Origin: an uncultured candidatus Porisulfidus sp.
Lineage (GTDB): Bacteria > Pseudomonadota > Gammaproteobacteria > Poriferisulfidales > Oxydemutatoraceae
NCBI GenBank assembly: GCA_965199685.1
Contig: OZ241323.1
Coordinates: forward strand, 2,529,940 to 2,593,939
Length of the DNA: 64,000 bases
Direction of reading: 5' to 3'
Notes under the pieces: generated by a model
What the model was told of the DNA's origin: nothing
Seen by the model: the letters and a program-made list of their open reading frames with translations, nothing else
Database searches by the model: none
Program-made: the position numbers and the translations under genes
Part shown: positions 1-64,000 of the stretch, piece after piece
How the letters are laid out: every line of letters starts with the position of its first letter
Position numbering within the stretch: the stretch's first letter is position 1

Positions 1-363
1 TTTGCCAAACATCGCTCGCCCCAGTGAATTTCTTGGCAACATGCCCTTGACAGCTTTCTCTATCACTCGCTCAGGATGCTCCTCCAACAACTTCTGTAGC
101 GATTGTGATTTTAGAGAACCGATATAGCCGCTATGACGGTAATACATTTTGTCGCGCATTTTATTGCCTGACACTGCCACTTTTTCGGCATTGATAACGA
201 TGATGTGATCACCGACATCCATATGCGGGGTGAACTGCGGCTTATGTTTGCCGCGCAAACGCCGTGCCACTTCGGATGCCAGCCTGCCGAGTGGTTGATC
301 AGTTGCATCCACTACAAACCAATCTCGTTTAATTTCATTAGCTTTTGCGCTGTATGTTTTCAT
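1..363 (-). CDS. rplM: 50S ribosomal protein L13 (N-terminal ~121 aa; gene continues past the window start)
   Basis: Reverse-complement translation from the ATG at 363..361 reads [85 protein letters not shown]. This matches the bacterial L13 N-terminus nearly residue for residue. The six-frame track omits it because the window edge removes the stop codon. Confidence 0.8.
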
Positions 364-562
364 TATTAATAACTATTAATTTAATTTATATACTTCCTTC
401 CTTCAAGGCAATGGGCTATCATAAACGAAATGATAGCTTTTAAGCAAGTCTTAATTTTATTGGGAGGGAATTCGTAGTGTATTATACAGCAAAAAGAGCG
501 TATGCGTGGTCTCAAAAACCACCATTCGTCTATCTAATCCTAAAACGATGATAGGAGGTAAT

Positions 563-2200
563 ATGCGTATCGTTATTATCGGGGCAGGCTTTGGTGGGGC
601 ATATACGGCTAAATACCTGCATAAAATCCTAGGCAAAAAACACCAAATAGAAATTATCAACAGAGAAAATTATTTTGTTTTCCAGCCGTTATTGCCGGAA
701 GTTGCATCGGGTGTCATTAATATACAAGATGCGGTCACACCAGTTAGATTAATGCTCAAGGATATAGACGTACGCTTAGCAAGGGTAATCGATATAGATA
801 AAGGCAAACAATGTGTCTATGTTTCCCAAGGTCCCGACTCCAAACTGATTGAAGTGCCGTTTGATCATTTAGTGATTGCCACCGGATTAAAACCTGAGTT
901 GTCTATGTTGCCGGGCTTCACCGAACATGCGCTGACAATGAAAAATCTCTCCGATGCGTATCTGCTTAGAAACCATGTCATTGAGCGTCTGGAAGAATCC
1001 GACAGCTATAAAGACGAGCAAACCATTGCAAAAAATCTATGTTTCGTAGTCGGAGGTGGCGGATTTTCCGGGATTGAAACAATCGGCGAGCTACAAGAAA
1101 TGATACATCGCACCTTGCGCTTCTATCCGCACATAAATAGAGATCAAATACGAATGGTGCTCGTGCATAGCGGCGATAGAATTCTGCCTGAGATGGGTGC
1201 AAAACTCTCGGAATATGTCAGGCATAAACTTGAAGCCAGAGGCATTGAGATTATCACCAACACCATGCTCACCGGAATGACTGCCGAGGCGGTAGAACTC
1301 GATAATGGCAAAATTATCAGCTGTAAAACGGTTGTTTCTACTGTCGGAAATTCGTTGCCGGAAATGGTACAAAACTTAGATTTTACGACTGAACACGGTA
1401 GATTATTGGTAGACGGCAAACTGCGCATTGTCGGTCATTCCAATATCTGGGCATTGGGTGATGTTGCACGGGTACCTAATGCGGTTTCTGAATTTAATCC
1501 CTGCCCACCCACTGCGCAGTTTGCAGTACGCCAAGCACAATGCCTAGCGACCAATATCGCTGCAGAAATAGAAAACCGCCCACTCACCGACTTTGGCTAC
1601 AAACCTAAAGGTTCACTCGCTTCTATCGGCGATTACAAGGGGGTTGCCGAGATCAGAAACTTTCGTATTTCGGGATTTATTGCCTGGGCATTATGGCGGG
1701 TCATTTATTTGGCAATGTTCCCTGGTGCTGTCTCACGGCTTCGCATCGCGCTCAACTGGTTGCTTGATTACTTTGTTCCCCGCAATATCGTCCATATACA
1801 ACAACACCTGCCTTCCAGTACTTGCTTCATACGCTTCAAGGCTGGTGATGTTGTGATCGGAAAAAATCAAATTCTACGCGGCTTATATACCGTAGTCAGA
1901 GGTCGTCTACAATTAGAAGTACATGAAGAAGATGGGAAAGTATTCAAGAGGGAGATTTTACCAGGCGATCATTTCGGCGAACGCACTATAGAAAAAAAGA
2001 TATTAACCACCGGGTCTCTTACCGCACTTGAAGAGAGTTATCTTATGTTTATAGAGCGTTCCGACTTCGCCAAACTGCGCGATTACTTACCCGGCTTCGG
2101 CAAGTACATCTCCTCATTGAATACCATTGCTGCGCGCTATTCAAAATCAATTGATGCCAAGCAGGCTCGCAGAATGCCGGGGATGCGAATACGTAGCTAA
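563..2200 (+). CDS. ndh: Type II NADH dehydrogenase (NDH-2) fused to a C-terminal cyclic-nucleotide-binding domain
   Basis: The start at ATG 563 is preceded by AGGAGG. The N-terminus carries a Rossmann GxGxxG motif (RIVIIGAGFGGAYTAKYL) and a second dinucleotide motif (CFVVGGGGFSGIETIGEL), as in Ndh. The C-terminal ~110 aa (FKAGDVVIGKNQILRGLYTVVRGRLQL...GDHFGERTIE...) has the CAP/cNMP-binding beta-roll signature with the FGE motif. Confidence 0.75.
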   Translation: MRIVIIGAGFGGAYTAKYLHKILGKKHQIEIINRENYFVFQPLLPEVASGVINIQDAVTPVRLMLKDIDVRLARVIDIDKGKQCVYVSQGPDSKLIEVPFDHLVIATGLKPELSMLPGFTEHALTMKNLSDAYLLRNHVIERLEESDSYKDEQTIAKNLCFVVGGGGFSGIETIGELQEMIHRTLRFYPHINRDQIRMVLVHSGDRILPEMGAKLSEYVRHKLEARGIEIITNTMLTGMTAEAVELDNGKIISCKTVVSTVGNSLPEMVQNLDFTTEHGRLLVDGKLRIVGHSNIWALGDVARVPNAVSEFNPCPPTAQFAVRQAQCLATNIAAEIENRPLTDFGYKPKGSLASIGDYKGVAEIRNFRISGFIAWALWRVIYLAMFPGAVSRLRIALNWLLDYFVPRNIVHIQQHLPSSTCFIRFKAGDVVIGKNQILRGLYTVVRGRLQLEVHEEDGKVFKREILPGDHFGERTIEKKILTTGSLTALEESYLMFIERSDFAKLRDYLPGFGKYISSLNTIAARYSKSIDAKQARRMPGMRIRS

Positions 2201-2214
2201 ACGAGCTGCTGAAA

Positions 2215-2468
2215 AAATGGTATTCCCCTTCTATGGAGGGGTGACAGGCCTATGTATTTTGTAATACACGCGTTTAGCAATCATGCTGAGGTTCTGCACA
2301 GTGTCACGCCGATTGACCTACTGGTTCAATCGGCGGCTATATCTGACGGGGTGGTTTTTTGCGTACCCACCATTTAGGACAAGCCTTAGCTTGTCTGACC
2401 TACATACCCATGTTAAGGTTCTGCACAAAGTTACGCCGTTTGTTGCAACAGCAACAAACGGCGGTATA
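2215..2468. repeat. Mosaic of short palindromic repeat modules (families P1-P4), locus R1
   Basis: It contains the palindromes cccctccaaaggagggg and ccgattgacctactggttcaatcgg, each flanked by the box gaggttctgcacagtgtcacgcc. It also contains ggacaagccttagcttgtc and ccgtttgttgcaacagcaacaaacgg. The same modules recur at the other repeat loci. Confidence 0.7.
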
Positions 2469-2496
2469 TAATTCTCTCAAACGGTTTGCTGTAGTT

Positions 2497-3336
2497 ATGC
2501 GATTATTGATTTTAATGTTGATTTTGCTTCCGAGATTTTTCGGTTATGCCGGAGAACACACTGAGGTACATCAGGCGTGTAGTTTGCTTGGCAACAAGCT
2601 GTCCTCGGTAAGCGTGCAAGAGTGTCTGAATCTGCAACTCGTCGGAACTGGTGCTTATACCGAGCAAGGGCACGCAATCCTATACAAGGAATACCCGCCG
2701 CTGGCGAGTAGAAAACCGCTGGCACGGGTTTTGTTTATTGGTGGTACTCACGGAGACGAGTATGCTTCGTTTAGCGTCTCTTTTAAGTGGATGGCAATAC
2801 TAGACCGCCATCATTCGGGGTTATTCCACTGGCATTTTGCACCGGCGATCAACTTGGACGGTTTGCTAAAAAGCCCTGCCACACGCACCAACGCCAATGG
2901 GGTAGATCTAAATAGAAATCTGGCAAGTGCCGATTGGGAAAGCGAAGCATTGTCGTATTGGATGCAGCAAACTGATAGCAACCCCCGTCGTTATCCCGGA
3001 CAATCTGCGCGCAGTGAAAGCGAAAGTCGTTGGCTGGAGCAGGAAATTGAAAACTTTCAACCTGATGTAATCGTCTCGCTACATGCGCCTTATGGCTTGG
3101 TTGACTACGACGGGCCGGCATCAGTAAAGCCTCCCACCTTTCTAGGTTCTTTGAAGTTTAGCGATCTAAAAACCTTTCCCGGTTCTTTAGGCCGTTATGC
3201 CGGCGAAGACTTGGCAATACCAGTGCTAACGATAGAATTGAAATCGGCGCGTTATATGCCCAGCGACCATGATTTGCGAACGATGTGGGTGGATCTAGTG
3301 CGCTGGCTTCGCTATAACGTGCCGCAATCCGACTAA
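2497..3336 (+). CDS. M14 zinc carboxypeptidase family protein (succinylglutamate desuccinylase/aspartoacylase/MpaA-like), secreted
   Basis: Zinc-ligand motifs are present: GGTHGDE (HxxE), NANGVDLNRNL (the M14 NRN motif) and SLHAPYG (the third His). A hydrophobic N-terminus follows the internal Met at 2497. The track ORF start at 2359 runs through a repeat element and is unlikely to be real. Confidence 0.6.
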   Translation: MRLLILMLILLPRFFGYAGEHTEVHQACSLLGNKLSSVSVQECLNLQLVGTGAYTEQGHAILYKEYPPLASRKPLARVLFIGGTHGDEYASFSVSFKWMAILDRHHSGLFHWHFAPAINLDGLLKSPATRTNANGVDLNRNLASADWESEALSYWMQQTDSNPRRYPGQSARSESESRWLEQEIENFQPDVIVSLHAPYGLVDYDGPASVKPPTFLGSLKFSDLKTFPGSLGRYAGEDLAIPVLTIELKSARYMPSDHDLRTMWVDLVRWLRYNVPQSD

Positions 3337-3730
3337 GTATGGGGCGGTTGAAAAAGTACCGCTATTGTATAAACCCAACCGCTTGCGCCATTTGGTTTTG
3401 GTTTCCATAAACGAAATGAATGAATGGATTGTTTGTTCAAGAACAACGCGTTAGGGAGGGCATGTGGGACTGTTGAAAAATAGAACCGCCGTTTGTTGCA
3501 GTAGCACAAACGGCGTGACTTTGTGCAGAACCTTAACATAATTGCTAAGCACATGCATTGCAAAATGCATAGGCCTGCCACCCCTCCAAAGGAGGGGAAT
3601 ATACTAATGCAGGTACTTTTTCAACAGCCCTATGTTAGCCCTCCCCTACAGGTGGTTATCGTTAATTTAGTGGTGCGTGGCGGTTACGTTTGTGCAGTGG
3701 GGCGGTACTTTTTCAACAGCCTCACATTCA
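3337..3730. repeat. Repeat-module mosaic, locus R2 (includes ctgttgaaaaagtac-type MITE ends)
   Basis: It contains gggcggttgaaaaagtaccgc, the module aaccgccgtttgttgcagtagcacaaacggcgtgactttgtgcagaacc, the module catgcattgcaaaatgcataggcctgccacccctccaaaggaggggaat, and two gtactttttcaacag ends. Confidence 0.7.
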
Positions 3731-3735
3731 GTCGT

Positions 3736-4902
3736 TTATACCCGCCCTTCAAAAATAATTTTCCATTCGCCATCCTCGCGTTGCCAAATTTGCTTTTTAC
3801 GATAAGCGATGTTGTAGTTATTGCTTTTATAGTCTTGGTCAAAATGCACGGTATAACGTTCCGGCTTCGTTGAATAGCGGAATAAATCTATCTCTTTAAT
3901 TGCCACCTTAACGAAGGTTTTCTTTTTAGCGTTGCGACGGGTTTGTTTCAGCATTTGTTGATAATTAAGTTTCATATCTTGATATTCCTCAGAGTAATGC
4001 TCTAAGTACCGTGCTACATCTAAACTTTGCCAATCACTTTGCCATTGTTCTATCTTTGATAATAGTTGTTTCCGGTGTGCTTGCCACGACACGGTATCTA
4101 ACCAGTCGACTTGGTTTGCTAATACCACCGGCGTTTGGGTCGGATCAATGTGATCCTTCAGCCATTGCATGACTGAGTTGCTACTAACGATGCAACCGCG
4201 GCTGGTCTCAGGGGGACGGCTGTAGGTGATACGAGGAACTCCGTGTAGCCATATCCCGGAACCGCTACGGCGTAGGGTTTGATCCCATTGGTTGGGATAA
4301 TTCAACACATAGGCTCCGATCCCATATAGTTCCGGCAATTGATCGTCATCCAAAGTATGGGTGATTTTATACACCCCGCTGGGCGTGCGATTGTCTCCTT
4401 CTCTCTCCTTATTCATACCGTCTTTGCCGGCGGATGCGTAATAGTCAGCAATTAAATGCGGTGTGCCTTGGTGATTTTCGAATACATATAAACGCGAGTA
4501 TTCGGCATCAAACAATAATACATGCCGGTGATTTTGCGACACCTGCATGATATTGGCAGGTAGCTCGTTTGATTTTGGCGGCGGCTGCATTAGGCGCGCA
4601 GTAGCTTCCTCCGCCAAATCGGCAATACGCGCCTTGCTTTGTGCGACAGGGTTCGCCAACAAAGGCGAATGTTGTGCTTGGGCAGCGATTAGATCTGCAT
4701 AGACCATTCTAGCAAGATGAAAGTTCGGGTGGTGTTCCAAAGTATCCACCAAAATAGACTTCGCTTTTTGTACCTCTCCGATAGAGATTGCGGCAAATGC
4801 CTTCTCCAAATTAATTTCAGCGGTTTCTTTTTCTATTGTGTCATTATCGGCAAGCGTGACCGAGGATAGAAAACACAACGCTAAAAAAATCGTTTTGCTC
4901 AT
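3736..4902 (-). CDS. L,D-transpeptidase (YkuD domain) with signal peptide
   Basis: A signal peptide is present (MSKTIFLALCFLSSVTLA). The catalytic YkuD motif HGVP...SRGCIVS (His...Ser-x-Gly-Cys) lies in the C-terminal half. Confidence 0.65.
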   Translation of the reverse strand: MSKTIFLALCFLSSVTLADNDTIEKETAEINLEKAFAAISIGEVQKAKSILVDTLEHHPNFHLARMVYADLIAAQAQHSPLLANPVAQSKARIADLAEEATARLMQPPPKSNELPANIMQVSQNHRHVLLFDAEYSRLYVFENHQGTPHLIADYYASAGKDGMNKEREGDNRTPSGVYKITHTLDDDQLPELYGIGAYVLNYPNQWDQTLRRSGSGIWLHGVPRITYSRPPETSRGCIVSSNSVMQWLKDHIDPTQTPVVLANQVDWLDTVSWQAHRKQLLSKIEQWQSDWQSLDVARYLEHYSEEYQDMKLNYQQMLKQTRRNAKKKTFVKVAIKEIDLFRYSTKPERYTVHFDQDYKSNNYNIAYRKKQIWQREDGEWKIIFEGRV

Positions 4903-4911
4903 TTTTAGATA

Positions 4912-5799
4912 TTACGACTGGCTGACAACGCGCTCGGATTTAATCTTCCAGCCGGCTTCGGTTTTATAGAATTCCAATTGTTTAATCACCGCACTTTTTA
5001 ACAAATTAGATTGATAATGTTGTCTGAATGTCAGCGTGGCATTGTTGTCGTCTTGTTTTTTGACGGAAAGGTCAGATATCCGAATATTGATGAATTGAGG
5101 ATTGACGATGCGCGTCTCTCGCAGTTTTCGCCAACGCAGATGCGCGGTTCCTGAGCGCGGGCGATAATCTTTGATATAGCTATCAAAATAAGCGTCTAGG
5201 TCTTGGCGGCTCCATGCGTCAGCCCACTGTTTTAGGCTCGCGGTGATTTGATCTTTATCGGTATCGGCAGGTGTCGGACGCGCTTCCTCAACCAGGGGTT
5301 TTTCTATGGTTTCTTCCGCCAGTACGAGTTCGGCTGCACTTGCTTTCTCGGCAGTATCATCATCAGTCGGCTGCGGAGTGTCAATAAGACTCAGCTTAGG
5401 CGTGGTTAATTTCAATGAATCTAAAGACAGTGCTTTTTTATATTCTTGTGCTGCTTGATAATTGTATAGGGATTGTAAGTTTTTATAGCTGACAGAAAGC
5501 GTAGGGTGACTTAAAATTGCGCGCTCTAGAAGTTTGATTGCAAGTGCAGGTTGATCTTGATGAACCGCAATAACCGCAAGATTATTCAATATCACTGGTT
5601 CGTCAGGATAATTTTCTTGTAATCGTTTGAATAAACGGTGCGCACCTTCCCAGTCGCTATTGTTAAATTTTTCTATTGCTTCACGATACGCAGGATCTTC
5701 GCCGATATCGGCACCCACGCTGGAGAGAGCAAATAACGAAGCAATAGCCGCTATCAAGCCGTATTTAATAACCCGTAAATTTATGCTTGTTTTCAACAT
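4912..5799 (-). CDS. TPR-repeat / NTF2-like (DUF4440/SnoaL-like) periplasmic protein
   Basis: It has a signal peptide, TPR-like helices (AYREAIEKFNNSDWEGAHRLFKRL...) and a C-terminal NTF2-fold signature (LKQWADAWSRQDLDAYFDSY...). Confidence 0.5.
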   Translation of the reverse strand: MLKTSINLRVIKYGLIAAIASLFALSSVGADIGEDPAYREAIEKFNNSDWEGAHRLFKRLQENYPDEPVILNNLAVIAVHQDQPALAIKLLERAILSHPTLSVSYKNLQSLYNYQAAQEYKKALSLDSLKLTTPKLSLIDTPQPTDDDTAEKASAAELVLAEETIEKPLVEEARPTPADTDKDQITASLKQWADAWSRQDLDAYFDSYIKDYRPRSGTAHLRWRKLRETRIVNPQFINIRISDLSVKKQDDNNATLTFRQHYQSNLLKSAVIKQLEFYKTEAGWKIKSERVVSQS

Positions 5800-5833
5800 A
5801 ACAAGTATTCTATATCCAAAAGGAATACCTTTT

Positions 5834-8563
5834 TCACGATTGGGGATCTGGTCTTTCTGTCGTTGTAGGTAGCTCTTTTAAGATAGAAAGGTCATAGGTT
5901 GTATTGAGATGATAAATCATCGGTCCTTTATATGGCGGTAAAATCTTAACTGTGGCATACTTCATGATGTTGTCTTCAACCAAATAAAGCATTGCATTAT
6001 CTATTTTTTTTCCGCCTTTACCCGAAACAAGTTTTCTTAAATTAGGAAAGTTATAGTAGCGGTATACTTTATAGTCGGATTTTAGAAAATCAAAAAAGTC
6101 GCGCTGATGTATATCGGACATAACATAAAGCCGAGAGCCTTTACTAATTGAATGTTCCAACACTGATTTAATTTGCTCCTTTGATACCGCAAACGGAAAT
6201 ATGCGTCGCTTGTTATCTCTACCTTCAGTCAATGCGGGCAAATGCATACACGCATAATAAACTTTATTTAGAGGAATGCTGTCATGTTGCTGATCCCATC
6301 CACTGCTGTTTACCCTATCTAAAAAATAACGTTGTGCCGTCATTGCATCCTCACGAGATATGCCTAAGGCATTCAGCATCTCATCAACTATTCTAATTAC
6401 TTTCTCCGAGTCCTGTTTTTCTCTCGTTGAAGGTGGCTCCTTAAAGAGCGAAAGGTCATAGACTGTATTGAGATGGTAACTCATCGGTCCCTTATGTGGC
6501 GGTAAAATCTTCACCGTAGCATACTTCATGATGTTTTTTTCAACTAAATAAAGCATCACATTATCTATTTGGCTGCCGTCCTCACCCGAAACAAGTTTTC
6601 TTAAATTAGGAAAGTCATAATAGCGATATACCTGATAATCTGATCTTAGAAAATCAGAAAACTCAGTCCTATGTATATCGGACATGATATAGAGCCGAGA
6701 ACCTTTGCTAATTGAATGTTTCAGCACTGATTGAATTTGCTTTTTTGATGCCGAAAACGGAAATATGGGTTGCCCGTAATCTCTATCTCTGATCGATGCA
6801 CGCACATGCATACACGCATAATAAACCTTATCCAAAGAAATGTCTTCGTGTTGCAAACCACTTATCTCGTGGTTTGTTCTATTTAGAAAATAATGTTGCG
6901 ATGCCATTGCAACTTTACGAGACACGCCTAAGACATTCAGTGTCTCGTCAACTGTTCTATTTACTTTCTCCGAATACGGAAAGTCTATATAGTAGTCATG
7001 TTGATACTTTTCGCAAGTGCTAACATAATCAAATGCCGGGTCTCTGCGAACCAACACATCATAGCGTTGATTCAGCTCCTCGCTGACGATTTCATCTGCA
7101 GCAAGGCTATATACTTTGTCGGGCGCATAACTAGCCAAATCGAATTCTTCCTCTTTAATCCAACCTTGATTGAGTGTACTAGATTTATGGCCTCCTTGTT
7201 CAAACTGAACAAGGATACTGTTTGATAAATCAAGGTAATCCTCAAAACGCAAGTTGATTCTACTATCACCCAAATTATGCGTTGAACTAATAGTAAATGT
7301 TCCGATGACAGGAATTCTATTTAGGTATTGAGCTTCCCTAAAGATAAGGTTCAACATTCCAAACACGTTATCAACACCGGTTTTACGCCCAGACATGGAA
7401 AATAAGAGATATTTGTTCGGCAGTAAATTTTTATTCAATGAAGATATTACTATCAACTTAGGATTTAATTTTTTCCGTTTAGTAACCCAAAATTTTTTAA
7501 TTTGCCTCCAAAACAGTCTCGTGGGTAACCGTTTTTTCACTGGTTTTTTATAGATTGATCTCGTGGATGGTGGTTTCTTTAAAAAAGTTAGATCGTAAAG
7601 CGTATTAAGGTTATAAATCATTGGGGCTTTGTGGGGTGCTAAAATCTTAACCGTGGCATACTTCATAATGTTTTTTTCAACCAGGTAAAGCATCACATTG
7701 TCTATTTTTTTACCGCCCTCACCCGAAACAAGTCCTCTTAATTTGGGAAAGTCATAATAGCGATATACCCGATAGTCTGATTTTAGAAAATCAAAAAAGT
7801 CAGGCTGATGTATATCGGACATGATATAGAGCCTTGACCTTTTTCTAATGGCGTGTTTAACTACCGACTCTATTTGCTCCTTAGCTGCCACAAATGGGAA
7901 TATGGGTTGCTCGTAATCTCTATCTTCAAAAGCTGCACGCACATGCAGACACGCATAATAAACTTTACGCAGAGGAATACTGTCATATTGCTGATCCCAC
8001 CCGCTACTGTTTACCCTATTTAGAAAATAATGTTGTGCCGCCATCGCATCATGGCGAGATATACCAAAAGCATCTAATACCTTGTCGGTAAGACTGTTTA
8101 CTTTCTCTGAATACAGAAAGTCTATCAAGTATCTATCGTATTTATATTTTTTACAAGCGATAGCATACTTAAATGTCGGGTCTCTACGGATCAACACATC
8201 GTAGTGTTGATTCATTTCTTCGGTGACGATCTCATCGGCGGCAAGGTTATATACTTTGTCGGGTGCATAACTAGCTAAATCCAGTTCTTGTTCTTTCATC
8301 CAATCTAGATGAGACGCAGTGGGTTTATGACATCCTTGATCAAGTTGAACAGTGACGCTGTCTGACAAATCAAGGTAATCTTCAAAGCGCAAATCGGTTC
8401 TGTTATCACCCATGTTATGCGTTTGGCTAATATTAAATTCTCCGATAACAGGAATTCTATTTAGATGTTGAGCCTCCTTGAAAATACGGTTCAACATACC
8501 AAACACATTATCAACACCTGTCTTACGCCTAGTCATCGAAAACAAAAGATATTTTTTTGTCAT
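5834..8563 (-). CDS. Fusion of 2.5 tandem fucosyltransferase-superfamily-like GT modules (module D1 aa 1-333, basic linker, D2 aa 384-715, D3 C-terminal half aa 716-909)
   Basis: Each module carries: KYLLFSMxRxxTGVDNxFGMLNRIFxEAQxLNRIPVIG (compare POFUT1 GYLLY...RFGNQ...LAFAKLLNRTLAVP); FEDYLDL; HVRASIxDRD (the H-[LV]-R Arg motif of GT23/GT65 enzymes); and LYIMSDIH (the hhhh[ST]D motif). D3 lacks the N-terminal ~150 aa, and its HVR motif is degenerate (HLPALT). Confidence 0.45.
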   Translation of the reverse strand: MTKKYLLFSMTRRKTGVDNVFGMLNRIFKEAQHLNRIPVIGEFNISQTHNMGDNRTDLRFEDYLDLSDSVTVQLDQGCHKPTASHLDWMKEQELDLASYAPDKVYNLAADEIVTEEMNQHYDVLIRRDPTFKYAIACKKYKYDRYLIDFLYSEKVNSLTDKVLDAFGISRHDAMAAQHYFLNRVNSSGWDQQYDSIPLRKVYYACLHVRAAFEDRDYEQPIFPFVAAKEQIESVVKHAIRKRSRLYIMSDIHQPDFFDFLKSDYRVYRYYDFPKLRGLVSGEGGKKIDNVMLYLVEKNIMKYATVKILAPHKAPMIYNLNTLYDLTFLKKPPSTRSIYKKPVKKRLPTRLFWRQIKKFWVTKRKKLNPKLIVISSLNKNLLPNKYLLFSMSGRKTGVDNVFGMLNLIFREAQYLNRIPVIGTFTISSTHNLGDSRINLRFEDYLDLSNSILVQFEQGGHKSSTLNQGWIKEEEFDLASYAPDKVYSLAADEIVSEELNQRYDVLVRRDPAFDYVSTCEKYQHDYYIDFPYSEKVNRTVDETLNVLGVSRKVAMASQHYFLNRTNHEISGLQHEDISLDKVYYACMHVRASIRDRDYGQPIFPFSASKKQIQSVLKHSISKGSRLYIMSDIHRTEFSDFLRSDYQVYRYYDFPNLRKLVSGEDGSQIDNVMLYLVEKNIMKYATVKILPPHKGPMSYHLNTVYDLSLFKEPPSTREKQDSEKVIRIVDEMLNALGISREDAMTAQRYFLDRVNSSGWDQQHDSIPLNKVYYACMHLPALTEGRDNKRRIFPFAVSKEQIKSVLEHSISKGSRLYVMSDIHQRDFFDFLKSDYKVYRYYNFPNLRKLVSGKGGKKIDNAMLYLVEDNIMKYATVKILPPYKGPMIYHLNTTYDLSILKELPTTTERPDPQS

Positions 8564-8579
8564 ATTCTTAAGTATACTT

Positions 8580-17834: not shown

Positions 17835-18818
17835 CTAGATTACTCGCCTAAGAATTCGATCAACCATTTTTGTACAATCTCGATGCGTAGAATGCACCAA
17901 AAACTGATACGCAGCTCTAACACAGCAAGGAGAGACCATATATAGGTTTAGATCATTTTTTTTGTATAGTTCAAAAGGTACGCGGTCTATCGGGATATAT
18001 CGACCAGTTTCTCTAGCCAAGAGAATAGTTGCCTGCTTCCACTTATGTGCCGCCGAAGGGGTAAGCATATATGCCATGCCCGAAGTCAAGTAAAAATGGT
18101 GTTCCGATGTTTTCTTATACGGTGGAACAATATAATGCTTGCGAGTGACTTTATGCCACGAGCACTTATCTTGATCAGGTAATCCCCCTATTTCGCACGC
18201 TAGGTTCACTATTTGTAACCATAACTCTATTATATGTGCTGATTGTTCAGATGTTTCACTATTTGTTTTGCGCAATCTCTTAAAAAAAAGTTTCATGAAT
18301 TTTATGATTATCAAACGAACAATAAATGGATTTAATAGAGGGTAATATTTTTTATAGCGTATCAGCTTATATAAACCAAAAAATGTAGAGTCATAGAGTT
18401 CCCACATTATTTGGCGAATATACAGTGTAAGGCTAGAGAGCATCAAAACATCCCAGGGCACTTCCTCGGCAACTTTTAATATACTAGGAAATGTAGACAA
18501 TATTTGGACATCATCTTCCAATATACAAGCATGCCGAACATTATGTTTTATAAGTAAATTCTGGGCTTTAATATGGCTTAACAAACAGCCCAACTTTCCG
18601 TCATTGGAGTTTTTTTTGTATAAAAACTCCATATCAGTTTTATCAATATCTAACCACCTAGCAATTTTTGTACGATATGCCTTAGAATTTAGGTTGTGCT
18701 TGTCAATGGCTTCTACAAACCGATATTTAAGATTCAAAGCATCAAGCTGCCTTCGCATATATAATTTTCTTTCCGGGGTACGTTTTAGGTTGATGATGTA
18801 AATAGGAGGATAAGGCAT
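17835..18818 (-). CDS. Glycosyltransferase family 25 (LPS/LOS beta-1,4-galactosyltransferase-like, Lic2B/LgtB family)
   Basis: GT25 motifs are present: IYIINLKRTPERK, KLGCLLSHIKA and ACILEDDVQI. Confidence 0.65.
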   Translation of the reverse strand: MPYPPIYIINLKRTPERKLYMRRQLDALNLKYRFVEAIDKHNLNSKAYRTKIARWLDIDKTDMEFLYKKNSNDGKLGCLLSHIKAQNLLIKHNVRHACILEDDVQILSTFPSILKVAEEVPWDVLMLSSLTLYIRQIMWELYDSTFFGLYKLIRYKKYYPLLNPFIVRLIIIKFMKLFFKRLRKTNSETSEQSAHIIELWLQIVNLACEIGGLPDQDKCSWHKVTRKHYIVPPYKKTSEHHFYLTSGMAYMLTPSAAHKWKQATILLARETGRYIPIDRVPFELYKKNDLNLYMVSPCCVRAAYQFLVHSTHRDCTKMVDRILRRVI

Positions 18819-18892
18819 TGTCTGAAATTTCTCATTGGATAGAACTATAGAATATAACTTATAATTATTAAAATATTATTGTAACACTACGA

Positions 18893-19213
18893 GTGAAAAA
18901 CACAGTCATGATTCGTCAAATAGGTCTTCTAAGGTTGATGCTTTATGTAGCGGGCTTGCTCGTTATTATTTTTCTACCAGAACCGGGGGTGCAAACCGAT
19001 GTTGAGTGGCCTGCAATACTAACTACGGTGGTAGTGCCAGCACTTGCCCCGATTATTTTCATGGTGATTTTATTTGACCTTGTCGTGTCCAAAGTAGTAA
19101 ACAAAGGAAATGAAAACCCAATGCCAGCAGCTAAATTTTTTTGGGTTGGCTTAGCCATTGCACTGATCATTCTCTTAAGATGGCTACCTTATCTGCTTTC
19201 GCTCACATACTAA
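18893..19213 (+). CDS. Hypothetical small membrane protein (3 predicted TM helices)
   Basis: The ORF is strongly hydrophobic and fits exactly into the gap between the GT25 gene and mrcA. Confidence 0.35.
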   Translation: MKNTVMIRQIGLLRLMLYVAGLLVIIFLPEPGVQTDVEWPAILTTVVVPALAPIIFMVILFDLVVSKVVNKGNENPMPAAKFFWVGLAIALIILLRWLPYLLSLTY

Positions 19214-19222
19214 TCCGAATAA

Positions 19223-21646
19223 TCAAAAAAGTTTTTCCAAATTCTCCTCTTTGTCTTTGCTCCCCGGCAAAGGCGCAATTTCCTTAGGTAAGTAATTCCT
19301 TCTAAAAGTTTCCGATATCGCATTGGCATCGCTGGGGTGCGCAAGCACGCCAGTTTGTGCGTCTACTTTTGCACTAATAATCTCGGGAGGTCTATAAAAT
19401 AAGGTTTCGTCTTTCCCGGACAGAACTTTCTCCATAAAATCTATCCAAATAGGTAATGCTGCAACCGATCCCGCCTCGCGATCCCCTAACGGTTGCTGAT
19501 TGTCAAAACCAACCCAAACGGTGCAGACTATATCGCGGTTAAAACCTGAAAACCAAGCGTCGTGTTGGTTGTTGGTTGTGCCGGTCTTGCCAGCGATGTC
19601 GCTACGTTTTAAGGTGCGGTAAGCTTTGCGCCCGGTGCCTAATTGGGCCACACTTTGTAGCATACTGGATAACTGGTAAGCAATATCAGGTGGAATGACT
19701 CTAGGCATAAATTGTGTTGCATCATCCGAGATTGCAGTCTCCGATACGATTTCCGTCGCTACTTCGTTGCTAGTGTTTTCTTGGTAACAATTTTCGGCAC
19801 AAGGTTGCGGTGGAGATGCTTCAAAGATCGGCTTTTCGTTAGCGTATATTTTTTCGATAAAATAAGGCGTAATCAAAAACCCACTGTTGGCAAATGCCGC
19901 ATAGCCGCGTGCAATTTCTAGAGGTGTTGCCACACCCGAACCCAATGCCACCGTTAAATTATAAGGATGATCCTTACGCTCAAAACCAAAGCGCATGATG
20001 TAGTCCAAAGTTTTTCTTAACCCTAGCGCATCTACTAATTTCACCGAAACCATATTGCGCGAATGGGTGAGTGCTTCTCGAAGACGTGTGGGACCGAAAA
20101 ATTTACCGCTATAATTCTCAGGGCGCCAATCTTGCCTGGAAAATGTCTCGCTAAACACCACTGGTGTATCGTTGACTATCGTTGCCGGCGTATAACCTTC
20201 CGACAATGCAGCCGAATAAATAAAAGGCTTGAAACTGGAACCCGGTTGTCGCTTTGCTTGGGTTACACGATTGAACTTACTCTGATAAAAATCAAAACCA
20301 CCGGTCAATGCAAGCACTGCACCAGTATTCGGATTCAACGCGACCAACGCGCCTTCAACTTCCGGAATCTGCATCAGCTGTCGTTGTCCTTCGTCTTGCT
20401 GTAGAAGCCATACGATATCGCCTTTTTGTGCTAGTTTTGTAGCATCTTCTAACTTTGGCCCCACATAATTTTGATTGAGGTAAGGTTGCCACTGCCAACT
20501 TGGGCGCGTGAGTGTAGTCTCTAGTTCGCCTTTAGGGATCACTTGTATCGTCTCTTTAGCCGACTCCAATACAATCGCCGGTATAAGTCCTCCCACTTTA
20601 GGTAGATTTCTTAATTCTTTTTCCAGTGCCTCGGGATTACTTAGGACTTCAGCCGCAATTTGTTCCTTGACACCGCGCCAACCGTGGCGACGGTCATAGT
20701 CAAGTAGCCCACGTCTTAAACTGGCTTGAGCTTCTTGTTGCATCGTTAGACGAACGGTGGTGTATACATCAAAACCATCAGAATAGGCTTTGTCTCCGTA
20801 TTGCTCAACCATGTAGGCACGTACCATCTCAGCAACATAGGGAGCGTCTAATTCTACTTTGATATCGTACTCGGCTGCGGTAATCGGTGTTGCCATCGCC
20901 GTTTCATATTCGGCTGAAGAAATCATTTCCAGTTTGAGCATACGCCCTAGGACATAAGTCCGACGCTCCAGTGCCTTTTGAGGATTGGCAAGCGGATTAT
21001 ATATTGAAGGAGCTTTGGGCAAACCGGCGATCATCGCATTTTGAGCCAAAGTCAATTCGCCGATATTTTTTCCATAGTAGATTTCGGCAGCAGCAGCAAT
21101 GCCATAAGCTCGTTTACCCATAAAAATTTTATTCAGATACAAATTGAGTATTTCTTCTTTGCTGAGCAAACGCTCAATAATCAGGGCGAGGTAAATCTCC
21201 TTTATTTTTCGCTCATAGGTGCGCTGGTTGGTCAAGAAAAAGTTGCGCGCGAGTTGCATGGTAATCGTACTACCGCCCTGGGTGCGCTGACCTGTTTCTA
21301 TTAAATTGATGGCGGCGCGTATCAAGCCTTCGTAATCTACGCCTAGATGTTCGTAAAAACGATCATCCTCGGCAGCGATGAAAGCGTCTATGATTTGACT
21401 AGGCACCTCTGCTATATCAATAGGCACACGACGCTTATCACCGAAAACCGCAATAAGGTTACCCTCGGAGGTATAAACTCTGAGCGGTGTTTGCACCCGA
21501 ATCGTTCTAATTTCTTCCAACGACGGGAGTTCCGGCGCAATATAGATGTATACTGCTACAACGACAACAACACCCAGGGTGAGTGTTGCGGTAATAAATA
21601 GTAGTAATCGTTTTATGAATTTGAACACGATAGGTACATAGAGCAA
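19223..21646 (-). CDS. mrcA: Penicillin-binding protein 1A (bifunctional transglycosylase/transpeptidase)
   Basis: GT51 motifs (EDDRFYEHLGVDY, GGSTITMQLARN) are followed by the transpeptidase motifs SSFKPF, SRN and KTGT. Confidence 0.9.
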   Translation of the reverse strand: MLYVPIVFKFIKRLLLFITATLTLGVVVVVAVYIYIAPELPSLEEIRTIRVQTPLRVYTSEGNLIAVFGDKRRVPIDIAEVPSQIIDAFIAAEDDRFYEHLGVDYEGLIRAAINLIETGQRTQGGSTITMQLARNFFLTNQRTYERKIKEIYLALIIERLLSKEEILNLYLNKIFMGKRAYGIAAAAEIYYGKNIGELTLAQNAMIAGLPKAPSIYNPLANPQKALERRTYVLGRMLKLEMISSAEYETAMATPITAAEYDIKVELDAPYVAEMVRAYMVEQYGDKAYSDGFDVYTTVRLTMQQEAQASLRRGLLDYDRRHGWRGVKEQIAAEVLSNPEALEKELRNLPKVGGLIPAIVLESAKETIQVIPKGELETTLTRPSWQWQPYLNQNYVGPKLEDATKLAQKGDIVWLLQQDEGQRQLMQIPEVEGALVALNPNTGAVLALTGGFDFYQSKFNRVTQAKRQPGSSFKPFIYSAALSEGYTPATIVNDTPVVFSETFSRQDWRPENYSGKFFGPTRLREALTHSRNMVSVKLVDALGLRKTLDYIMRFGFERKDHPYNLTVALGSGVATPLEIARGYAAFANSGFLITPYFIEKIYANEKPIFEASPPQPCAENCYQENTSNEVATEIVSETAISDDATQFMPRVIPPDIAYQLSSMLQSVAQLGTGRKAYRTLKRSDIAGKTGTTNNQHDAWFSGFNRDIVCTVWVGFDNQQPLGDREAGSVAALPIWIDFMEKVLSGKDETLFYRPPEIISAKVDAQTGVLAHPSDANAISETFRRNYLPKEIAPLPGSKDKEENLEKLF

Positions 21647-21689
21647 TAAACTAAATTGGGCATAATCTCAATTTTAGCACAGAGCATAA

Positions 21690-22202
21690 ATGAACATATT
21701 CCTAATCGGGCCGATGGCGGCGGGCAAAAGCCATATTGCCAAGACTTTGGCAAAATGTATGAAAAGTCGTTTTTACGATACCGACGAGTTGATTTGTCGA
21801 TACGCCGGTATGGATATTCCGACAATATTCAAAAACGAAGGTGAGGCAGGCTTCAGAAAGCGCGAAGCCGAAGTGATACAAAAGCTCATAGGCAATCGCG
21901 ATATAATCGTGGCAACCGGCGGCGGTGTGGTTCTAGATCAACAAAATTGCAAGAACATGAAAGATAATGGTACAGTAATTTATTTAAGCACATCTTTGGA
22001 TACCCGTTATGAAAGAATACAAAATCCAACCGGACGCCCTTTGCTGATGGGGGGAGACATCTATGAAACGATGCAAAATTTGGATCGTGTTCGCATCCCT
22101 ATATACGAAGCACTTGCCGATTTTATCGTTGATAACAACGGCATCACCGAATCGACAGTGAAAAAAATCTTTGCATATATCCACAACACAAAACAGATAT
22201 GA
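21690..22202 (+). CDS. aroK: Shikimate kinase
   Basis: It has a Walker A motif (NIFLIGPMAAGKSHIAK), is 170 aa long and is translationally coupled to aroB (4-nt overlap). Confidence 0.85.
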   Translation: MNIFLIGPMAAGKSHIAKTLAKCMKSRFYDTDELICRYAGMDIPTIFKNEGEAGFRKREAEVIQKLIGNRDIIVATGGGVVLDQQNCKNMKDNGTVIYLSTSLDTRYERIQNPTGRPLLMGGDIYETMQNLDRVRIPIYEALADFIVDNNGITESTVKKIFAYIHNTKQI

Positions 22203-23272
22203 CGACTTTAACGGTAGAACTTGGCCGGCGTAGTTACCCCATCCGTATAGGACGAGGTTTACTGGCGCAAGTCGGTGAATTATTGACGCAAAACTGGCAA
22301 GGGTCTCATCTGGTGATACTTTCAGACGAAGATGTCGCACCGCTTTATATGCAAACGGTATGCGATGCAATCGGCACAGAATTGAAAATAGATCAAATCG
22401 TGATACCGGCTGGTGAATCGTATAAAACATTGCAGACTTTTGAGCAGATCTGTACCAAACTACTACAGTACCGAGTCGAGCGAGATGCGCTACTCGTTGC
22501 ACTCGGCGGCGGCGTGGTCGGAGATATTGCCGGTTTCGTTGCCGCAAGTTATCTACGTGGTATTGCTTTTGCACAGGTTCCTACGACTCTACTTGCTCAG
22601 GTAGATTCTTCGGTAGGTGGCAAAACTGCGGTCAACCATGCCTTAGGCAAAAACATGATTGGGGCTTTTTATCAACCTTGTTGTGTTATCACTGACTTGA
22701 ATACGCTTGACACGCTACCACCTAGACACTATGTTGCAGGACTTGCTGAGGTTGTTAAATACGGCTTGATTGCAGATGCTGATTTTTTCACTTGGTTAGA
22801 GGATCATGTAGAAGCACTACTTGCGCACGATGACGAGGCTTTGTGTTATGCGATAGAACGCTCGTGTGCTATCAAAGCGGAAATCGTCGCTGTTGATGAA
22901 TTAGAGCAGGCCGGCAAGCGCGCCTTGCTTAATCTAGGGCATACCTTTGGGCATGCTATAGAAGCGACCTTGGGCTACGGGTTTTGGCTACACGGTGAAG
23001 CTGTGGGGTGCGGTCTTGCGCTTGCTGCACAATTGTCTCTGAACTTGGGTTACCTATCTAAAGAAAGCCTTGACCGCATTGTCTCATTACTCAATCGTTT
23101 TGGGCTAGCAACATCCAAACCGACCACTTTAGATACACAAGCATTGTTAGATGCAATGACATTGGATAAAAAGAACAAAGGCGGACAGCAGCACTATATT
23201 TTATTGCACACAATAGGAGACGCTTTTGAGACCAATCAAGTGAAAATACAAGCGGTAAAGGATGTTTTATAA
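22199..23272 (+). CDS. aroB: 3-dehydroquinate synthase
   Basis: DHQS motifs are present: GGGVVGDIAGFVAASYLRGIAFAQVPTTLLAQVDSSVGGKTAVN and HTFGHAIE. Confidence 0.9.
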   Translation: MTTLTVELGRRSYPIRIGRGLLAQVGELLTQNWQGSHLVILSDEDVAPLYMQTVCDAIGTELKIDQIVIPAGESYKTLQTFEQICTKLLQYRVERDALLVALGGGVVGDIAGFVAASYLRGIAFAQVPTTLLAQVDSSVGGKTAVNHALGKNMIGAFYQPCCVITDLNTLDTLPPRHYVAGLAEVVKYGLIADADFFTWLEDHVEALLAHDDEALCYAIERSCAIKAEIVAVDELEQAGKRALLNLGHTFGHAIEATLGYGFWLHGEAVGCGLALAAQLSLNLGYLSKESLDRIVSLLNRFGLATSKPTTLDTQALLDAMTLDKKNKGGQQHYILLHTIGDAFETNQVKIQAVKDVL

Positions 23273-23299
23273 TCACACACGGAAATAATCATTTGATGT

Positions 23300-23524
23300 A
23301 TGCAACCGGTATACCAAGGAGATGCGATGTTATCAATCAGCGATATATTAATAGGTAATAACGAGATGGACAGCTTTGAAGAACTTATTGCCTATGTGAA
23401 ATCGCAAGCCCGTCAAGGTGAAATGTTTATACAAATGGACGTACGCCCACCATTTTCCGATACACCGGAGGATTGGGAGCAACAAGTGGAAGCTGCGTTT
23501 ACTTCTGCCAGCAATGTGGAATAG
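23300..23524 (+). CDS. Hypothetical small acidic protein
   Basis: The ORF ends 4 nt before the Cas6-like ORF starts. I recognise no motif in it. Confidence 0.25.
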   Translation: MQPVYQGDAMLSISDILIGNNEMDSFEELIAYVKSQARQGEMFIQMDVRPPFSDTPEDWEQQVEAAFTSASNVE

Positions 23525-23528
23525 ATTT

Positions 23529-24230
23529 ATGGAGAACTACTGGCAAGATTCGGAAGAAAAACAGTTGCGAGTGCCCGAAGATGTTGCAGATCTGGGCTTT
23601 AGAATTGAATGTCGCGGCGGCTTGACGGTGGATCATGCGTATGCTTTGTATGAAGCGATTAGACAAGTATTGCCATGGTTTGAGACAGATCCTGATGTTG
23701 CCCTACATACACTGCACGGAGCCGAATCCGGCAACGGATGGTTAAGACCCTATAAAGAAAACCAATTGCTGTATTTATCCAAGCGAACGAGATTACGGTT
23801 GCGCTTAGCCAACCATCGCTTTGAAGATGCGATGGTTTTAGAAGGACAAACAATTGATGTCGGCAGCTGTTCAATAAAAATAAATAAGCCCACTCTGCGC
23901 ACGCTCAGTACACAAACGACTTTGTTCACTAGATCTTTAGCATCGAGAAATACACAAAACGAGCATGAATTTCTGCACGAAGCAACCAGAATGCTCAACG
24001 CGAAGGGCATACATCCGCAGCGTATGATGGGAGGGCGACAGCACGCGATTAAAACCCCCGATAAAACTCTATACGCTAGAAGCCTTATGATAGTGGACCT
24101 TGCTTTTGACGAAAGCATTGAATTGCAACGCACTGGCTTAGGCACTGAACAGAAGCTCGGCTGTGGTATTTTCCTACCTCACAAAAGTATTGATGCGGTT
24201 CACCAACCCCGAACCGTAGGAGCAGACTAG
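23529..24230 (+). CDS. Orphan Cas6-like RAMP-superfamily protein (glycine-rich loop), function unknown
   Basis: The C-terminal GLGTEQKLGCGIFLP fits the RAMP/Cas6 G-rich loop G-h-G-x5-G-h-G and resembles the CasE tail GIGPAKSMGCGLLSL. The N-terminal DHAYALYEAIRQVLPWF resembles the CasE helix around its catalytic His (DLYQLHQGLWHLFP). No cas genes or CRISPR array are nearby. Confidence 0.3.
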   Translation: MENYWQDSEEKQLRVPEDVADLGFRIECRGGLTVDHAYALYEAIRQVLPWFETDPDVALHTLHGAESGNGWLRPYKENQLLYLSKRTRLRLRLANHRFEDAMVLEGQTIDVGSCSIKINKPTLRTLSTQTTLFTRSLASRNTQNEHEFLHEATRMLNAKGIHPQRMMGGRQHAIKTPDKTLYARSLMIVDLAFDESIELQRTGLGTEQKLGCGIFLPHKSIDAVHQPRTVGAD

Positions 24231-24235
24231 AACCG

Positions 24236-24400
24236 CCGGTTGACCTTGATATATAGGGCTGTTGAAAAAGTACTGTCATCGCGCAAATGTAACCGCTTGC
24301 GCCATTGAATTTATGAAAATGGTAGGGGCGGATTTGCATATCCGCCCGTCAATCGGCGTGACATTGCTTGTTCCACTGAGTCAAGCGATGGGGTTTTGAT
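24236..24400. repeat. Repeat modules, locus R4
   Basis: gggctgttgaaaaagtactgtc...aaccgcttgcgccattgaatttatgaaaa...ggggcggatttgcatatccgcccgtcaatcggcgtgacattgc. Confidence 0.6.
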
Positions 24401-25065
24401 TAGGGTATGCTACGTTGACTACCTAACCACCGCAACAAAGGCACCCAATCGTCGCGCTCGTGCATAGTTGCATAGCGGGACATATCAAATAACCCAAGCC
24501 CCTTTTCCGCAGCACGCACATAATTCATACTGTCCCTCAAATGGGTTGGGAAAGAGAAACGCAACTTGAGTAGAAACTCGTCAAGCTGCCAGGCTATTTT
24601 GGTTTGCATACGAACCCGATTACCAATTACCGCAACTTTAGCACGCCTCCCAGAAATCGCCGGGGCCGCGTTTATTTCTTTCGCAAACTCAGACACCGCT
24701 CGCATATCCAAAGCCGAAGGAACAACTGGGATAATAATTGTCTCGGCGCGTCGGATCATGCTGTTCAGTTCTTTCCCGTGCAAGGCTGCCGGTGTGTCCA
24801 TGATATAAATGTCTGCCATTCTCTGAGTAGCACCGCGCTGTCTAATGCCATCGTATGCCAAAATGGGTGGCTTGCCGGGAGAGCGTGCCGCTAACCACCC
24901 CAAGCTACCTTGCTGGGGATCATAATCGGCTAAAACAACTGATAGACCTCTATTGGCGTAATAGCTTGCTAAATTAGTTGCAACCGTAGTTTTACCGGAA
25001 CCTCCTTTAGCATTAAGTACCATAATTTTTCTCATAACATTCTCCTCGTCAGTTACTGATTTCAC
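24400..25065 (-). CDS. ParA/MinD-family P-loop ATPase (orphan ParA)
   Basis: It carries the deviant Walker A motif KIMVLNAKGGSGKTTVATNLA and is 221 aa long. No parB lies adjacent. Confidence 0.7.
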   Translation of the reverse strand: MKSVTDEENVMRKIMVLNAKGGSGKTTVATNLASYYANRGLSVVLADYDPQQGSLGWLAARSPGKPPILAYDGIRQRGATQRMADIYIMDTPAALHGKELNSMIRRAETIIIPVVPSALDMRAVSEFAKEINAAPAISGRRAKVAVIGNRVRMQTKIAWQLDEFLLKLRFSFPTHLRDSMNYVRAAEKGLGLFDMSRYATMHERDDWVPLLRWLGSQRSIP

Positions 25066-25164
25066 GTATCTACTAATAAAATAGTTTATAAATAATTGAC
25101 ATTATAATCAATTTCTATACTATACAAAACTTACGCAAGGCTTCTAGATGAACAAGGTGGTACT

Positions 25165-25743
25165 ATGCAAGAAAATTTGAGTCAACAAATCCTAAGAGTT
25201 GATGTCGCCGGTATGCCCCTCGACTGGATAAATTATCAAGATGCGGTAAGGCTTTATCACGCAGATATCGTGGCTTACGAGGCAGGAACTGCGCTATTCA
25301 TAATTCGCGGCGGTATTAACGCCGTGACCGGAAAACGTAGTGTTATCAATGTCAATTCAGTGATCGCAACATATGGGAAAAATCCACATCTAGACCTTAA
25401 TTACATACCACCTTTGAACAACGACGCACTATTCAAACGAGACGGTTCATTGTGTCTCTATTGCGGAGGGTCTTTTAATCGTCGTCATCTATCTCGTGAT
25501 CATGTCATCCCTTTTAAGCAAGGCGGCAAAGATACTTGGAATAATGTTGTTGCCGCTTGCAGACATTGTAATAATCAAAAAGCGGATCGCACACCGGAAC
25601 AAGCCGGCATGAAACTATTGGCGATTCCCTTTGTCCCGACACATGCCGAGTATATTTATTTGAGAGCACGCACCATATTGGCAGACCAAATGGAATTCCT
25701 AAAAGCACACTTTCCTAGAAAGAGTCGCTTGAGAGATTCTTAA
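25165..25743 (+). CDS. HNH endonuclease
   Basis: The HNH motif is CLYCGG...RDHVIPFKQGGKDTWNNVVAACRHCNNQK. Confidence 0.65.
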   Translation: MQENLSQQILRVDVAGMPLDWINYQDAVRLYHADIVAYEAGTALFIIRGGINAVTGKRSVINVNSVIATYGKNPHLDLNYIPPLNNDALFKRDGSLCLYCGGSFNRRHLSRDHVIPFKQGGKDTWNNVVAACRHCNNQKADRTPEQAGMKLLAIPFVPTHAEYIYLRARTILADQMEFLKAHFPRKSRLRDS

Positions 25744-25756
25744 TTATCAAGACGCG

Positions 25757-26848
25757 TTGAGCTATCTAGGAAACAAAGATTACCGGCACGGCACTGTTGC
25801 ATCTACTGGTATCCTACTCGTCAACCTCGGCACTCCACAAGCCCCTACTACAGCAGCGGTGCGTCGTTATCTTGGTGAGTTTTTATCGGATCCGCGCGTT
25901 GTAGAAATTCCTCGTCCGCTGTGGTGGCTGATTTTGCATCTTTTAGTACTTCCTTTGCGCCCACGCAAAAGTGCTGCGGCTTATGCAAAAGTATGGCTGC
26001 CGGAAGGGTCACCGTTATTTGTTCATTCCAATCGCCTAAGTTTGGATGTAGGGAAAAAGCTACAAGACGAACACCAGAACTTAGTTGTAAAACTTGCCAT
26101 GCGCTACGGAAAACCAGCCATCAAAGAGGTGCTGGATGAAATGAGAGAAAAATCAATGCAACGGTTATTGATTTTGCCGTTGTTCCCACAATATTCAGCT
26201 ACCACCACGGCATCAGTTTTTGACGAGGTGGCACGGATACTGCGCACTTGGCGTTGGCAACCTGAATTACGCTATATCAGCCATTATCATAAACAGCCTC
26301 TTTATATCTCCGCCTGTGCCGAACAGATACACTCGTTTCGCAACCAACACGGTTGCGGAGATCTGTTGTTATTTTCATTTCATGGATTGCCTAAACGTAA
26401 TTTGCTTGAGGGCGACCCCTATCACTGTCAATGTCATGCCACAGCACGACTAATTGCCCAGGCACTATCCATAAACGAACAAGAATACAAGCTTTGCTTT
26501 CAATCACAATTCGGGCGCGCAGAATGGTTACAACCTTACACCGAACAAACCTTGAGTGAGCTTGCAAAGCAAGGTGTAAAAACCATAGATGTCTTTTGTC
26601 CGGGGTTTTCGGCAGATTGTCTAGAAACCTTAGAGGAGATTGCCATTCGCGGACGAGAAGTCTTTGTGGAATGGGGTGGTTCAGAGCTGCGCTATATTCC
26701 AGCACTCAACAACAGCAAATTACACATAGAAAGCATCAAAAACCTTATTTTAAGAAATATAGAAAATTGGGGTATAGAGGATATTGAAGACGAACAAATC
26801 CGCCAACAAGCCGCCGAAAAAGCGTTGGCTATGGGAGCTCGGCAATGA
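25757..26848 (+). CDS. hemH: Ferrochelatase
   Basis: N-terminus GILLVNLGTPQAPTTAAVRRYLGEFLSDPRVVEIPRPLWW is the ferrochelatase signature, and the His-containing HGLP motif is present. Confidence 0.85.
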   Translation: MSYLGNKDYRHGTVASTGILLVNLGTPQAPTTAAVRRYLGEFLSDPRVVEIPRPLWWLILHLLVLPLRPRKSAAAYAKVWLPEGSPLFVHSNRLSLDVGKKLQDEHQNLVVKLAMRYGKPAIKEVLDEMREKSMQRLLILPLFPQYSATTTASVFDEVARILRTWRWQPELRYISHYHKQPLYISACAEQIHSFRNQHGCGDLLLFSFHGLPKRNLLEGDPYHCQCHATARLIAQALSINEQEYKLCFQSQFGRAEWLQPYTEQTLSELAKQGVKTIDVFCPGFSADCLETLEEIAIRGREVFVEWGGSELRYIPALNNSKLHIESIKNLILRNIENWGIEDIEDEQIRQQAAEKALAMGARQ

Positions 26849-27885
26849 TGCCAGAGGATCGAAATCGTGTAGCCGTTGATACGAACATGCCTAAATCGTC
26901 GGATATTCTAGTCGTCATCCCAGTAATGAATAGACCCCAATACATCACTAAAGCACTAGAGGCTATTTCAGAACAGACACTTCAGCCGGATCATGTAATC
27001 GTCGTAGACGATTGTTCTACCGACAATACTGTAGAAATTATACAAGCATGGTTTGAAACCCAAAAACCTGCCTTTACTACACAGTTGATTATTCATAATC
27101 AAAATAAAGGCGCATCTGCAGCTAGAAATACTGGACTTACGCATGCTCAGGATAGGCATCGCTATGTGTATTTTTTAGATTCGGACGACATGCCGTCGCA
27201 GATGTTTTTGGCAAAGACACGGAGTGCATTGGAACAAAATCCCAATGCAGTAGCTGCCAGTGGCGACCGGATATTGAAAAACGAGAAAGGTGAAATACAA
27301 TACCTTAACCAAAAAAGACTCAACATCAATCCGTATCATTGGTTTATAGATATGGGGGCAGGTGTTTCATCGTCTACATTGTTACGCACGGATTTGATTA
27401 AAAAGTTGCAAGGTTATAACGAAGTACTCATCACTGGACATGATACCGAACTTTTTTTTAGGTTGGCAAACTTAGGCGAATGGTTACATGTAACCGGAGT
27501 GCCGGTGATTATGCACGAACACGGTGCACATCTGCGCGATATGCACGACGACCCGCTGAGGAAATGGTGCCATATTTTTGAGGCTTGTGTTGCAAATTTT
27601 GCTACGCAAGAACGTATGGATCCTGAAACATATCGTTGCTTACTAGCTAGAAAGTGGCGGCATGCAGGTTTAGAGGTGCTGGCACAGCGACGATGGCAAG
27701 AAGCGCAAGATTGCTTTCGTCGTGCAATCGCTTGGCACACGAAAACCGGAATCAAACCCTTCTTTTATTGGCTACTCGCTTTGCCCGCCACATTGCTATT
27801 TAAGCTATTAGATAAACTAAAACTATATCAGCACTTTATGGATATCATCAAACGTGTCCACTCAGGGCATAAATTCCGTTTTTAA
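26845..27885 (+). CDS. Glycosyltransferase family 2
   Basis: Motifs VVIPVMNRPQYI and VIVVDDCSTDNT (DxD) are present. The start overlaps the hemH stop. Confidence 0.7.
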   Translation: MMPEDRNRVAVDTNMPKSSDILVVIPVMNRPQYITKALEAISEQTLQPDHVIVVDDCSTDNTVEIIQAWFETQKPAFTTQLIIHNQNKGASAARNTGLTHAQDRHRYVYFLDSDDMPSQMFLAKTRSALEQNPNAVAASGDRILKNEKGEIQYLNQKRLNINPYHWFIDMGAGVSSSTLLRTDLIKKLQGYNEVLITGHDTELFFRLANLGEWLHVTGVPVIMHEHGAHLRDMHDDPLRKWCHIFEACVANFATQERMDPETYRCLLARKWRHAGLEVLAQRRWQEAQDCFRRAIAWHTKTGIKPFFYWLLALPATLLFKLLDKLKLYQHFMDIIKRVHSGHKFRF

Positions 27886-27953
27886 GTCTAGCCGATTATC
27901 GTTTATACTTGTTACCCTAAAAACGAATCCTTTGAATACATTGATACAGTTCT

Positions 27954-29390
27954 ATGTCTAGCCCTTTCCCTATTTTTGTCATCAACCTAAAACGCTCCCC
28001 TGACCGCAAAGCTAACATTAGCAAGCAGTTAGACTCGCTGAACTTAGATTATCAATTTATAGAAGCAGTGGATGGAACGCAATTCACACCGTACGAAATT
28101 GTAGAAAAGTACGGCGAACAAGTTTTTTACACGAATACATACAATCATCAACGCATGACTTTAGGTTCTCTGGGATGCTTATTAAGTCATATAAAGTTTT
28201 ACGAATTAATGATAGACAACAATATCCCGATCGCTTGTGTTTTGGAAGACGATGCCGAAGTGTCGCCACTCTTCCCGGAGGTTTTGAATTCAACGGCATT
28301 GCAAAAAGTGTCCTGGGGCACTTTATTGCTCGGCCATTATTCGAAATACAAAAAGTCTTATAACAAGGGGGCAGAAGCCGTTTATTGGAAAAAGAAAGTT
28401 TGTCCCGGGCACTACATCTCACGGGTTGCAGAGTTTCCTTTCACAACCATAGGCTATTTAGTCAAGCTTTCAACTGCAAAAAAACTACGCGATTTAGCAT
28501 ACCCGATAAGGATGCCTGCCGATTGGGTGACTGGTAATACGGAACTCGTGGGCGATGTTTTAAGGATTATTACCCCCCCTTGTGTAGTATCGAATAAAGA
28601 CTACAGACAAGAATCAACCGTTAGGGAGGACTCCGATAGCGAGATGCCTATAGAATTACAAAGAGATGTGCCTGAACTAGACAAAGATTACAGCAAAAAA
28701 TCAACTAATGGAAACGGCAACAGCACCAAAGTGCCCATAGAACTGCAAAGAGAGACACCCTCGCTCTCGTTGATGCGCAATTTAACTGTTGGTTTGGCGA
28801 ATTGTATTTTGGGCACTAGAGAGCAACGCGCGGCAGCAGCGTATGACTGCGATAAAAAGCCTTCAACCTATAGACCAATAGGATGGAAACTTACACAAAG
28901 TAGTCGAGTTAACAAGACCTTCAGCCATAATAGAAAAGCCTCAACCCACCGCCCAGCAGAGTGGCAGCTTAAACAGGATAGTCAAGCTAAAAAATCTTTA
29001 GTCTCGGATGCAGAGGACAGTAAAACTTCCAACTTGCCAGCGGTTGATGGAAATTTAGAACCAAAACTAAAAACCCATGCACTGATACAGAATACGAAAA
29101 AACATCGGACGCGTTACATAGATATGCTATCAAAAAAGATGAAATCGCGAATGAAACGGCGATGGAACAAACAGAAAACATTATGGTATAAAATGAAAGA
29201 ATCTCGCTCTACAAAAACTTCTCTAACCTTAGCCTTGAGATTAGTGTCTAATATGTTCATCATGTTTTTTTCGGGGTTATACCATCTTATACAAAACATT
29301 AACCGAACCATATATTACGGTAAAAAATTTAGTACTATCAGGATCTATATAAAGAAAATAGGTCTGTTTAGGTACACACGTGTTATATGA
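27954..29390 (+). CDS. Glycosyltransferase family 25 with ~230-aa basic, internally repetitive C-terminal extension
   Basis: GT25 motifs are present (IFVINLKRSPDRK, SLGCLLSHIKF, CVLEDDAEV). The tail contains the repeats MPIELQRDVPEL / VPIELQRETPSL and KPSTYRPIGWKLTQSS / KASTHRPAEWQLKQDS, followed by a Lys/Arg-rich end. Confidence 0.6.
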   Translation: MSSPFPIFVINLKRSPDRKANISKQLDSLNLDYQFIEAVDGTQFTPYEIVEKYGEQVFYTNTYNHQRMTLGSLGCLLSHIKFYELMIDNNIPIACVLEDDAEVSPLFPEVLNSTALQKVSWGTLLLGHYSKYKKSYNKGAEAVYWKKKVCPGHYISRVAEFPFTTIGYLVKLSTAKKLRDLAYPIRMPADWVTGNTELVGDVLRIITPPCVVSNKDYRQESTVREDSDSEMPIELQRDVPELDKDYSKKSTNGNGNSTKVPIELQRETPSLSLMRNLTVGLANCILGTREQRAAAAYDCDKKPSTYRPIGWKLTQSSRVNKTFSHNRKASTHRPAEWQLKQDSQAKKSLVSDAEDSKTSNLPAVDGNLEPKLKTHALIQNTKKHRTRYIDMLSKKMKSRMKRRWNKQKTLWYKMKESRSTKTSLTLALRLVSNMFIMFFSGLYHLIQNINRTIYYGKKFSTIRIYIKKIGLFRYTRVI

Positions 29391-30322
29391 ACGATAAATC
29401 TTCTGTTGCGGTTATATGTACACCGAACAATCAAGCAAGTATTGCGTATGATGCGATAGACTCTATTCTTGCACAAACTGTAAAACCCGAACGACTCATC
29501 GTGGTTCACGACAAATCCGAGACAGATGCTATCGCCGCCTTACAAAACTGCATTGAAAAAGTTATGCCCGACTTACAACTGGTATGCCTAGAACATGACC
29601 CAGATAGCACTTTTATCGCAGCGAGAAATGTTGGCTTGAATCAGGTGGACGATTGCCAATATATCCATTTTGTAAACTCTAATATTCAACTACCCGAAGA
29701 CTTTTATGAAAAGGCTATACAAGAATTAGCAACCCAACAAAACTGTGCGGCAGCAATGCCGGCGAAAGTGAAACTAATGAATGGTTCAGATACCACAATA
29801 CACTCGGATAATTTCATTAAAAATCCATGGTTATGGTTAATGCACAAAAAATTAGAAATAGCCGGCGCAATTCTTTTGTGTAGCCATGCCGTTGAAAAGG
29901 CAGGAAAGTTTAACCCTTTGCTTTTGATAGGAGCCGATACCGACTTCTTTGCTCGCATTTCTAATCAAGGCGCGTGGTGTTATATTCCGGATTGTGTAGC
30001 GACCCTACCTTTCTCTCAAACAAGGGCGGATATGCAGTTGCAATTTCCCGATTACTATAGGCGATGGGCTTTGATTTATGAAAATTTGTTAGATACCTAT
30101 AGGGCGCGTGAGCGAATAGCAAGAAAAGTCTATCGTCCCATTTTAGCAAAGGCATGGTTTGAAGCCGGTCAAGAATTGTTGTCTCATCAGCGGATTGAGG
30201 AGGCACGTGATTGCTTTATGCGTTCTCTAAGTTGGCGATTATTTAATCCGGCGTTTAAGTATTTAATAAAAATTTCTCGTTTAAGGAAAAAAGCACAGCC
30301 TTCCGATACGGCCGGTACATAG
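29387..30322 (+). CDS. GT2-like glycosyltransferase paralog with degenerate DxD (HDKSETD), possibly inactive
   Basis: The C-terminal half is colinear with the flanking GT2s (WRRWAL..., EARDCFMRSLSWRL). The nucleotide-binding motif has diverged. Confidence 0.45.
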   Translation: MNDKSSVAVICTPNNQASIAYDAIDSILAQTVKPERLIVVHDKSETDAIAALQNCIEKVMPDLQLVCLEHDPDSTFIAARNVGLNQVDDCQYIHFVNSNIQLPEDFYEKAIQELATQQNCAAAMPAKVKLMNGSDTTIHSDNFIKNPWLWLMHKKLEIAGAILLCSHAVEKAGKFNPLLLIGADTDFFARISNQGAWCYIPDCVATLPFSQTRADMQLQFPDYYRRWALIYENLLDTYRARERIARKVYRPILAKAWFEAGQELLSHQRIEEARDCFMRSLSWRLFNPAFKYLIKISRLRKKAQPSDTAGT

Positions 30323-31315
30323 ATGGAAAATAGTTCCGGGGTTTTAGTTATCATTCCTGTTATGAATCGCCCTGATGCGATTGTATCGACATTGGAAGCC
30401 GTTCGTAAACAAACATTGCAACCCGAACATGTTGTAGTCGTAGACGATGGCTCAACCGACAACACACCGAACGTGGTCAGAAAATGGCTGGATCACTCTA
30501 CTTTAGCTTTTAGTACGCAGTTGATTGTCCATTCCTTAAACAAAGGGGCTTCGGAAGCCAGAAATACTGGGTTGCGACAAGTCCCACGCGAGTATCCTTA
30601 TGTTTATTTTTTGGACTCGGATGATATTCCGCCGCCTAATTTCCTAGAAAAAGCGGTTGCTGCCCTAAACGATAGGCCTAATTCGGTCGCAGTGACTAGT
30701 GATCGCATCGTTAAAGACTCATCCGACCACAGTACCACTCAGTATAAGCAACGAAAAATAATTAAAAATCCGTGGTTGTGGTTTTTTACTATGGGGGCGG
30801 GTATCGCATCGTGCACCGTTTTTCGTAGCAAATTTATATACAAACTCGGAGGCTATAACGAAGCAATACCGACCGGACACGATGTTGAATTGTTTATGCG
30901 TGTTGCCGACTTGGGTAGATGGCTTCACATTACCGACTGCCCGGTGATTTTTAATAGGCTGGCATCGCGGCTCTCTGACCGCTATCGTGATAAGCACATA
31001 ATATGGTGTTTGGGCTTTGAGAATAGTGCTTTAATATCCACTGCTCAAAAACATATCCCGCGCAAGGAATATCGGCGAGTGTTGGCACATAGATGGCGGC
31101 GCGCCGGGCAAATTGCATTGGCAGAGAATTGTCGTTGCGTAGATATAGCCGAAGATTGTTTTCGCCGTTCCTTGGCGTGGTCTTTATACAATAAAGCAGT
31201 TATACATTTATTTGTGCTTTATTTACGGAAAGGATTGCGCATAGACTGGCTACGCACTATACCATATAAATCATACCGGGGTCTGCGCTTAACTTTGCGT
31301 AAATACCGTGTTTAG
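30323..31315 (+). CDS. Glycosyltransferase family 2 (paralog of 26845..27885)
   Basis: Motifs VIIPVMNRPDAI and HVVVVDDGSTDNT are present, and the C-terminus AEDCFRRSLAWSLYNKA parallels the 26845 gene. Confidence 0.7.
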   Translation: MENSSGVLVIIPVMNRPDAIVSTLEAVRKQTLQPEHVVVVDDGSTDNTPNVVRKWLDHSTLAFSTQLIVHSLNKGASEARNTGLRQVPREYPYVYFLDSDDIPPPNFLEKAVAALNDRPNSVAVTSDRIVKDSSDHSTTQYKQRKIIKNPWLWFFTMGAGIASCTVFRSKFIYKLGGYNEAIPTGHDVELFMRVADLGRWLHITDCPVIFNRLASRLSDRYRDKHIIWCLGFENSALISTAQKHIPRKEYRRVLAHRWRRAGQIALAENCRCVDIAEDCFRRSLAWSLYNKAVIHLFVLYLRKGLRIDWLRTIPYKSYRGLRLTLRKYRV

Positions 31316-33161
31316 TTCCATTACCCGGCGTATCTCAGTGCCGCAAAACAATTTAAGTGACTGGTCCAATCTCAAATGCATCACACCGTATATTTGGGAA
31401 TATCGTAGCCGTGTTGTAATTGCTTTGACCAGCTTGATTTTTGCTAAACTCGTAATTATAGGCGTGCCGCTAATCCTGAAAGAAATCGTTGATCAGCTCA
31501 ATACCCCAGACACCCAAGTCTTGGTCTTGCCACTTGCACTCCTACTTGGATACGGCGGATTGCGAGCTTTGAGCAGTTTATTTAACGAATTGCGGGATGT
31601 TATTTTTGCACGAGTTCGCTACCGTGCAATGCAAAAGCTGTCAACACAAGTGCTAAGACACCTTCACGAACTGTCGCTATCCTTCCATTTGTCTCGAGAA
31701 ACTGGTGCGATATTTAGAGATTTAGAGCGCGGCACGCAAAGTGTTTCTGTGGTGCTGAACTATATGGTGTTTCATATCTTGCCAGTTATCGTGGAATTTC
31801 TACTGGTTGCAATTTATCTATTCAGTTCATATTCACCATCCTTCGGCGGCGTAGTTTTCGCAACCGTGGGAATTTATATCGTGTTTACGGTGCTATTCAC
31901 AAACTGGCGTATGCAATTTCGCTATCAGATGAATGCGCTTGACTCTCAGGCAAATGGCCTTGCGGTTGATAGCGTGATTAACTACGAAACCGTTAAATAC
32001 TTTAATAAAGAATCGTTTGAATGTAGGCGTTACGCCGACCTACTTCAAGATTGGGAACAAGTTGCCGTAAAAAGCCAAACAACCATGTCGGTGTTGAACT
32101 TCGGACAAGGATTTATTATTGCGCTTGGTGTGAGTTTGGTGATGTTGTTTGCAGCCCATGGCGTGATAAACGGGAGCTTAAGTTTAGGAGATCTGATATT
32201 GATAAACACCATGATGCTGCAGTTGTTTATGCCATTAAACACGTTGGGTATAGTCTACCGCGCCGTGCGTTATGCACTCGTGGATATGGACTTGATACTC
32301 AAGTTACTGGCGCGCGAACCAGAAGTGAAAGACGGCACTACAGCAATAGCAATGCCCAAGCAAGCCAAAGAAATTGTTTTTGAAAATGTAAGTTTTGGGT
32401 ATCAGCCAGAACGGGTGGTGGTCAAAAATGTATCCTTTACCGTGCCTGCCGGCAATAAGGTCGCAGTCGTAGGACCCTCAGGTTCAGGAAAATCTACGCT
32501 GGTCCGTTTGCTGTTTCGTTTTTACGATATAAATAGCGGTCGTATTCTAATCGGTGGCAAAGACTTACGCACCTATAAACAACACAGCCTGAGATCTCGC
32601 ATTGGCATCGTCCCGCAGGACACCGTGTTGTTCAACCGTAGTCTACATGCCAATATACTCTATGGCTGCTCCAAAAATGTGGAGCAAGCAGATGTTGTTA
32701 AAATCTCCGAACTAGTCGGTCTGCACGACTTTATCTCGGCACTGCCCAAAGGATACGATACGGTTGTAGGTGAGCGAGGACTGAAATTATCCGGCGGTGA
32801 GCGGCAAAAGATTGCCATCGCAAGGGCGTTGTTGAAGCAACCGTCTATATTGGTTTTTGACGAAGCAACATCGAGCTTAGACTCACATTCAGAAAAAACG
32901 ATACTCCGATTACTAGATAAAATTGCATCTGGCATCACTACGTTGGTTATCGCACACCGTTTATCAACGGTGGTTGATGCCGACACTATTTTGGTTATGC
33001 GCAAAGCTCGCATAGTTGAACGAGGCACCCATGAGGAATTGCTTGATAAAGCTGGTTTGTATGCCTCTTTGTGGCAACTGCAACAAAAATCAAAAGCCGA
33101 TGCTGCGATTGATACAGCGATTCACTCCGAAATAAAAAATCGCTTTGAACATGCCGTCTAA
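31308..33161 (+). CDS. ABC exporter, fused permease/ATPase (ATM1/HMT1/MsbA-type)
   Basis: Six-TM N-terminal half. Walker A GPSGSGKST, signature LSGGERQKIAIARA and Walker B ILVFDEATSSLD follow in the ATPase half. Confidence 0.75.
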   Translation: MFSSITRRISVPQNNLSDWSNLKCITPYIWEYRSRVVIALTSLIFAKLVIIGVPLILKEIVDQLNTPDTQVLVLPLALLLGYGGLRALSSLFNELRDVIFARVRYRAMQKLSTQVLRHLHELSLSFHLSRETGAIFRDLERGTQSVSVVLNYMVFHILPVIVEFLLVAIYLFSSYSPSFGGVVFATVGIYIVFTVLFTNWRMQFRYQMNALDSQANGLAVDSVINYETVKYFNKESFECRRYADLLQDWEQVAVKSQTTMSVLNFGQGFIIALGVSLVMLFAAHGVINGSLSLGDLILINTMMLQLFMPLNTLGIVYRAVRYALVDMDLILKLLAREPEVKDGTTAIAMPKQAKEIVFENVSFGYQPERVVVKNVSFTVPAGNKVAVVGPSGSGKSTLVRLLFRFYDINSGRILIGGKDLRTYKQHSLRSRIGIVPQDTVLFNRSLHANILYGCSKNVEQADVVKISELVGLHDFISALPKGYDTVVGERGLKLSGGERQKIAIARALLKQPSILVFDEATSSLDSHSEKTILRLLDKIASGITTLVIAHRLSTVVDADTILVMRKARIVERGTHEELLDKAGLYASLWQLQQKSKADAAIDTAIHSEIKNRFEHAV

Positions 33162-33780
33162 TAAACGTCCCGAATACTGGCAGCGAGCCTGCAAAGAGTT
33201 ATCCGCTTGCGACCCGATAATGGCAAAATTGATTAGGCGATTTAAGCAAAGTTATCTAATTGGTGGGAAAGACGCTTTTATAGTGCTGTGCCGCTCTATC
33301 GTCGGCCAGCAAATCTCAGTGCAAGCGGCAGATAGCGTTTGGCAACGATTAGAAACCCATTTCGGCACCCCGAAACCAATTGCAATTCATCGCTGCCATT
33401 TCCAAACTCTGCGGCGATGCGGCTTGTCGGCACAGAAAGCACAATATCTGAAAAACATCGCACACTTTTTCATACAACAAAAAATTACCCGCCGGTATTG
33501 GCATCGTCATACATTTGAAGAACTGCAAAATAACTTGCTTGCTATCAAGGGTGTCGGCCATTGGACTTTTGAGATGTTTGCCATTTTTTATCTAAAACAT
33601 CCTGATGTGTTGCCACTGGGTGATTTAGGATTGCTCAATGCAATTTATAAGGAATATAATCACGATAAAAAATTGACACCTAAAAACTTGCATAAGCTCG
33701 CAGCGCGCTGGAAACCTTGGTGTACTGTCGCAACATGGTATCTATGGCGCAGTATAGACCCGGAGCCTGTCGTCTATTAA
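33145..33780 (+). CDS. HhH-GPD family DNA glycosylase (3-methyladenine DNA glycosylase II/AlkA-like)
   Basis: Helix-hairpin-helix motif LLAIKGVGHWTFEMFAIFYL followed by the catalytic Asp region PLGDLGL. Confidence 0.65.
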   Translation: MNMPSNKRPEYWQRACKELSACDPIMAKLIRRFKQSYLIGGKDAFIVLCRSIVGQQISVQAADSVWQRLETHFGTPKPIAIHRCHFQTLRRCGLSAQKAQYLKNIAHFFIQQKITRRYWHRHTFEELQNNLLAIKGVGHWTFEMFAIFYLKHPDVLPLGDLGLLNAIYKEYNHDKKLTPKNLHKLAARWKPWCTVATWYLWRSIDPEPVVY

Positions 33781-33794
33781 ACACCTTCACTGTT

Positions 33795-34062
33795 CAAATA
33801 TGATATTCCCCTCCTTTGGAGGGGTGGCAGGCCTATGCATTCTGTAATGCATGCGTTTAGCAATTATGTTGAGGTTCTGCACGGTGTCACGCCGATTGAC
33901 CTACTGGTTCAATCGGCGGTTCTATCTGACGAGGTGGTGTTTTGTGTACCCGCCATTTAGGACAAGCCTTAGCTTGTCCGACCTACATACCCATGTTAAA
34001 AGGCTCTGCTCTGACGTTACGCCGTTTGTGCCATTGCAACAAACGGCGGTTCTATTTTTGCA
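33795..34062. repeat. Repeat-module mosaic, locus R5
   Basis: It has the same P1-P4 modules as R1 and R3. Confidence 0.7.
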
Positions 34063-34070
34063 ACAGCCCC

Positions 34071-34385
34071 TTAGATACCGTTTTGCAATACGACGTACTT
34101 TCTCTTAATGTTTTCCTTAAAACTATCAGAAATACTCTCCCAGTCCATGATATCTACCGAAACCAAAACATCGCTCTCTAGAAAAGTTTCCTTTAAGTCA
34201 TAAACCTCGTCTGAGTTACAGTCAAAAACCACCAAGTCCAAATCGGATGTCTCCTGAGCCTCTTGCGTGACGCGAGACCCGTAGACCCAAACTTTTTTAT
34301 CCGGGATATACCGATTGATGATTTCCTTAACCATCCGGAGCTGATCTGCATCTAAATCTATAAGGCGTTCATCCACCATTTTCAT
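34071..34385 (-). CDS. Nucleotidyltransferase (MNT) domain protein, antitoxin-like
   Basis: The minimal NTase motif is VWVYGSRVTQEAQETSDLDLVVFD (GS...D.D). Confidence 0.65.
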   Translation of the reverse strand: MKMVDERLIDLDADQLRMVKEIINRYIPDKKVWVYGSRVTQEAQETSDLDLVVFDCNSDEVYDLKETFLESDVLVSVDIMDWESISDSFKENIKRKYVVLQNGI

Positions 34386-34833
34386 TTGTCATTTTTTTGT
34401 AGATTGTCGTGCAGTCCTCAATGAAGCCCCCTATTTTATCGAGTGCTTGCATTGCTTTCTCTATGCTGTAGTCATGTGCAGCATTCCCTCTAATTTTGTT
34501 ATATTCAACGAGCCGCCGATGTATTTCTTTGTTTATCAGAAGATCTTCGTGAGCGCGGCGGAAAATAGGAATCGGTGAGTTTTCTAACTCAACCAAACCG
34601 TTTTCTTTTAAGTATTTCTTTATATGCTTCCATAAGGTGTCATAACAAATCTCAAAACATTTAATAACCGAGTTCTTAACCGCTCGTTGGTTGACCGCAG
34701 ATAAGTTTTGCTCGTCCAGAGTCAAAAAACTTCCGTATTGTGCTTTCAATTCGCCAAGCGATCTATCTAATTTCTCATAGTCGGTTTTGTTCATTTGGTC
34801 TCTCCTTGCTTTAGCTTTTCCAATATGAAACAA
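34369..34833 (-). CDS. HEPN / nucleotidyltransferase substrate-binding (HI0074-family) protein, toxin-like
   Basis: The family signature KCFEICYDTLWK...RGNAAHDY (R-x4-HxY-like) is present. It overlaps its MNT partner by 17 nt. Confidence 0.6.
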   Translation of the reverse strand: MFHIGKAKARRDQMNKTDYEKLDRSLGELKAQYGSFLTLDEQNLSAVNQRAVKNSVIKCFEICYDTLWKHIKKYLKENGLVELENSPIPIFRRAHEDLLINKEIHRRLVEYNKIRGNAAHDYSIEKAMQALDKIGGFIEDCTTIYKKMTNENGG

Positions 34834-34929
34834 GTATTCAATTTCTCTCTCAAAATATCAAACATTATGCCATAGCCCTACATTCATTTTAAGGTAAAAT
34901 TATCACAAAGATTTACACGATACAACAGA

Positions 34930-35019
34930 GGAGAGGTACCGAAGCGGTCATAACGGCGCTGACTCGAAATCAGATGGTCGACATAAGTCGGCACGTGGGT
35001 TCGAATCCCACCCTCTCCG
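34930..35019 (+). tRNA. tRNA-Ser (anticodon CGA)
   Basis: The cloverleaf was hand-folded. The acceptor stem is GGAGAGG/CCTCTCC with discriminator G. The D-arm is CCG-AAGCGGTCATAA-CGG. The anticodon stem CTGA/TCAG encloses the loop CTCGAAA, giving anticodon CGA. The variable arm is long (GGTCGACATAAGTCGGC). The T-arm is GTGGG-TTCGAAT-CCCAC. No CCA is encoded. Confidence 0.8.
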
Positions 35020-35120
35020 TTCTAGCAAGTACAGTGTTGATACATTCCCTGCCACAGGAGGGAAATCACTCTCTCTATTTGTTTCTATCAGGTATAATTC
35101 TGTTATTAAAAAGATTTACG

Positions 35121-35810
35121 ATGACTAACAAACTTTATTTTCTTATCGCTGTGGCACTTAATTTGGGTGTTTTGTTATTCTATGCACCCCTTGCACAAGC
35201 CGAATGTAGCCGCAACGATGTAGAATATTTTCTCAAAAAGGGATTTAGCCGAGAGCAGGTGGTTGCTATTTGTGAGGCGGCTAAACCTAGACAATTCGGT
35301 GAGCCTACTGAACAAGATCAAGGAGACTACGAAGCGTACAACAAAGAATTAGAAGCGCGGATGCGTATAGAACGGCGGCTACAAAAAGAGGAAGACGATA
35401 TTTTGCTACTGAAAACCGCGATTGCCGGAGAAGATATCAAAATCACTCGCGATTGGTTGGATTTCAAGAGGCCCTTTTGCATTGCTGGCGGCAATAACCC
35501 CGAAGTAGAAGCAAGAATTAAAGTATGTCCTCTAGTTCTTTATAGGATTTATTTTGAAGGTTTGCGCGTCAAAGAATACGAGCGTAAATATCTAGTGTTT
35601 GGTGCCCGTGAAATTGAAGTCGAAGGCACCATCAAGCGCAAACTCCTAAATGACCTCAAAGAATACCCCGCCGGTCTCAGAGCAGAATTGTTGGATGCAT
35701 ACGAAGCGAATGTTAGAAAGGGCGGTACCTTTATTCCGATCCGCAAGGATTACCCGATCAATCAGGTGCAAGAGATATTACGCTCATACGCCCGAAGTGC
35801 CGAGGGATAA
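35121..35810 (+). CDS. Hypothetical secreted protein
   Basis: The internal Met gives a signal peptide (MTNKLYFLIAVALNLGVLLFYAPLAQA). The track ORF start at 34974 runs through the tRNA and is spurious. Coordinates are approximate to within 1-2 nt. Confidence 0.4.
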   Translation: MTNKLYFLIAVALNLGVLLFYAPLAQAECSRNDVEYFLKKGFSREQVVAICEAAKPRQFGEPTEQDQGDYEAYNKELEARMRIERRLQKEEDDILLLKTAIAGEDIKITRDWLDFKRPFCIAGGNNPEVEARIKVCPLVLYRIYFEGLRVKEYERKYLVFGAREIEVEGTIKRKLLNDLKEYPAGLRAELLDAYEANVRKGGTFIPIRKDYPINQVQEILRSYARSAEG

Positions 35811-35818
35811 GCTGTTAT

Positions 35819-37348
35819 TCAATCACGCACGATAACCGAAGAGGCATCCATTTCAGGAGGGATACGAATACCCATCATATCTAAAACTGTTGGTGCGATG
35901 CTACTGATGCTATAGCCTTGCGCCAGTTGTGGCATCTCGTCCATGCCGGCAATCAAACACGGTACTGGATTGGTGGTGTGCATTGTGTTCGGCTGACCAG
36001 TCTTCGGGTCCAACATCTCATCGCAGTTTCCATGATCCGCAGTAATCAATATCTGCCAACCATGCTTTAGTGCCGCATCTACGACTGCACCAAGTTGTCG
36101 GTCTACGGTTTCAACCGCCTTTATAATCGGCTCTGGCACTGCGGTATGCCCCACCATATCCATATTGGCAAAGTTGACAACGACAAATGTGTATTCGGAT
36201 GAGCTCAGTGCCGAGATAACTTCGTTTGCGACTCCTTTAGCACTCATTTCCGGCATCAGATCATAGGTTCTGACTTTAGGCGATGGTATCAAACGATGTG
36301 TTTCCCCGGGTAGTGGGTCCTCTATACCTCCATTAAAGAAAAAGGTAACATGAGGATACTTCTCAGTTTCGGCACAGTGAAATTGTTTCAAATTCATATC
36401 GCTGAGTACCTTAGCCAAGGTCATCTTAGGTCGTATAGGAGAAAATGCAACGGCGCACGGGAGTTTACGGTCAATCTCCGTCATCGTCGTAACAGCTACC
36501 GGCTTGTACTCACCGCGATCAAAATCATCAAAGCGGTTGCAAACCAGAGATCTAACTAACTGCCGCGGACGATCATTTCTAAAATTAAACAGTATCAGCT
36601 GATCGTTTTCATCAAGCGGTATATGCCGATTTAAGCAAGTCGGTTTTACAAACTCGTCGCTCAGTTCGTCAGAATATGCTTTGGCAATAGCCTCGTCTAC
36701 ATCTTTTGCATGTTCTCCTTGTGCTTTGGCAATCGCCTGCCACGCCATAGCAGTTCTATTCCACCGATTATCCCTATCCATTGCATAATAACGACCCATC
36801 ACGGTTGCGACAGTGCCGCCCGCTTGTTCAAGCAGTACTTTTAGTTCAAGCATAAACTTGCGAGCGCACTGAGGTGCAGTGTCACGCCCGTCCAAAACTG
36901 CATGTACAATCGGCACGCAACCTTCCTTTTGAGCAAGCTCTATAAGTGCCAACAAATGGCGTAGATGCGAATGCACGCCACCGTCCGAAACCAATCCCAG
37001 CAAATGTATGGGGCGGTTATTCGCTCGGGCGTGGTGCATTGCATCCACAAAAACCTCATTGTAAAAAAAGCTCTGGTCTTTAATTGCGTTATCTATGCGC
37101 ACTAAGTCTTGAGGTATCACACAACCGCAGCCCATCGTCGTATGTCCTACTTCGGAGTTGCCTATCTGACCGTGAGGAAGCCCAACTGCCGGACCGGACG
37201 CTTCCAACAAAGTATGCGGATACTCGGCAAATAACTGATCCAAGTTTGGGGTCTCGGCAACCCATACGGCATTGTTATCAGTGTTGCCGCTAATGCCGTA
37301 GCCATCCACAATCACCAGCAAGGTTTTTCTTATTTTGGATTCCATCAT
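35819..37348 (-). CDS. gpmI: 2,3-bisphosphoglycerate-independent phosphoglycerate mutase
   Basis: The iPGM N-terminus LLVIVDGYGISGN, the motif GLVSDGGVHSH and the C-terminal ITADHGNCDEM are all present. The likely start is MMESKIRK. Confidence 0.85.
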   Translation of the reverse strand: MMESKIRKTLLVIVDGYGISGNTDNNAVWVAETPNLDQLFAEYPHTLLEASGPAVGLPHGQIGNSEVGHTTMGCGCVIPQDLVRIDNAIKDQSFFYNEVFVDAMHHARANNRPIHLLGLVSDGGVHSHLRHLLALIELAQKEGCVPIVHAVLDGRDTAPQCARKFMLELKVLLEQAGGTVATVMGRYYAMDRDNRWNRTAMAWQAIAKAQGEHAKDVDEAIAKAYSDELSDEFVKPTCLNRHIPLDENDQLILFNFRNDRPRQLVRSLVCNRFDDFDRGEYKPVAVTTMTEIDRKLPCAVAFSPIRPKMTLAKVLSDMNLKQFHCAETEKYPHVTFFFNGGIEDPLPGETHRLIPSPKVRTYDLMPEMSAKGVANEVISALSSSEYTFVVVNFANMDMVGHTAVPEPIIKAVETVDRQLGAVVDAALKHGWQILITADHGNCDEMLDPKTGQPNTMHTTNPVPCLIAGMDEMPQLAQGYSISSIAPTVLDMMGIRIPPEMDASSVIVRD

Positions 37349-37359
37349 CCTCTTATGGG

Positions 37360-38109
37360 TCACTCTTTCACCGGCACGGCATCGTGCACATTTTCTTTTT
37401 CTTTCAAGGCGAACTTGCACACCAAGACACCAATCTCAAACAACAACCACACTGGTATTGCCAACAATACCTGAGAGATCACATCGGGGGGTGTGAGCAC
37501 CATGCCGGCCACGAAAGCAGCAACGATAACATAAGGGCGTTTGCGAATCAGATTCTCAGTTGTGGTAACCCCAGTCTTAACCAACATCAGGGTGACAATA
37601 GGCACCTCAAAAGCAATCCCGAATGCGATGAAAATCTTTATCACAAAATCCAAATAGCGGTTAATATCGGTCATTACCGATATGCCTTCAGGGGCAACGC
37701 TACTAAAAAATCCGAACATTAAAGGAAACACGACATAATAGGCAAAAACCATGCCTACATAAAAAAGCAAGGTGCTTGATAGTAATATCGGCAGTGCCAA
37801 ACGTTTTTCTTGACGGTATAACCCCGGCGAAACAAAAGCCCAAAATTGATAAACCAGTACTGGTATGGATAGGGTGACGGCAAGTAACAGAACCAACTTG
37901 AAGGGGGCTAAGAAGGGCGATGCCACATCGATTGCAATCATCGTCCCGCCTTGTGGCAACTGCGCTACCAGCGGTGCAGACAGAAAATTATAGAGTGGGT
38001 TTGCAAAAGGGAATAGCACGATAAAAATAATGCCTATGCATGCAATCATCTTTAATAGCCTGCTCCTTAATTCCACCAGATGCGATAACAGAGGACGCTC
38101 TTTATCCAT
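37360..38109 (-). CDS. tatC: Twin-arginine translocase subunit TatC
   Basis: N-terminus LLSHLVELRSRLLK, six TM segments and 249 aa in length. Confidence 0.85.
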   Translation of the reverse strand: MDKERPLLSHLVELRSRLLKMIACIGIIFIVLFPFANPLYNFLSAPLVAQLPQGGTMIAIDVASPFLAPFKLVLLLAVTLSIPVLVYQFWAFVSPGLYRQEKRLALPILLSSTLLFYVGMVFAYYVVFPLMFGFFSSVAPEGISVMTDINRYLDFVIKIFIAFGIAFEVPIVTLMLVKTGVTTTENLIRKRPYVIVAAFVAGMVLTPPDVISQVLLAIPVWLLFEIGVLVCKFALKEKENVHDAVPVKE

Positions 38110-38503
38110 TGTGGTCGTGTTGTTTTTTCTCTACAGGTTTGGTTTCGCTGGTTTTAGAACTTTGCTCAATGCCACCAGTTTTATCAATCTTTGTGTCCGC
38201 CTCAAAGCGTCCTTTATCAATTTGATCTTCTATCGCCTCAACCAACGGGTCAGTGTTGACAAATTCACGCTTAACGTCACTACTCGCCTTTTGTATCGTG
38301 TCCTGAGCATCGCTTAAAATTTTCTTTACATCTTGTGCACTTGACTCTTCGGCAAACTCGGCTTTTAGCTGTGTGGTTAATTTCTTCATGCGGCCGATCC
38401 AATGACCGACGGTAGAAAGCAATCGCGGCAAACGCTCCGGACCCACGATCAGCAAAGCGATTAGCATAATCAATGCCAATTCCCAAAAGCCGAAATCGGA
38501 CAT
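38102..38503 (-). CDS. tatB: Twin-arginine translocase subunit TatB
   Basis: MSDFGFWELALIMLIALLIVGPERLP is followed by an amphipathic, acidic tail. Confidence 0.75.
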   Translation of the reverse strand: MSDFGFWELALIMLIALLIVGPERLPRLLSTVGHWIGRMKKLTTQLKAEFAEESSAQDVKKILSDAQDTIQKASSDVKREFVNTDPLVEAIEDQIDKGRFEADTKIDKTGGIEQSSKTSETKPVEKKQHDHNG

Positions 38504-38512
38504 TTTTACAGC

Positions 38513-38695
38513 TTAGTCTTCTTTTTTAGGCGGGTGTTGCTGATCCGAGGCTGGTGCCTCTTCTTCCTTGACGGATTTCTTAAAACTTTTGATCGCACTG
38601 CCCAAGTCCGAACCTAAGGTGCGTAACTTTTTGGTGCCAAACAGCAAAATCACGATAACTAATATCAATAATATTTGTAACGGTCCCCACGACAT
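38513..38695 (-). CDS. tatA: Twin-arginine translocase subunit TatA
   Basis: [32 protein letters not shown]; 60 aa. Confidence 0.75.
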
Positions 38696-38780
38696 AATAA
38701 TATCCTCATCTAAATAATAAAAGCCTATATTAACATTGCCAAGCCTATTTTATTCAACTTGGGAATAATATATACACATA

Positions 38781-38904
38781 CAAGAACTCTTATCCTTGCA
38801 CTTATTGCTATTTTTTGACACTTCACCGACCATTTTTGCAATCTCCATATCCAGATGCTGTATTGCCGACCACCGACCTGCTACCAACTTGGTTATCGCT
38901 AAGG
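38781..38904. repeat. Left copy of a 124-bp direct repeat flanking the nuclease gene
   Basis: caagaactcttatccttgcacttattgctattttttgacacttcaccgaccatttttgcaatctccatatccagatgctgtattgccgaccaccgacctgctaccaacttggttatcgctaagg is about 88% identical to 39567..39690. Confidence 0.8.
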
Positions 38905-38963
38905 TCTTTTTCATCTGGTTTGAAATTCCGACCGTGTATTAGAAAAAGATGTTTTGACATATT

Positions 38964-39533
38964 TTATTCCTCACATTCAGACTCACTTTTAATACAAACA
39001 CCACACTCCTCAAACAAACTCATATCATTGTCTTCAAAGGAAAATCCATACTTCCTCTTAACATTGGCGTATCTTTTAAGATATTCGCACCATCTGCCCT
39101 CGGCAAAGTCATAATCAAGACCTTTGCCGTCCGATGATTTGCGTCTAAAGTCGGCCGGTAAACTTTCGCCTTTTGAACTATTTATATTACTACAGGCTGG
39201 GACAAGATTATCAAAATCAGTTACGAAATTCTCTTTTTCTTGAGGACTCCAAAAACAGCCACCAAGAATATGAGCTTCATTAAGCGAGACAATCATATCT
39301 ACATGAAGCACATTACATTTTAGTTCTCCTACGATTTTTTTGGTGTAGAAGCCTTGTTTAATCCTACCTCTAATCTGTGCTCTTATCGTAAAGTTCCACT
39401 CATCTCTATCAAATGGCGGACATTTACTTGTGGAATGATTAGAACTAGAGTGTGCATAGCTAATATCACTATAAAACATAGGTATTATAAAGACTATAGC
39501 CACAAGGGATAAGATGTATTTGTGCATAATCAT
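38964..39533 (-). CDS. Secreted His-Me finger (DUF1524/HNH-like) nuclease, cysteine-rich
   Basis: A signal peptide is present (MIMHKYILSLVAIVFIIPMFYSDISYA). VDMIVSLNEAHILGG...NLVPACSNINSSKG fits the DUF1524 pattern DHIxPxSxGG...NLQxLCxxCNxxKG. Confidence 0.45.
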   Translation of the reverse strand: MIMHKYILSLVAIVFIIPMFYSDISYAHSSSNHSTSKCPPFDRDEWNFTIRAQIRGRIKQGFYTKKIVGELKCNVLHVDMIVSLNEAHILGGCFWSPQEKENFVTDFDNLVPACSNINSSKGESLPADFRRKSSDGKGLDYDFAEGRWCEYLKRYANVKRKYGFSFEDNDMSLFEECGVCIKSESECEE

Positions 39534-39566
39534 TTCTCCTTATAAAATCGGGAATTATATACAATG

Positions 39567-39690
39567 CAAGAGTTCTTTTCCTCGCACTTGTTGCTATTCT
39601 TTGACACTTTACCGACCATTCTTGCAATCTCCATATCCAGATGCGGTATTGCCAACCGCCGATCTGCTCCTAGCTTGGTTATCGCTAGCC
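39567..39690. repeat. Right copy of a 124-bp direct repeat flanking the nuclease gene
   Basis: See the left copy. Track ORFs 38815..39114 and 39514..39756 are simply translations of these two repeats. Confidence 0.8.
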
Positions 39691-39768
39691 TTTAATACGG
39701 ATAGTTTCATTGTAGGGAAAGTAGATCAAATTGCAAATGTGCAGAATAGTATATAATTCCCCTCAATT

Positions 39769-40092
39769 TTATTTACTGCGATTTCTCTTTTCCTGATGGC
39801 CAGAGATGCCAAAACGTTTCACCAATTCGTCCAATACCAAAGTTGAATCTATATTTTTGTATGCCAAAAGCACCAAACAATGAAACCATAGGTCGGCTGC
39901 CTCGTGTATGATGTGCGTATCGTCCTCGCTAATACCAGCCTCTGTTAATTCTTGCGCTTCTTCCAAAATTTTATCGGCAATGCCCTCAATGCCTTTATCG
40001 TACAAACTTGCAACATAAGAATCGGCAGGAGAGGCTGCTTTGCGAGCTTGTAACACTTGATCCAATTGTTTCAGAATATCATTGCTTTCCAT
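39769..40092 (-). CDS. hisE: Phosphoribosyl-ATP pyrophosphatase
   Basis: The protein is 107 aa and has the usual C-terminal EEAQELTEAGISEDDTHIIHEAADLWFHCLVLLAYKNID. Confidence 0.8.
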   Translation of the reverse strand: MESNDILKQLDQVLQARKAASPADSYVASLYDKGIEGIADKILEEAQELTEAGISEDDTHIIHEAADLWFHCLVLLAYKNIDSTLVLDELVKRFGISGHQEKRNRSK

Positions 40093-40104
40093 GTCATTAA
40101 CACT

Positions 40105-40881
40105 TTATAGACTAGAAGTGATACGAACTTCCACGCCATGTTCACGCATATAATGCTTCGCTTGTGCGATTGAATATTCCCTAAAATGAAAAATACTCGC
40201 AGCTAATACGGCATCGGCTTTACCCGATTGAACGCCTTCTACTAAATGCTTAAGGTTGCCAACACCGCCGGAGGCAATGACCGGGATGCCGACACGCTCA
40301 CTGATGCGGCGGGTGAGTTCCAAATCAAAACCAAGTTTGGTGCCGTCTCGATCCATGCTGGTCAGCAAAATTTCTCCAGCACCCGCTTCTGCCATCCGTT
40401 GCGCCCATTCAACCGCATCTATGCCGCTCGCTTTGCGCCCACCGTGCGTGTAGACCTCCCAGCGTGATTCGCTGCCGCAACGTTTGGCATCTATTGCTAC
40501 AACGACACATTGCGACCCTACCTTAGACACAGCTTCTTTAACAAAATCAGGGTTTTCTATAGCCGCAGTGTTGATTGCGATTTTGTCGGCACCGGCATGG
40601 TGCAGGTTGCGGATATCGTCAACGTTGCGCACGCCGCCGCCTACGGTCATCGGGATAAACACCTCAGCGGCAACCCGAGTAACCAAATCAATCATAATCT
40701 CTCGCCTATCGGAACTTGCGGTTATATCTAAAAAGGTAATCTCATCGGCTCCTTCCTCGTTATAGCATCTGGCAACTTCGGCTGGATCACCAGCATCTTT
40801 GATATCTACGAACCGCACACCTTTGACTACTCGCCCGCCCGCCACATCCAAGCATGGAATAACCCGTTTAGTTAATGCCAT
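40105..40881 (-). CDS. hisF: Imidazole glycerol phosphate synthase cyclase subunit
   Basis: [13 protein letters not shown]...[13 protein letters not shown]...; 258 aa. Confidence 0.9.
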
Positions 40882-40885
40882 CTCT

Positions 40886-41632
40886 CTACTGCTCTATGGC
40901 ACCAAGGCTCTCTACAAGTTGATGTGCCTTCTTTAGATCTATGGTGCCTTCGTACAAGGCTCGCCCAAGCACGATGCCCTGCATCCCTTCCTCGCCGGCA
41001 GTGCATGCGTGCTTGATATTATCCAGTGTCGTAAAACCACCAGCAGCGATAACCGGTATATGTGTAGAAGCTGCCAATTCCAACGAACTTTCGATGTTAG
41101 GTCCTTGCATCATGCCGTCGCGGCTGACATCGGTATGAATAATCGCAACCACACCGTCGTCTTCAAAGTGTTGTGCTAAATCTATAGGGTCGTGGTGCGA
41201 TACCTTAGACCAGCCCTCAGTTGCAACTTTGCCGTCCTTGATATCCAAACCCACGATGATATGCCCGGGGAACTCCAGACATAGATCTTTGATGATATGC
41301 GGCTGACTTGCTGCGCGGGTGCCGATGATGACATATTGCGCGCCGCAATCCAAATAGGCTTGCACGGTGTCGTCGTCTCTTATACCACCACCGACTTGTA
41401 CGGGAACATCGGGAAATGCCTTGGTTATTTGTGCCACAACTTTCATGTTGCGTGGCTTACCGGCAAAAGCACCGTCCAAATCAATGATGTGCAGGCGTTT
41501 TGCTTTTTGTGCCACCCAACGCTCGGCGACGGAAAGAGGATCATCGGAAAAAATGGTTTCTTTTTCTTTAACACCTTGACGCAAGCGTACACATTTGCCG
41601 TCTTTCAGATCTATTGCGGGAATGAGTAACAT
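40886..41632 (-). CDS. hisA: ProFAR isomerase
   Basis: [17 protein letters not shown]...; 248 aa. Confidence 0.9.
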
Positions 41633-41672
41633 GATGGTTTAGATATGTGGGGGTTTTCTATCATTATAACCG

Positions 41673-42311
41673 CTAAACGATGCCGTTCCAATTCCCGAAG
41701 TTTTGTAGCAAACGCAACCCGCAAGCAGAACTTTTCTCAGGGTGAAATTGCATCGCAAAAATATATTCCGATGCGGCAGCACAACCGAAAGTAACTCCGT
41801 ATTCGGTAGATCCTGCACACTGTTGTTGGTTGTCAGGAACGATGTAATAGCTATGCACAAAATAAAAGTATTCGTTATCAGTGATGCGATTCCATAACGG
41901 ATGGTCGGCTATTTGTTTGACATTGTTCCAGCCCATATGCGGAATTTTGTATTTGCTTTGCTCAGGGATTATATTATTCAGATGCCTTACTTGTCCTGGT
42001 AGCAGACCCAGACACTCTGTGCCGCCATTCTCTTCACTACGGTCAAATAACACCTGTAGACCCAAACAAATACCCAAAAAGGGTTTCTCCGATGCTGCTT
42101 GTTTTAGCGGTTCAACCAAACCCTTACGCGTGATTCCAGCCATGCAGTCCTTCGCTGCACCCTGACCAGGAAAAACCACTTTATCGGCATCACGAACAAC
42201 CGCAACATCGTCGGTGATCACAATGTTGGGATTACCAGAAATCGCGTGTGTGAGTGCTTGTTTGACCGAATATAGATTGCCTATGCCGCAATCTACGATA
42301 GCAATTAACAT
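41673..42311 (-). CDS. hisH: Imidazole glycerol phosphate synthase glutamine amidotransferase subunit
   Basis: MLIAIVDCGIGNLYSV...GICLGLQVL...; catalytic triad Cys-His-Glu. Confidence 0.9.
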   Translation of the reverse strand: MLIAIVDCGIGNLYSVKQALTHAISGNPNIVITDDVAVVRDADKVVFPGQGAAKDCMAGITRKGLVEPLKQAASEKPFLGICLGLQVLFDRSEENGGTECLGLLPGQVRHLNNIIPEQSKYKIPHMGWNNVKQIADHPLWNRITDNEYFYFVHSYYIVPDNQQQCAGSTEYGVTFGCAAASEYIFAMQFHPEKSSACGLRLLQNFGNWNGIV

Positions 42312-42395
42312 GTTTTACTGTTACCTATTCACAATTTTGCAAGCCGAGCCTTGCCTCGAAGGTTATACAAAAACCTTATTAAATCTAATAGCCGC

Positions 42396-42989
42396 TTATA
42401 GTTTTCCTTTGGTTGAGGGAAGTTCTGATGCCATTTGCGGGTCTATGGCAACCGCAGTTCTGCAAGCTCGCGCAAAAGCCTTAAACAAAGTCTCGGCAAT
42501 ATGGTGTGCATTAGAACCTCTGATATTATCCAAATGTACGGTGGCTTGTGCGTGATTAACAAAACCTTGAAAGAACTCGTGTATTAAATCCACATCAAAC
42601 TCACCAATACGCGCCCGTGGATATTCAACCTTGTAGACCAGCCCGGGGCGTCCTGAAAAATCTATCACCGCCCGCGACAATGCTTCGTCTAAAGGCACAT
42701 AGGCATGACCGTAGCGATAAATACCTTTTTTGTCTCCCAAAGCCTTGTTGAAACACTGCCCCAATGTGATGCCAGTGTCTTCAACCGTATGGTGAAAATC
42801 CACCTCAAGATCACCCTGCGCCTTAATATCTAAATCAAAGCATCCATGTTTTCTCACTTGATCGAGCATGTGTTCCATAAACGGAATACCGATATCATTC
42901 GTGCCTTGTCCTGAACCGTCAAGACCTAAAGTAATTTCTATATTAGTTTCGGCTGTTTCCCTAGAAATATGGGCGGTGCGTGGCTTCAT
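42396..42989 (-). CDS. hisB: Imidazoleglycerol-phosphate dehydratase
   Basis: [18 protein letters not shown]...[12 protein letters not shown]...; 197 aa, monofunctional. Confidence 0.9.
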
Positions 42990-43036
42990 GTCAAAATCGT
43001 GTTATTCATCAATTAAGAGATATTATATATGAATCT

Positions 43037-43100
43037 GGGGCTGTTAAAAAAGTATTTCTTGAACCGTAGGGGCGGATTTATACCCCGACTTTGCAATAGA
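43037..43100. repeat. Repeat module, locus R6
   Basis: ggggctgttaaaaaagtatttcttgaaccgtaggggcggatttataccccgactttgcaat. Confidence 0.5.
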
Positions 43101-43282
43101 AAACTGTAAAAGGTCGCAAACCCATACATGACAATACGCTCAAGCAAATTACTGTCCCACCCATTGGGTGAAACAAAATCTATTAATCTTTTTTATTAAT
43201 TTATCACCTAAAGATCTGTACAAGACCTTGTTTTTACCTTACTTTAAAGGTTATCAATTAACCTCAAAGAAAGGAGAAACTA

Positions 43283-44699
43283 TGGCAAAAGGAAACTCAA
43301 AAAAGCCCAACGATTAGCACCAAAATGCGTCGGATGGTCTGGGCATCACGAAAGATAACTTAACTTCTCGCGGGGGCTTGTTGCTAGCCCTCAAAGTGGT
43401 CAAATCACTACGACTTAAGAAACTTGCTGATATTTTATTTAGGCGACCGGGTAGCAATCGTGGCTACCTCAATGGCGACATTCTAACGACACTGGTGGCG
43501 ATGCAAACCGACGGTGCGACCAGTTTGAGCGGTGTATTGCGTTTGCGCACGGAGAGCGCATTGCTCAAGCTGGTCGGTATTCGCAAGATACAAGTGTCAA
43601 TACCTTATCGCGGTGGTTGCATGGTCAGGGTCAAGCCGGTGTGCGTTTAATTAACAAGATCAATCAGAGGGTGATTACTGCCACCTTGGCGTGCCGGCAA
43701 GTCACAGAGGTGACGTTGGATATTGATGCGACAGTGATAGAGACTGAGAAATCCAGTGCTACACGCACCTATCAGAACCACCGAGGTTTCACGATGATGG
43801 TCGGCACGCTAGTTGAGGTCGGTCAAGTGATTGCCGCCCAGTTGCGCCACGGCTATGTGTCGCCGAACTTTGACAATATTGGTTTCATCAAGACGTGTCG
43901 AAAGCTGTTGCCGAAAGGTATCCGGCTCAAGTGCGTGCGCAGTGATGCAGCCGGCTATCAACACAAAGTGATTGACTATCTCATCCGCCATCACATTGAG
44001 TTTGTTATTCGTGCGGCAATGAACCCGGCGATTAGTCGCGCCATTGCGGCACTATCGGGGGCGGATTGGCAACGATTGCGATATAAAGACGGCAGTTTAT
44101 CGCAACATGAGTGGGTGGCGCGTTGCACACATGTCATGTATCGTAGCGACAAAGTCATTGACCTCGTCATCCAACGCAACCTCAGGCCACTGCCATTCCA
44201 GAAAAAACAGGCTGCCAAGTTGCTGGGTCGGCAACGGATATTGGATATATTTGTTAATGACACTGTTCAGTACGGCTATCGTGTCATTGCCACCAATATC
44301 AAAGCACTAGACAACTCAGAGATTGTCCACTTCTATAATCAACGCGGCGAGCATTCCGAGAACCATATTAAAGAGTTGAAATCGGACTTTGCCGCCGGTC
44401 GTCCACCATGTAGTGAGTTTGATGCCAATGCGCTGCATGTTGCGGTGTGTGCGTTAGCTTTCAATGTCTTCGCACTGATGCGCCACGGTTTACCCGTCGG
44501 GATGCGCCGTGCCAGGGCATTGACACTGCGAGTGGATTTGTTTGCTTTGGCCGGGAAGATTGTTTACCATGGTCGGCAATGCCACCTCAAACTACCCGAC
44601 GGCTATCTGAGCTTGTTGAGCCGCGCCTTGGCAACCATGCGCTATCATTTGGGTGGGGTGTTGCCGAATCTGCACTCGCCACTGATACAGCCAGACTAG
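43283..44699 (+). mobile_element. IS4/IS1380-like insertion-sequence remnant; transposase broken into at least 3 frames (pseudogene)
   Basis: 43283..43318 encodes MAKGNSKKPND*. After a frame change the IS1380-type N-terminus LTSRGGLLLALKVVKSL appears (ORF 43378..43650). ORF 43617..44699 then carries DDE_Tnp_1 motifs LDIDATVIET, VRSDAAGY and YNQRGEHSENHIKELK. The segment is visibly GC-richer than its flanks. Confidence 0.6.
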
Positions 44700-44934
44700 C
44701 ATCTCAGTTTTAACACGCATTAACATAAGCCGCAGTCGCGGTGGTGGCTCCGCCTACTCTAATACGAGAGGTGAAAGCATTTTTCCAGTATATATGGGTG
44801 TCAATGATGATTTTTTCGTTGCACCTGGCAATGATTTAACCATCAAGTTTCAGTTTTAGGCGGTTGACCTGATAATTTGGCAAGAAATTGTCCATTGCAT
44901 ACGATTTTGATTCTCTATTGACGATTTTCGGTGT

Positions 44935-45185
44935 TAGCCTTCCCCTACGGTGCATGAAATACCTTTCCAACAGCTCCACATGAGGCTGTTGAAAAAGTGT
45001 CTGCATTGGTACATTCCCCTCCTCTGGAGGGGTGGCAGGCGAAGCCTGACGGGGTGGTTGCAAAGGTTCTGCACAAAGTCACGCCGTTTGTGCTACTGCA
45101 ACAAACGACGGTTCTATTTTCCAACAGCTCCACATGCCCTCCCTAACGCGTTGCGTCTGCAAAAACAATCCATTCATCCATTTTA
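44935..45185. repeat. Repeat-module mosaic, locus R7 (upstream of gyrB)
   Basis: It contains ggctgttgaaaaagtg, cccctcctctggagggg, ggttctgcacaaagtcacgccgtttgtgctactgcaacaaacgacgg and ccctaacgcgttgcgtctgcaaaaacaatccattcatcca. Confidence 0.65.
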
Positions 45186-45377
45186 ATTTACGGTAACCAT
45201 ACAGTAGGCACAGAACGTTTGGAGCTGAGTGGAACGGTACTTTAGGACAGATATATTAGCCCGATTCTAGTGCCGAAAAAACCCAAATTACGGTGCAGAT
45301 GTGCTAAAATATACCACTTGAAAAAAGACCAAATTAAATCTCATTATTAAGTATGTTTTTAACCCCTAATCCCCTAA

Positions 45378-47780
<2,403 letters not shown>

Positions 47781-48172
47781 CACCCTGTCCTTACATGTCC
47801 AACCGCCACGCGCCACCAAATCATGCAAACCACCCCTAATGCGTTGTCCTTGCATGTCCAACCGCCACGCGCCACCCAACTTATGGCAACCACCCGTAGG
47901 GGAGGGTACTGCATTTTGCGATGAATACGCTGCCCAACATTCTAGAGTTCTGCACAATGTCACGCCGATTGATTTTGATATATGTGATGTTTTTAACGAA
48001 CACAGCATTTAGATTTTGCACAAAGTTACGCCACTTGACCTACTGGCTCAAGTGGCGGGTTCACTCGGCGATAATCGGCGGTTCTACTTGTGCAGACGTA
48101 ACGCGTTTCGGGAGGGCATGTTAGCCCTCCCCTACGGCTCAAGGATACTTTTGCAACAACCCTCAAAATATA
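47781..48172. repeat. Repeat-module mosaic, locus R8, including a ~52-bp tandem duplication (47786..47895)
   Basis: tgtccttacatgtccaaccgccacgcgccaccaaatcatgcaaaccaccc and ttgtccttgcatgtccaaccgccacgcgccacccaacttatggcaaccaccc, followed by the ttctgcaca box modules. Confidence 0.6.
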
Positions 48173-48175
48173 CCT

Positions 48176-48967
48176 GTGCCTGACCAGAGATTTACAGTGG
48201 CATCGTGGAATGTCAACTCCATACGCACGCGGCTCACACACATATTGGATTGGCTTGAACATACACAAGTGGATGTACTCGCCATACAAGAAACCAAAGT
48301 CACTGACGAGCAATTTCCGCTAGACGAAATAAAAACGGCAGGTTATCAAGCCATGTTCAGCGGACAAAAAAGTTATAACGGAGTCGCATTGTTATATCGC
48401 GGCAAAGCAAGCGATGAAAACACCAAGGTGGCAAACATAGAAGACGAAGACAAGCGAGTTTTAGCCGCAACCATAGACGGTGTTCGTATCGTCAACCTCT
48501 ATGTGGTCAACGGCTCCGAAGTCGATTCTGATCGCTATCACTATAAACTTGAATGGCTGGAACACATCAGAACCTTCATCGCCGCTGAGATGCAAACACA
48601 CCGCCACATCATCGTTTTGGGAGACTTCAATATTGCCCCTGCCGATGCCGATGTACACGACCCTAAAAAATGGGCAGGTCATATACTCTGCACCGAACCC
48701 GAACGCCGAATGCTTACGACCTTCTTTGACTTAGGTCTTGCCGACACCTTCCGCCTGTTTGAGCATAAAACCGAAGATACTTTTAGCTGGTGGGATTATC
48801 GCAGCAATAGCTTTGATAAAAATGCAGGACTGCGCATAGACCTGTTGCTCGCCAACACCGAACTTTGCGAACACTGCGTTTCAAGTAGCATAGACAAACA
48901 CCCCCGCACCCTAGAACGTCCATCCGACCACGCTCCAATCATCGCCGAGTTTACCAACCTCCCATAG
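48176..48967 (+). CDS. xthA: Exodeoxyribonuclease III
   Basis: FTVASWNVNSIRTRL..., LAIQETKV, RIDLLLAN and PSDHAPI are present; 263 aa. Confidence 0.85.
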   Translation: MPDQRFTVASWNVNSIRTRLTHILDWLEHTQVDVLAIQETKVTDEQFPLDEIKTAGYQAMFSGQKSYNGVALLYRGKASDENTKVANIEDEDKRVLAATIDGVRIVNLYVVNGSEVDSDRYHYKLEWLEHIRTFIAAEMQTHRHIIVLGDFNIAPADADVHDPKKWAGHILCTEPERRMLTTFFDLGLADTFRLFEHKTEDTFSWWDYRSNSFDKNAGLRIDLLLANTELCEHCVSSSIDKHPRTLERPSDHAPIIAEFTNLP

Positions 48968-49116
48968 GGAACCGTAAATTGGATGGATGAATGGATTAGT
49001 TGTGCAGATACGACACAACCACCCCGTCAGGCGAAGCCTACAATGGTTATCACAATTCGCTAACTATATCTGCTCGCCTCATGTAAAATAGGCTTTTCAT
49101 CTGATGAGGTTTTGGT

Positions 49117-49440
49117 ATGACTTTTGTGGTTACAGAAAATTGTATTAAATGTAAATACACTGATTGCGTAGAGGTGTGTCCGGTGGATTGTTTTCACGAG
49201 GGACCCAACTTTTTGGTGATAGATCCCGAAGAGTGTATAGATTGTTCTCTTTGTGAGCCGGAGTGTCCTATAGATGCTATCTTGTCCGAAGACGATTTAG
49301 AGGAGGAGCAGAAACAGTTTCTCAAATTGAATGATGAGCTTTCGCAACAATGGCCAGTAATAACGGTTAAGAAGGATGCCCCACCCGATGCCGACGAATG
49401 GAAAGATAAACCAGATAAACTGAGTTTGCTGGAATACTAA
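49117..49440 (+). CDS. fdxA: 7Fe ferredoxin (FdxA-type; 3Fe-4S + 4Fe-4S)
   Basis: [26 protein letters not shown]...[12 protein letters not shown]. Confidence 0.8.
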
Positions 49441-49442
49441 AT

Positions 49443-52334
49443 GTGCCTTCACATATTTTGCCTTTTCGTAGCGACCTCTCGGCATTTTGTGCCGGGACCG
49501 TAGTCGCAGATTTTTCGGAACAGCTACCTGATTTATCAAACGCGGTTATACTCGTCCCCGAAGCGACTGCGCGTATCAGAATACAGTTTCTAACACTGCG
49601 CAAACACTTATCAGATCAAGCGCGGCAGCGAGGATACGAGGCAATTATCCCACCGACGGTTGCTACACCAAAGCGGCTATTCTCAGAACGTTATATAACG
49701 ACTGGTAAAACAACGAAAGGTTTATGTGCCAAATTAAGTTTGGCGACTGCGCTACATCAATATAAAAACCTATTCCCCAATGCGAGTAGATGGCAACTAG
49801 CCGACGAGATAATTTCGGTTTTTGACAAAATCAGCGAATACGATTACGCTGCCGAGCGAGACGATGACAGCTTGGAAAAAAACACTGAGACGCTTGCTGC
49901 AACATGGCAGGACGATACGCGCATACTTTTGACTTTATGGCAAACATGGAAAAGTTTATACGATGAAAAGAACTATCCAACTTTTGCTTGGTATAAGATG
50001 CTCAATACGGATACATACACCGAACCAAACGAGCATGTATATCTATGCGGTATGAATCATCTATCGCCATGCTTTGAGAAGTGGGCGTGCAATTTATATA
50101 GTCAGAGTCGCCTAACATGGATCAGCAAGGCGAACACCGCCGCTATTCCGGTTGCTTATAATCCTGTTTTACAAACCGCCGAGCAACTCACTGCAACTGC
50201 CGACAACCCTCCTGCTTTCACCGATAGCGATACCGACTACAGCAGTTTGCTGGACAGCATATTCTCTTCCCGAGTTTCATCAGATCAGAAAAACATACCC
50301 TTTGCGGAGCGTGCGTGGCGGTTTGCTGAAACACATGCCACAAGTCCTTTCAACAAAAGGATGCGCTTGTTTTTCCCGATGACCACCGAAGAACATGCAT
50401 GGGGTATTTATATTGCGGTGCGTCGCTGGTTGGAGCAGAAGCATCACAGAATAGGGCTGGTAAGTTTGGATCGCAAATTGAGCAGGCGCATCGGAGCGAT
50501 CTTTGAAAGATACAAGATCCCGTTGATAGATTATTCCGGCTGGGAGCTTTCCACCACCAGCAGCGCGGCGGCTTTCAGGCATGTTTTAGGTAGCACAGAG
50601 GGCGCGCCGGATATCAGGACGGTGTTGGAGCTGATGAGATCTCCGTATTGCGATTTAGAAGTGGAACATGGCGATGCAATTGTGGCGGCAGATTATATAG
50701 AGGACTTGCTCAGCAGCCGTCAGATACGGCATAGTCCTATTGATAAAGCCCTGAAACAGATTAAGATTGCTGCAACCCGCAACCTACTATCAATCACACT
50801 TGCCGACAAAATCATCACCGCGTTGACTCCTATAGAGCGATTAAGAGATGGGAGAGAACATCCGTACACCAAGTATTTTGAGTGTTTGTTTGATGCGATG
50901 AAAAAACTGGGTATGTATAAAGAGCTATCTGCAGACCACGCTGGGGAGAGGATAATCTCCGAATTACAACAGCTACATAAGGCGGTCAAAATAGAGGGCG
51001 AGCGGGCGAGCTTCAATGTATGGCAGACTTTGATTTTGTATCGTCTGGAGCGGAGTAACTTCATGCCTGATTGCCCGAAACACGGTGTCTTTTTAATGAA
51101 CCCGGGACAAGCCGAACTTATGCAATTTGATGCATTGGCTATCATCGCATTGGATAGTAGCCACTTCCCTCATTCGCCGCAAATTGGCGGCTTAATCAAC
51201 GAAAATATTCGTCGCGAGTTAGGGCTTGAGACTTACGAACAATCCGTTGGAACCCAATTCATGCTGTTTAGAACCTTGTTGGAGAGTGCCGAACATCTAT
51301 TGCTGAGTTGCCAGCAATATAACAAAGATAGGCAGGTCATGCCGTCGGCTTGGCTTACTGCGATTCGTGATTTTCATCAAATCGCATACGACGATCTAAG
51401 CGACCATGATTTGCAAAGCATGGCGCAACGATGTTCATCACTAAGTCTAGGAACCGAGCAGGGACTTGAAGCGCAGATGCAAAGCATCGCAAAACCGACT
51501 GCGCCGAAGCAGTTATGGCCGCAGCGGCTCAGTGTAAGCGGATATCAACGAATAATAGATTGTCCATACCAATTTTACGCACGCTACATATTAAAAATCT
51601 ATAGTCGTCGCGAAGTATCCGACCATTGGGATGCGATGGACTACGGCAGTTATCTGCATGATTGTTTGCAGGAATTACACGCAAGGCTAAACGCGCTTTA
51701 TGACCCGCCGATTTGGGTTGCAGAAAAACGCCTTGAGATAATCGCCTTGGCACTGGAGATATTACAGGAAAAATTTAAGGAAGCAGAATTTAGTAATTAT
51801 GTAAATCATTTCTGGTTCAACGATGCAAACGAAGCAATGGCCTATTATGTAGATTGGATGATAGAACGGCAACAAGAACAAGCCATATCGTCAACGAGCA
51901 GCGAGCAGGAGCTAGAAGAGGAATTATCGGAAAATCTATCTATGCGAGGCTTTGCAGACTTGATTTTACAAACTGCAAAAGGTTCTATATTGGTAGACTA
52001 TAAAACCGGCAACTTGGCGCGCAAGAAAGACATAGAAAGCGGCGAGCACATACAGCTAACCAGTTATGCATTGCTTGACAAAAACATCAATACCGCAATC
52101 TACTTGGCATTGGGTGCTAAAAACAGAGGCGAGCAGCGTACCTTGCAAAGCGAGGAACTTGCCGAATACCGAAATAAAAATCTAAGCAGGCTGTTAAGCA
52201 TTAAAGCTGACTACGACTCCGAACAGCCTTTGAGTGCATGGGGCAACAAACAGAGTGTATGCAAATATTGCGATTATGCAGGTCTTTGCCGACGCTCTGC
52301 ATGGGATGAATATCACGATTGGACGACGACATGA
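49443..52334 (+). CDS. AddB-like PD-(D/E)XK nuclease family protein (inactivated-helicase N-terminus, Cas4-like nuclease with Fe-S cysteines)
   Basis: The C-terminus has the PD-(D/E)XK motif GFADLIL...ILVDYKTG and the four-Cys cluster C-x-x-C-x5-C (CKYCDYAGLC). The protein is 963 aa. The ferredoxin stop and this start are 2 nt apart. Confidence 0.6.
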   Translation: MPSHILPFRSDLSAFCAGTVVADFSEQLPDLSNAVILVPEATARIRIQFLTLRKHLSDQARQRGYEAIIPPTVATPKRLFSERYITTGKTTKGLCAKLSLATALHQYKNLFPNASRWQLADEIISVFDKISEYDYAAERDDDSLEKNTETLAATWQDDTRILLTLWQTWKSLYDEKNYPTFAWYKMLNTDTYTEPNEHVYLCGMNHLSPCFEKWACNLYSQSRLTWISKANTAAIPVAYNPVLQTAEQLTATADNPPAFTDSDTDYSSLLDSIFSSRVSSDQKNIPFAERAWRFAETHATSPFNKRMRLFFPMTTEEHAWGIYIAVRRWLEQKHHRIGLVSLDRKLSRRIGAIFERYKIPLIDYSGWELSTTSSAAAFRHVLGSTEGAPDIRTVLELMRSPYCDLEVEHGDAIVAADYIEDLLSSRQIRHSPIDKALKQIKIAATRNLLSITLADKIITALTPIERLRDGREHPYTKYFECLFDAMKKLGMYKELSADHAGERIISELQQLHKAVKIEGERASFNVWQTLILYRLERSNFMPDCPKHGVFLMNPGQAELMQFDALAIIALDSSHFPHSPQIGGLINENIRRELGLETYEQSVGTQFMLFRTLLESAEHLLLSCQQYNKDRQVMPSAWLTAIRDFHQIAYDDLSDHDLQSMAQRCSSLSLGTEQGLEAQMQSIAKPTAPKQLWPQRLSVSGYQRIIDCPYQFYARYILKIYSRREVSDHWDAMDYGSYLHDCLQELHARLNALYDPPIWVAEKRLEIIALALEILQEKFKEAEFSNYVNHFWFNDANEAMAYYVDWMIERQQEQAISSTSSEQELEEELSENLSMRGFADLILQTAKGSILVDYKTGNLARKKDIESGEHIQLTSYALLDKNINTAIYLALGAKNRGEQRTLQSEELAEYRNKNLSRLLSIKADYDSEQPLSAWGNKQSVCKYCDYAGLCRRSAWDEYHDWTTT

Positions 52335-53032
52335 GATACGTCTTTGCATTAATTTTGTACGGCGCGCTGACTATGCAAAGTGTAGCCCAAGAATTATCAT
52401 CGTTCAAAGCGATCTATAAAATCGGCATCCCTAACATAACTGCTGCCGAGATGGCTGTCGTCCTCAAACGCGAAGACCATAAGTTCTTGTATAAAAGCGC
52501 GGTAGAGCCTGTAGGATTAGGAAACATTCTCAACATTCGCGCACAAAGTCAAAGCAAGATTATCAAAAAGGGCGAACACTGGCTACCGTTGGTCTATGAA
52601 AAAGAGGTTTCGGACAAAGACAAAAGGCAAGAGTATCGTTTTGATTGGAAAAACTATAAAGCCCAAGTGCTTTATAAAGGCGAGCAGTCTACTCTGGACA
52701 TTAAAGCAGGCACGGTAGATGAAAACACCTTTCAGCTCAAACTAAGAGCAGATGTTATCAAGACGCTGGACTCGGAGTTTGACCGAAACTACACCCTCAT
52801 CTCCGATGGACGATTGAAAGAAAGACGCTTCGTGAAAAAAGGCGAAGAGACAATCACTATTGCCGACAAAAGATTTAATACGATTCGCATAGAACGATAC
52901 AAAAATGCAAAACCAGATCAAATATACTGGCTCAGTCCGAAGCACGATTATCTGCCGATAAAGATAGCAAGGATGGACGGCGATAAAGTTAGAACCACAT
53001 TGACATTAAAAAGCTGGATACCCGACGAATAG
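52331..53032 (+). CDS. Hypothetical periplasmic protein (DUF3108-like), signal peptide
   Basis: MRYVFALILYGALTMQSVAQE signal peptide. The family assignment is from memory only. Confidence 0.35.
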   Translation: MRYVFALILYGALTMQSVAQELSSFKAIYKIGIPNITAAEMAVVLKREDHKFLYKSAVEPVGLGNILNIRAQSQSKIIKKGEHWLPLVYEKEVSDKDKRQEYRFDWKNYKAQVLYKGEQSTLDIKAGTVDENTFQLKLRADVIKTLDSEFDRNYTLISDGRLKERRFVKKGEETITIADKRFNTIRIERYKNAKPDQIYWLSPKHDYLPIKIARMDGDKVRTTLTLKSWIPDE

Positions 53033-53147
53033 AATCGATGCAAAAGTATTATTAAGCCATCCTTACAAATCTATGAAATACTTTTTCAATAGGGAAAATC
53101 TTGGGATATGCTAAAGTCTATACATACAAACATAGGAGCATATAAAA

Positions 53148-53393
53148 ATGTCTGAAATCGCTTTATACAACACATTAAGAAAGATACCGGAAGTATCCGA
53201 TGCCGAAGCAAAGGAAGCCGTTGCTGGTGTTGCTAGTTCAAAGGATGTAGCAACGAAGACAGATATCAAAGATATAGCGACCAAGGTCGATATAGCGGAG
53301 GTAAAAGCGGAGATAGCGAAGCTAGAGACGCGTATGACTTGGAAGCTAGTGGGTATTGGTGTGGTGATTATCGGAGTGATTAAATATCTCTAA
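53148..53393 (+). CDS. Small coiled-coil protein with C-terminal TM helix (DUF1640-like), paralog 1
   Basis: MSEIALYNTLRKIPEVSDAEAKEAVAGVASSKDVATKTDIKDIATKVDIAEVKAEIAKLETRMTWKLVGIGVVIIGVIKYL; paralog of 55974..56240. Confidence 0.5.
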   Translation: MSEIALYNTLRKIPEVSDAEAKEAVAGVASSKDVATKTDIKDIATKVDIAEVKAEIAKLETRMTWKLVGIGVVIIGVIKYL

Positions 53394-53396
53394 CCA

Positions 53397-53560
53397 CTGG
53401 TAAGGGCGGACAATTTGAAATGCTGATTGACCTACCGGTTCAATCGGCGGCTTTATTCTGCCCAAACGCGTTGCGTCTGCCCAAACAATCCATTTGGGGC
53501 TGTTGAAAAAGTACCGCTATTGCATAAACTCAACCGCTTGCGTTATTGAATTTATGAAAA
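53397..53560. repeat. Repeat modules, locus R9
   Basis: tgattgacctaccggttcaatcggcgg, aacgcgttgcgtctgcccaaacaatccatt and ggggctgttgaaaaagtaccgctattgcataaactcaaccgcttgcg. Confidence 0.6.
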
Positions 53561-53739
53561 CGTGTCTACTATTTGGGATAAGATCATATCTCCATTAAGT
53601 TAAAAACTCTATCATATTACATTGACGTTTTCCACGACATTATCCCATTTTTAGGATTGCATCCAAAGTTGGTTTTCACTCTGTTGCCTCTGCCATATAC
53701 ATAGGAAAAACTGAATTGCTTTCCTTGCCTCACAAAATT

Positions 53740-54489
53740 CTAAAATCTACCGGTTAAACCAAAAAATATGCTTCTGTTATCAACGCTTGCATCAGGGTCA
53801 CTTATTGGTGCTGCTACACCACTGATAGATAATAATGCAGGTACTTCCTCATCATCATAGTCATAGTTATGAAATTCCATTCGTAATGCCAAATTTTTCG
53901 TGAAAGCCAATTCATACCCGGCTCCCCAATAACTTCCTTTGAAATCGACACTAGTTCGTTCTACTACTAGTCTTCCTATATCGATCGGGCTCCCGTTCAC
54001 ATTTTCAAGGGAAAACACAGAGAAACCCATTCCTCTCACCTCCGTTTCTACATAGCCTAAATCTATATAAACATGACCTCCTAACACGCCGCTATCGTCC
54101 AATATTCCAACTCGCGCACCAATGCCCATAGTGCTTTGCTGGTCAAGTTCAATACTGCTAAATTCTTCATCAATTACTATATTCGTTAGCCTTATTGTTG
54201 ATTGCCCCACTGTTAACTGTGCATCTCTAAACGTTTCTAATTCTCCAATATAAAAAGTATCAATACCCAAATACATTCTGTAATTAGTATCTCTTATGAG
54301 CTTGCTACTTTTACCATAACCCAACGATACCTTTGGCACCCATTCACTGAATTCCGCCTCACCCTCAAAAACTCTAGTCTCATTTTTGAAATAAGTATAC
54401 CCAGCAGATGCATAGAAACCATCAAACATTCTTTCTGCTAACGCAACACTTGATGCCATTAGTAGCAATACCAAAATAATAATGCGCAT
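53740..54489 (-). CDS. Outer-membrane beta-barrel protein (porin/OmpA-like)
   Basis: A signal peptide is present (MRIIILVLLLMASSVALA). Amphipathic strands alternate, and the C-terminus ends in Phe (LTGRF). The true start is an internal Met of track ORF 53740..54567. Confidence 0.55.
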   Translation of the reverse strand: MRIIILVLLLMASSVALAERMFDGFYASAGYTYFKNETRVFEGEAEFSEWVPKVSLGYGKSSKLIRDTNYRMYLGIDTFYIGELETFRDAQLTVGQSTIRLTNIVIDEEFSSIELDQQSTMGIGARVGILDDSGVLGGHVYIDLGYVETEVRGMGFSVFSLENVNGSPIDIGRLVVERTSVDFKGSYWGAGYELAFTKNLALRMEFHNYDYDDEEVPALLSISGVAAPISDPDASVDNRSIFFGLTGRF

Positions 54490-54792
54490 GAAGAATCTCC
54501 TCTTGTGTTGTTTGTTATATCTCTCGTAGGCATCACATGGATACCGGGCGATTGCTACAAACATCACAAAAGATATTCCTGTTTATTTCCCTATCGGGTG
54601 TTTTATTCACAGGTCACCCGACACGGGTAAATTGTGATGTTTTGTAGCGAGAAATATATTAGCAGAATTATCGGAAATCCTGAAATTTCATTTTCGAACA
54701 TGCCTCCCCGTTTTGCAGTTATCCGTAACTTAAGCATCGTATATAGGCTCTTGTTTATAATGGGCTTTTCAACTCAAATAAACAGAGGGAAA

Positions 54793-55725
54793 ATGAAAGT
54801 ACACATCTCAAAGAATAGTAAAAGGGTAGTAAGCGGTATCGCTGCCGTATTGTTTTTATTATTGCTATCGGCACTAACATCTGTCAACGCGTATCAGGTG
54901 GGAGAAACCTTTCGTGATTGTGCGACATGTCCGGAGATGGTCGTGTTGCCGGCAGGAAAGTTCATGATGGGTTCGCCCGAAGGAGAGAGGGGAAGATATG
55001 GTGATGAAGGACCGCAACGTCAAGTTGCCATTCCTGAGCCTTTTGCGGTGGGTAAATATGAGGTGACCGTAGGGCAATATACGGAGTTTGTTAGAGAGAC
55101 AAAACACAAAACCGGAAATTGTTCTTATCCGGGAGATGGATCTTGGCGTGATCCAGGTTTTAAGCAAAGCAATGATCATCCGGTAGTATGTGTTTCTTGG
55201 GATGATGCTACAACTTATGTCTATTGGTTATCATTGAAGACTGGGCATGAATACCGGTTATTGACTGAGGCGGAATGGGAATATGCGGCTCGAGCTGGAA
55301 CGACTACAGAGTATCACTTTGGCAGAGTGATTTTGGGTAATCAGGCTAATTACAACAACAAAAACGAAGGCACTGTAGTGGTAGGCAGTTATCCTGCAAA
55401 TGCATTTGGGCTACACGACATGCACGGTAATGTATGGGAATGGGTAGAGGACTGCTGGCACGATGATTACACTGGTGCACCGACAAATGGTAGTGCATGG
55501 CTTGGCGGATGTAGAAAAGGCAGCGAGGATGATTGCAGGTATTATAGTGGGGACGCTTTGAGTATATGTAAAGAGCTGATAGTTGGAAAGGTATTACGCG
55601 TGTTGCGCGGCGGTTCTTGGGACAATGACTCGAAAAGTGTGCGCTCCGCCGCTCGCGACGGAGGCAGCGCAGCTTACCTGCACAGCTACCTTGGTTTCCG
55701 AGTTGCCCGGACGCTTACTCCGTAA
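54793..55725 (+). CDS. Formylglycine-generating-enzyme (FGE-sulfatase/SUMF1) family protein, secreted
   Basis: A signal peptide is present (MKVHISKNSKRVVSGIAAVLFLLLLSALTSVNA). FGE-family motifs follow: YRLLTEAEWEYAARAG, HDMHGNVWEWVEDCW and RVLRGGSWDN. Confidence 0.7.
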   Translation: MKVHISKNSKRVVSGIAAVLFLLLLSALTSVNAYQVGETFRDCATCPEMVVLPAGKFMMGSPEGERGRYGDEGPQRQVAIPEPFAVGKYEVTVGQYTEFVRETKHKTGNCSYPGDGSWRDPGFKQSNDHPVVCVSWDDATTYVYWLSLKTGHEYRLLTEAEWEYAARAGTTTEYHFGRVILGNQANYNNKNEGTVVVGSYPANAFGLHDMHGNVWEWVEDCWHDDYTGAPTNGSAWLGGCRKGSEDDCRYYSGDALSICKELIVGKVLRVLRGGSWDNDSKSVRSAARDGGSAAYLHSYLGFRVARTLTP

Positions 55726-55778
55726 ATCTTCACCTCAGAGATTGAGGATGACGAGGCTTTGAGCTGATTACTAATATT

Positions 55779-55876
55779 GGACTGTTGAAAAAGTATTTTC
55801 TGCCCCTACCATTTTCTTAAATTTAGTGGCGCAAGCGGTTACGTTTGAGCGATGGTGGTACTTTTTCAACAGTCTG
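55779..55876. repeat. Complete ~98-bp MITE-like element with ~15-bp terminal inverted repeats, locus R10
   Basis: ggactgttgaaaaagta...ttaaatttagtggcgcaagcggttacgtttgagcg...ggtactttttcaacagtctgac. The internal sequence matches 3665..3700 (ttaatttagtggtgcgtggcggttacgtttgtgcag). Confidence 0.7.
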
Positions 55877-55973
55877 ACATTACTACTTTGCGCTTACACG
55901 CAGTGCGTTGTGGCGGCCGCTGAGTGTTGATATGTGTTATGCTACACATATACCAAAGCAGGAGTAAATGGAG

Positions 55974-56240
55974 ATGTCCGAAATCGCACTATACAACGCA
56001 TTAACAAAGCTAGGCCTAACGCACGATGAGGCAAAGGAAGCCGTGTCTGATGTTGCTAGTTCAAAGGAAGTAGCAACGAAGACAGACATAGTAGAGCTAA
56101 AAGCAGAAACGAAAGCAGATATCAAAGATATGGCGACCAAAGTAGATTTAGCAAACCTAGAGACAAGGTTAACAAATAGAATGTATACGGCGGCCGGGGT
56201 AATAATTGCAGCAGTCGGATTGATGATAAAGTTCTTATAA
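55974..56240 (+). CDS. Small coiled-coil protein with C-terminal TM helix (DUF1640-like), paralog 2
   Basis: MSEIALYNALTKLGLTHDEAKEAVSDVASSKEVATKTDIVELKAETKADIKDMATKVDLANLETRLTNRMYTAAGVIIAAVGLMIKFL. Confidence 0.5.
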   Translation: MSEIALYNALTKLGLTHDEAKEAVSDVASSKEVATKTDIVELKAETKADIKDMATKVDLANLETRLTNRMYTAAGVIIAAVGLMIKFL

Positions 56241-56322
56241 ACCTCATTTTTAGGATTGCATCCAAAGTTAGTTTTCATGCGGTTGTCTCCCAAGAGCCAA
56301 CACTTCCCCCGCTCCCCTCGTT

Positions 56323-56350
56323 TTGCAGTTACCCGAAGCTAGGGTATAAT
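56323..56350 (+). promoter_or_regulatory. Near-consensus sigma-70 promoter upstream of rpoZ
   Basis: TTGCAG at 56323..56328, a 16-bp spacer and TATAAT at 56345..56350, about 70 nt upstream of the rpoZ ATG. Confidence 0.5.
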
Positions 56351-56418
56351 TGCATTTCGCCTTGATATTAGGCGGATTATTTTTCACCCATCATAAAGAG
56401 AGGCATTAGAGAGACATT

Positions 56419-56799
56419 ATGGCAAGAGTTACAATAGAAGACTGCATTGAAAAAGTCGGCAGTCATTTCAGGGTAGTCCAGATAGCATCGCATCGGGCGC
56501 ACCAACTGGAGTTAGGCGCGAAGCCTATGGTTGATAAGGAGGGAGATAAACCAGTAGTCATTGCATTGCGAGAGATTTCCGAAGGCAAGATAGACGCAGG
56601 GGTGCTCAGCAAGCCTTTAGCCGAAAAAGATCCTTTCGAACAAGAGCAGGGTCTGCTGGCACAGTCCGACGACTTAGGAGAGGTTATTGCAGACATAGAA
56701 AACTACAACGACATGAATGAAGTAGTAGAAGGCGAAGATGCCACGTCACAGCAAGAGGCAGATTTGGGGGATGAGGAGCCTAAAACAGGCGAAGCCTAA
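56419..56799 (+). CDS. rpoZ: DNA-directed RNA polymerase subunit omega (with extended acidic C-terminal tail)
   Basis: MARVTIEDCIEKVGSHFRVVQIASHRAHQL. The spoT gene follows, as in the conserved rpoZ-spoT pair. Confidence 0.85.
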   Translation: MARVTIEDCIEKVGSHFRVVQIASHRAHQLELGAKPMVDKEGDKPVVIALREISEGKIDAGVLSKPLAEKDPFEQEQGLLAQSDDLGEVIADIENYNDMNEVVEGEDATSQQEADLGDEEPKTGEA

Positions 56800-56839
56800 T
56801 ATCGCTATAGCAGACTTTTCAATCGGGTTTTAGTCTGCT

Positions 56840-59008
56840 ATGGAAGCATCAAAAACCTTTGCAGGGGATCTTCATAGCAAGCATAGCAAACTTCCGATCT
56901 ACAACATGGCGTTGGATAAGTTGCACTATGCTGTGGGTCGGTATATGACTTCCGATGAAATCAGTCGTGTTCATAGTGCTTATCTGTTTGGTGCCGAGGC
57001 ACATCTGAATCAAACGCGCATCTCGGGCGATCCTTATATTTATCATCCTATACAAGTTGCACAAATAATGGCAGAGCTCCGTTTGGATGCGGTTACCATT
57101 TCTGCGGGCTTGTTGCACGATGTATTGGAGGACACCGTTATTACTAAAGATCAGTTGTCCGAGCAGTTCGGCAAGGCGGTTGCCGAAGTTGTTGACGGGG
57201 TGAGTAAATTGCCCAAGCTGGAATTTGAAAGCAAGGAGATTGGTCAAGCTAAAAACTTTCGGAAGATGCTGTTAGCGATGGCCAAAGACCCGCGTGTCAT
57301 ACTGGTTAAGCTGTCCGATCGTCTACACAATATGCGCACCGTCTACTATTTGCCTTCTCCCAAGCAACGAAGGATCGCTCAAGAGACGCTTGAGATATAC
57401 GCACCGCTAGCGCAATGCTTAGGCATAGACAGGATACGATTGGAGTTGGAAGACCTATCGTTCAAAGCCTTGTATCCGTTGCGCTACAGGGTACTTGAGA
57501 GGGCGGTGCGCAGATACGATAAGCGCAAGGCACTGGTAGAGAAAATGCTGGAAATCTTTCGCGTTCATTTGAAGTCTGCCGAGTTTTCGTATCGTATATA
57601 CGGGCGCAGCAAGCATCTTTACAGCATTTACCGAAAGATGAAAGAACGTAAACATTCTTTGGGTCAAATCTTCGATATTTATGGAATTCGCATCATTGTT
57701 TCCAATGTAGATCATTGCTATCGCATGCTCGGATTGTTACATAATTTGTTCAAGCCGGTGCCTGGTCGCTTCAAGGATTACATTGCATTGCCCAAGCCCA
57801 ATGGTTATCAATCGCTACATACGGTCGTCGTTGGTTCGCAAGGCCTAAAGCTGGAAGTGCAGATTAGAACGCAAGAGATGGAGGAAATCGCAGAGAGCGG
57901 TATCGCTGCACATGCGCTTTATAAGACTGGTGCATCCAGCCGCTCAACAATGGCGCGCCGTTGGATACAAAATCTTATAGGCTTGCAACAAAAGACTGGT
58001 AACAATTCAGCCGAGTATATGGAAAGCCTAAAAACCCAGCTCTTTCCTGTGGAGGTATATGTTTTCACACCGCAAGGAAAGATCATTGTTTTACCGCGTA
58101 AGGCAACGGCACTGGATTTTGCTTTTGCTATCCATACCGACTTGGGGCTTGCGACTGAGCGGGTTCGTGTCAATGGTCACATAGAGGCTCTAAACTACAA
58201 GCTGCAAAGCGGACAAACGGTAGAGGTCATTACTGCGGATAATGTTGCCCCCGACTCTAGGTGGCTTGAGTTTGTAGTAACTGCCAAAGCCCGTACTGCG
58301 ATAGTGCAGTACTTAAAGAACATTGAATCGTACGAAGCAGTTGAGCTGGGACGTTATTTATTAAAGCAAGCTCTGGCAAGTTGCCAACATCGTTTATCGG
58401 ATATATCTAAATCTCGCCTGAGAGAAGTTTTGGAGTCCTTAAAATTAAAGAATGTGAACGAATTATTCAAAGAGATAGGATTGGGTCGGCAGCTTCCCTC
58501 ACTGGTTGTGGTACTTTTGACCGATGTCGCTCAAGCCGATGAGCAGCTTAGCTTGGAGATAGAACCGGAGGCTATTATCAAAGGTATTGAAGGCATGACT
58601 GTGGTCTGTGCTAAGTGCTGTTTCCCTATTCCTGGTGACCCGATTACTGGAGTGATGAGCCCGGGCAAAGGTTTGGTGATACATCGTGAAAGTTGTGCCA
58701 ATGTGCATGCCAAAAATGTGCGGAGGATTCTACTTAATTGGGCAGACAAGCCGAATACCTTAGCGGAGTATTCTGCTGCCATTCGTATCGTCGTGCCTCA
58801 TCGCAGCGGTGTGTTGGCAACCTTAGCATCAAAGATAGCGCAGACTGGTTCCAACATAAAGAATGTCTTCTTAGACGAGCAAGGTGTCGGCAGTGCGGCG
58901 ATTACTTTCGTGCTTAGCGTGCGCGACACCAATCAATTAGATAAAATAATGAGACGCATTAACCAAGCATTTGAAGGTGTTAAGGTATCCAGGGTTGAAT
59001 ACCGCTAA
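56840..59008 (+). CDS. spoT: Bifunctional (p)ppGpp synthetase/hydrolase
   Basis: An HD hydrolase domain (HPIQVAQIMAELRLD...LLHDVLEDT) and a synthetase domain (YGRSKHLYSIYRKM, GYQSLHT) are followed by TGS and ACT regions. Alternative start MALDKL at about 56909. Confidence 0.85.
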   Translation: MEASKTFAGDLHSKHSKLPIYNMALDKLHYAVGRYMTSDEISRVHSAYLFGAEAHLNQTRISGDPYIYHPIQVAQIMAELRLDAVTISAGLLHDVLEDTVITKDQLSEQFGKAVAEVVDGVSKLPKLEFESKEIGQAKNFRKMLLAMAKDPRVILVKLSDRLHNMRTVYYLPSPKQRRIAQETLEIYAPLAQCLGIDRIRLELEDLSFKALYPLRYRVLERAVRRYDKRKALVEKMLEIFRVHLKSAEFSYRIYGRSKHLYSIYRKMKERKHSLGQIFDIYGIRIIVSNVDHCYRMLGLLHNLFKPVPGRFKDYIALPKPNGYQSLHTVVVGSQGLKLEVQIRTQEMEEIAESGIAAHALYKTGASSRSTMARRWIQNLIGLQQKTGNNSAEYMESLKTQLFPVEVYVFTPQGKIIVLPRKATALDFAFAIHTDLGLATERVRVNGHIEALNYKLQSGQTVEVITADNVAPDSRWLEFVVTAKARTAIVQYLKNIESYEAVELGRYLLKQALASCQHRLSDISKSRLREVLESLKLKNVNELFKEIGLGRQLPSLVVVLLTDVAQADEQLSLEIEPEAIIKGIEGMTVVCAKCCFPIPGDPITGVMSPGKGLVIHRESCANVHAKNVRRILLNWADKPNTLAEYSAAIRIVVPHRSGVLATLASKIAQTGSNIKNVFLDEQGVGSAAITFVLSVRDTNQLDKIMRRINQAFEGVKVSRVEYR

Positions 59009-59063
59009 GCACCCTATTTGCTCGGCTAGAATAATCTTTAAGAACCATTTTTAACAGAGGTGA

Positions 59064-64000: not shown

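Follow-up and report, generated by a model that had tools for sequence, protein, structure and literature searches.

Introduction

Why would an enzyme that feeds electrons into the respiratory chain carry, at its C-terminal end, a domain of the kind that binds cyclic nucleotides? NADH dehydrogenases of type II (NDH-2) are usually viewed as simple enzymes under transcriptional control. The built-in regulation that we found described for them in the literature is confined to the EF-hand (Ca2+) or CxxC insertion of some NDH-2s. The gene discussed here lies near one end of a 64,000-nt stretch of DNA (the window) from an uncultured Candidatus Porisulfidus, and it joins an NDH-2 to a cyclic-nucleotide-binding (CNB) domain. 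The fusion is real, and its architecture is conserved among marine bacteria but has gone unstudied. In what way the added domain serves the enzyme, and whether a second messenger is involved at all, are the questions that the locus raises.

The gene and its neighbour

553..558, + strand: Shine-Dalgarno sequence AGGAGG, 5 nt 5' of the ATG at 563 (direct sequence reading)
563..2200, + strand: NDH-2/CNB fusion gene, complete, 545 aa plus stop (ORF list and Pfam architecture)
1..363, - strand: rplM (ribosomal protein L13), N-terminal part, a divergent neighbour that exits the window (reverse-complement translation)

In the ORF list the gene begins at a GTG further upstream (506..2200, + strand, from GTG 506). 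Close relatives retrieved by a protein cluster search are 545 aa long, and the three nearest genomes share the same Met, their proteins beginning MRIVIIGAGFGG. This length, the shared Met and the position of AGGAGG support a start at ATG 563 over one at GTG 506. A 'Ca. Porisulfidus' MAG of 2.49 Mb encodes a 97%-identical protein, and the near-identical MAG locus has L13 and S9 genes annotated in the same place as rplM. A promoter/terminator scan of positions 1..3000 gave a site count not above that of shuffled sequence, and an Rfam scan of 1..2600 gave no match at E <= 1.

An NDH-2 body with intact catalytic motifs

563..1534, + strand: flavoprotein core with two dinucleotide-binding folds (Pyr_redox_2, residues 1-324; Pfam, 1.9e-43)
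581..598, + strand: FAD-binding GxGxxG, G7-A-G9-F-G-G12 (G7, G9, F10 and G12 invariant in 121 family sequences)
1055..1078, + strand: NAD(P)H-binding GGGFSGxE, G165-E172 (G165, G167, F168, S169, G170 and E172 invariant in the 121)
1166..1168, + strand: H202, at the acidic NADH-specificity position (aligned to E198 of C. thermarum NDH-2)
1505..1540, + strand: quinone-site motif region PPTAQFAVRQAQ, residues 315-326 (P315, T317, A318 and Q319 invariant, n=121)
1607..1783, + strand: NDH2_C membrane-interaction module, residues 349-407 (Pfam PF22366, 43.7 bits; cutoff 27.7)

Pfam divides the protein into Pyr_redox_2 (1-324), NDH2_C (349-407) and cNMP_binding (423-505). Among solved structures, phmmer against the PDB placed NDH-2s at the top (9mqy at 6.7e-45, 4nwz at 4e-42), with SQR and CoADR at 1e-8 to 1e-12. 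The AlphaFold (AF2) model, built from an alignment over the whole chain, has a pLDDT of 89.6 and a pTM of 0.87, the latter being consistent with a defined domain arrangement. A Foldseek search of the PDB with the full model gave a TM-score (target) of 0.90 to C. thermarum NDH-2 (4nwz); it returned NDH-2, SQR, CoADR and FSP1 bodies only and is uninformative on the CNB part. In both sequence and fold the N-terminal part is nearer to solved NDH-2s than to SQR, CoADR or FSP1. No NCBIfam model was reached, the best being TIGR03169 (127 bits, cutoff 310).

The quinone-site region aligns with PPTAQIAIQHGE of 4nwz. The AQxAxQ motif that was defined for this site (PMC5299459) reads A318-Q319-F-A321-V-R323 here: its first four positions are conserved, and the final Gln has become Arg. 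Across the family this last position is mostly Arg (86 of 121 sequences), followed by Ala (21) and Gln (12). Downstream, the NDH2_C module forms two amphipathic helices in the AF2 model (372-385 and 389-404), in which all 121 sequences share W375, W378, R379, Y382, L397, W399 and D402, while N398 and Y403 are each kept in 120.

Altogether, the sequence identifies the N-terminal ~410 aa as an NDH-2 with its catalytic motifs intact. The initial annotation, which saw a canonical NDH-2 with both GxGxxG motifs, is borne out by the invariance of these motifs and by the structural match. Judged by sequence and model together, the enzyme body is a monotopic NDH-2-type flavoenzyme that has Rossmann folds for FAD and for NAD(P)H, as well as two amphipathic membrane-anchor helices.

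The NADH-specific NDH-2 subgroup is recognized by a Glu or Asp where beta2 of the NADH domain ends, a position at which the window's protein has H202; the E198-equivalent residue is Gln in 103/121, His in 17/121 and Glu in 1/121 members of the family. The role of E198 in NADH specificity and the effect of a Glu-to-Gln change have been described (PMC5220320). With the acidic specificity residue missing, NADPH may be a substrate of the fusion enzymes alongside NADH. The NADPH drain that this suggests would bear on redox balance in abundant Gammaproteobacteria of marine sediments, the water column and sponge symbioses.

A CNB-fold domain under strong selection

1778..1819, + strand: linker P406-R407-x-I-V410 ..., from the last anchor helix to CNB beta-strand 1 (P406, R407 and V410 invariant)
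1820..2125, + strand: CNB-fold domain, residues 420-521 (Pfam PF00027, profile matches, AF2 secondary structure)
1964..2026, + strand: variant phosphate-binding cassette G468-D-H470-F-G472-E473-R-T-I-E-K-K-I-L-T482-T-G484-S-L-T-A488 (ungapped alignments to PKG)
2006..2008, + strand: T482, where canonical domains have the phosphate-clamping Arg (R209 of PKA RI-alpha; aligned pairwise and by profile with PKG/PKA, no gaps)
2126..2197, + strand: C-terminal tail, residues 522-545, with the partial clade motif R-Y526-S-K-S-I-D; less constrained

With a cutoff of 27.5 bits, PF00027 (cNMP_binding) scores 48.6 on the whole protein (423-505) and 51.7 when the C-terminal 146 aa are taken alone, and the CNB profile matches PKG, PKA, Epac and CRP domains with E-values of 1e-24 to 1e-12. 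The model shows an eight-stranded beta-roll in which a short cassette helix separates beta6 from beta7, and after which come hinge and lid: the roll spans 420-498, the cassette helix 473-477, the hinge helix 499-508 and the lid helix 510-521 (block pLDDT about 89-97 for residues 420-521). That is, the proposal of an NDH-2 joined to a cNMP-binding-type domain of ~110 aa holds in ORF, Pfam and AlphaFold model alike; the range first given for this domain, about 1820..2140, agrees with the modelled roll and helices, and the string quoted as its signature, GDHFGERTIE, corresponds to residues 468-477 (nt 1964-1993).

The roll is entered straight from the linker in the model, separate N-terminal CNB helices being absent. 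This linker has 15 nearly invariant residues, modelled as coil (405-419, block pLDDT 77-83). Together with the last anchor helix it is the most conserved stretch of the protein (L397, W399, D402, P406, R407 and V410 invariant, n=121). Within the CNB domain H470, G472, F502 and Y515 are invariant, and D501 is kept in 118/121. Estimates of dN/dS are 0.03-0.075 for the CNB domain, 0.09-0.10 for the catalytic core and about 0.3 for the C-terminal tail. Purifying selection on the CNB domain is strong, equal to that on the catalytic core, and on these values a decaying relic is rejected.

A Thr in place of the phosphate-clamping Arg

In classical CNB domains a conserved Arg (R209 in PKA RI-alpha, R82 in CRP) clamps the phosphate, and a Gly-Glu pair contacts the ribose 2'-OH. 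The Gly-Glu pair is kept in the fusion family (G472 invariant; E473 in 111/121, with Asp in 8), as is G484 (117/121), and position 475 is Thr here and Ser, Thr, Leu or Ala in the family. Counting from the cassette Glu, T482 and T483 occupy +9 and +10. At the clamp position Thr or other non-basic residues prevail across the clade: the best 120 clusters have Thr in 101 (84%) and Arg in one, and none of the 49 complete cassettes from 51 genomes has Arg; nine of these 51 genomes have also lost the Gly-Glu. The initial annotation had tied its reading to a conserved Arg/Glu phosphate-binding cassette, of which the Glu (E473) is present and the Arg has been replaced (Thr482). The clamp Arg of PKA serves to neutralise the cyclic phosphate, and trypanosomatid PKA, which has lost it, is cAMP-independent (PMC10959531). 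Because the clamp Arg is missing, direct cyclic-nucleotide control of the window's fusion protein is doubtful.

Distribution and an Arg-bearing sister clade

The NDH-2/CNB architecture is present in all of the best 120 protein clusters, and the fusion occurs in at least 51 species-level genomes, nearly all of them marine Gammaproteobacteria. It had been called an uncommon architecture. This stands in so far as it is undescribed in the searchable literature, but among marine Gammaproteobacteria the fusion is common. Our literature search for an NDH-2 with a cyclic-nucleotide-binding domain, which covered papers readable without a subscription, found no relevant paper, and the published survey of the NDH-2 family left out fused sequences (PMC5299459).

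A beta-roll profile search of representatives was dominated by multi-CNB proteins, whose scores sum over domains, and it gives no family size. Its single-domain matches contained a sister clade of the same fusion (Methyloceanibacter-like) that keeps the cassette Arg in 88/98 sequences. Since the sister clade retains Arg, the window's clade reads as a derived variant, and the gammaproteobacterial Thr cassette as the derived state. The canonical R-T-G cassette of the sister clade further suggests that the ancestral fusion was probably cNMP-responsive. Cyclic-nucleotide control is plausible in the sister clade, the better candidate for its genuine form.

How the added domain might act

Our preferred reading, held tentatively (probability roughly 0.45), is that the CNB domain is an allosteric module that acts otherwise than through canonical cAMP/cGMP binding, on an NDH-2 that possibly also uses NADPH. 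Conservation and topology suggest a route: hinge and lid would move, the linker would transmit this movement to the anchor helices lining the quinone tunnel, and quinone access or membrane docking would thereby be tuned. The effector in the window's clade would be something other than canonically bound cAMP or cGMP. Likelier would be a ribose-containing molecule for which no charge has to be neutralised (similar to a nucleoside, as for trypanosomatid PKA), or else a cyclic nucleotide that binds weakly or in a different manner. Against this reading, the trypanosomatid Ala202-to-Glu hallmark is absent, and Thr482 is found at only 84%. A bolder, family-wide version is possible but unlikely, namely a ligand switch in which the ancestral alphaproteobacterial-type clade senses cAMP/cGMP and the marine gammaproteobacterial clade (Arg to Thr, new tail motif) a non-cyclic ribose metabolite or its own tail.

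Other readings have to be weighed against this allosteric module. Many entries of the Arg clade in databases are fragments, a sign that genes in such MAGs may be called imperfectly, and one might suspect a fusion created by a frameshift, a misassembly or read-through of adjacent genes. The chance of this is negligible: the gene is one unbroken ORF, the same architecture recurs in 120 independent clusters and 51 genomes of different studies, no part of the protein is more conserved than the junction, and purifying selection runs across it. This recurrence and selection effectively refute an assembly artefact. The model first proposed for the locus, in which cAMP or cGMP binds the CNB domain and switches the NDH-2 allosterically (placing respiratory entry under a second messenger), draws on the Pfam score, on the Gly-Glu, hinge, lid and invariant lid Tyr515, and on the canonical cassette of the sister clade. 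R474 and H470 also adjoin the pocket and could in principle give other phosphate contacts that compensate, leaving room for cNMP binding. We nonetheless consider this model improbable and direct cAMP/cGMP control of the window's fusion protein unsupported, given the near absence of Arg at the clamp position and what accompanies that loss in trypanosomatid PKA (PMC10959531). A weak point against it, since the window covers only about 2.6% of the ~2.5 Mb genome, is that neither a cyclase nor a cNMP phosphodiesterase nor a further CNB protein was found among the 44 ORFs scanned there.

A domain that works without any ligand is also conceivable, although somewhat unlikely on balance. It would be a structural or regulatory appendage (for dimerisation, membrane docking, autoinhibition or partner binding), its pocket possibly filled by the tail. 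A possible analogy is offered by the CNB-homology domains of KCNH channels, whose pocket is filled by the protein's own post-lid segment. Arg is lost clade-wide, and several lineages (Halieaceae, some Woeseiaceae and others) that still have the domain lack both Gly-Glu and His. Because Gly-Glu is lost in 9 of the 51 genomes, a ligand-independent role fits at least as well as a variant ligand. The post-lid tail motif Y-[ASP]-x-x-[LIVAM]-[RK] occurs in 105/150 proteins with an intact cassette, in 0/21 without one and in 0/115 of the Arg-clade search set, a co-occurrence statistic that is inflated by shared ancestry; the tail is modelled to about residue 530 (pLDDT about 84). On the other hand, near-invariant G472-E473, H470 and lid Tyr515 look more like a working site, and the window's own tail has only part of the motif (RYSKSID) and is the least constrained segment of the protein.

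Significance

If the allosteric module is real, a sensor sitting on the quinone-site helices would give bacteria a small-molecule, post-translational means of tuning electron entry into the respiratory chain. The Arg and non-Arg clades also offer a natural experiment on how the ligand specificity of a CNB domain changes. A ligand switch, if true, would parallel in bacteria the change from cAMP to nucleosides in trypanosomatid PKA.

Comparison with known systems

Canonical bacterial NDH-2s (C. thermarum 4nwz, M. smegmatis 9mqy, S. aureus 5na1) have the same fold at 25-30% identity and share with the fusion both GxGxxG motifs, E172, the G-D motif, the PPTAQ quinone region and two C-terminal amphipathic helices. 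Unlike them, the fusion has ~140 extra C-terminal residues that form the CNB-fold domain, His or Gln for the E198-type Glu/Asp, and Arg for the last Gln of AQxAxQ. The EF-hand NDH-2s (N. crassa NDE1 and the plant NDB type) resemble it in having a built-in ligand-sensing element that is proposed to be regulatory; NDE1 is a calcium-dependent NADPH dehydrogenase, according to a title cited in PMC5299459. However, these enzymes are eukaryotic, their ligand is Ca2+, and their sensor is inserted between the GD motif and helix alpha7 rather than placed at the C-terminus. Pfam gave no EF-hand match in the fusion protein at E <= 1, and the alignment has no long insertion at residues 300-318, which rules out an EF-hand-type identity. 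Rhodanese-fused CoA-disulfide/persulfide reductases (3icr, 3nta) belong to the same flavoprotein superfamily and also carry an extra C-terminal domain, but that domain is catalytic, and these enzymes are soluble, have an active-site Cys and are not quinone reductases.

On the sensor side, canonical CNB domains (PKG, PKA-R, Epac, CRP) have the beta-roll, cassette helix, hinge, lid and Gly-Glu in common with the fusion. The fusion differs from them in its Thr for the cassette Arg, Gly484 for the Ala that follows [ST], an invariant His before [FW]-G-E, the lack of a separate N-terminal helical bundle and the attachment to a membrane flavoenzyme. The regulatory subunit of trypanosomatid PKA (6flo, 6hyi) is like the fusion in replacing Arg with a polar residue (T318 of site A corresponds to T482) while keeping Gly-Glu. 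T318 of T. brucei PKAR is the same Arg-to-Thr change; with Gly-Glu kept, an Arg-to-Thr/Asn change makes a CNB domain bind nucleosides instead of cNMP, T318R plus E311A reverses the switch, and an aromatic residue of the C-terminal helices caps the ligand (PMC10959531). Of the features that mark nucleoside-binding CNB domains in that work, the fusion has the polar residue in place of Arg (T482), but T475 where the trypanosomatid proteins have changed Ala202 to a Glu, which touches the ribose 3'/5' OH and would collide with a phosphate. Neither their scaffold nor their host protein is related to the fusion. The sister clade (P0272, P0288 and others) shares the architecture, has a homologous linker (LxNW...P[PR]xIV) and begins its cassette with the same His-Phe-Gly-Glu-Arg; it differs in its canonical Arg-Thr-Gly and in a tail motif of its own, YIE[KR]TFGG...FAPGS.

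Gene and domain architecture

The open reading frame called in the window spans 506-2200 on the forward strand. Its supported start is the ATG at 563, because AGGAGG lies ahead of it (553-558), the resulting 545-aa product is as long as its closest relatives, and its N-terminus, MRIVIIGAGFGG, has identical start residues in the three nearest genomes. The initial annotation read this gene as a type II NADH dehydrogenase (NDH-2) fused to a cyclic-nucleotide-binding (CNB) domain, and three Pfam domains above curated thresholds bear the fusion out:

563-2200, forward strand: NDH-2/CNB fusion gene
Residues 1-324: Pyr_redox_2 (1.9e-43)
Residues 349-407: NDH2_C (43.7 bits, cutoff 27.7)
Residues 423-505: cNMP_binding, PF00027 (48.6 bits, cutoff 27.5; the C-terminal 146 aa scored separately reach 51.7 bits)

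The string GDHFGERTIE, quoted in that annotation as part of the CNB signature, lies where it was placed, at residues 468-477. An AlphaFold2 model of the protein, built from a 68-sequence family alignment, has a mean pLDDT of 89.6 and a pTM of 0.87.

Oxidoreductase

The closest solved structures of the NDH-2 part are the mycobacterial (6.7e-45) and Caldalkalibacillus thermarum (4e-42) NDH-2s, with sulfide:quinone reductases and CoA-disulfide reductases matching far more weakly. Model residues 1 to ~400 superpose on the C. thermarum enzyme with a TM of 0.90. Across 121 family sequences, both GxGxxG motifs, E172, T317-A318-Q319 and, in the first amphipathic C-terminal helix, W375, W378, R379 and Y382 are invariant (GD motif: G299 121/121, D300 120/121), so the enzyme is, judged by its sequence, intact. 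It differs from textbook NDH-2s in the final Gln of the AQxAxQ quinone motif, here Arg. In C. thermarum, the acidic residue E198 excludes NADPH and sets NADH specificity (PMC5220320), whereas the window protein has His202 (nt 1166-1168), 103 of 121 relatives have Gln, and most of the family reads Gln-Arg. Since His or Gln replaces the acidic residue, it is reasonable to infer that these enzymes may accept NADPH.

Sensor domain and cassette

In the model, a 15-residue linker separates the last anchor helix (389-404) from the CNB fold, which comprises:

Between residues 420 and 498: beta strands
Residues 473-477: short helix in the place of the phosphate-binding cassette helix
Residues 499-508: hinge helix
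Residues 510-521: lid helix

A separate N-terminal helical bundle is absent from the model, and the place it would take is predicted to be filled by the NDH-2 anchor helices. A profile of the beta-roll only matches PKG, PKA-R, Epac and CRP domains in the PDB (E 1e-24 to 1e-12).

The cassette is only half canonical. It aligns with that of PKG without gaps in pairwise and profile alignments (family G-E-R-x-[LI]-x-x-x-x-x-T-x-G-[TS]-L-T-A, PKG G-E-A-A-L-I-H-N-T-Q-R-S-A-T-I-I-A). Gly472-Glu473, the ribose contact, is retained; the position of the Arg that neutralises the cyclic phosphate (+9 from Glu473) is Thr482, and the adjacent Thr483 is the Arg position under CRP spacing. Position +9 is Thr in 101 of the 120 best database clusters and Arg in one; the 51 species-level genomes surveyed yield 49 complete cassettes, of which 35 have Thr there, 14 have Ser, Cys, Ala, Val or Met, and none has Arg. 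These counts indicate that the loss is lineage-wide, not peculiar to the window strain. Of the proposed direct cAMP or cGMP control, the domain and its Gly-Glu stand, but the phosphate Arg does not, being replaced clade-wide, and such control is not supported for this gene.

Distribution and sister clade

All 120 best clusters (45-97% identity) share the four-domain architecture, which is already present in precomputed Pfam annotations; their names are generic, such as 'FAD-dependent oxidoreductase' or 'NADH dehydrogenase'. The 51 genomes were retrieved with one fusion-specific peptide pattern, LNW[LF][FL]DYF, and belong to:

'Candidatus Porisulfidus'/Oxydemutatoraceae, the window's lineage (identity 99% over the C-terminal 161 residues, 97% over the whole protein)
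Woeseiaceae, Halieaceae and other Pseudomonadales
Wenzhouxiangellaceae, Cellvibrionaceae, Ca. Endobugula and Alcanivorax
Lysobacterales and Ca. Porifericomitales
One Gemmatimonadales

In an exhaustive beta-roll profile search, most matches were multi-CNB proteins, but the single-domain ones include fragments of remoter NDH-2/CNB fusions with the cassette G-x-H-F-G-E-R-V-L-L-x-S-x-L-R-T-G. A homolog search from one such fragment returned 112 proteins, the named ones from Methyloceanibacter, an alphaproteobacterium. In this sister clade (database proteins P0188, P0191, P0221, P0243, P0266 and P0271-P0362, outside the window), 88 of 98 complete cassettes have Arg at +9, in a canonical Arg-Thr-Gly. 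A single origin of the fusion is probable, given that the two clades share the His ahead of [FW]-G-E and have homologous linkers. CNB domains generally carry the cassette Arg, so the simplest reading of the window's clade is a variant derived by Arg-to-Thr replacement. With the Arg replaced here and kept there, the case for direct cyclic-nucleotide control is weak for the window protein and plausible for the sister clade; the Arg/Thr division between the clades is instructive. Even where the contig exceeds 100 kb, many sister-clade entries are short fragments, which points to frameshifts in the gene calls of long-read MAGs.

The fusion combines an NDH-2 with a sensor domain that has a non-canonical cassette, and it looks uncharacterised. 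In the searchable literature, no paper links a cyclic-nucleotide-binding domain to NDH-2 or type II NADH dehydrogenase. The principal comparative survey of NDH-2s excluded sequences with terminally fused domains, and the only possible regulatory elements it mentions are EF-hand and CxxC insertions (PMC5299459). A central respiratory enzyme here carries a conserved regulatory architecture that has apparently gone unstudied.

Gene neighbourhood

In other lineages (relatives' loci L009, L010, L016, L020, L021 and others), the fusion gene has a conserved neighbourhood, within ~4 kb on its upstream side and 2 kb on its downstream side. Of the 51 genomes, 19 have an aldehyde dehydrogenase gene upstream of the fusion, usually in the same orientation, and in 15 a thiamine-diphosphate (TPP) enzyme gene comes before it; a malic enzyme gene follows the fusion in 11. 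Aldehyde dehydrogenase and malic enzyme produce NAD(P)H, and the conserved order suggests that the fusion is tied to a particular NAD(P)H-generating pathway. This neighbourhood is absent from the window's lineage, and in the window the fusion gene is on its own, with divergent rplM on one side and a peptidase M14 gene on the other. We scanned 44 window ORFs with lengths of 150 aa or more (the window is ~2.6% of the genome); none encodes a nucleotidyl cyclase, a cNMP phosphodiesterase or a further CNB protein.

The rplM/fusion intergenic region (364-562) is 89% conserved in four genomes whose coding dS is 0.25-0.97. It holds a conserved perfect palindrome or hairpin at 414-441, GCTATCAT-AAACGAA-ATGATAGC, followed by TTTT, with an outer pair that is G-T in the window and G-C in relatives' loci L003 and L004. 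It may work as an operator or as structured leader RNA; the region has no Rfam match.

Elsewhere, the window contains:

5834-8563, reverse strand: 909-aa protein of three ~300-aa internal repeats
8580-11964: three ORFs with no Pfam match
12131-14983, forward strand: 950-aa protein with a C-terminal IpgD-type phosphoinositide phosphatase domain (PF05925, 8e-60)
23418-24230, forward strand: Cas6 gene (PF09559, 2.5e-55)
43617-44699, forward strand: DDE transposase
56840-59008, forward strand: bifunctional RelA/SpoT homologue (HD, RelA_SpoT, TGS and ACT domains)

Each repeat of the 909-aa protein carries ...KYLLFSM.RRKTGVDNVFGMLN... and ...SRLYIMSDIH..FFDFLKSDY.VYRYY.FP.LR.LVSG..., and no significant Pfam domain was found in it. 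The IpgD-type protein adjoins it. IpgD-type effectors are familiar from intracellular pathogens, this one is encoded in a 'Ca. Porisulfidus'-like genome, and the genus name Porisulfidus occurs in a sponge-associated metagenome report; this is possibly a host-interaction island. Cas6 neighbours a ParA-like ATPase and an HNH endonuclease, with no further cas genes among the scanned ORFs. Apart from the RelA/SpoT homologue, no nucleotide second-messenger enzyme was seen in the window. In the closest MAG, the vicinity of the orthologous locus (L001, 1-836 and 4393-5382) has IS110-family transposases and a HipA/HipB pair; the region differs between strains upstream of the ribosomal-protein genes.

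Selection and possible coupling

Between the window gene and the three nearest genomes (dS 0.25-0.97), dN/dS is 0.03-0.075 in the CNB domain, 0.09-0.10 in the catalytic core and 0-0.11 in the anchor and linker; the last 14 residues alone are relaxed (~0.3). H470, G472, F502 and the lid-helix Y515 are invariant in 121 sequences (D501 in 118). On this evidence the CNB domain is still functional.

The junction is the best-conserved stretch of the entire protein (L397, W399, D402, P406, R407 and V410 invariant; N398 and Y403 in 120/121), and I381 aligns with the quinone-site residue I379 of C. thermarum NDH-2. Such conservation would be expected if a mechanical link ran from the sensor to the anchor helices, which also line the quinone tunnel.

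Possible effector of the sensor domain

We favour, at a probability of about 45%, an allosteric sensor for a variant ligand. A ligand-independent module is a less likely reading, but some observations point to it: even Gly-Glu is gone in 9 of the 51 genomes, and these nonetheless keep the domain. By analogy with KCNH-channel CNB-homology domains, which hold an intrinsic ligand at the post-lid position, a motif at window residues 525-531 (nt 2135-2155) and in relatives may act as one. This Thr-clade motif right after the lid helix (consensus K-I-Y-A-P-S-L-R) occurs in 105 of 150 sequences with an intact H-x-G-E cassette, but in none of the 21 that lack it and none of the 115 in the Arg-clade search set; common ancestry inflates the co-occurrence count, however, and the window's tail, R-Y-S-K-S-I-D, matches the consensus only partially. 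Canonical cAMP/cGMP control of the window protein ranks last and is improbable.

The variant-ligand sensor has a precedent in trypanosomatid PKA regulatory subunits, where the same Arg is replaced (Thr318/Asn442) and Gly-Glu retained; these CNB domains are insensitive to cAMP, have nanomolar affinity for inosine, guanosine and adenosine, and become cyclic-nucleotide receptors again once the Arg is restored and an added Glu removed (PMC10959531). The window family resembles them in the replaced Arg but differs in the added Glu, which is missing (position 475 is Thr, Ser, Leu or Ala), and the analogy serves as a lead rather than as evidence of membership.

What the first reader, a model, noticed from the sequence alone, without database searches (positions are those of the whole stretch)
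2215..3730. Dense mosaics of short palindromic repeat modules (BIME/MITE-like) filling about 10 intergenic regions
At least five module types recombine in different orders and orientations at 2215..2468, 3337..3730, 16536..16826, 24236..24400, 33795..34062, 43037..43100, 44935..45185, 47781..48172, 53397..53560 and 55779..55876. I will call them P1 to P5.

- P1: a hairpin ccgattgacctactggttcaatcgg, flanked by ttctgcacagtgtcacgcc.
- P2: a hairpin ccgtttgttgc-NNNN-gcaacaaacgg, flanked by ttctgcacaaagttacgcc.
- P3: ggacaagccttagcttgtcc.
- P4: catgcattgcaaaatgcatag, followed by cccctccaaaggagggg.
- P5: MITE-like units bounded by ctgttgaaaaagtac...gtactttttcaacag, with the internal sequence tagtggcgcaagcggttacgtttg.

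P1 and P2 share a 19-nt box (g)ttctgcaca(a/g)(a/t)gt(c/t)acgcc next to different hairpins, which suggests a common functional core. The six-frame track translates several of these loci as ORFs (2283..2471, 3523..3873, 33851..34108, 44950..45186, 47921..48124). The N-terminus of track ORF 2359..3336 also runs through one.
Basis: seen in the sequence. Interest (0 to 1): 0.55.

Follow-up and report, generated by a model that had tools for sequence, protein, structure and literature searches.

The report
REP hairpins and nested MITEs
The repeats are real: the intergenic DNA of this sponge-symbiont-like bacterium holds two known kinds of selfish DNA, GTAG-type REP hairpins and small inverted-repeat transposons (MITEs) whose parent insertion sequence and candidate REP transposase both sit in a sister genome, and the MITEs jump into the REP hairpin loops, which builds the mosaics.

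Summary
All five motifs are present at the stated coordinates and far above chance. They are dispersed, not local. One of these, Ca. Porisulfidus CBDAVG01, is ~94% identical to the window over the one long shared stretch.

There are three layers.

1. P5 and the 150-285 bp composites are MITEs. They have an 18-bp terminal repeat, GGGRCTGTTGAAAAAGTA, and 4-bp target duplications. A 1815-bp IS1182-family element in CBDAVG01 carries the same ends.
2. A Y1 (RAYT-like) transposase gene in CBDAVG01 lies between inverted copies of one of them.
3. P1 and P2 are alternative versions of one bulged hairpin inside the same MITE scaffold, with compensatory stem changes.

The IS and MITEs prefer ACAT/ATGT in the REP loop: 63 of 164 ends abut a REP half. 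That preference produces the nesting.

Verdict: the BIME/MITE-like reading is supported. These are new members of known kinds. Hairpin-in-loop nests without terminal repeats or duplications remain unexplained. Neither the IS nor the RAYT is in the window.

The parts
2202..2466 (+). Copy A of the ~270-bp composite MITE. Order: degenerate left terminal repeat (core 2206-2218), CCCCTCC hairpin 2225-2241, P4 2250-2270, P1 unit 2290-2343, P3 (REP-c) 2377-2403, P2 unit 2417-2466. The right terminal repeat is missing.
   Evidence: Module map. Collinear with the copies at 16534-16816 and 33786-34070, and with L028:632-913, which has both terminal repeats. The ortholog in L044 lacks about 125 bp (P4+P1), with retained microhomology at the junction.
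3341..3723 (+). P5-type host MITE. It has a terminal repeat at 3341-3358 and another at 3706-3723, linker AACCGCTTGCGCCA at 3377-3390, and a central REP-a hairpin split into 3452-3465 and 3632-3649.
   Evidence: The two REP-a halves rejoin to give the intact form seen at 48110-48135.
3466..3631 (-). 166-bp MITE (P2 unit 3478-3532, P4 3552-3572, CCCCTCC hairpin 3581-3597) inserted into the loop of the REP-a hairpin of the host element. The duplication ATGT lies at 3462-3465 and 3632-3635.
   Evidence: W 3466-3631, flanks ATGT/ATGT.
16534..16816 (-). Copy B of the ~270-bp composite MITE, lying downstream of glnA in a convergent gap. Its P1 hairpin (16675-16729) is flipped relative to its box.
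24225..24372 (+). Half of a P5-type element (terminal repeat 24255-24272, linker 24291-24304, REP-b GTAGGGGCGGATTTGCATATCCGCCC 24322-24347). It sits between the two arms of a split P1 remnant (24225-24245 and 24348-24366).
33786..34070 (+). Copy C of the ~270-bp composite MITE. It fills the whole gap between two convergent genes (33145-33780 + and 34071-34385 -). The right terminal repeat is at 34053-34070.
43037..43082 (+). MITE end fragment: a terminal repeat followed by a degenerate REP-b (GTAGGGGCGGATTTATACCCC).
44931..44977 (-). End of an earlier MITE: terminal repeat 44960-44977 plus half of a REP-a hairpin (44931-44948).
44982..45131 (+). 150-bp MITE of the 142-bp-core subfamily, carrying the CCCCTCC hairpin and P2. 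The duplication ACAT lies at 44978-44981 and 45132-45135. It went into the same ACAT as the earlier element.
   Evidence: Direct reading; alignment with 13 other copies.
45132..45200 (+). Remaining 3' half of the target REP-a (GCCCTCCC) with its linker AACGCGTTGCGTCTGCA and the ATGGATGAATGGATTG module.
47790..47914 (+). Tandem (59-nt period, 2.1 copies) of REP linker units of the AACCGCCACGCGCCA type.
47946..48089 (+). Nested P1 composite. The arms of an outer P1 hairpin (CGCCGATTGA ... ATCGGCGG) enclose a ~105-nt insert that carries its own box and an ACTTGACC/GGCTCAAGT hairpin.
   Evidence: At least 9 copies of this composite exist in the loci. L001 is 98.9% identical over 189 bp.
48090..48163 (-). 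MITE end with an intact REP-a: terminal repeat 48146-48163, GTAGGGGAGGGCTAACATGCCCTCCC 48110-48135, linker 48090-48107.
53400..53562 (+). REP-b-like stem (GGGCGGA..TCTGCCC) with a P1 hairpin in its loop (53400-53465), then linker 53465-53482, terminal repeat 53496-53513 and linker 53532-53545.
55778..55876 (+). Smallest complete MITE (99 bp including the GGGR ends). Its flanks are ATAT and ACAT.
61574..61595 (-). Degenerate P1/P2 box remnant (4 mismatches).

Best explanation
The mosaics are intergenic junk-yards made by two transposition systems acting on each other, in a Ca. Porisulfidus-like gammaproteobacterial genome.

System 1 is a REP family. They are joined by conserved linkers into regularly spaced clusters. 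They are presumably spread by a Y1 HUH 'RAYT' transposase acting on single-stranded hairpins.

System 2 is a family of MITEs, 99-310 bp with their ends. They share the 18-bp terminal inverted repeat GGGRCTGTTGAAAAAGTA with a 1815-bp IS1182-family insertion sequence, whose DDE transposase moves them in trans and duplicates 4 bp. The preferred target is ACAT/ATGT in the loop of REP-a. Each insertion regenerates that target, and many MITEs themselves carry a REP. So elements pile up inside one another and side by side.

P1 and P2 are two alleles of one bulged hairpin inside these MITEs. P4 and the CCCCTCC hairpin are other internal modules. Solo P1/P2 units still carry pieces of MITE spacer and look like decayed MITEs.

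Shown: the motifs, the terminal repeats, the duplications, the target preference, the partner genes in a sister genome, and stem covariation.

Inferred: that these enzymes actually mobilise the elements, and that they exist in the window's own genome.
For: Dispersal. The window is 93.9% identical to L044 (CBDAVG01) over 2210 bp.

Partner IS. It is present 3 times at over 99.5% identity (L019:1119-2933, L030, L061) plus an 86% variant in L029. It encodes a 576-aa protein that scores 379 bits on NCBIfam IS1182 (cutoff 270) and matches Pfam DUF772 + DDE_Tnp_1_6. Its ends equal the P5 ends.

MITEs. In 600 kb there are 211 terminal-repeat cores and 56 +/- pairs in discrete size classes. Of the 56 pairs, 22 have identical 4-bp flanks: ACAT 12, ATGT 8, GAAT 1, ATAT 1.

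Target preference. 63 of 164 ends abut a REP-a half, and intact REP-a has a single ACAT.

REP. GTAG is the commonest tetramer before perfect hairpins, 110 of 955. GTAG plus hairpin occurs 194 times, against 18-41 for five unrelated tetramers and 87 for GTAC; shifted versions of the motif give 70-137.

RAYT candidate. L011:6487-6975 has HIH and YIKYNP motifs. It scores 29.4 bits on Pfam Y1_Tnp (cutoff 23), and its best NCBIfam hit is REP_Tyr_transpos. It is flanked by ~100-nt inverted arms that each hold REP-a, and the right arm's REP loop carries a 151-bp MITE. Distant relatives in metagenomes are also flanked by GTAG hairpins.

P1/P2. They sit at the same position in the same scaffold. 96.2% of cells are paired, 5 of 12 pairs show double changes, and 59 double-change cells compare with 13.5 in shuffles.
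Against: Neither the IS nor the RAYT gene is in the 64-kb window. Both were seen only in CBDAVG01, a ~94%-identical relative.

The RAYT candidate is below NCBIfam's curated cutoff (58.3 against 80) and is only 20% identical to E. coli RayT.

The loci were all selected for containing P1/P2, so densities and proportions from them are biased.

65 of 139 P1/P2 boxes have no terminal repeat within 300 bp.

At least five nested hairpin-in-loop structures lack terminal repeats and duplications at their junctions, so the DDE model does not explain them.

The IS itself has no P1/P2 hairpin, so it is unclear why a DDE-type MITE keeps that stem.

Only one orthologous comparison was possible, and it shows a deletion, not a clean insertion.
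Confidence: 0.72

Rival explanations
1. P1/P2, and perhaps the REP hairpins too, are independent mobile units. They insert as single strands into the apical loops of other hairpins, for example 3' of the GTAG present in the P1/P2 loop on the opposite strand. The enzyme would be a RAYT-type HUH enzyme. The MITE scaffolds merely carry them.
For: There are at least five apparently independent nests.

- A REP-b hairpin lies directly after the loop GTAG of P1 (L055:7360).
- P1 encloses REP, which encloses P1 (L057:1809).
- A three-level nest occurs at L035:1676.
- P2 encloses an insert with its own hairpin (L031:425).
- In the window, see 47946-48089 and 53400-53465.

The loop CTACTG is conserved across P1 and P2. 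P1 core coverage has sharp edges and is the highest of all modules. The hairpin occurs flipped relative to its box in 3 of 70 units.
Against: Solo units keep variable lengths of the MITE spacer on their 5' side, so they have no fixed left boundary.

In the nests the host loop is replaced rather than flanked by a consistent target.

The nested composite at 47946-48089 is itself amplified as part of MITEs, so few events are needed.

No second HUH gene was found in 600 kb.
Confidence: 0.2
2. The hairpins are kept because they work for the host as RNA or DNA signals: transcription terminators or insulators between genes, RNA processing sites (for example for the solitary Cas6 encoded at 23418-24230), or protein-binding sites. 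Their mobility would be secondary.
For: Compensatory changes keep the P1/P2 stem.

Of the 10 repeat-bearing gaps, 6 lie between convergent genes and 3 between tandem genes.

In the three tandem gaps all P1/P2 units point the same way as the genes.

The P2 hairpin at 16584-16557 is the top terminator-like hit, with tail AGTTCTATTT.

A lone Cas6 (Pfam 187.8 bits) is present, with no other cas gene among the eleven neighbouring ORFs searched (17835-33161) and no CRISPR array in the window.
Against: Terminator-like sites are not enriched: 22 against 18 +/- 4.2.

The T-run is separated from the stem, and most hairpins (REP, CCCCTCC, P4) have no T-run at all.

No Rfam family matches.

The location pattern is equally what is expected from selection against harmful insertions. 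Palindromes can also keep pairing through their own copying mechanism. No expression data are available.
Confidence: 0.15
3. The pattern is a local duplication or an assembly artefact confined to this window.
For: None found.
Against: The same units occur in at least three independently assembled genomes at 67+ loci in different gene contexts. Copies carry different flanks and target duplications.
Confidence: 0.01

Closest known systems
REP / BIME elements and the REP-associated tyrosine transposase (RayT, TnpA-REP) of E. coli and other Proteobacteria, including the REPIN concept
   Same: These are 20-35 nt extragenic hairpins with a conserved 5' GTAG, in many copies, clustered with conserved linkers. 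A single Y1 HUH transposase gene lies between inverted REPs. Relatives of that gene in other metagenomes show the same GTAG-hairpin flanks.
   Different: The stem sequences are unrelated. Three or more stem classes share one set of linkers. Neighbouring REPs are as often direct (27 pairs, mode 123-125 bp) as inverted (24 pairs, mode 103-113 bp), rather than the strict alternating Y/Z pairs of BIMEs. The RAYT candidate is divergent: 20% identity to RayT and below the NCBIfam cutoff. It was seen only in a sister genome.
REP-targeting insertion sequences (IS1397 and ISKpn1 of the IS3 family in enterobacterial BIME loops; my own knowledge) and IS1272 of the IS1182 family, reported to target inverted-repeat structures (PMC5678879)
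   Same: An IS that lands specifically in palindromic or hairpin targets. All four sampled IS copies and 38% of MITE ends sit in or next to REP-a loops.
   Different: Here the IS belongs to the IS1182 family and makes a clear 4-bp duplication (ACAT/ATGT), whereas IS1272 was reported without duplications. It also has a large family of non-autonomous MITEs with the same specificity. The transposase is at most 42% identical to any plasmid-borne relative and has a 3 x 57-aa internal tandem repeat.
Bacterial MITEs with modular interiors (Correia/NEMIS of Neisseria, ERIC, pneumococcal BOX and RUP; my own knowledge)
   Same: Small, non-coding, bounded by terminal repeats, with target duplications, intergenic, in hundreds of copies, with a modular make-up and subfamilies of discrete sizes.
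   Different: Only the 18-bp ends are shared with the partner IS, so these are not deletion derivatives. The interiors are built from hairpin modules, some of which are REPs. One internal hairpin exists as covarying alleles, P1 and P2.

Membership tests
MITE | Terminal inverted repeats | tested here: met
   The 18-bp repeat GGGRCTGTTGAAAAAGTA lies at both ends of 56 paired units. Examples in the window: 3466-3631, 44982-45131, 55778-55876.
MITE | Target-site duplication | tested here: met
   22 of 56 pairs have identical 4-bp flanks. Intact REP-a has one ACAT and occupied sites have two.
MITE | Small, non-coding, many copies | tested here: met
   Size classes run from 99 to 310 bp with their ends. 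There are 211 terminal-repeat cores in 600 kb.
MITE | An autonomous element with matching ends that can supply transposase | tested here: met
   A 1815-bp IS with the same ends occurs in CBDAVG01 at L019, L030 and L061, with a variant in L029. It is not in the window itself.
MITE | Demonstrated mobility (presence/absence polymorphism or an assay) | tested here: inconclusive
   Only one orthologous locus was available (L044), and it shows an internal deletion, not an empty site. Other overlaps were too divergent.
IS1182 family | DDE transposase matching the family model above its cutoff | tested here: met
   NF033551 scores 379.2 bits against a cutoff of 270. Pfam DUF772 + DDE_Tnp_1_6 also match.
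IS1182 family | One ORF between terminal inverted repeats, length 1.3-2 kb | tested here: met
   1815 bp, one 576-aa ORF, 18-bp inverted ends. The size range is from my own knowledge of ISfinder.
REP / RAYT system | Short extragenic imperfect palindromes with a conserved 5' GTAG | tested here: met
   GTAG precedes 110 of 955 perfect hairpins. GTAG plus hairpin occurs 194 times, against 18-41 for five unrelated control tetramers and 87 for GTAC. The stems fold stably.
REP / RAYT system | A Y1 HUH transposase gene flanked by inverted REPs | tested here: met
   L011:6487-6975 lies between arms 6335-6433 and 6959-7039 plus 7190-7211, which are 80-95% complementary. This was seen in a sister genome only.
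REP / RAYT system | The protein belongs to the RAYT family | tested here: inconclusive
   Pfam Y1_Tnp scores 29.4 bits (cutoff 23). NCBIfam REP_Tyr_transpos is the best hit, but at 58.3 bits it is under the cutoff of 80. The HUH and Y motifs align with E. coli RayT. Relatives are flanked by GTAG hairpins.
REP / RAYT system | The RAYT binds and cleaves its REP | not testable with these tools
   This needs biochemistry.
BIME (E. coli type) | Alternating inverted REP pairs (Y/Z) with defined linker motifs | tested here: not met
   Linkers are conserved, but neighbouring REPs are direct in 27 cases and inverted in 24. The arrangement works like a BIME cluster but is not the E. coli architecture.
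Intrinsic terminator | G+C-rich stem immediately followed by a T-run, enriched at gene ends | tested here: inconclusive
   P2 units score (16584-16557, 3502-3485), but the total is 22 against 18 +/- 4.2 in shuffles. The other hairpins lack T-runs.
Known RNA family (Rfam) | Match at the gathering score | tested here: not met
   Only a tRNA at 34930-35019 matched.

The most novel reading that the evidence does not exclude
The hairpin modules (P1/P2 and the GTAG REPs) grow recursively. Single-stranded hairpins would be inserted into the extruded apical loops of other hairpins by a RAYT-type HUH enzyme that uses the loop's GTAG as target, giving hairpin-in-hairpin-in-hairpin structures. Independently of this, the DDE-type IS1182 element uses the same loops as landing pads. 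A further speculative link is that the solitary Cas6 at 23418-24230 processes transcripts of these hairpins.
Probability: 0.15. Interest if true: 0.7.

Novelty: new member of a known kind. Interest (0 to 1): 0.42.

Why it matters
1. Annotation. About 4% of this window, and probably a similar share of a 2.2-2.5 Mb symbiont genome, is made of these elements.

2. Biology. The locus shows a small, host-associated genome in which a DDE transposon family uses the hairpins of a second, HUH-type repeat system as safe landing sites. That would explain how hundreds of copies accumulate without hitting genes.

3. Experiments. It gives defined, testable substrates: an 18-bp end, a 4-bp target in a 6-nt loop, and a candidate RAYT with its REP. 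These belong to an IS1182-family element and a RAYT from an uncultured sponge-symbiont lineage for which I found no description of repeats.

4. Open mechanism. The hairpin-in-loop nests are a concrete unexplained pattern that full genomes could resolve.

Tried and rejected
- A first search for a RAYT with E. coli RayT (phmmer against six-frame ORFs of 600 kb) gave nothing significant. The gene was found only with a motif pattern and then confirmed with profiles.
- Solved structures gave no useful match for the RAYT candidate.
- Orthologous comparison for empty sites worked only for L044, which shows a deletion. L033, L018, L047 and L043 share only genes at 78-86% identity and are not usable.
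- A look-up of the window's GlnA in public assemblies found nothing, so the source genome could not be identified.
- Rfam found no family on the repeats.
- Viral contigs gave no P1/P2 match, and five single matches to the terminal repeat that I did not examine and judge consistent with chance. There is no sign of a phage origin.
- The metagenome scan with the RAYT found only distant relatives (37-59% identity), none from this lineage.
- A CRISPR reading of the repeats was rejected. There is no array, and the 176-bp tandem in L049 has identical 'spacers'.
- The idea that P1/P2 solos are precisely bounded mobile units was weakened, because their 5' flanks keep variable pieces of MITE spacer.
- One call failed on a size limit and three on a frame error.
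Full report
OBSERVATION

The sequence at 2215-3730 and at the nine other listed regions contains the motifs exactly as described.

- The 19-nt box occurs 9 times in the window with at most 2 mismatches; 0 are expected from shuffles.
- CTGTTGAAAAAGTAC occurs 10 times against 0.23 expected.
- P3 occurs 3 times, P4 3 times and the CCCCTCC..GGAGGGG hairpin 5 times, all against about 0 expected.
- A self-BLAST recovers the same intergenic regions plus a weak eleventh at 61558-61598.
- The repeats make up 3.9% of the window.
- As single-stranded DNA, P1, the perfect P2 copy at 2417-2466, P3 and the CCCCTCC hairpin fold far better than shuffles. P4 (z -1.0) and the imperfect P2 copy at 45065-45127 (z -1.3) do not.

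ORIGIN AND DISPERSAL

All were in three metagenome-assembled genomes of sponge-associated Gammaproteobacteria: two Ca. Porisulfidus and one Ca. Oxydemutatoraceae, each 2.2-2.5 Mb.

The window is 93.9% identical over 2210 bp to locus L044 of Ca. Porisulfidus CBDAVG01, and 78-86% identical to loci of the other two. It therefore comes from a close relative of CBDAVG01. This is not a local duplication.

I used the window plus the 67 loci (600 kb) as the working set. These loci were chosen because they contain P1/P2, so densities from them are biased (9.6% repeat).

LAYER 1: MITES AND THEIR INSERTION SEQUENCE

An 1815-bp element with these ends (GGGACTGTTGAAAAAGTA ... TACTTTTTCAACAGTCCC) occurs three times at over 99.5% identity in CBDAVG01: L019:1119-2933, L030 and L061. 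An 86% variant occurs in L029.

Its single 576-aa ORF matches NCBIfam 'IS1182 family transposase' at 379 bits (cutoff 270), and Pfam DUF772 + DDE_Tnp_1_6. The nearest plasmid-borne relatives are at most 42% identical.

In the 600 kb there are 211 matches to the terminal-repeat core, nearly always preceded by GGGR. There are 56 facing pairs, with core-to-core sizes of 91, 133, 142, 160, 200, 220-245, 283 and 302 bp. Of these, 22 have identical 4-bp flanks: ACAT 12, ATGT 8, GAAT 1, ATAT 1.

Only the ends are shared with the IS, so these are MITEs with unrelated interiors.

Complete examples in the window:
- 3466-3631, duplication ATGT.
- 44982-45131, duplication ACAT.
- 55778-55876, flanks ATAT and ACAT.

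The regions 2202-2466, 16534-16816 and 33786-34070 are three copies of one ~270-285 bp MITE. L028:632-913 is a copy with both ends intact.

LAYER 2: REP-LIKE HAIRPINS AND A RAYT CANDIDATE

On the opposite strand P3 reads GTAGGTC-GGACAAGC-TAAG-GCTTGTCC.

GTAG is by far the commonest tetramer before perfect 7-bp hairpins, 110 of 955. GTAG plus hairpin occurs 194 times, against 18-41 for five unrelated tetramers and 87 for GTAC; shifted versions of the motif (GGTA, TAGG) give 70 and 137. A conserved 5' GTAG is the hallmark of REPs linked to RAYT transposases (established knowledge).

A motif search then found a 162-aa ORF in CBDAVG01, L011:6487-6975, with HIH and YIKYNP motifs.
- It passes Pfam Y1_Tnp (29.4 bits, cutoff 23).
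- Its best NCBIfam hit is 'REP-associated tyrosine transposase', but at 58.3 bits, under the cutoff of 80.
- It aligns with E. coli RayT over 143 residues with the catalytic motifs in register, at 20% identity.
- It is single-copy in the 600 kb.

The gene lies between ~100-nt inverted arms (6335-6433, and 6959-7039 plus 7190-7211; 80-95% complementary).

Distant relatives of this protein from unrelated metagenomes (37-59% identity) are also flanked by a GTAG-hairpin upstream and a hairpin-CTAC downstream, in L069, L073 and L074. So the RAYT reading rests on gene context as well as on sequence.

Neighbouring REPs are direct in 27 cases (mode 123-125 bp) and inverted in 24 (mode 103-113 bp). The clusters work like BIMEs but do not have the E. 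coli Y/Z architecture.

HOW THE MOSAIC ARISES

The IS and MITEs strongly prefer the loop of REP-a.
- 63 of 164 bona fide ends abut a REP-a half.
- The 4-mers next to the ends are ATGT (44) and ACAT (36), which are reverse complements of each other.
- Intact REP-a has a single ACAT (33 intact copies). Occupied sites have two.
- Three of the four IS copies sit directly in a REP-a loop. The fourth (L030) has a REP-a half on one side and another MITE's end on the other.
- Even the REP on the right of the RAYT gene carries a 151-bp MITE.

Each insertion regenerates the target, and many MITEs carry REPs of their own next to their ends. Elements therefore stack.

The window shows this directly:
- 3341-3723 is a P5-type MITE whose central REP-a has received the 166-bp MITE at 3466-3631.
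- At 44960-45135 two elements share one ACAT.

An IS1182-family member, IS1272, has been reported to target inverted-repeat structures (PMC5678879).

LAYER 3: P1 AND P2

Aligned copies of the 142-bp MITE have either the P1 or the P2 hairpin at the same position and with the same length. A third subfamily has an unrelated segment there.

Both hairpins have the same architecture: a 10-bp stem, a one-base bulge, 2 bp, and the loop TACT. In 70 distinct units:
- 96.2% of cells pair.
- 5 of 12 pairs show changes on both sides.
- There are 59 double-change cells against 13.5 +/- 2.9 in shuffles.
- Slid controls pair at 17-50%.

A few variants were amplified many times, so the number of independent events is small; about five or six stem types exist.

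Of 139 boxes, 74 have a terminal repeat within 300 bp. Solo units in unique DNA keep variable lengths of the upstream MITE spacer, so I read them as decayed MITEs.

UNEXPLAINED

Several structures have one hairpin unit inside the apical loop of another, with no terminal repeat or duplication at the junctions, and with the host loop replaced:
- Window 47946-48089, a composite present in at least 9 copies.
- Window 53400-53465.
- L035:1676, three levels deep.
- L031:425.
- L055:7360, where a REP-b hairpin directly follows the GTAG of the P1 loop on the other strand.
- L057:1809.

The P1 hairpin is also found flipped relative to its box (window 16675-16729).

A DDE cut-and-paste step with a 4-bp duplication does not explain these. 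Two candidates are single-strand HUH insertion into extruded loops and template switching between related hairpins. I could not separate them.

FUNCTION TESTS

No Rfam family matches the repeats. Terminator-like sites are not enriched (22 against 18 +/- 4.2), although P2 units score.

Six of the ten repeat-bearing gaps lie between convergent genes, three between tandem genes and one between divergent genes. That fits tolerated insertion sites as well as any host function.

The family match of the MpaA-like gene begins well downstream of the repeat, at residue 76 counted from the ATG at 2497.

COMPARISON AND VERDICT

The finding is real, and the BIME/MITE-like reading is supported. The parts belong to known kinds: REP with a RAYT, MITEs with an IS1182-family partner, and an IS that targets REP loops.

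The particular members, their coupling and their host lineage appear undescribed. A full-text search for the genus name returned three papers; judging by their titles and abstracts none deals with repeats.

The main caveats are two. Both partner genes were seen only in a ~94%-identical sister genome. Mobility is inferred from anatomy, not from polymorphism.

Noticed in passing
window 23418-24230 (+): A solitary cas6 gene (Pfam Cas6 187.8 bits; NCBIfam cas6_cmx6 121.7 bits, above its cutoff). None of the eleven neighbouring ORFs searched (17835-33161) is a cas gene: they include aroK, aroB, a ParA-like gene, an HNH gene and ferrochelatase. There is no CRISPR array in the window. So a hairpin-RNA endonuclease stands alone in a genome full of hairpin repeats.
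   Followed up: partly
window 5834-11964 (-): Four adjacent paralogous ORFs (909, 364, 399 and 363 aa) with DNA-level similarity to each other and no Pfam match. The region has a lower G+C content (0.38-0.40) than its surroundings.
   Followed up: partly
L019:1949-2441 (inside the IS1182-family transposase gene): Three in-frame tandem copies of a 171-bp unit (57 aa) lie between the N-terminal DUF772 domain and the DDE domain. They are identical in all three IS copies.
   Followed up: no
window 16675-16729; also two units in the loci: The P1 hairpin is inverted (flipped loop and bulge) relative to its conserved 5' box, like flip/flop forms of a palindrome.
   Followed up: partly
L049:6347-6763: A 176-bp tandem triplication of a P3+P1 unit together with its flanking unique sequence.
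   Followed up: no
window 38769-38901 and 39556-39687; 53101-53296 and about 55940-56150: Two further pairs of repeated segments, unrelated to the hairpin modules. The second pair overlaps small ORFs.
   Followed up: no
L017:1530-2354 and L018:3728-5116: Other transposase-like ORFs sit inside segments repeated at over 99.5% identity in the sister genomes. By my reading of the translations they look like an IS3-type integrase-domain ORF and a 462-aa IS4/IS1380-like transposase; neither was searched against a family library.
   Followed up: no
window 47947-48135 against L001 and L011: Copies of the nested P1 composite in the window and in CBDAVG01 are 98.9-99.3% identical. Shared genes of the two genomes are about 94% identical. 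This points to recent spread, exchange or strong constraint.
   Followed up: no

Follow-up and report, generated by a model that had tools for sequence, protein, structure and literature searches.

The 64-kb window (the whole stretch of DNA that was analysed) carries four genes and a repeat element between the housekeeping genes aroB and hemH. One of the four encodes a protein of the Cas6/Cmx6 family, here called Cas6L. The features of this region are the following:

21690..23272, plus strand: aroK-aroB, the upstream housekeeping flank (aroB at 22199-23272; TIGR01357, 383 bits)
23327..23524, plus strand: small acidic protein of 65 aa, pI 4.05, upstream partner of Cas6L
23529..24230, plus strand: Cas6L, 233 aa, Cas6/Cmx6-family protein with two RRM-like domains
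24221..24400, no strand: strain-specific repeat insertion of about 180 bp, where Cas6L and parA converge
24400..25035, minus strand: orphan ParA/MinD-type ATPase, 211 aa, with a deviant Walker A motif (KGGSGKT); longest ORF to 25065
25165..25743, plus strand: HNH endonuclease-domain protein, 192 aa (PF14279 HNH_5, 5e-16), divergent from parA
25757..26848, plus strand: hemH (ferrochelatase; TIGR00109, 307 bits), the downstream housekeeping flank

The longest ORF for the small acidic protein starts at 23300, but its start was assigned to the ATG at 23327, with AGGAG ahead of it, because the homologs begin with MLxLSE. The resulting 65-aa gene ends at 23524, leaving a gap of 4 nt before the ATG of Cas6L, as had been described in the original prediction. 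The gap between aroB and the small gene is 54 nt, and no plus-strand promoter-like site is predicted in 23000-23330, so that the small gene and Cas6L are probably co-transcribed with aroB.

The repeat element that had been noticed after Cas6L extends over 24221-24400 and contains two hairpins (24278-24305 and 24326-24347). Further copies are found in the window at 3337-3405, 53492-53560 and 55799-55872, and the closest relative, L001, lacks bases 24221-24400 at this junction. This is a dispersed, genome-wide MITE/REP-like element and not a CRISPR repeat, and it lies outside the Cas6L module.

The ParA and HNH genes stand, as had also been noticed, as a divergent pair between Cas6L and hemH. 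ParA matches Pfam AAA_31 and CbiA, and reaches 120 bits with NF041546, under the cutoff of 180. No ParB or adaptor gene is found beside parA, which has only the convergent Cas6L gene downstream, and the ATPase does not qualify as a member of a ParABS partition system. For the HNH protein, PADLOC returned only weak matches to generic HNH domains. Both genes adjoin Cas6L in only 2 of the 80 loci compared (L001 and L002), which belong to the lineage of the window itself. Because this adjacency is confined to the Porisulfidus lineage, ParA and HNH are considered neighbours of Cas6L and not partners; like the repeat element, they are unrelated to it. The earlier suggestion of a repurposed Cas6 working with an ATPase is retained in its first half, which is the best reading of the locus, but the second half does not agree with this distribution.

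It had also been suggested that the region is a mobile mini-island or the decayed remnant of a CRISPR-Cas system or plasmid, possibly with a Cas6 acting together with the ParA ATPase, and the orphan Cas6 indeed has an orphan ParA, a gene for an HNH nuclease and a repeat element beside it. Such an origin is, however, extremely improbable. The GC content (0.42-0.50) is like that of the flanks, and comparison of the junction in related genomes revealed the same gene order, with the pair of small gene and Cas6L between aroB and parA, in L001 and L002 (sponge-associated Ca. Porisulfidus/Oxydemutatoraceae). Purifying selection acts on all four genes, with dN/dS values against relatives between 0.03 and 0.14 (small gene, 0.04-0.05; Cas6L, 0.10-0.14; ParA, 0.03-0.04; HNH, 0.04-0.06), and their dS resembles that of the flanking aroB and hemH. 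In addition, ParA and HNH are not beside Cas6L in 78 of the 80 loci. No integrase, tRNA or direct-repeat boundary was found at the junctions, nor any integrase ORF between aroB and hemH; the only Rfam match in the window is a tRNA about 9 kb away (34930-35019). The region is thus not classed as an island or mobile remnant: only the 180-bp MITE-like insert, missing from this site in L001, is strain-specific.

Cas6L among the Cas6 proteins

Cas6L matches the Pfam family PF09559 ('Cas6') with E=1.6e-55 and 188.5 bits (cutoff 26.7), and the model TIGR02807 (cas6_cmx6) with 122.4 bits (cutoff 98.85), scores that at the level of sequence lie far beyond chance. Its AlphaFold (AF2) model, with a pLDDT of 91.6, shows beta-alpha-beta elements in both halves of the protein. 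The best fold match obtained with Foldseek is the Cas6 of a type I-B CAST (8fcu_B/8fcj_B; E=3e-16, TM 0.75-0.82), and the top 42 fold matches in the PDB (E<=1e-3) are all Cas6 or Cas6e (Cse3, CasE) chains, or Cascade complexes with them. The RAMP or ferredoxin-like fold expected for this protein is therefore present and, by sequence and fold, Cas6L is a genuine Cas6/Cmx6-family protein.

Cas6 proteins use a G-rich loop, a His/Tyr pair at helix alpha-1 and basic residues for RNA. The G-rich loop reported for Cas6L in the original prediction exists, as G203-L-G-x5-G-C-G213, but not at the very end of the ORF: the stretch GLGTEQKLGCGIFLPHK comprises residues 203-219, near the C-terminus, and is followed by further residues. 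The loop is invariant in the alignment of relatives, with LPHK coming next, and the residues that are invariant across 86 sequences are H36, G203, G205, G211, C212, G213 and K219. The original prediction also saw a likeness to the catalytic-His helix of CasE; the invariant H36, together with the nearly invariant Y38, stands at the start of helix alpha-1, and catalytic activity of this residue is a prediction. Moreover, 11 columns of the alignment hold at least 80% Arg or Lys. The D-H-x-Y motif is common to Cas6L and part of the CRISPR clade, and the structurally closest Cas6 (8fcj_B) has an Asn at the position of H36.

Other features are particular to the clade of Cas6L. The most conserved of them is HGAESGNGWxRP, represented here by the loop HGAESGNGWLRP (residues 63-74), which is without counterpart in known Cas6 proteins. 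A YW at the N-terminus is also conserved. The median pI of the family is near neutral (6.4, versus 9.2 for CAST Cas6), and the beta-hairpin region is shorter by 9-13 residues than that of the CRISPR-linked relatives; in other Cas6 proteins this region reaches into the groove of the RNA.

In keeping with the earlier statement that the window holds no cas operon or array, no CRISPR array was detected in the 64 kb by TRF or a k-mer scan, and none of the proteins that were scanned, a subset of the window's ORFs, is the product of another cas gene. As Cas6L scores over the NCBIfam equivalog cutoff for Cmx6, it might process crRNA in trans for an array or cas operon located outside the window. This role is very improbable, as a Cas6-type CRISPR system lies within 10 kb in none of the 80 Cas6L loci (0/80), the module is fixed beside dsr and not beside cas genes, and the clade of Cas6L stands apart from that of the CRISPR-linked family members. 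Identity across this clean division is 20-30%. The sole array among the 80 loci (L022) was rejected as a link to Cas6L because the locus is of type II, with Cas9, Cas1 and Cas2, and type II CRISPR systems do not use Cas6. In the positive control, cyanobacterial Cmx6 proteins were found in tniQ-cas6-cas8-cas7-cas5 operons. By genomic context, Cas6L does not belong with the CRISPR-associated Cas6 proteins, being found neither in nor next to a cas operon with an array. The name 'type I-MYXAN CRISPR-associated protein Cas6/Cmx6' that pipelines give to it is misleading, and surveys based on single cas genes could overcount CRISPR-Cas in sulfur oxidizers.

The small acidic protein and the dsr neighbourhood

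Of 79 related loci, 74 have the gene for the small acidic protein just upstream of Cas6L and in the same orientation, and a gene for a protein of about 236 aa lies between the two in 26 of 78 loci. The homologs of the small protein form 68 clusters, in which the motif F..D..PPF.DTP..E..F is invariant. Its AF2 model has a pLDDT of 85. Sequence searches of Pfam, NCBIfam and the PDB give no match to it, nor does a search by fold (E<=1e-3). Pipelines call it 'sulfur relay protein DsrC', a name that is also misleading.

Clade-specific motifs yielded 599 matching stretches, 486 of them confirmed as relatives, and the clade is encoded by at least 486 species. Clustering at 50% identity gives 308 clusters with E<=1e-30. 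The original prediction had opposed its own reading to one in which these genes are conserved core neighbours with assigned non-Cas functions; the conservation is found, extending over several hundred species, but no non-Cas function has been assigned.

The usual operon has the order dsrQ(TauD-like)-small-[~236 aa]-Cas6L-DsrC-like and is divergent from dsrABEFHCMK. DsrQ is encoded upstream of the pair in 61 of 68 loci, dsrAB is divergent from it in 49 of 58, and a DsrC-like gene follows Cas6L in 63 of 75; the DsrC/TusE-like protein of this operon holds no Cys. The cultured Sedimenticola thiotaurini SIP-G1 (CP011412.1, locus L081) and Halochromatium glycolicum exhibit the same dsr-adjacent layout. 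None of dsr, dsrQ or the DsrC-like gene is present in the 64-kb window, and the same is true of the L001 and L002 loci. The other full-length loci without dsr come mostly from Thiotrichales/Beggiatoaceae MAGs (L047, L052, L063 and L065), to which L075, labelled only Pseudomonadota, is to be added. Since more distant relatives carry the pair next to dsr, it appears to have moved off dsr in the Porisulfidus lineage.

The 65-aa acidic protein is a conserved partner of Cas6L; DsrQ, the ~236-aa protein and the Cys-less DsrC-like protein, beside dsrAB, are conserved partners too in most genomes. The small gene and Cas6L constitute a vertically inherited two-gene module, typical of reverse-Dsr sulfur-oxidising Gammaproteobacteria. 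In oceans, sediments and symbioses, the reverse-Dsr pathway ranks among the major routes by which sulfur is oxidised, and its regulation is poorly understood; the small protein, the ~236-aa protein, Cas6L and the Cys-less DsrC-like protein are conserved but unstudied neighbours of dsrAB/dsrQ.

An acidic protein (pI 4.05) whose gene ends 4 nt ahead of that for a putative RNase is the typical layout of a toxin-antitoxin module; here Cas6L would be the toxin, an RNase, and its small acidic neighbour the antitoxin. Nevertheless, this function is distinctly improbable. In most loci the pair is found at one and the same place of the chromosome, next to dsr, and its divergence tracks that of core genes, the ~236-aa gene separates the two genes in the 26 loci mentioned above, neither a DNA-binding domain nor a known fold can be recognised in the small protein, and PADLOC gives no match to the pair except for its Cas6 models. 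The DNA-binding antitoxin and the patchy, mobile distribution that define type II toxin-antitoxin systems are not observed.

Candidate RNA targets and proposed roles

Candidate RNA targets were sought in the intergenic regions. Those between Cas6L and the DsrC-like gene share no hairpin among 45 loci, and hold only unrelated terminators and MITEs, while those of the dsr operon contain terminator-like hairpins after dsrC. An imperfect CATGTTT-N5-AAACATG palindrome before dsrM was discarded as a target, as it occurs in one clade and is not general. In the divergent dsrA-dsrQ region, 17 loci of one clade conserve the blocks TATCTCTATnGGGATAA, CCCCATGGAGGGGATTTTG and CTTCTAGACT. These blocks, and with them the conserved palindromes upstream of dsrA, were rejected as an RNA target and are read as promoter DNA, because RNAalifold finds 0 compensatory pairs and their spacing fits -35/-10 boxes plus operators. 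The dsrA-dsrQ motif is absent from the window, and Rfam detected nothing in the 7 Cas6L loci scanned.

The best explanation, to which about an even chance is given, is that Cas6L is an exapted, CRISPR-independent Cas6 that would bind or cleave cellular RNA linked to Dsr sulfur oxidation, the step on RNA being the one that we infer. Cas6L would be a structure- or sequence-specific RNA-binding protein, as Cas6 proteins are, and probably a metal-independent endoribonuclease acting through His36/Tyr38 and the G-rich loop. Its substrate would be a cellular transcript and not a CRISPR repeat, and the outcome may be a post-transcriptional control tied to Dsr-dependent sulfur oxidation. Translational coupling across the 4-nt gap would keep the small acidic protein in a fixed ratio to Cas6L, and this protein may function as the partner of Cas6L, either as an adaptor or as a regulator or inhibitor.

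A more specific proposal can be put forward only tentatively, as possible rather than probable. According to it, Cas6L would be an active, hairpin-specific and CRISPR-independent endoribonuclease, regulated or targeted by the 65-aa protein, that processes or stabilises reverse-Dsr transcripts. If this were true, this would be the first Cas6 put to use in core metabolism, as a housekeeping protein, and a post-transcriptional layer would act on dsr in most gammaproteobacterial sulfur oxidizers.

Some properties of Cas6L speak against an action on RNA, namely the near-neutral pI, the shorter beta-hairpin, the novel HGAESGNGWxRP loop and the lack of an RNA target in the searches. The partners all come from the sulfur-relay neighbourhood, and a protein-binding role would fit too.

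It has also been considered that the Cas6 fold was kept and its RNA function lost, so that the protein would now serve as a scaffold or chaperone for the small protein, DsrQ or the Cys-less DsrC-like protein in the Dsr relay. This role is regarded as unlikely, although not to a degree that would allow it to be neglected. The family pI (6.4 versus 9.2 for CAST Cas6), the shortened beta-hairpin, the invariant AESGNGWxRP loop that is absent from CRISPR-linked members, the tight coupling of the gene with those of protein partners, and the failure of the intergenic regions, Rfam and the dsrA-dsrQ region to reveal an RNA target are all consistent with it. However, more than 80 diverged sequences keep the G-rich loop, the alpha-1 His/Tyr and the 11 basic columns with little or no change, which argues for the exapted, RNA-acting Cas6. 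In that case, Cas6L would be a natural example of a Cas6 acting on cellular RNA.

Comparison with known systems

The closest known proteins are the Cas6/Cmx6 of type I-B/'I-MYXAN' systems and of type I-B CAST (8FCJ/8FCU chain B), which belong to the same family as Cas6L, with the fold similarity given above (TM 0.75-0.82). They share with it the loop G(L/I)G..(R/K)..GCG(I/V)F and the D-(H/N)-x-Y at alpha-1, but form a separate clade, with 20-30% identity. Cas6L differs from the I-B/CAST proteins in the added AESGNGWxRP loop, the shorter beta-hairpin, the N-terminal YW and the near-neutral pI. Unlike the CRISPR-linked control Cmx6 proteins, it is never found beside cas8/cas7/cas5, tniQ or an array.

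The double-RRM fold of Cas6e (CasE/Cse3), from type I-E systems, is detectable in Cas6L (Foldseek E 1e-6 to 1e-4), and the G-rich loops of both proteins are similar (GIGPAKSMGCGLL versus GLGTEQKLGCGIF), but the sequence match covers no more than about 20 residues of the loop (E=0.87). A His stands at the start of helix alpha-1 in both proteins, in CasE/Cse3 as a catalytic residue. In contrast to Cas6e, Cas6L has no Cascade context.

In aerobic chemotrophic sulfur oxidizers, a tauD-like gene named dsrQ has been described upstream of dsrA (PMC7596348, citing Lenk et al. 2012). Likewise, the TauD-family gene that precedes the small gene and Cas6L is divergent from dsrA. The passage of that article devoted to dsrQ deals with this gene only, and does not mention the small protein, the ~236-aa protein, Cas6L or the DsrC-like gene. 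The lineage of the window differs from these systems in having no dsrQ at the Cas6L locus.

The searchable literature on Cas6/Cmx6, on exaptation and on stand-alone Cas6 yielded no description of a dsr-linked Cas6, and the four mentions of Cas6 in Koonin & Makarova 2022 (PMC8730458) do not cover one. That review presents the cas5-8 + STAND module of Streptomyces and the haloarchaeal HRAMP as array-less, exapted derivatives of CRISPR systems. As with Cas6L, these are cases of Cas-family proteins kept outside adaptive immunity. However, the modules presented there are multi-Cas and effector-like, with a predicted role in defence, whereas Cas6L is one Cas6 by itself, whose partners are non-Cas proteins of a metabolic neighbourhood. 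Known Cas exaptations are mostly related to defence or transposons, and the Cas6L clade would represent a different kind of recruitment.

A Cas6/Cmx6 protein between aroB and hemH

All the features listed in the original prediction are present between aroB and hemH: a small acidic ORF, a Cas6-like gene (Cas6L), a 169-nt spacer, a minus-strand gene for a ParA-type ATPase and a divergent gene for an HNH-domain protein. The homologs place the start of the acidic ORF, for which 65-74 aa had been proposed, at the ATG at 23327, giving 65 aa and a pI of 4.05.

Genes of the region, with dN/dS against the two closest relatives of the window (L001 and L002)
22199-23272, aroB, upstream flank: 0.06-0.10 (aroB and hemH)
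23327-23524 (+), small acidic protein, 65 aa: 0.04-0.05
23529-24230 (+), Cas6L, 233 aa: 0.10-0.14
minus strand, ParA-type ATPase: 0.03-0.04
divergent from parA, HNH-domain protein: 0.04-0.06
25757-26848, hemH, downstream flank: as for aroB

Cas6L is, by sequence and fold, a member of the Cas6/Cmx6 family, as had been suspected. It matches Pfam family PF09559 (Cas6) over its whole length (E=1.6e-55, 188.5 bits) and scores 122.4 bits against the NCBIfam equivalog TIGR02807 (type I-MYXAN Cas6/Cmx6), exceeding the cutoff of 98.85, and the PADLOC Cas6 models are concordant. Among PDB folds, its AlphaFold model (86 homologs as input; pLDDT 91.6, pTM 0.86) best resembles Cas6 from a type I-B CAST Cascade (8fcu_B/8fcj_B; E=3e-16, TM 0.75-0.82), followed by Pyrococcus Cas6 and Cse3/CasE. 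The family profile also reaches 8fcj_B by sequence (E=2.5e-24), while it reaches CasE only via ~20 residues of the glycine-rich loop, which is the likeness to CasE formerly noticed by eye. This loop exists as described, although it occupies residues 203-213 and not the very end of the protein.

The region had been interpreted as a mini-island, either a decayed CRISPR-Cas or plasmid remnant or a repurposed Cas6 working with ParA. The evidence contradicts the first reading: GC content equals that of the flanks, the order mrcA-aroK-aroB-small-Cas6L-parA-HNH-hemH-GT2 is retained in L001 and L002, the four genes are all under purifying selection, and their synonymous divergence is that of the flanking housekeeping genes. 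A Cas6-ParA partnership is argued against by the fact that ParA and HNH adjoin Cas6L only in the lineage of the window (2 of the best 80 relatives). ParA itself scores under the partition-ATPase cutoff, and no ParB-like gene is adjacent to it.

The repeat element reported after Cas6L is real but incidental. Bases 24221-24400, which include two hairpins, belong to dispersed MITE/REP-like families with at least nine sites in the window; they are missing at the same junction in L001, and the copy here is a recent insertion. These short hairpin-containing families (e.g., GCCGATTGACCTACTGGTTCAATCGGCG) occupy many intergenic regions.

MITE/REP-like copies in the window
2213-2465
3337-3735
16554-16812
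24251-24347
33790-34059
44978-45183
47938-48064
53422-53560
55799-55893

Elsewhere in the window, 4-5 paralogous ORFs of ~364 aa are arrayed in tandem (5834-11964, minus strand; ~1.1-kb units, DNA identity 70-85%), and one 909-aa ORF covers ~2.5 units. Their N-termini are conserved (KKYLLFSM..R..G.D.VF.MLNRIFKEA.HLNRIP.IG.F), and neither Pfam nor PADLOC gave a match. The array adjoins a 950-aa protein (12131-14983, plus strand) that carries a phosphoinositide phosphatase domain of the IpgD/SopB type (PF05925, E=8e-60) and looks like a eukaryote-directed effector and would fit a sponge-associated symbiont. At 34071-34833 (minus strand), a nucleotidyltransferase (PF18765/PF01909) and a nucleotidyltransferase-substrate-binding protein (PF08780) form a pair that resembles, from the two domains, an MNT/HEPN-type toxin-antitoxin; the pair adjoins the sole tRNA of the window (34930-35019). 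A DDE transposase lies at 43617-44699.

Distribution and dsr neighbourhood

Two peptide motifs specific to the clade were used to search for relatives, each species being represented by a single genome; they yielded 599 matching stretches, at least 486 of them confirmed as relatives, and an exhaustive profile search gave 308 clusters (50% identity) at E<=1e-30 and 1,627 at E<=1e-3. Among the matches listed, almost all hosts are sulfur-oxidizing Gammaproteobacteria (Sulfuricaulis, Acidiferrobacterales, Thiotrichales/Beggiatoaceae, Chromatiales, Ca. Muproteobacteria and many sponge-associated MAGs), and the closest are Ca. Porisulfidus L001 (92% identity) and the Oxydemutatoraceae MAG L002 (86%). 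Neighbourhoods were compared in the best 80 of these 486 or more relatives, with 10-kb flanks.

Neighbours of Cas6L in the best 80 relatives
TauD-family dioxygenase, head of operon: 61/68 loci
small acidic protein, directly upstream, same strand: 74/79
~236-aa protein without known domain, between the small protein and Cas6L: 26/78
Cys-less DsrC/TusE-family protein, downstream: 63/75
dsrAB(EFHCMK...), divergent from the Cas6L unit: 49/58

The TauD-like gene is the dsrQ of Lenk et al. 2012, already known from the literature (as cited in PMC7596348). In two cultured organisms, Sedimenticola thiotaurini (complete genome, CP011412.1) and Halochromatium glycolicum, the arrangement is dsrLKMCHFEBA <-> small - ~235 aa - Cas6L - DsrC-like, without dsrQ. 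Since the 64-kb window contains no dsr, dsrQ or DsrC-like gene, and the pair of small protein and Cas6L adjoins dsr in more distant relatives of the same family-level group (L015, L035 and L073), the pair appears to have moved away from dsr in the lineage of the window. The layout of the small protein and Cas6L would also suit a toxin-antitoxin, but their distribution, which is fixed, syntenic and vertical, does not, and nor does the extra gene that separates them in a third of the loci.

By genomic context, Cas6L is not CRISPR-associated. As originally stated, there is no CRISPR array in the 64-kb window and no other cas gene among the window proteins scanned, and cas genes of the type that uses Cas6 occur in none of the 80 loci. 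The single real array among them, in the MAG locus L022, belongs to a type II Cas9-Cas1-Cas2 locus and is unrelated to Cas6L. There (L022:12843-20626), a TnpB/IS605-like 421-aa ORF and the CRISPR-Cas locus are inserted 3-10 kb from Cas6L; in the array (16672-18096) a 36-nt repeat occurs 22 times, and cas2, cas1 and a 3' portion of cas9 accompany it.

Public annotation names Cas6L "type I-MYXAN CRISPR-associated protein Cas6/Cmx6". Similarly, 58-64-aa homologs of the small protein in Sedimenticola and Halochromatium (the homologs being P0295, P0296, P0301, P0312, P0315 and P0324) are called "sulfur relay protein DsrC" by NCBI/UniRef, a name probably taken over in error from the genomic context: neither the 65-aa copy of the window nor the 66-aa homolog of the related locus L011 matches the DsrC family (PF04358, TIGR03342). 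The model of the small protein shows a confident fold (pLDDT 85), with no detectable relative of known structure. Searches of open-access full text yielded no description of a dsr-adjacent Cas6-like gene or of its small partner, and a dsr-linked Cas6 is absent from the four mentions of Cas6 in a 2022 review of CRISPR exaptations. The identity and context of Cas6L, both solid, are surprising to both fields.

Additional conserved genes accompany this neighbourhood in L011 (11251-15362) and other related loci, encoding proteins of 67 aa, 107 aa and ~203 aa, a DUF6866 protein (~350 aa), a PKHD/YbiX-type Fe(II) dioxygenase and a second 2OG-Fe(II) oxygenase; the presence of three different 2OG/Fe(II) oxygenases within one dsr/Cas6L neighbourhood is striking. 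In one clade (17 loci, L008-L043), the dsrA-dsrQ divergent region holds the strongly conserved blocks TATCTCTATnGGGATAA, CCCCATGGAGGGGATTTTG(C/T)C and CTTCTAGACT, ~170 nt upstream of dsrA (e.g., L011:8643-8774, minus strand). They include two small palindromes, with no compensatory covariation across the 17 loci, and their spacing suggests a promoter (-35 TTGCC, -10 TAGACT) with operator sites for a putative dsr regulator. In several low-GC loci (L005, L009, L011, L012, L017, L018, L023 and L024), an imperfect palindrome, CATGTTT-N5-AAACATG, follows a terminator-like hairpin 3' of dsrC and precedes dsrM (e.g., L005:4489-4507, L009:4459-4477); it may serve as an operator or form a hairpin in the RNA.

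Proposed role of Cas6L

Cas6 enzymes use a glycine-rich loop, a His/Tyr at helix alpha-1 and basic positions to handle RNA. Across 86 diverged sequences of the Cas6L family, G203, G205, G211, C212, G213 and K219 of the loop and His36 are invariant, Tyr38 is nearly so, and in eleven columns, R165 and R184 of the beta-hairpin among them, Arg/Lys makes up 80% or more. Because the elements kept constant are those that serve RNA, the favoured function is that Cas6L has retained specific binding of RNA, the target being a cellular transcript tied to Dsr-dependent sulfur oxidation, which it would probably cut endonucleolytically. The small protein, encoded 4 nt upstream in translational coupling with Cas6L, would act as its stoichiometric partner.

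A scaffold role without RNA is a serious, if rather unlikely, rival. It draws on the fact that no RNA target of Cas6L was found, on the near-neutral median pI of the family (6.4 vs 9.2 for CAST Cas6), on a shortened beta-hairpin and on a new invariant loop that could bind protein; the conservation of the RNA elements is what favours RNA binding.

Comparison with CRISPR-linked Cmx6

Cyanobacterial proteins of PF09559 served as a positive control, and they are located in tniQ <- cas6-devT(cas8)-cas7-cas5 operons. In a joint alignment and NJ tree, the sulfur-oxidizer clade and the CRISPR-linked group separate cleanly; identity is 20-30% across the two groups and has a median of 42-44% within each. 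Unlike CRISPR-linked Cmx6, the sulfur-oxidizer clade exhibits an N-terminal M-x-Y-W, a near-invariant inserted loop (HGAESGNGWxRP), a beta-hairpin 9-13 residues shorter and a G-loop ending in GCGIFLPHK. The sulfur-oxidizer clade has an invariant D-H-x-Y where helix alpha-1 starts, a motif that part of the CRISPR clade also has, whereas CAST Cas6 holds an Asn at the His position.
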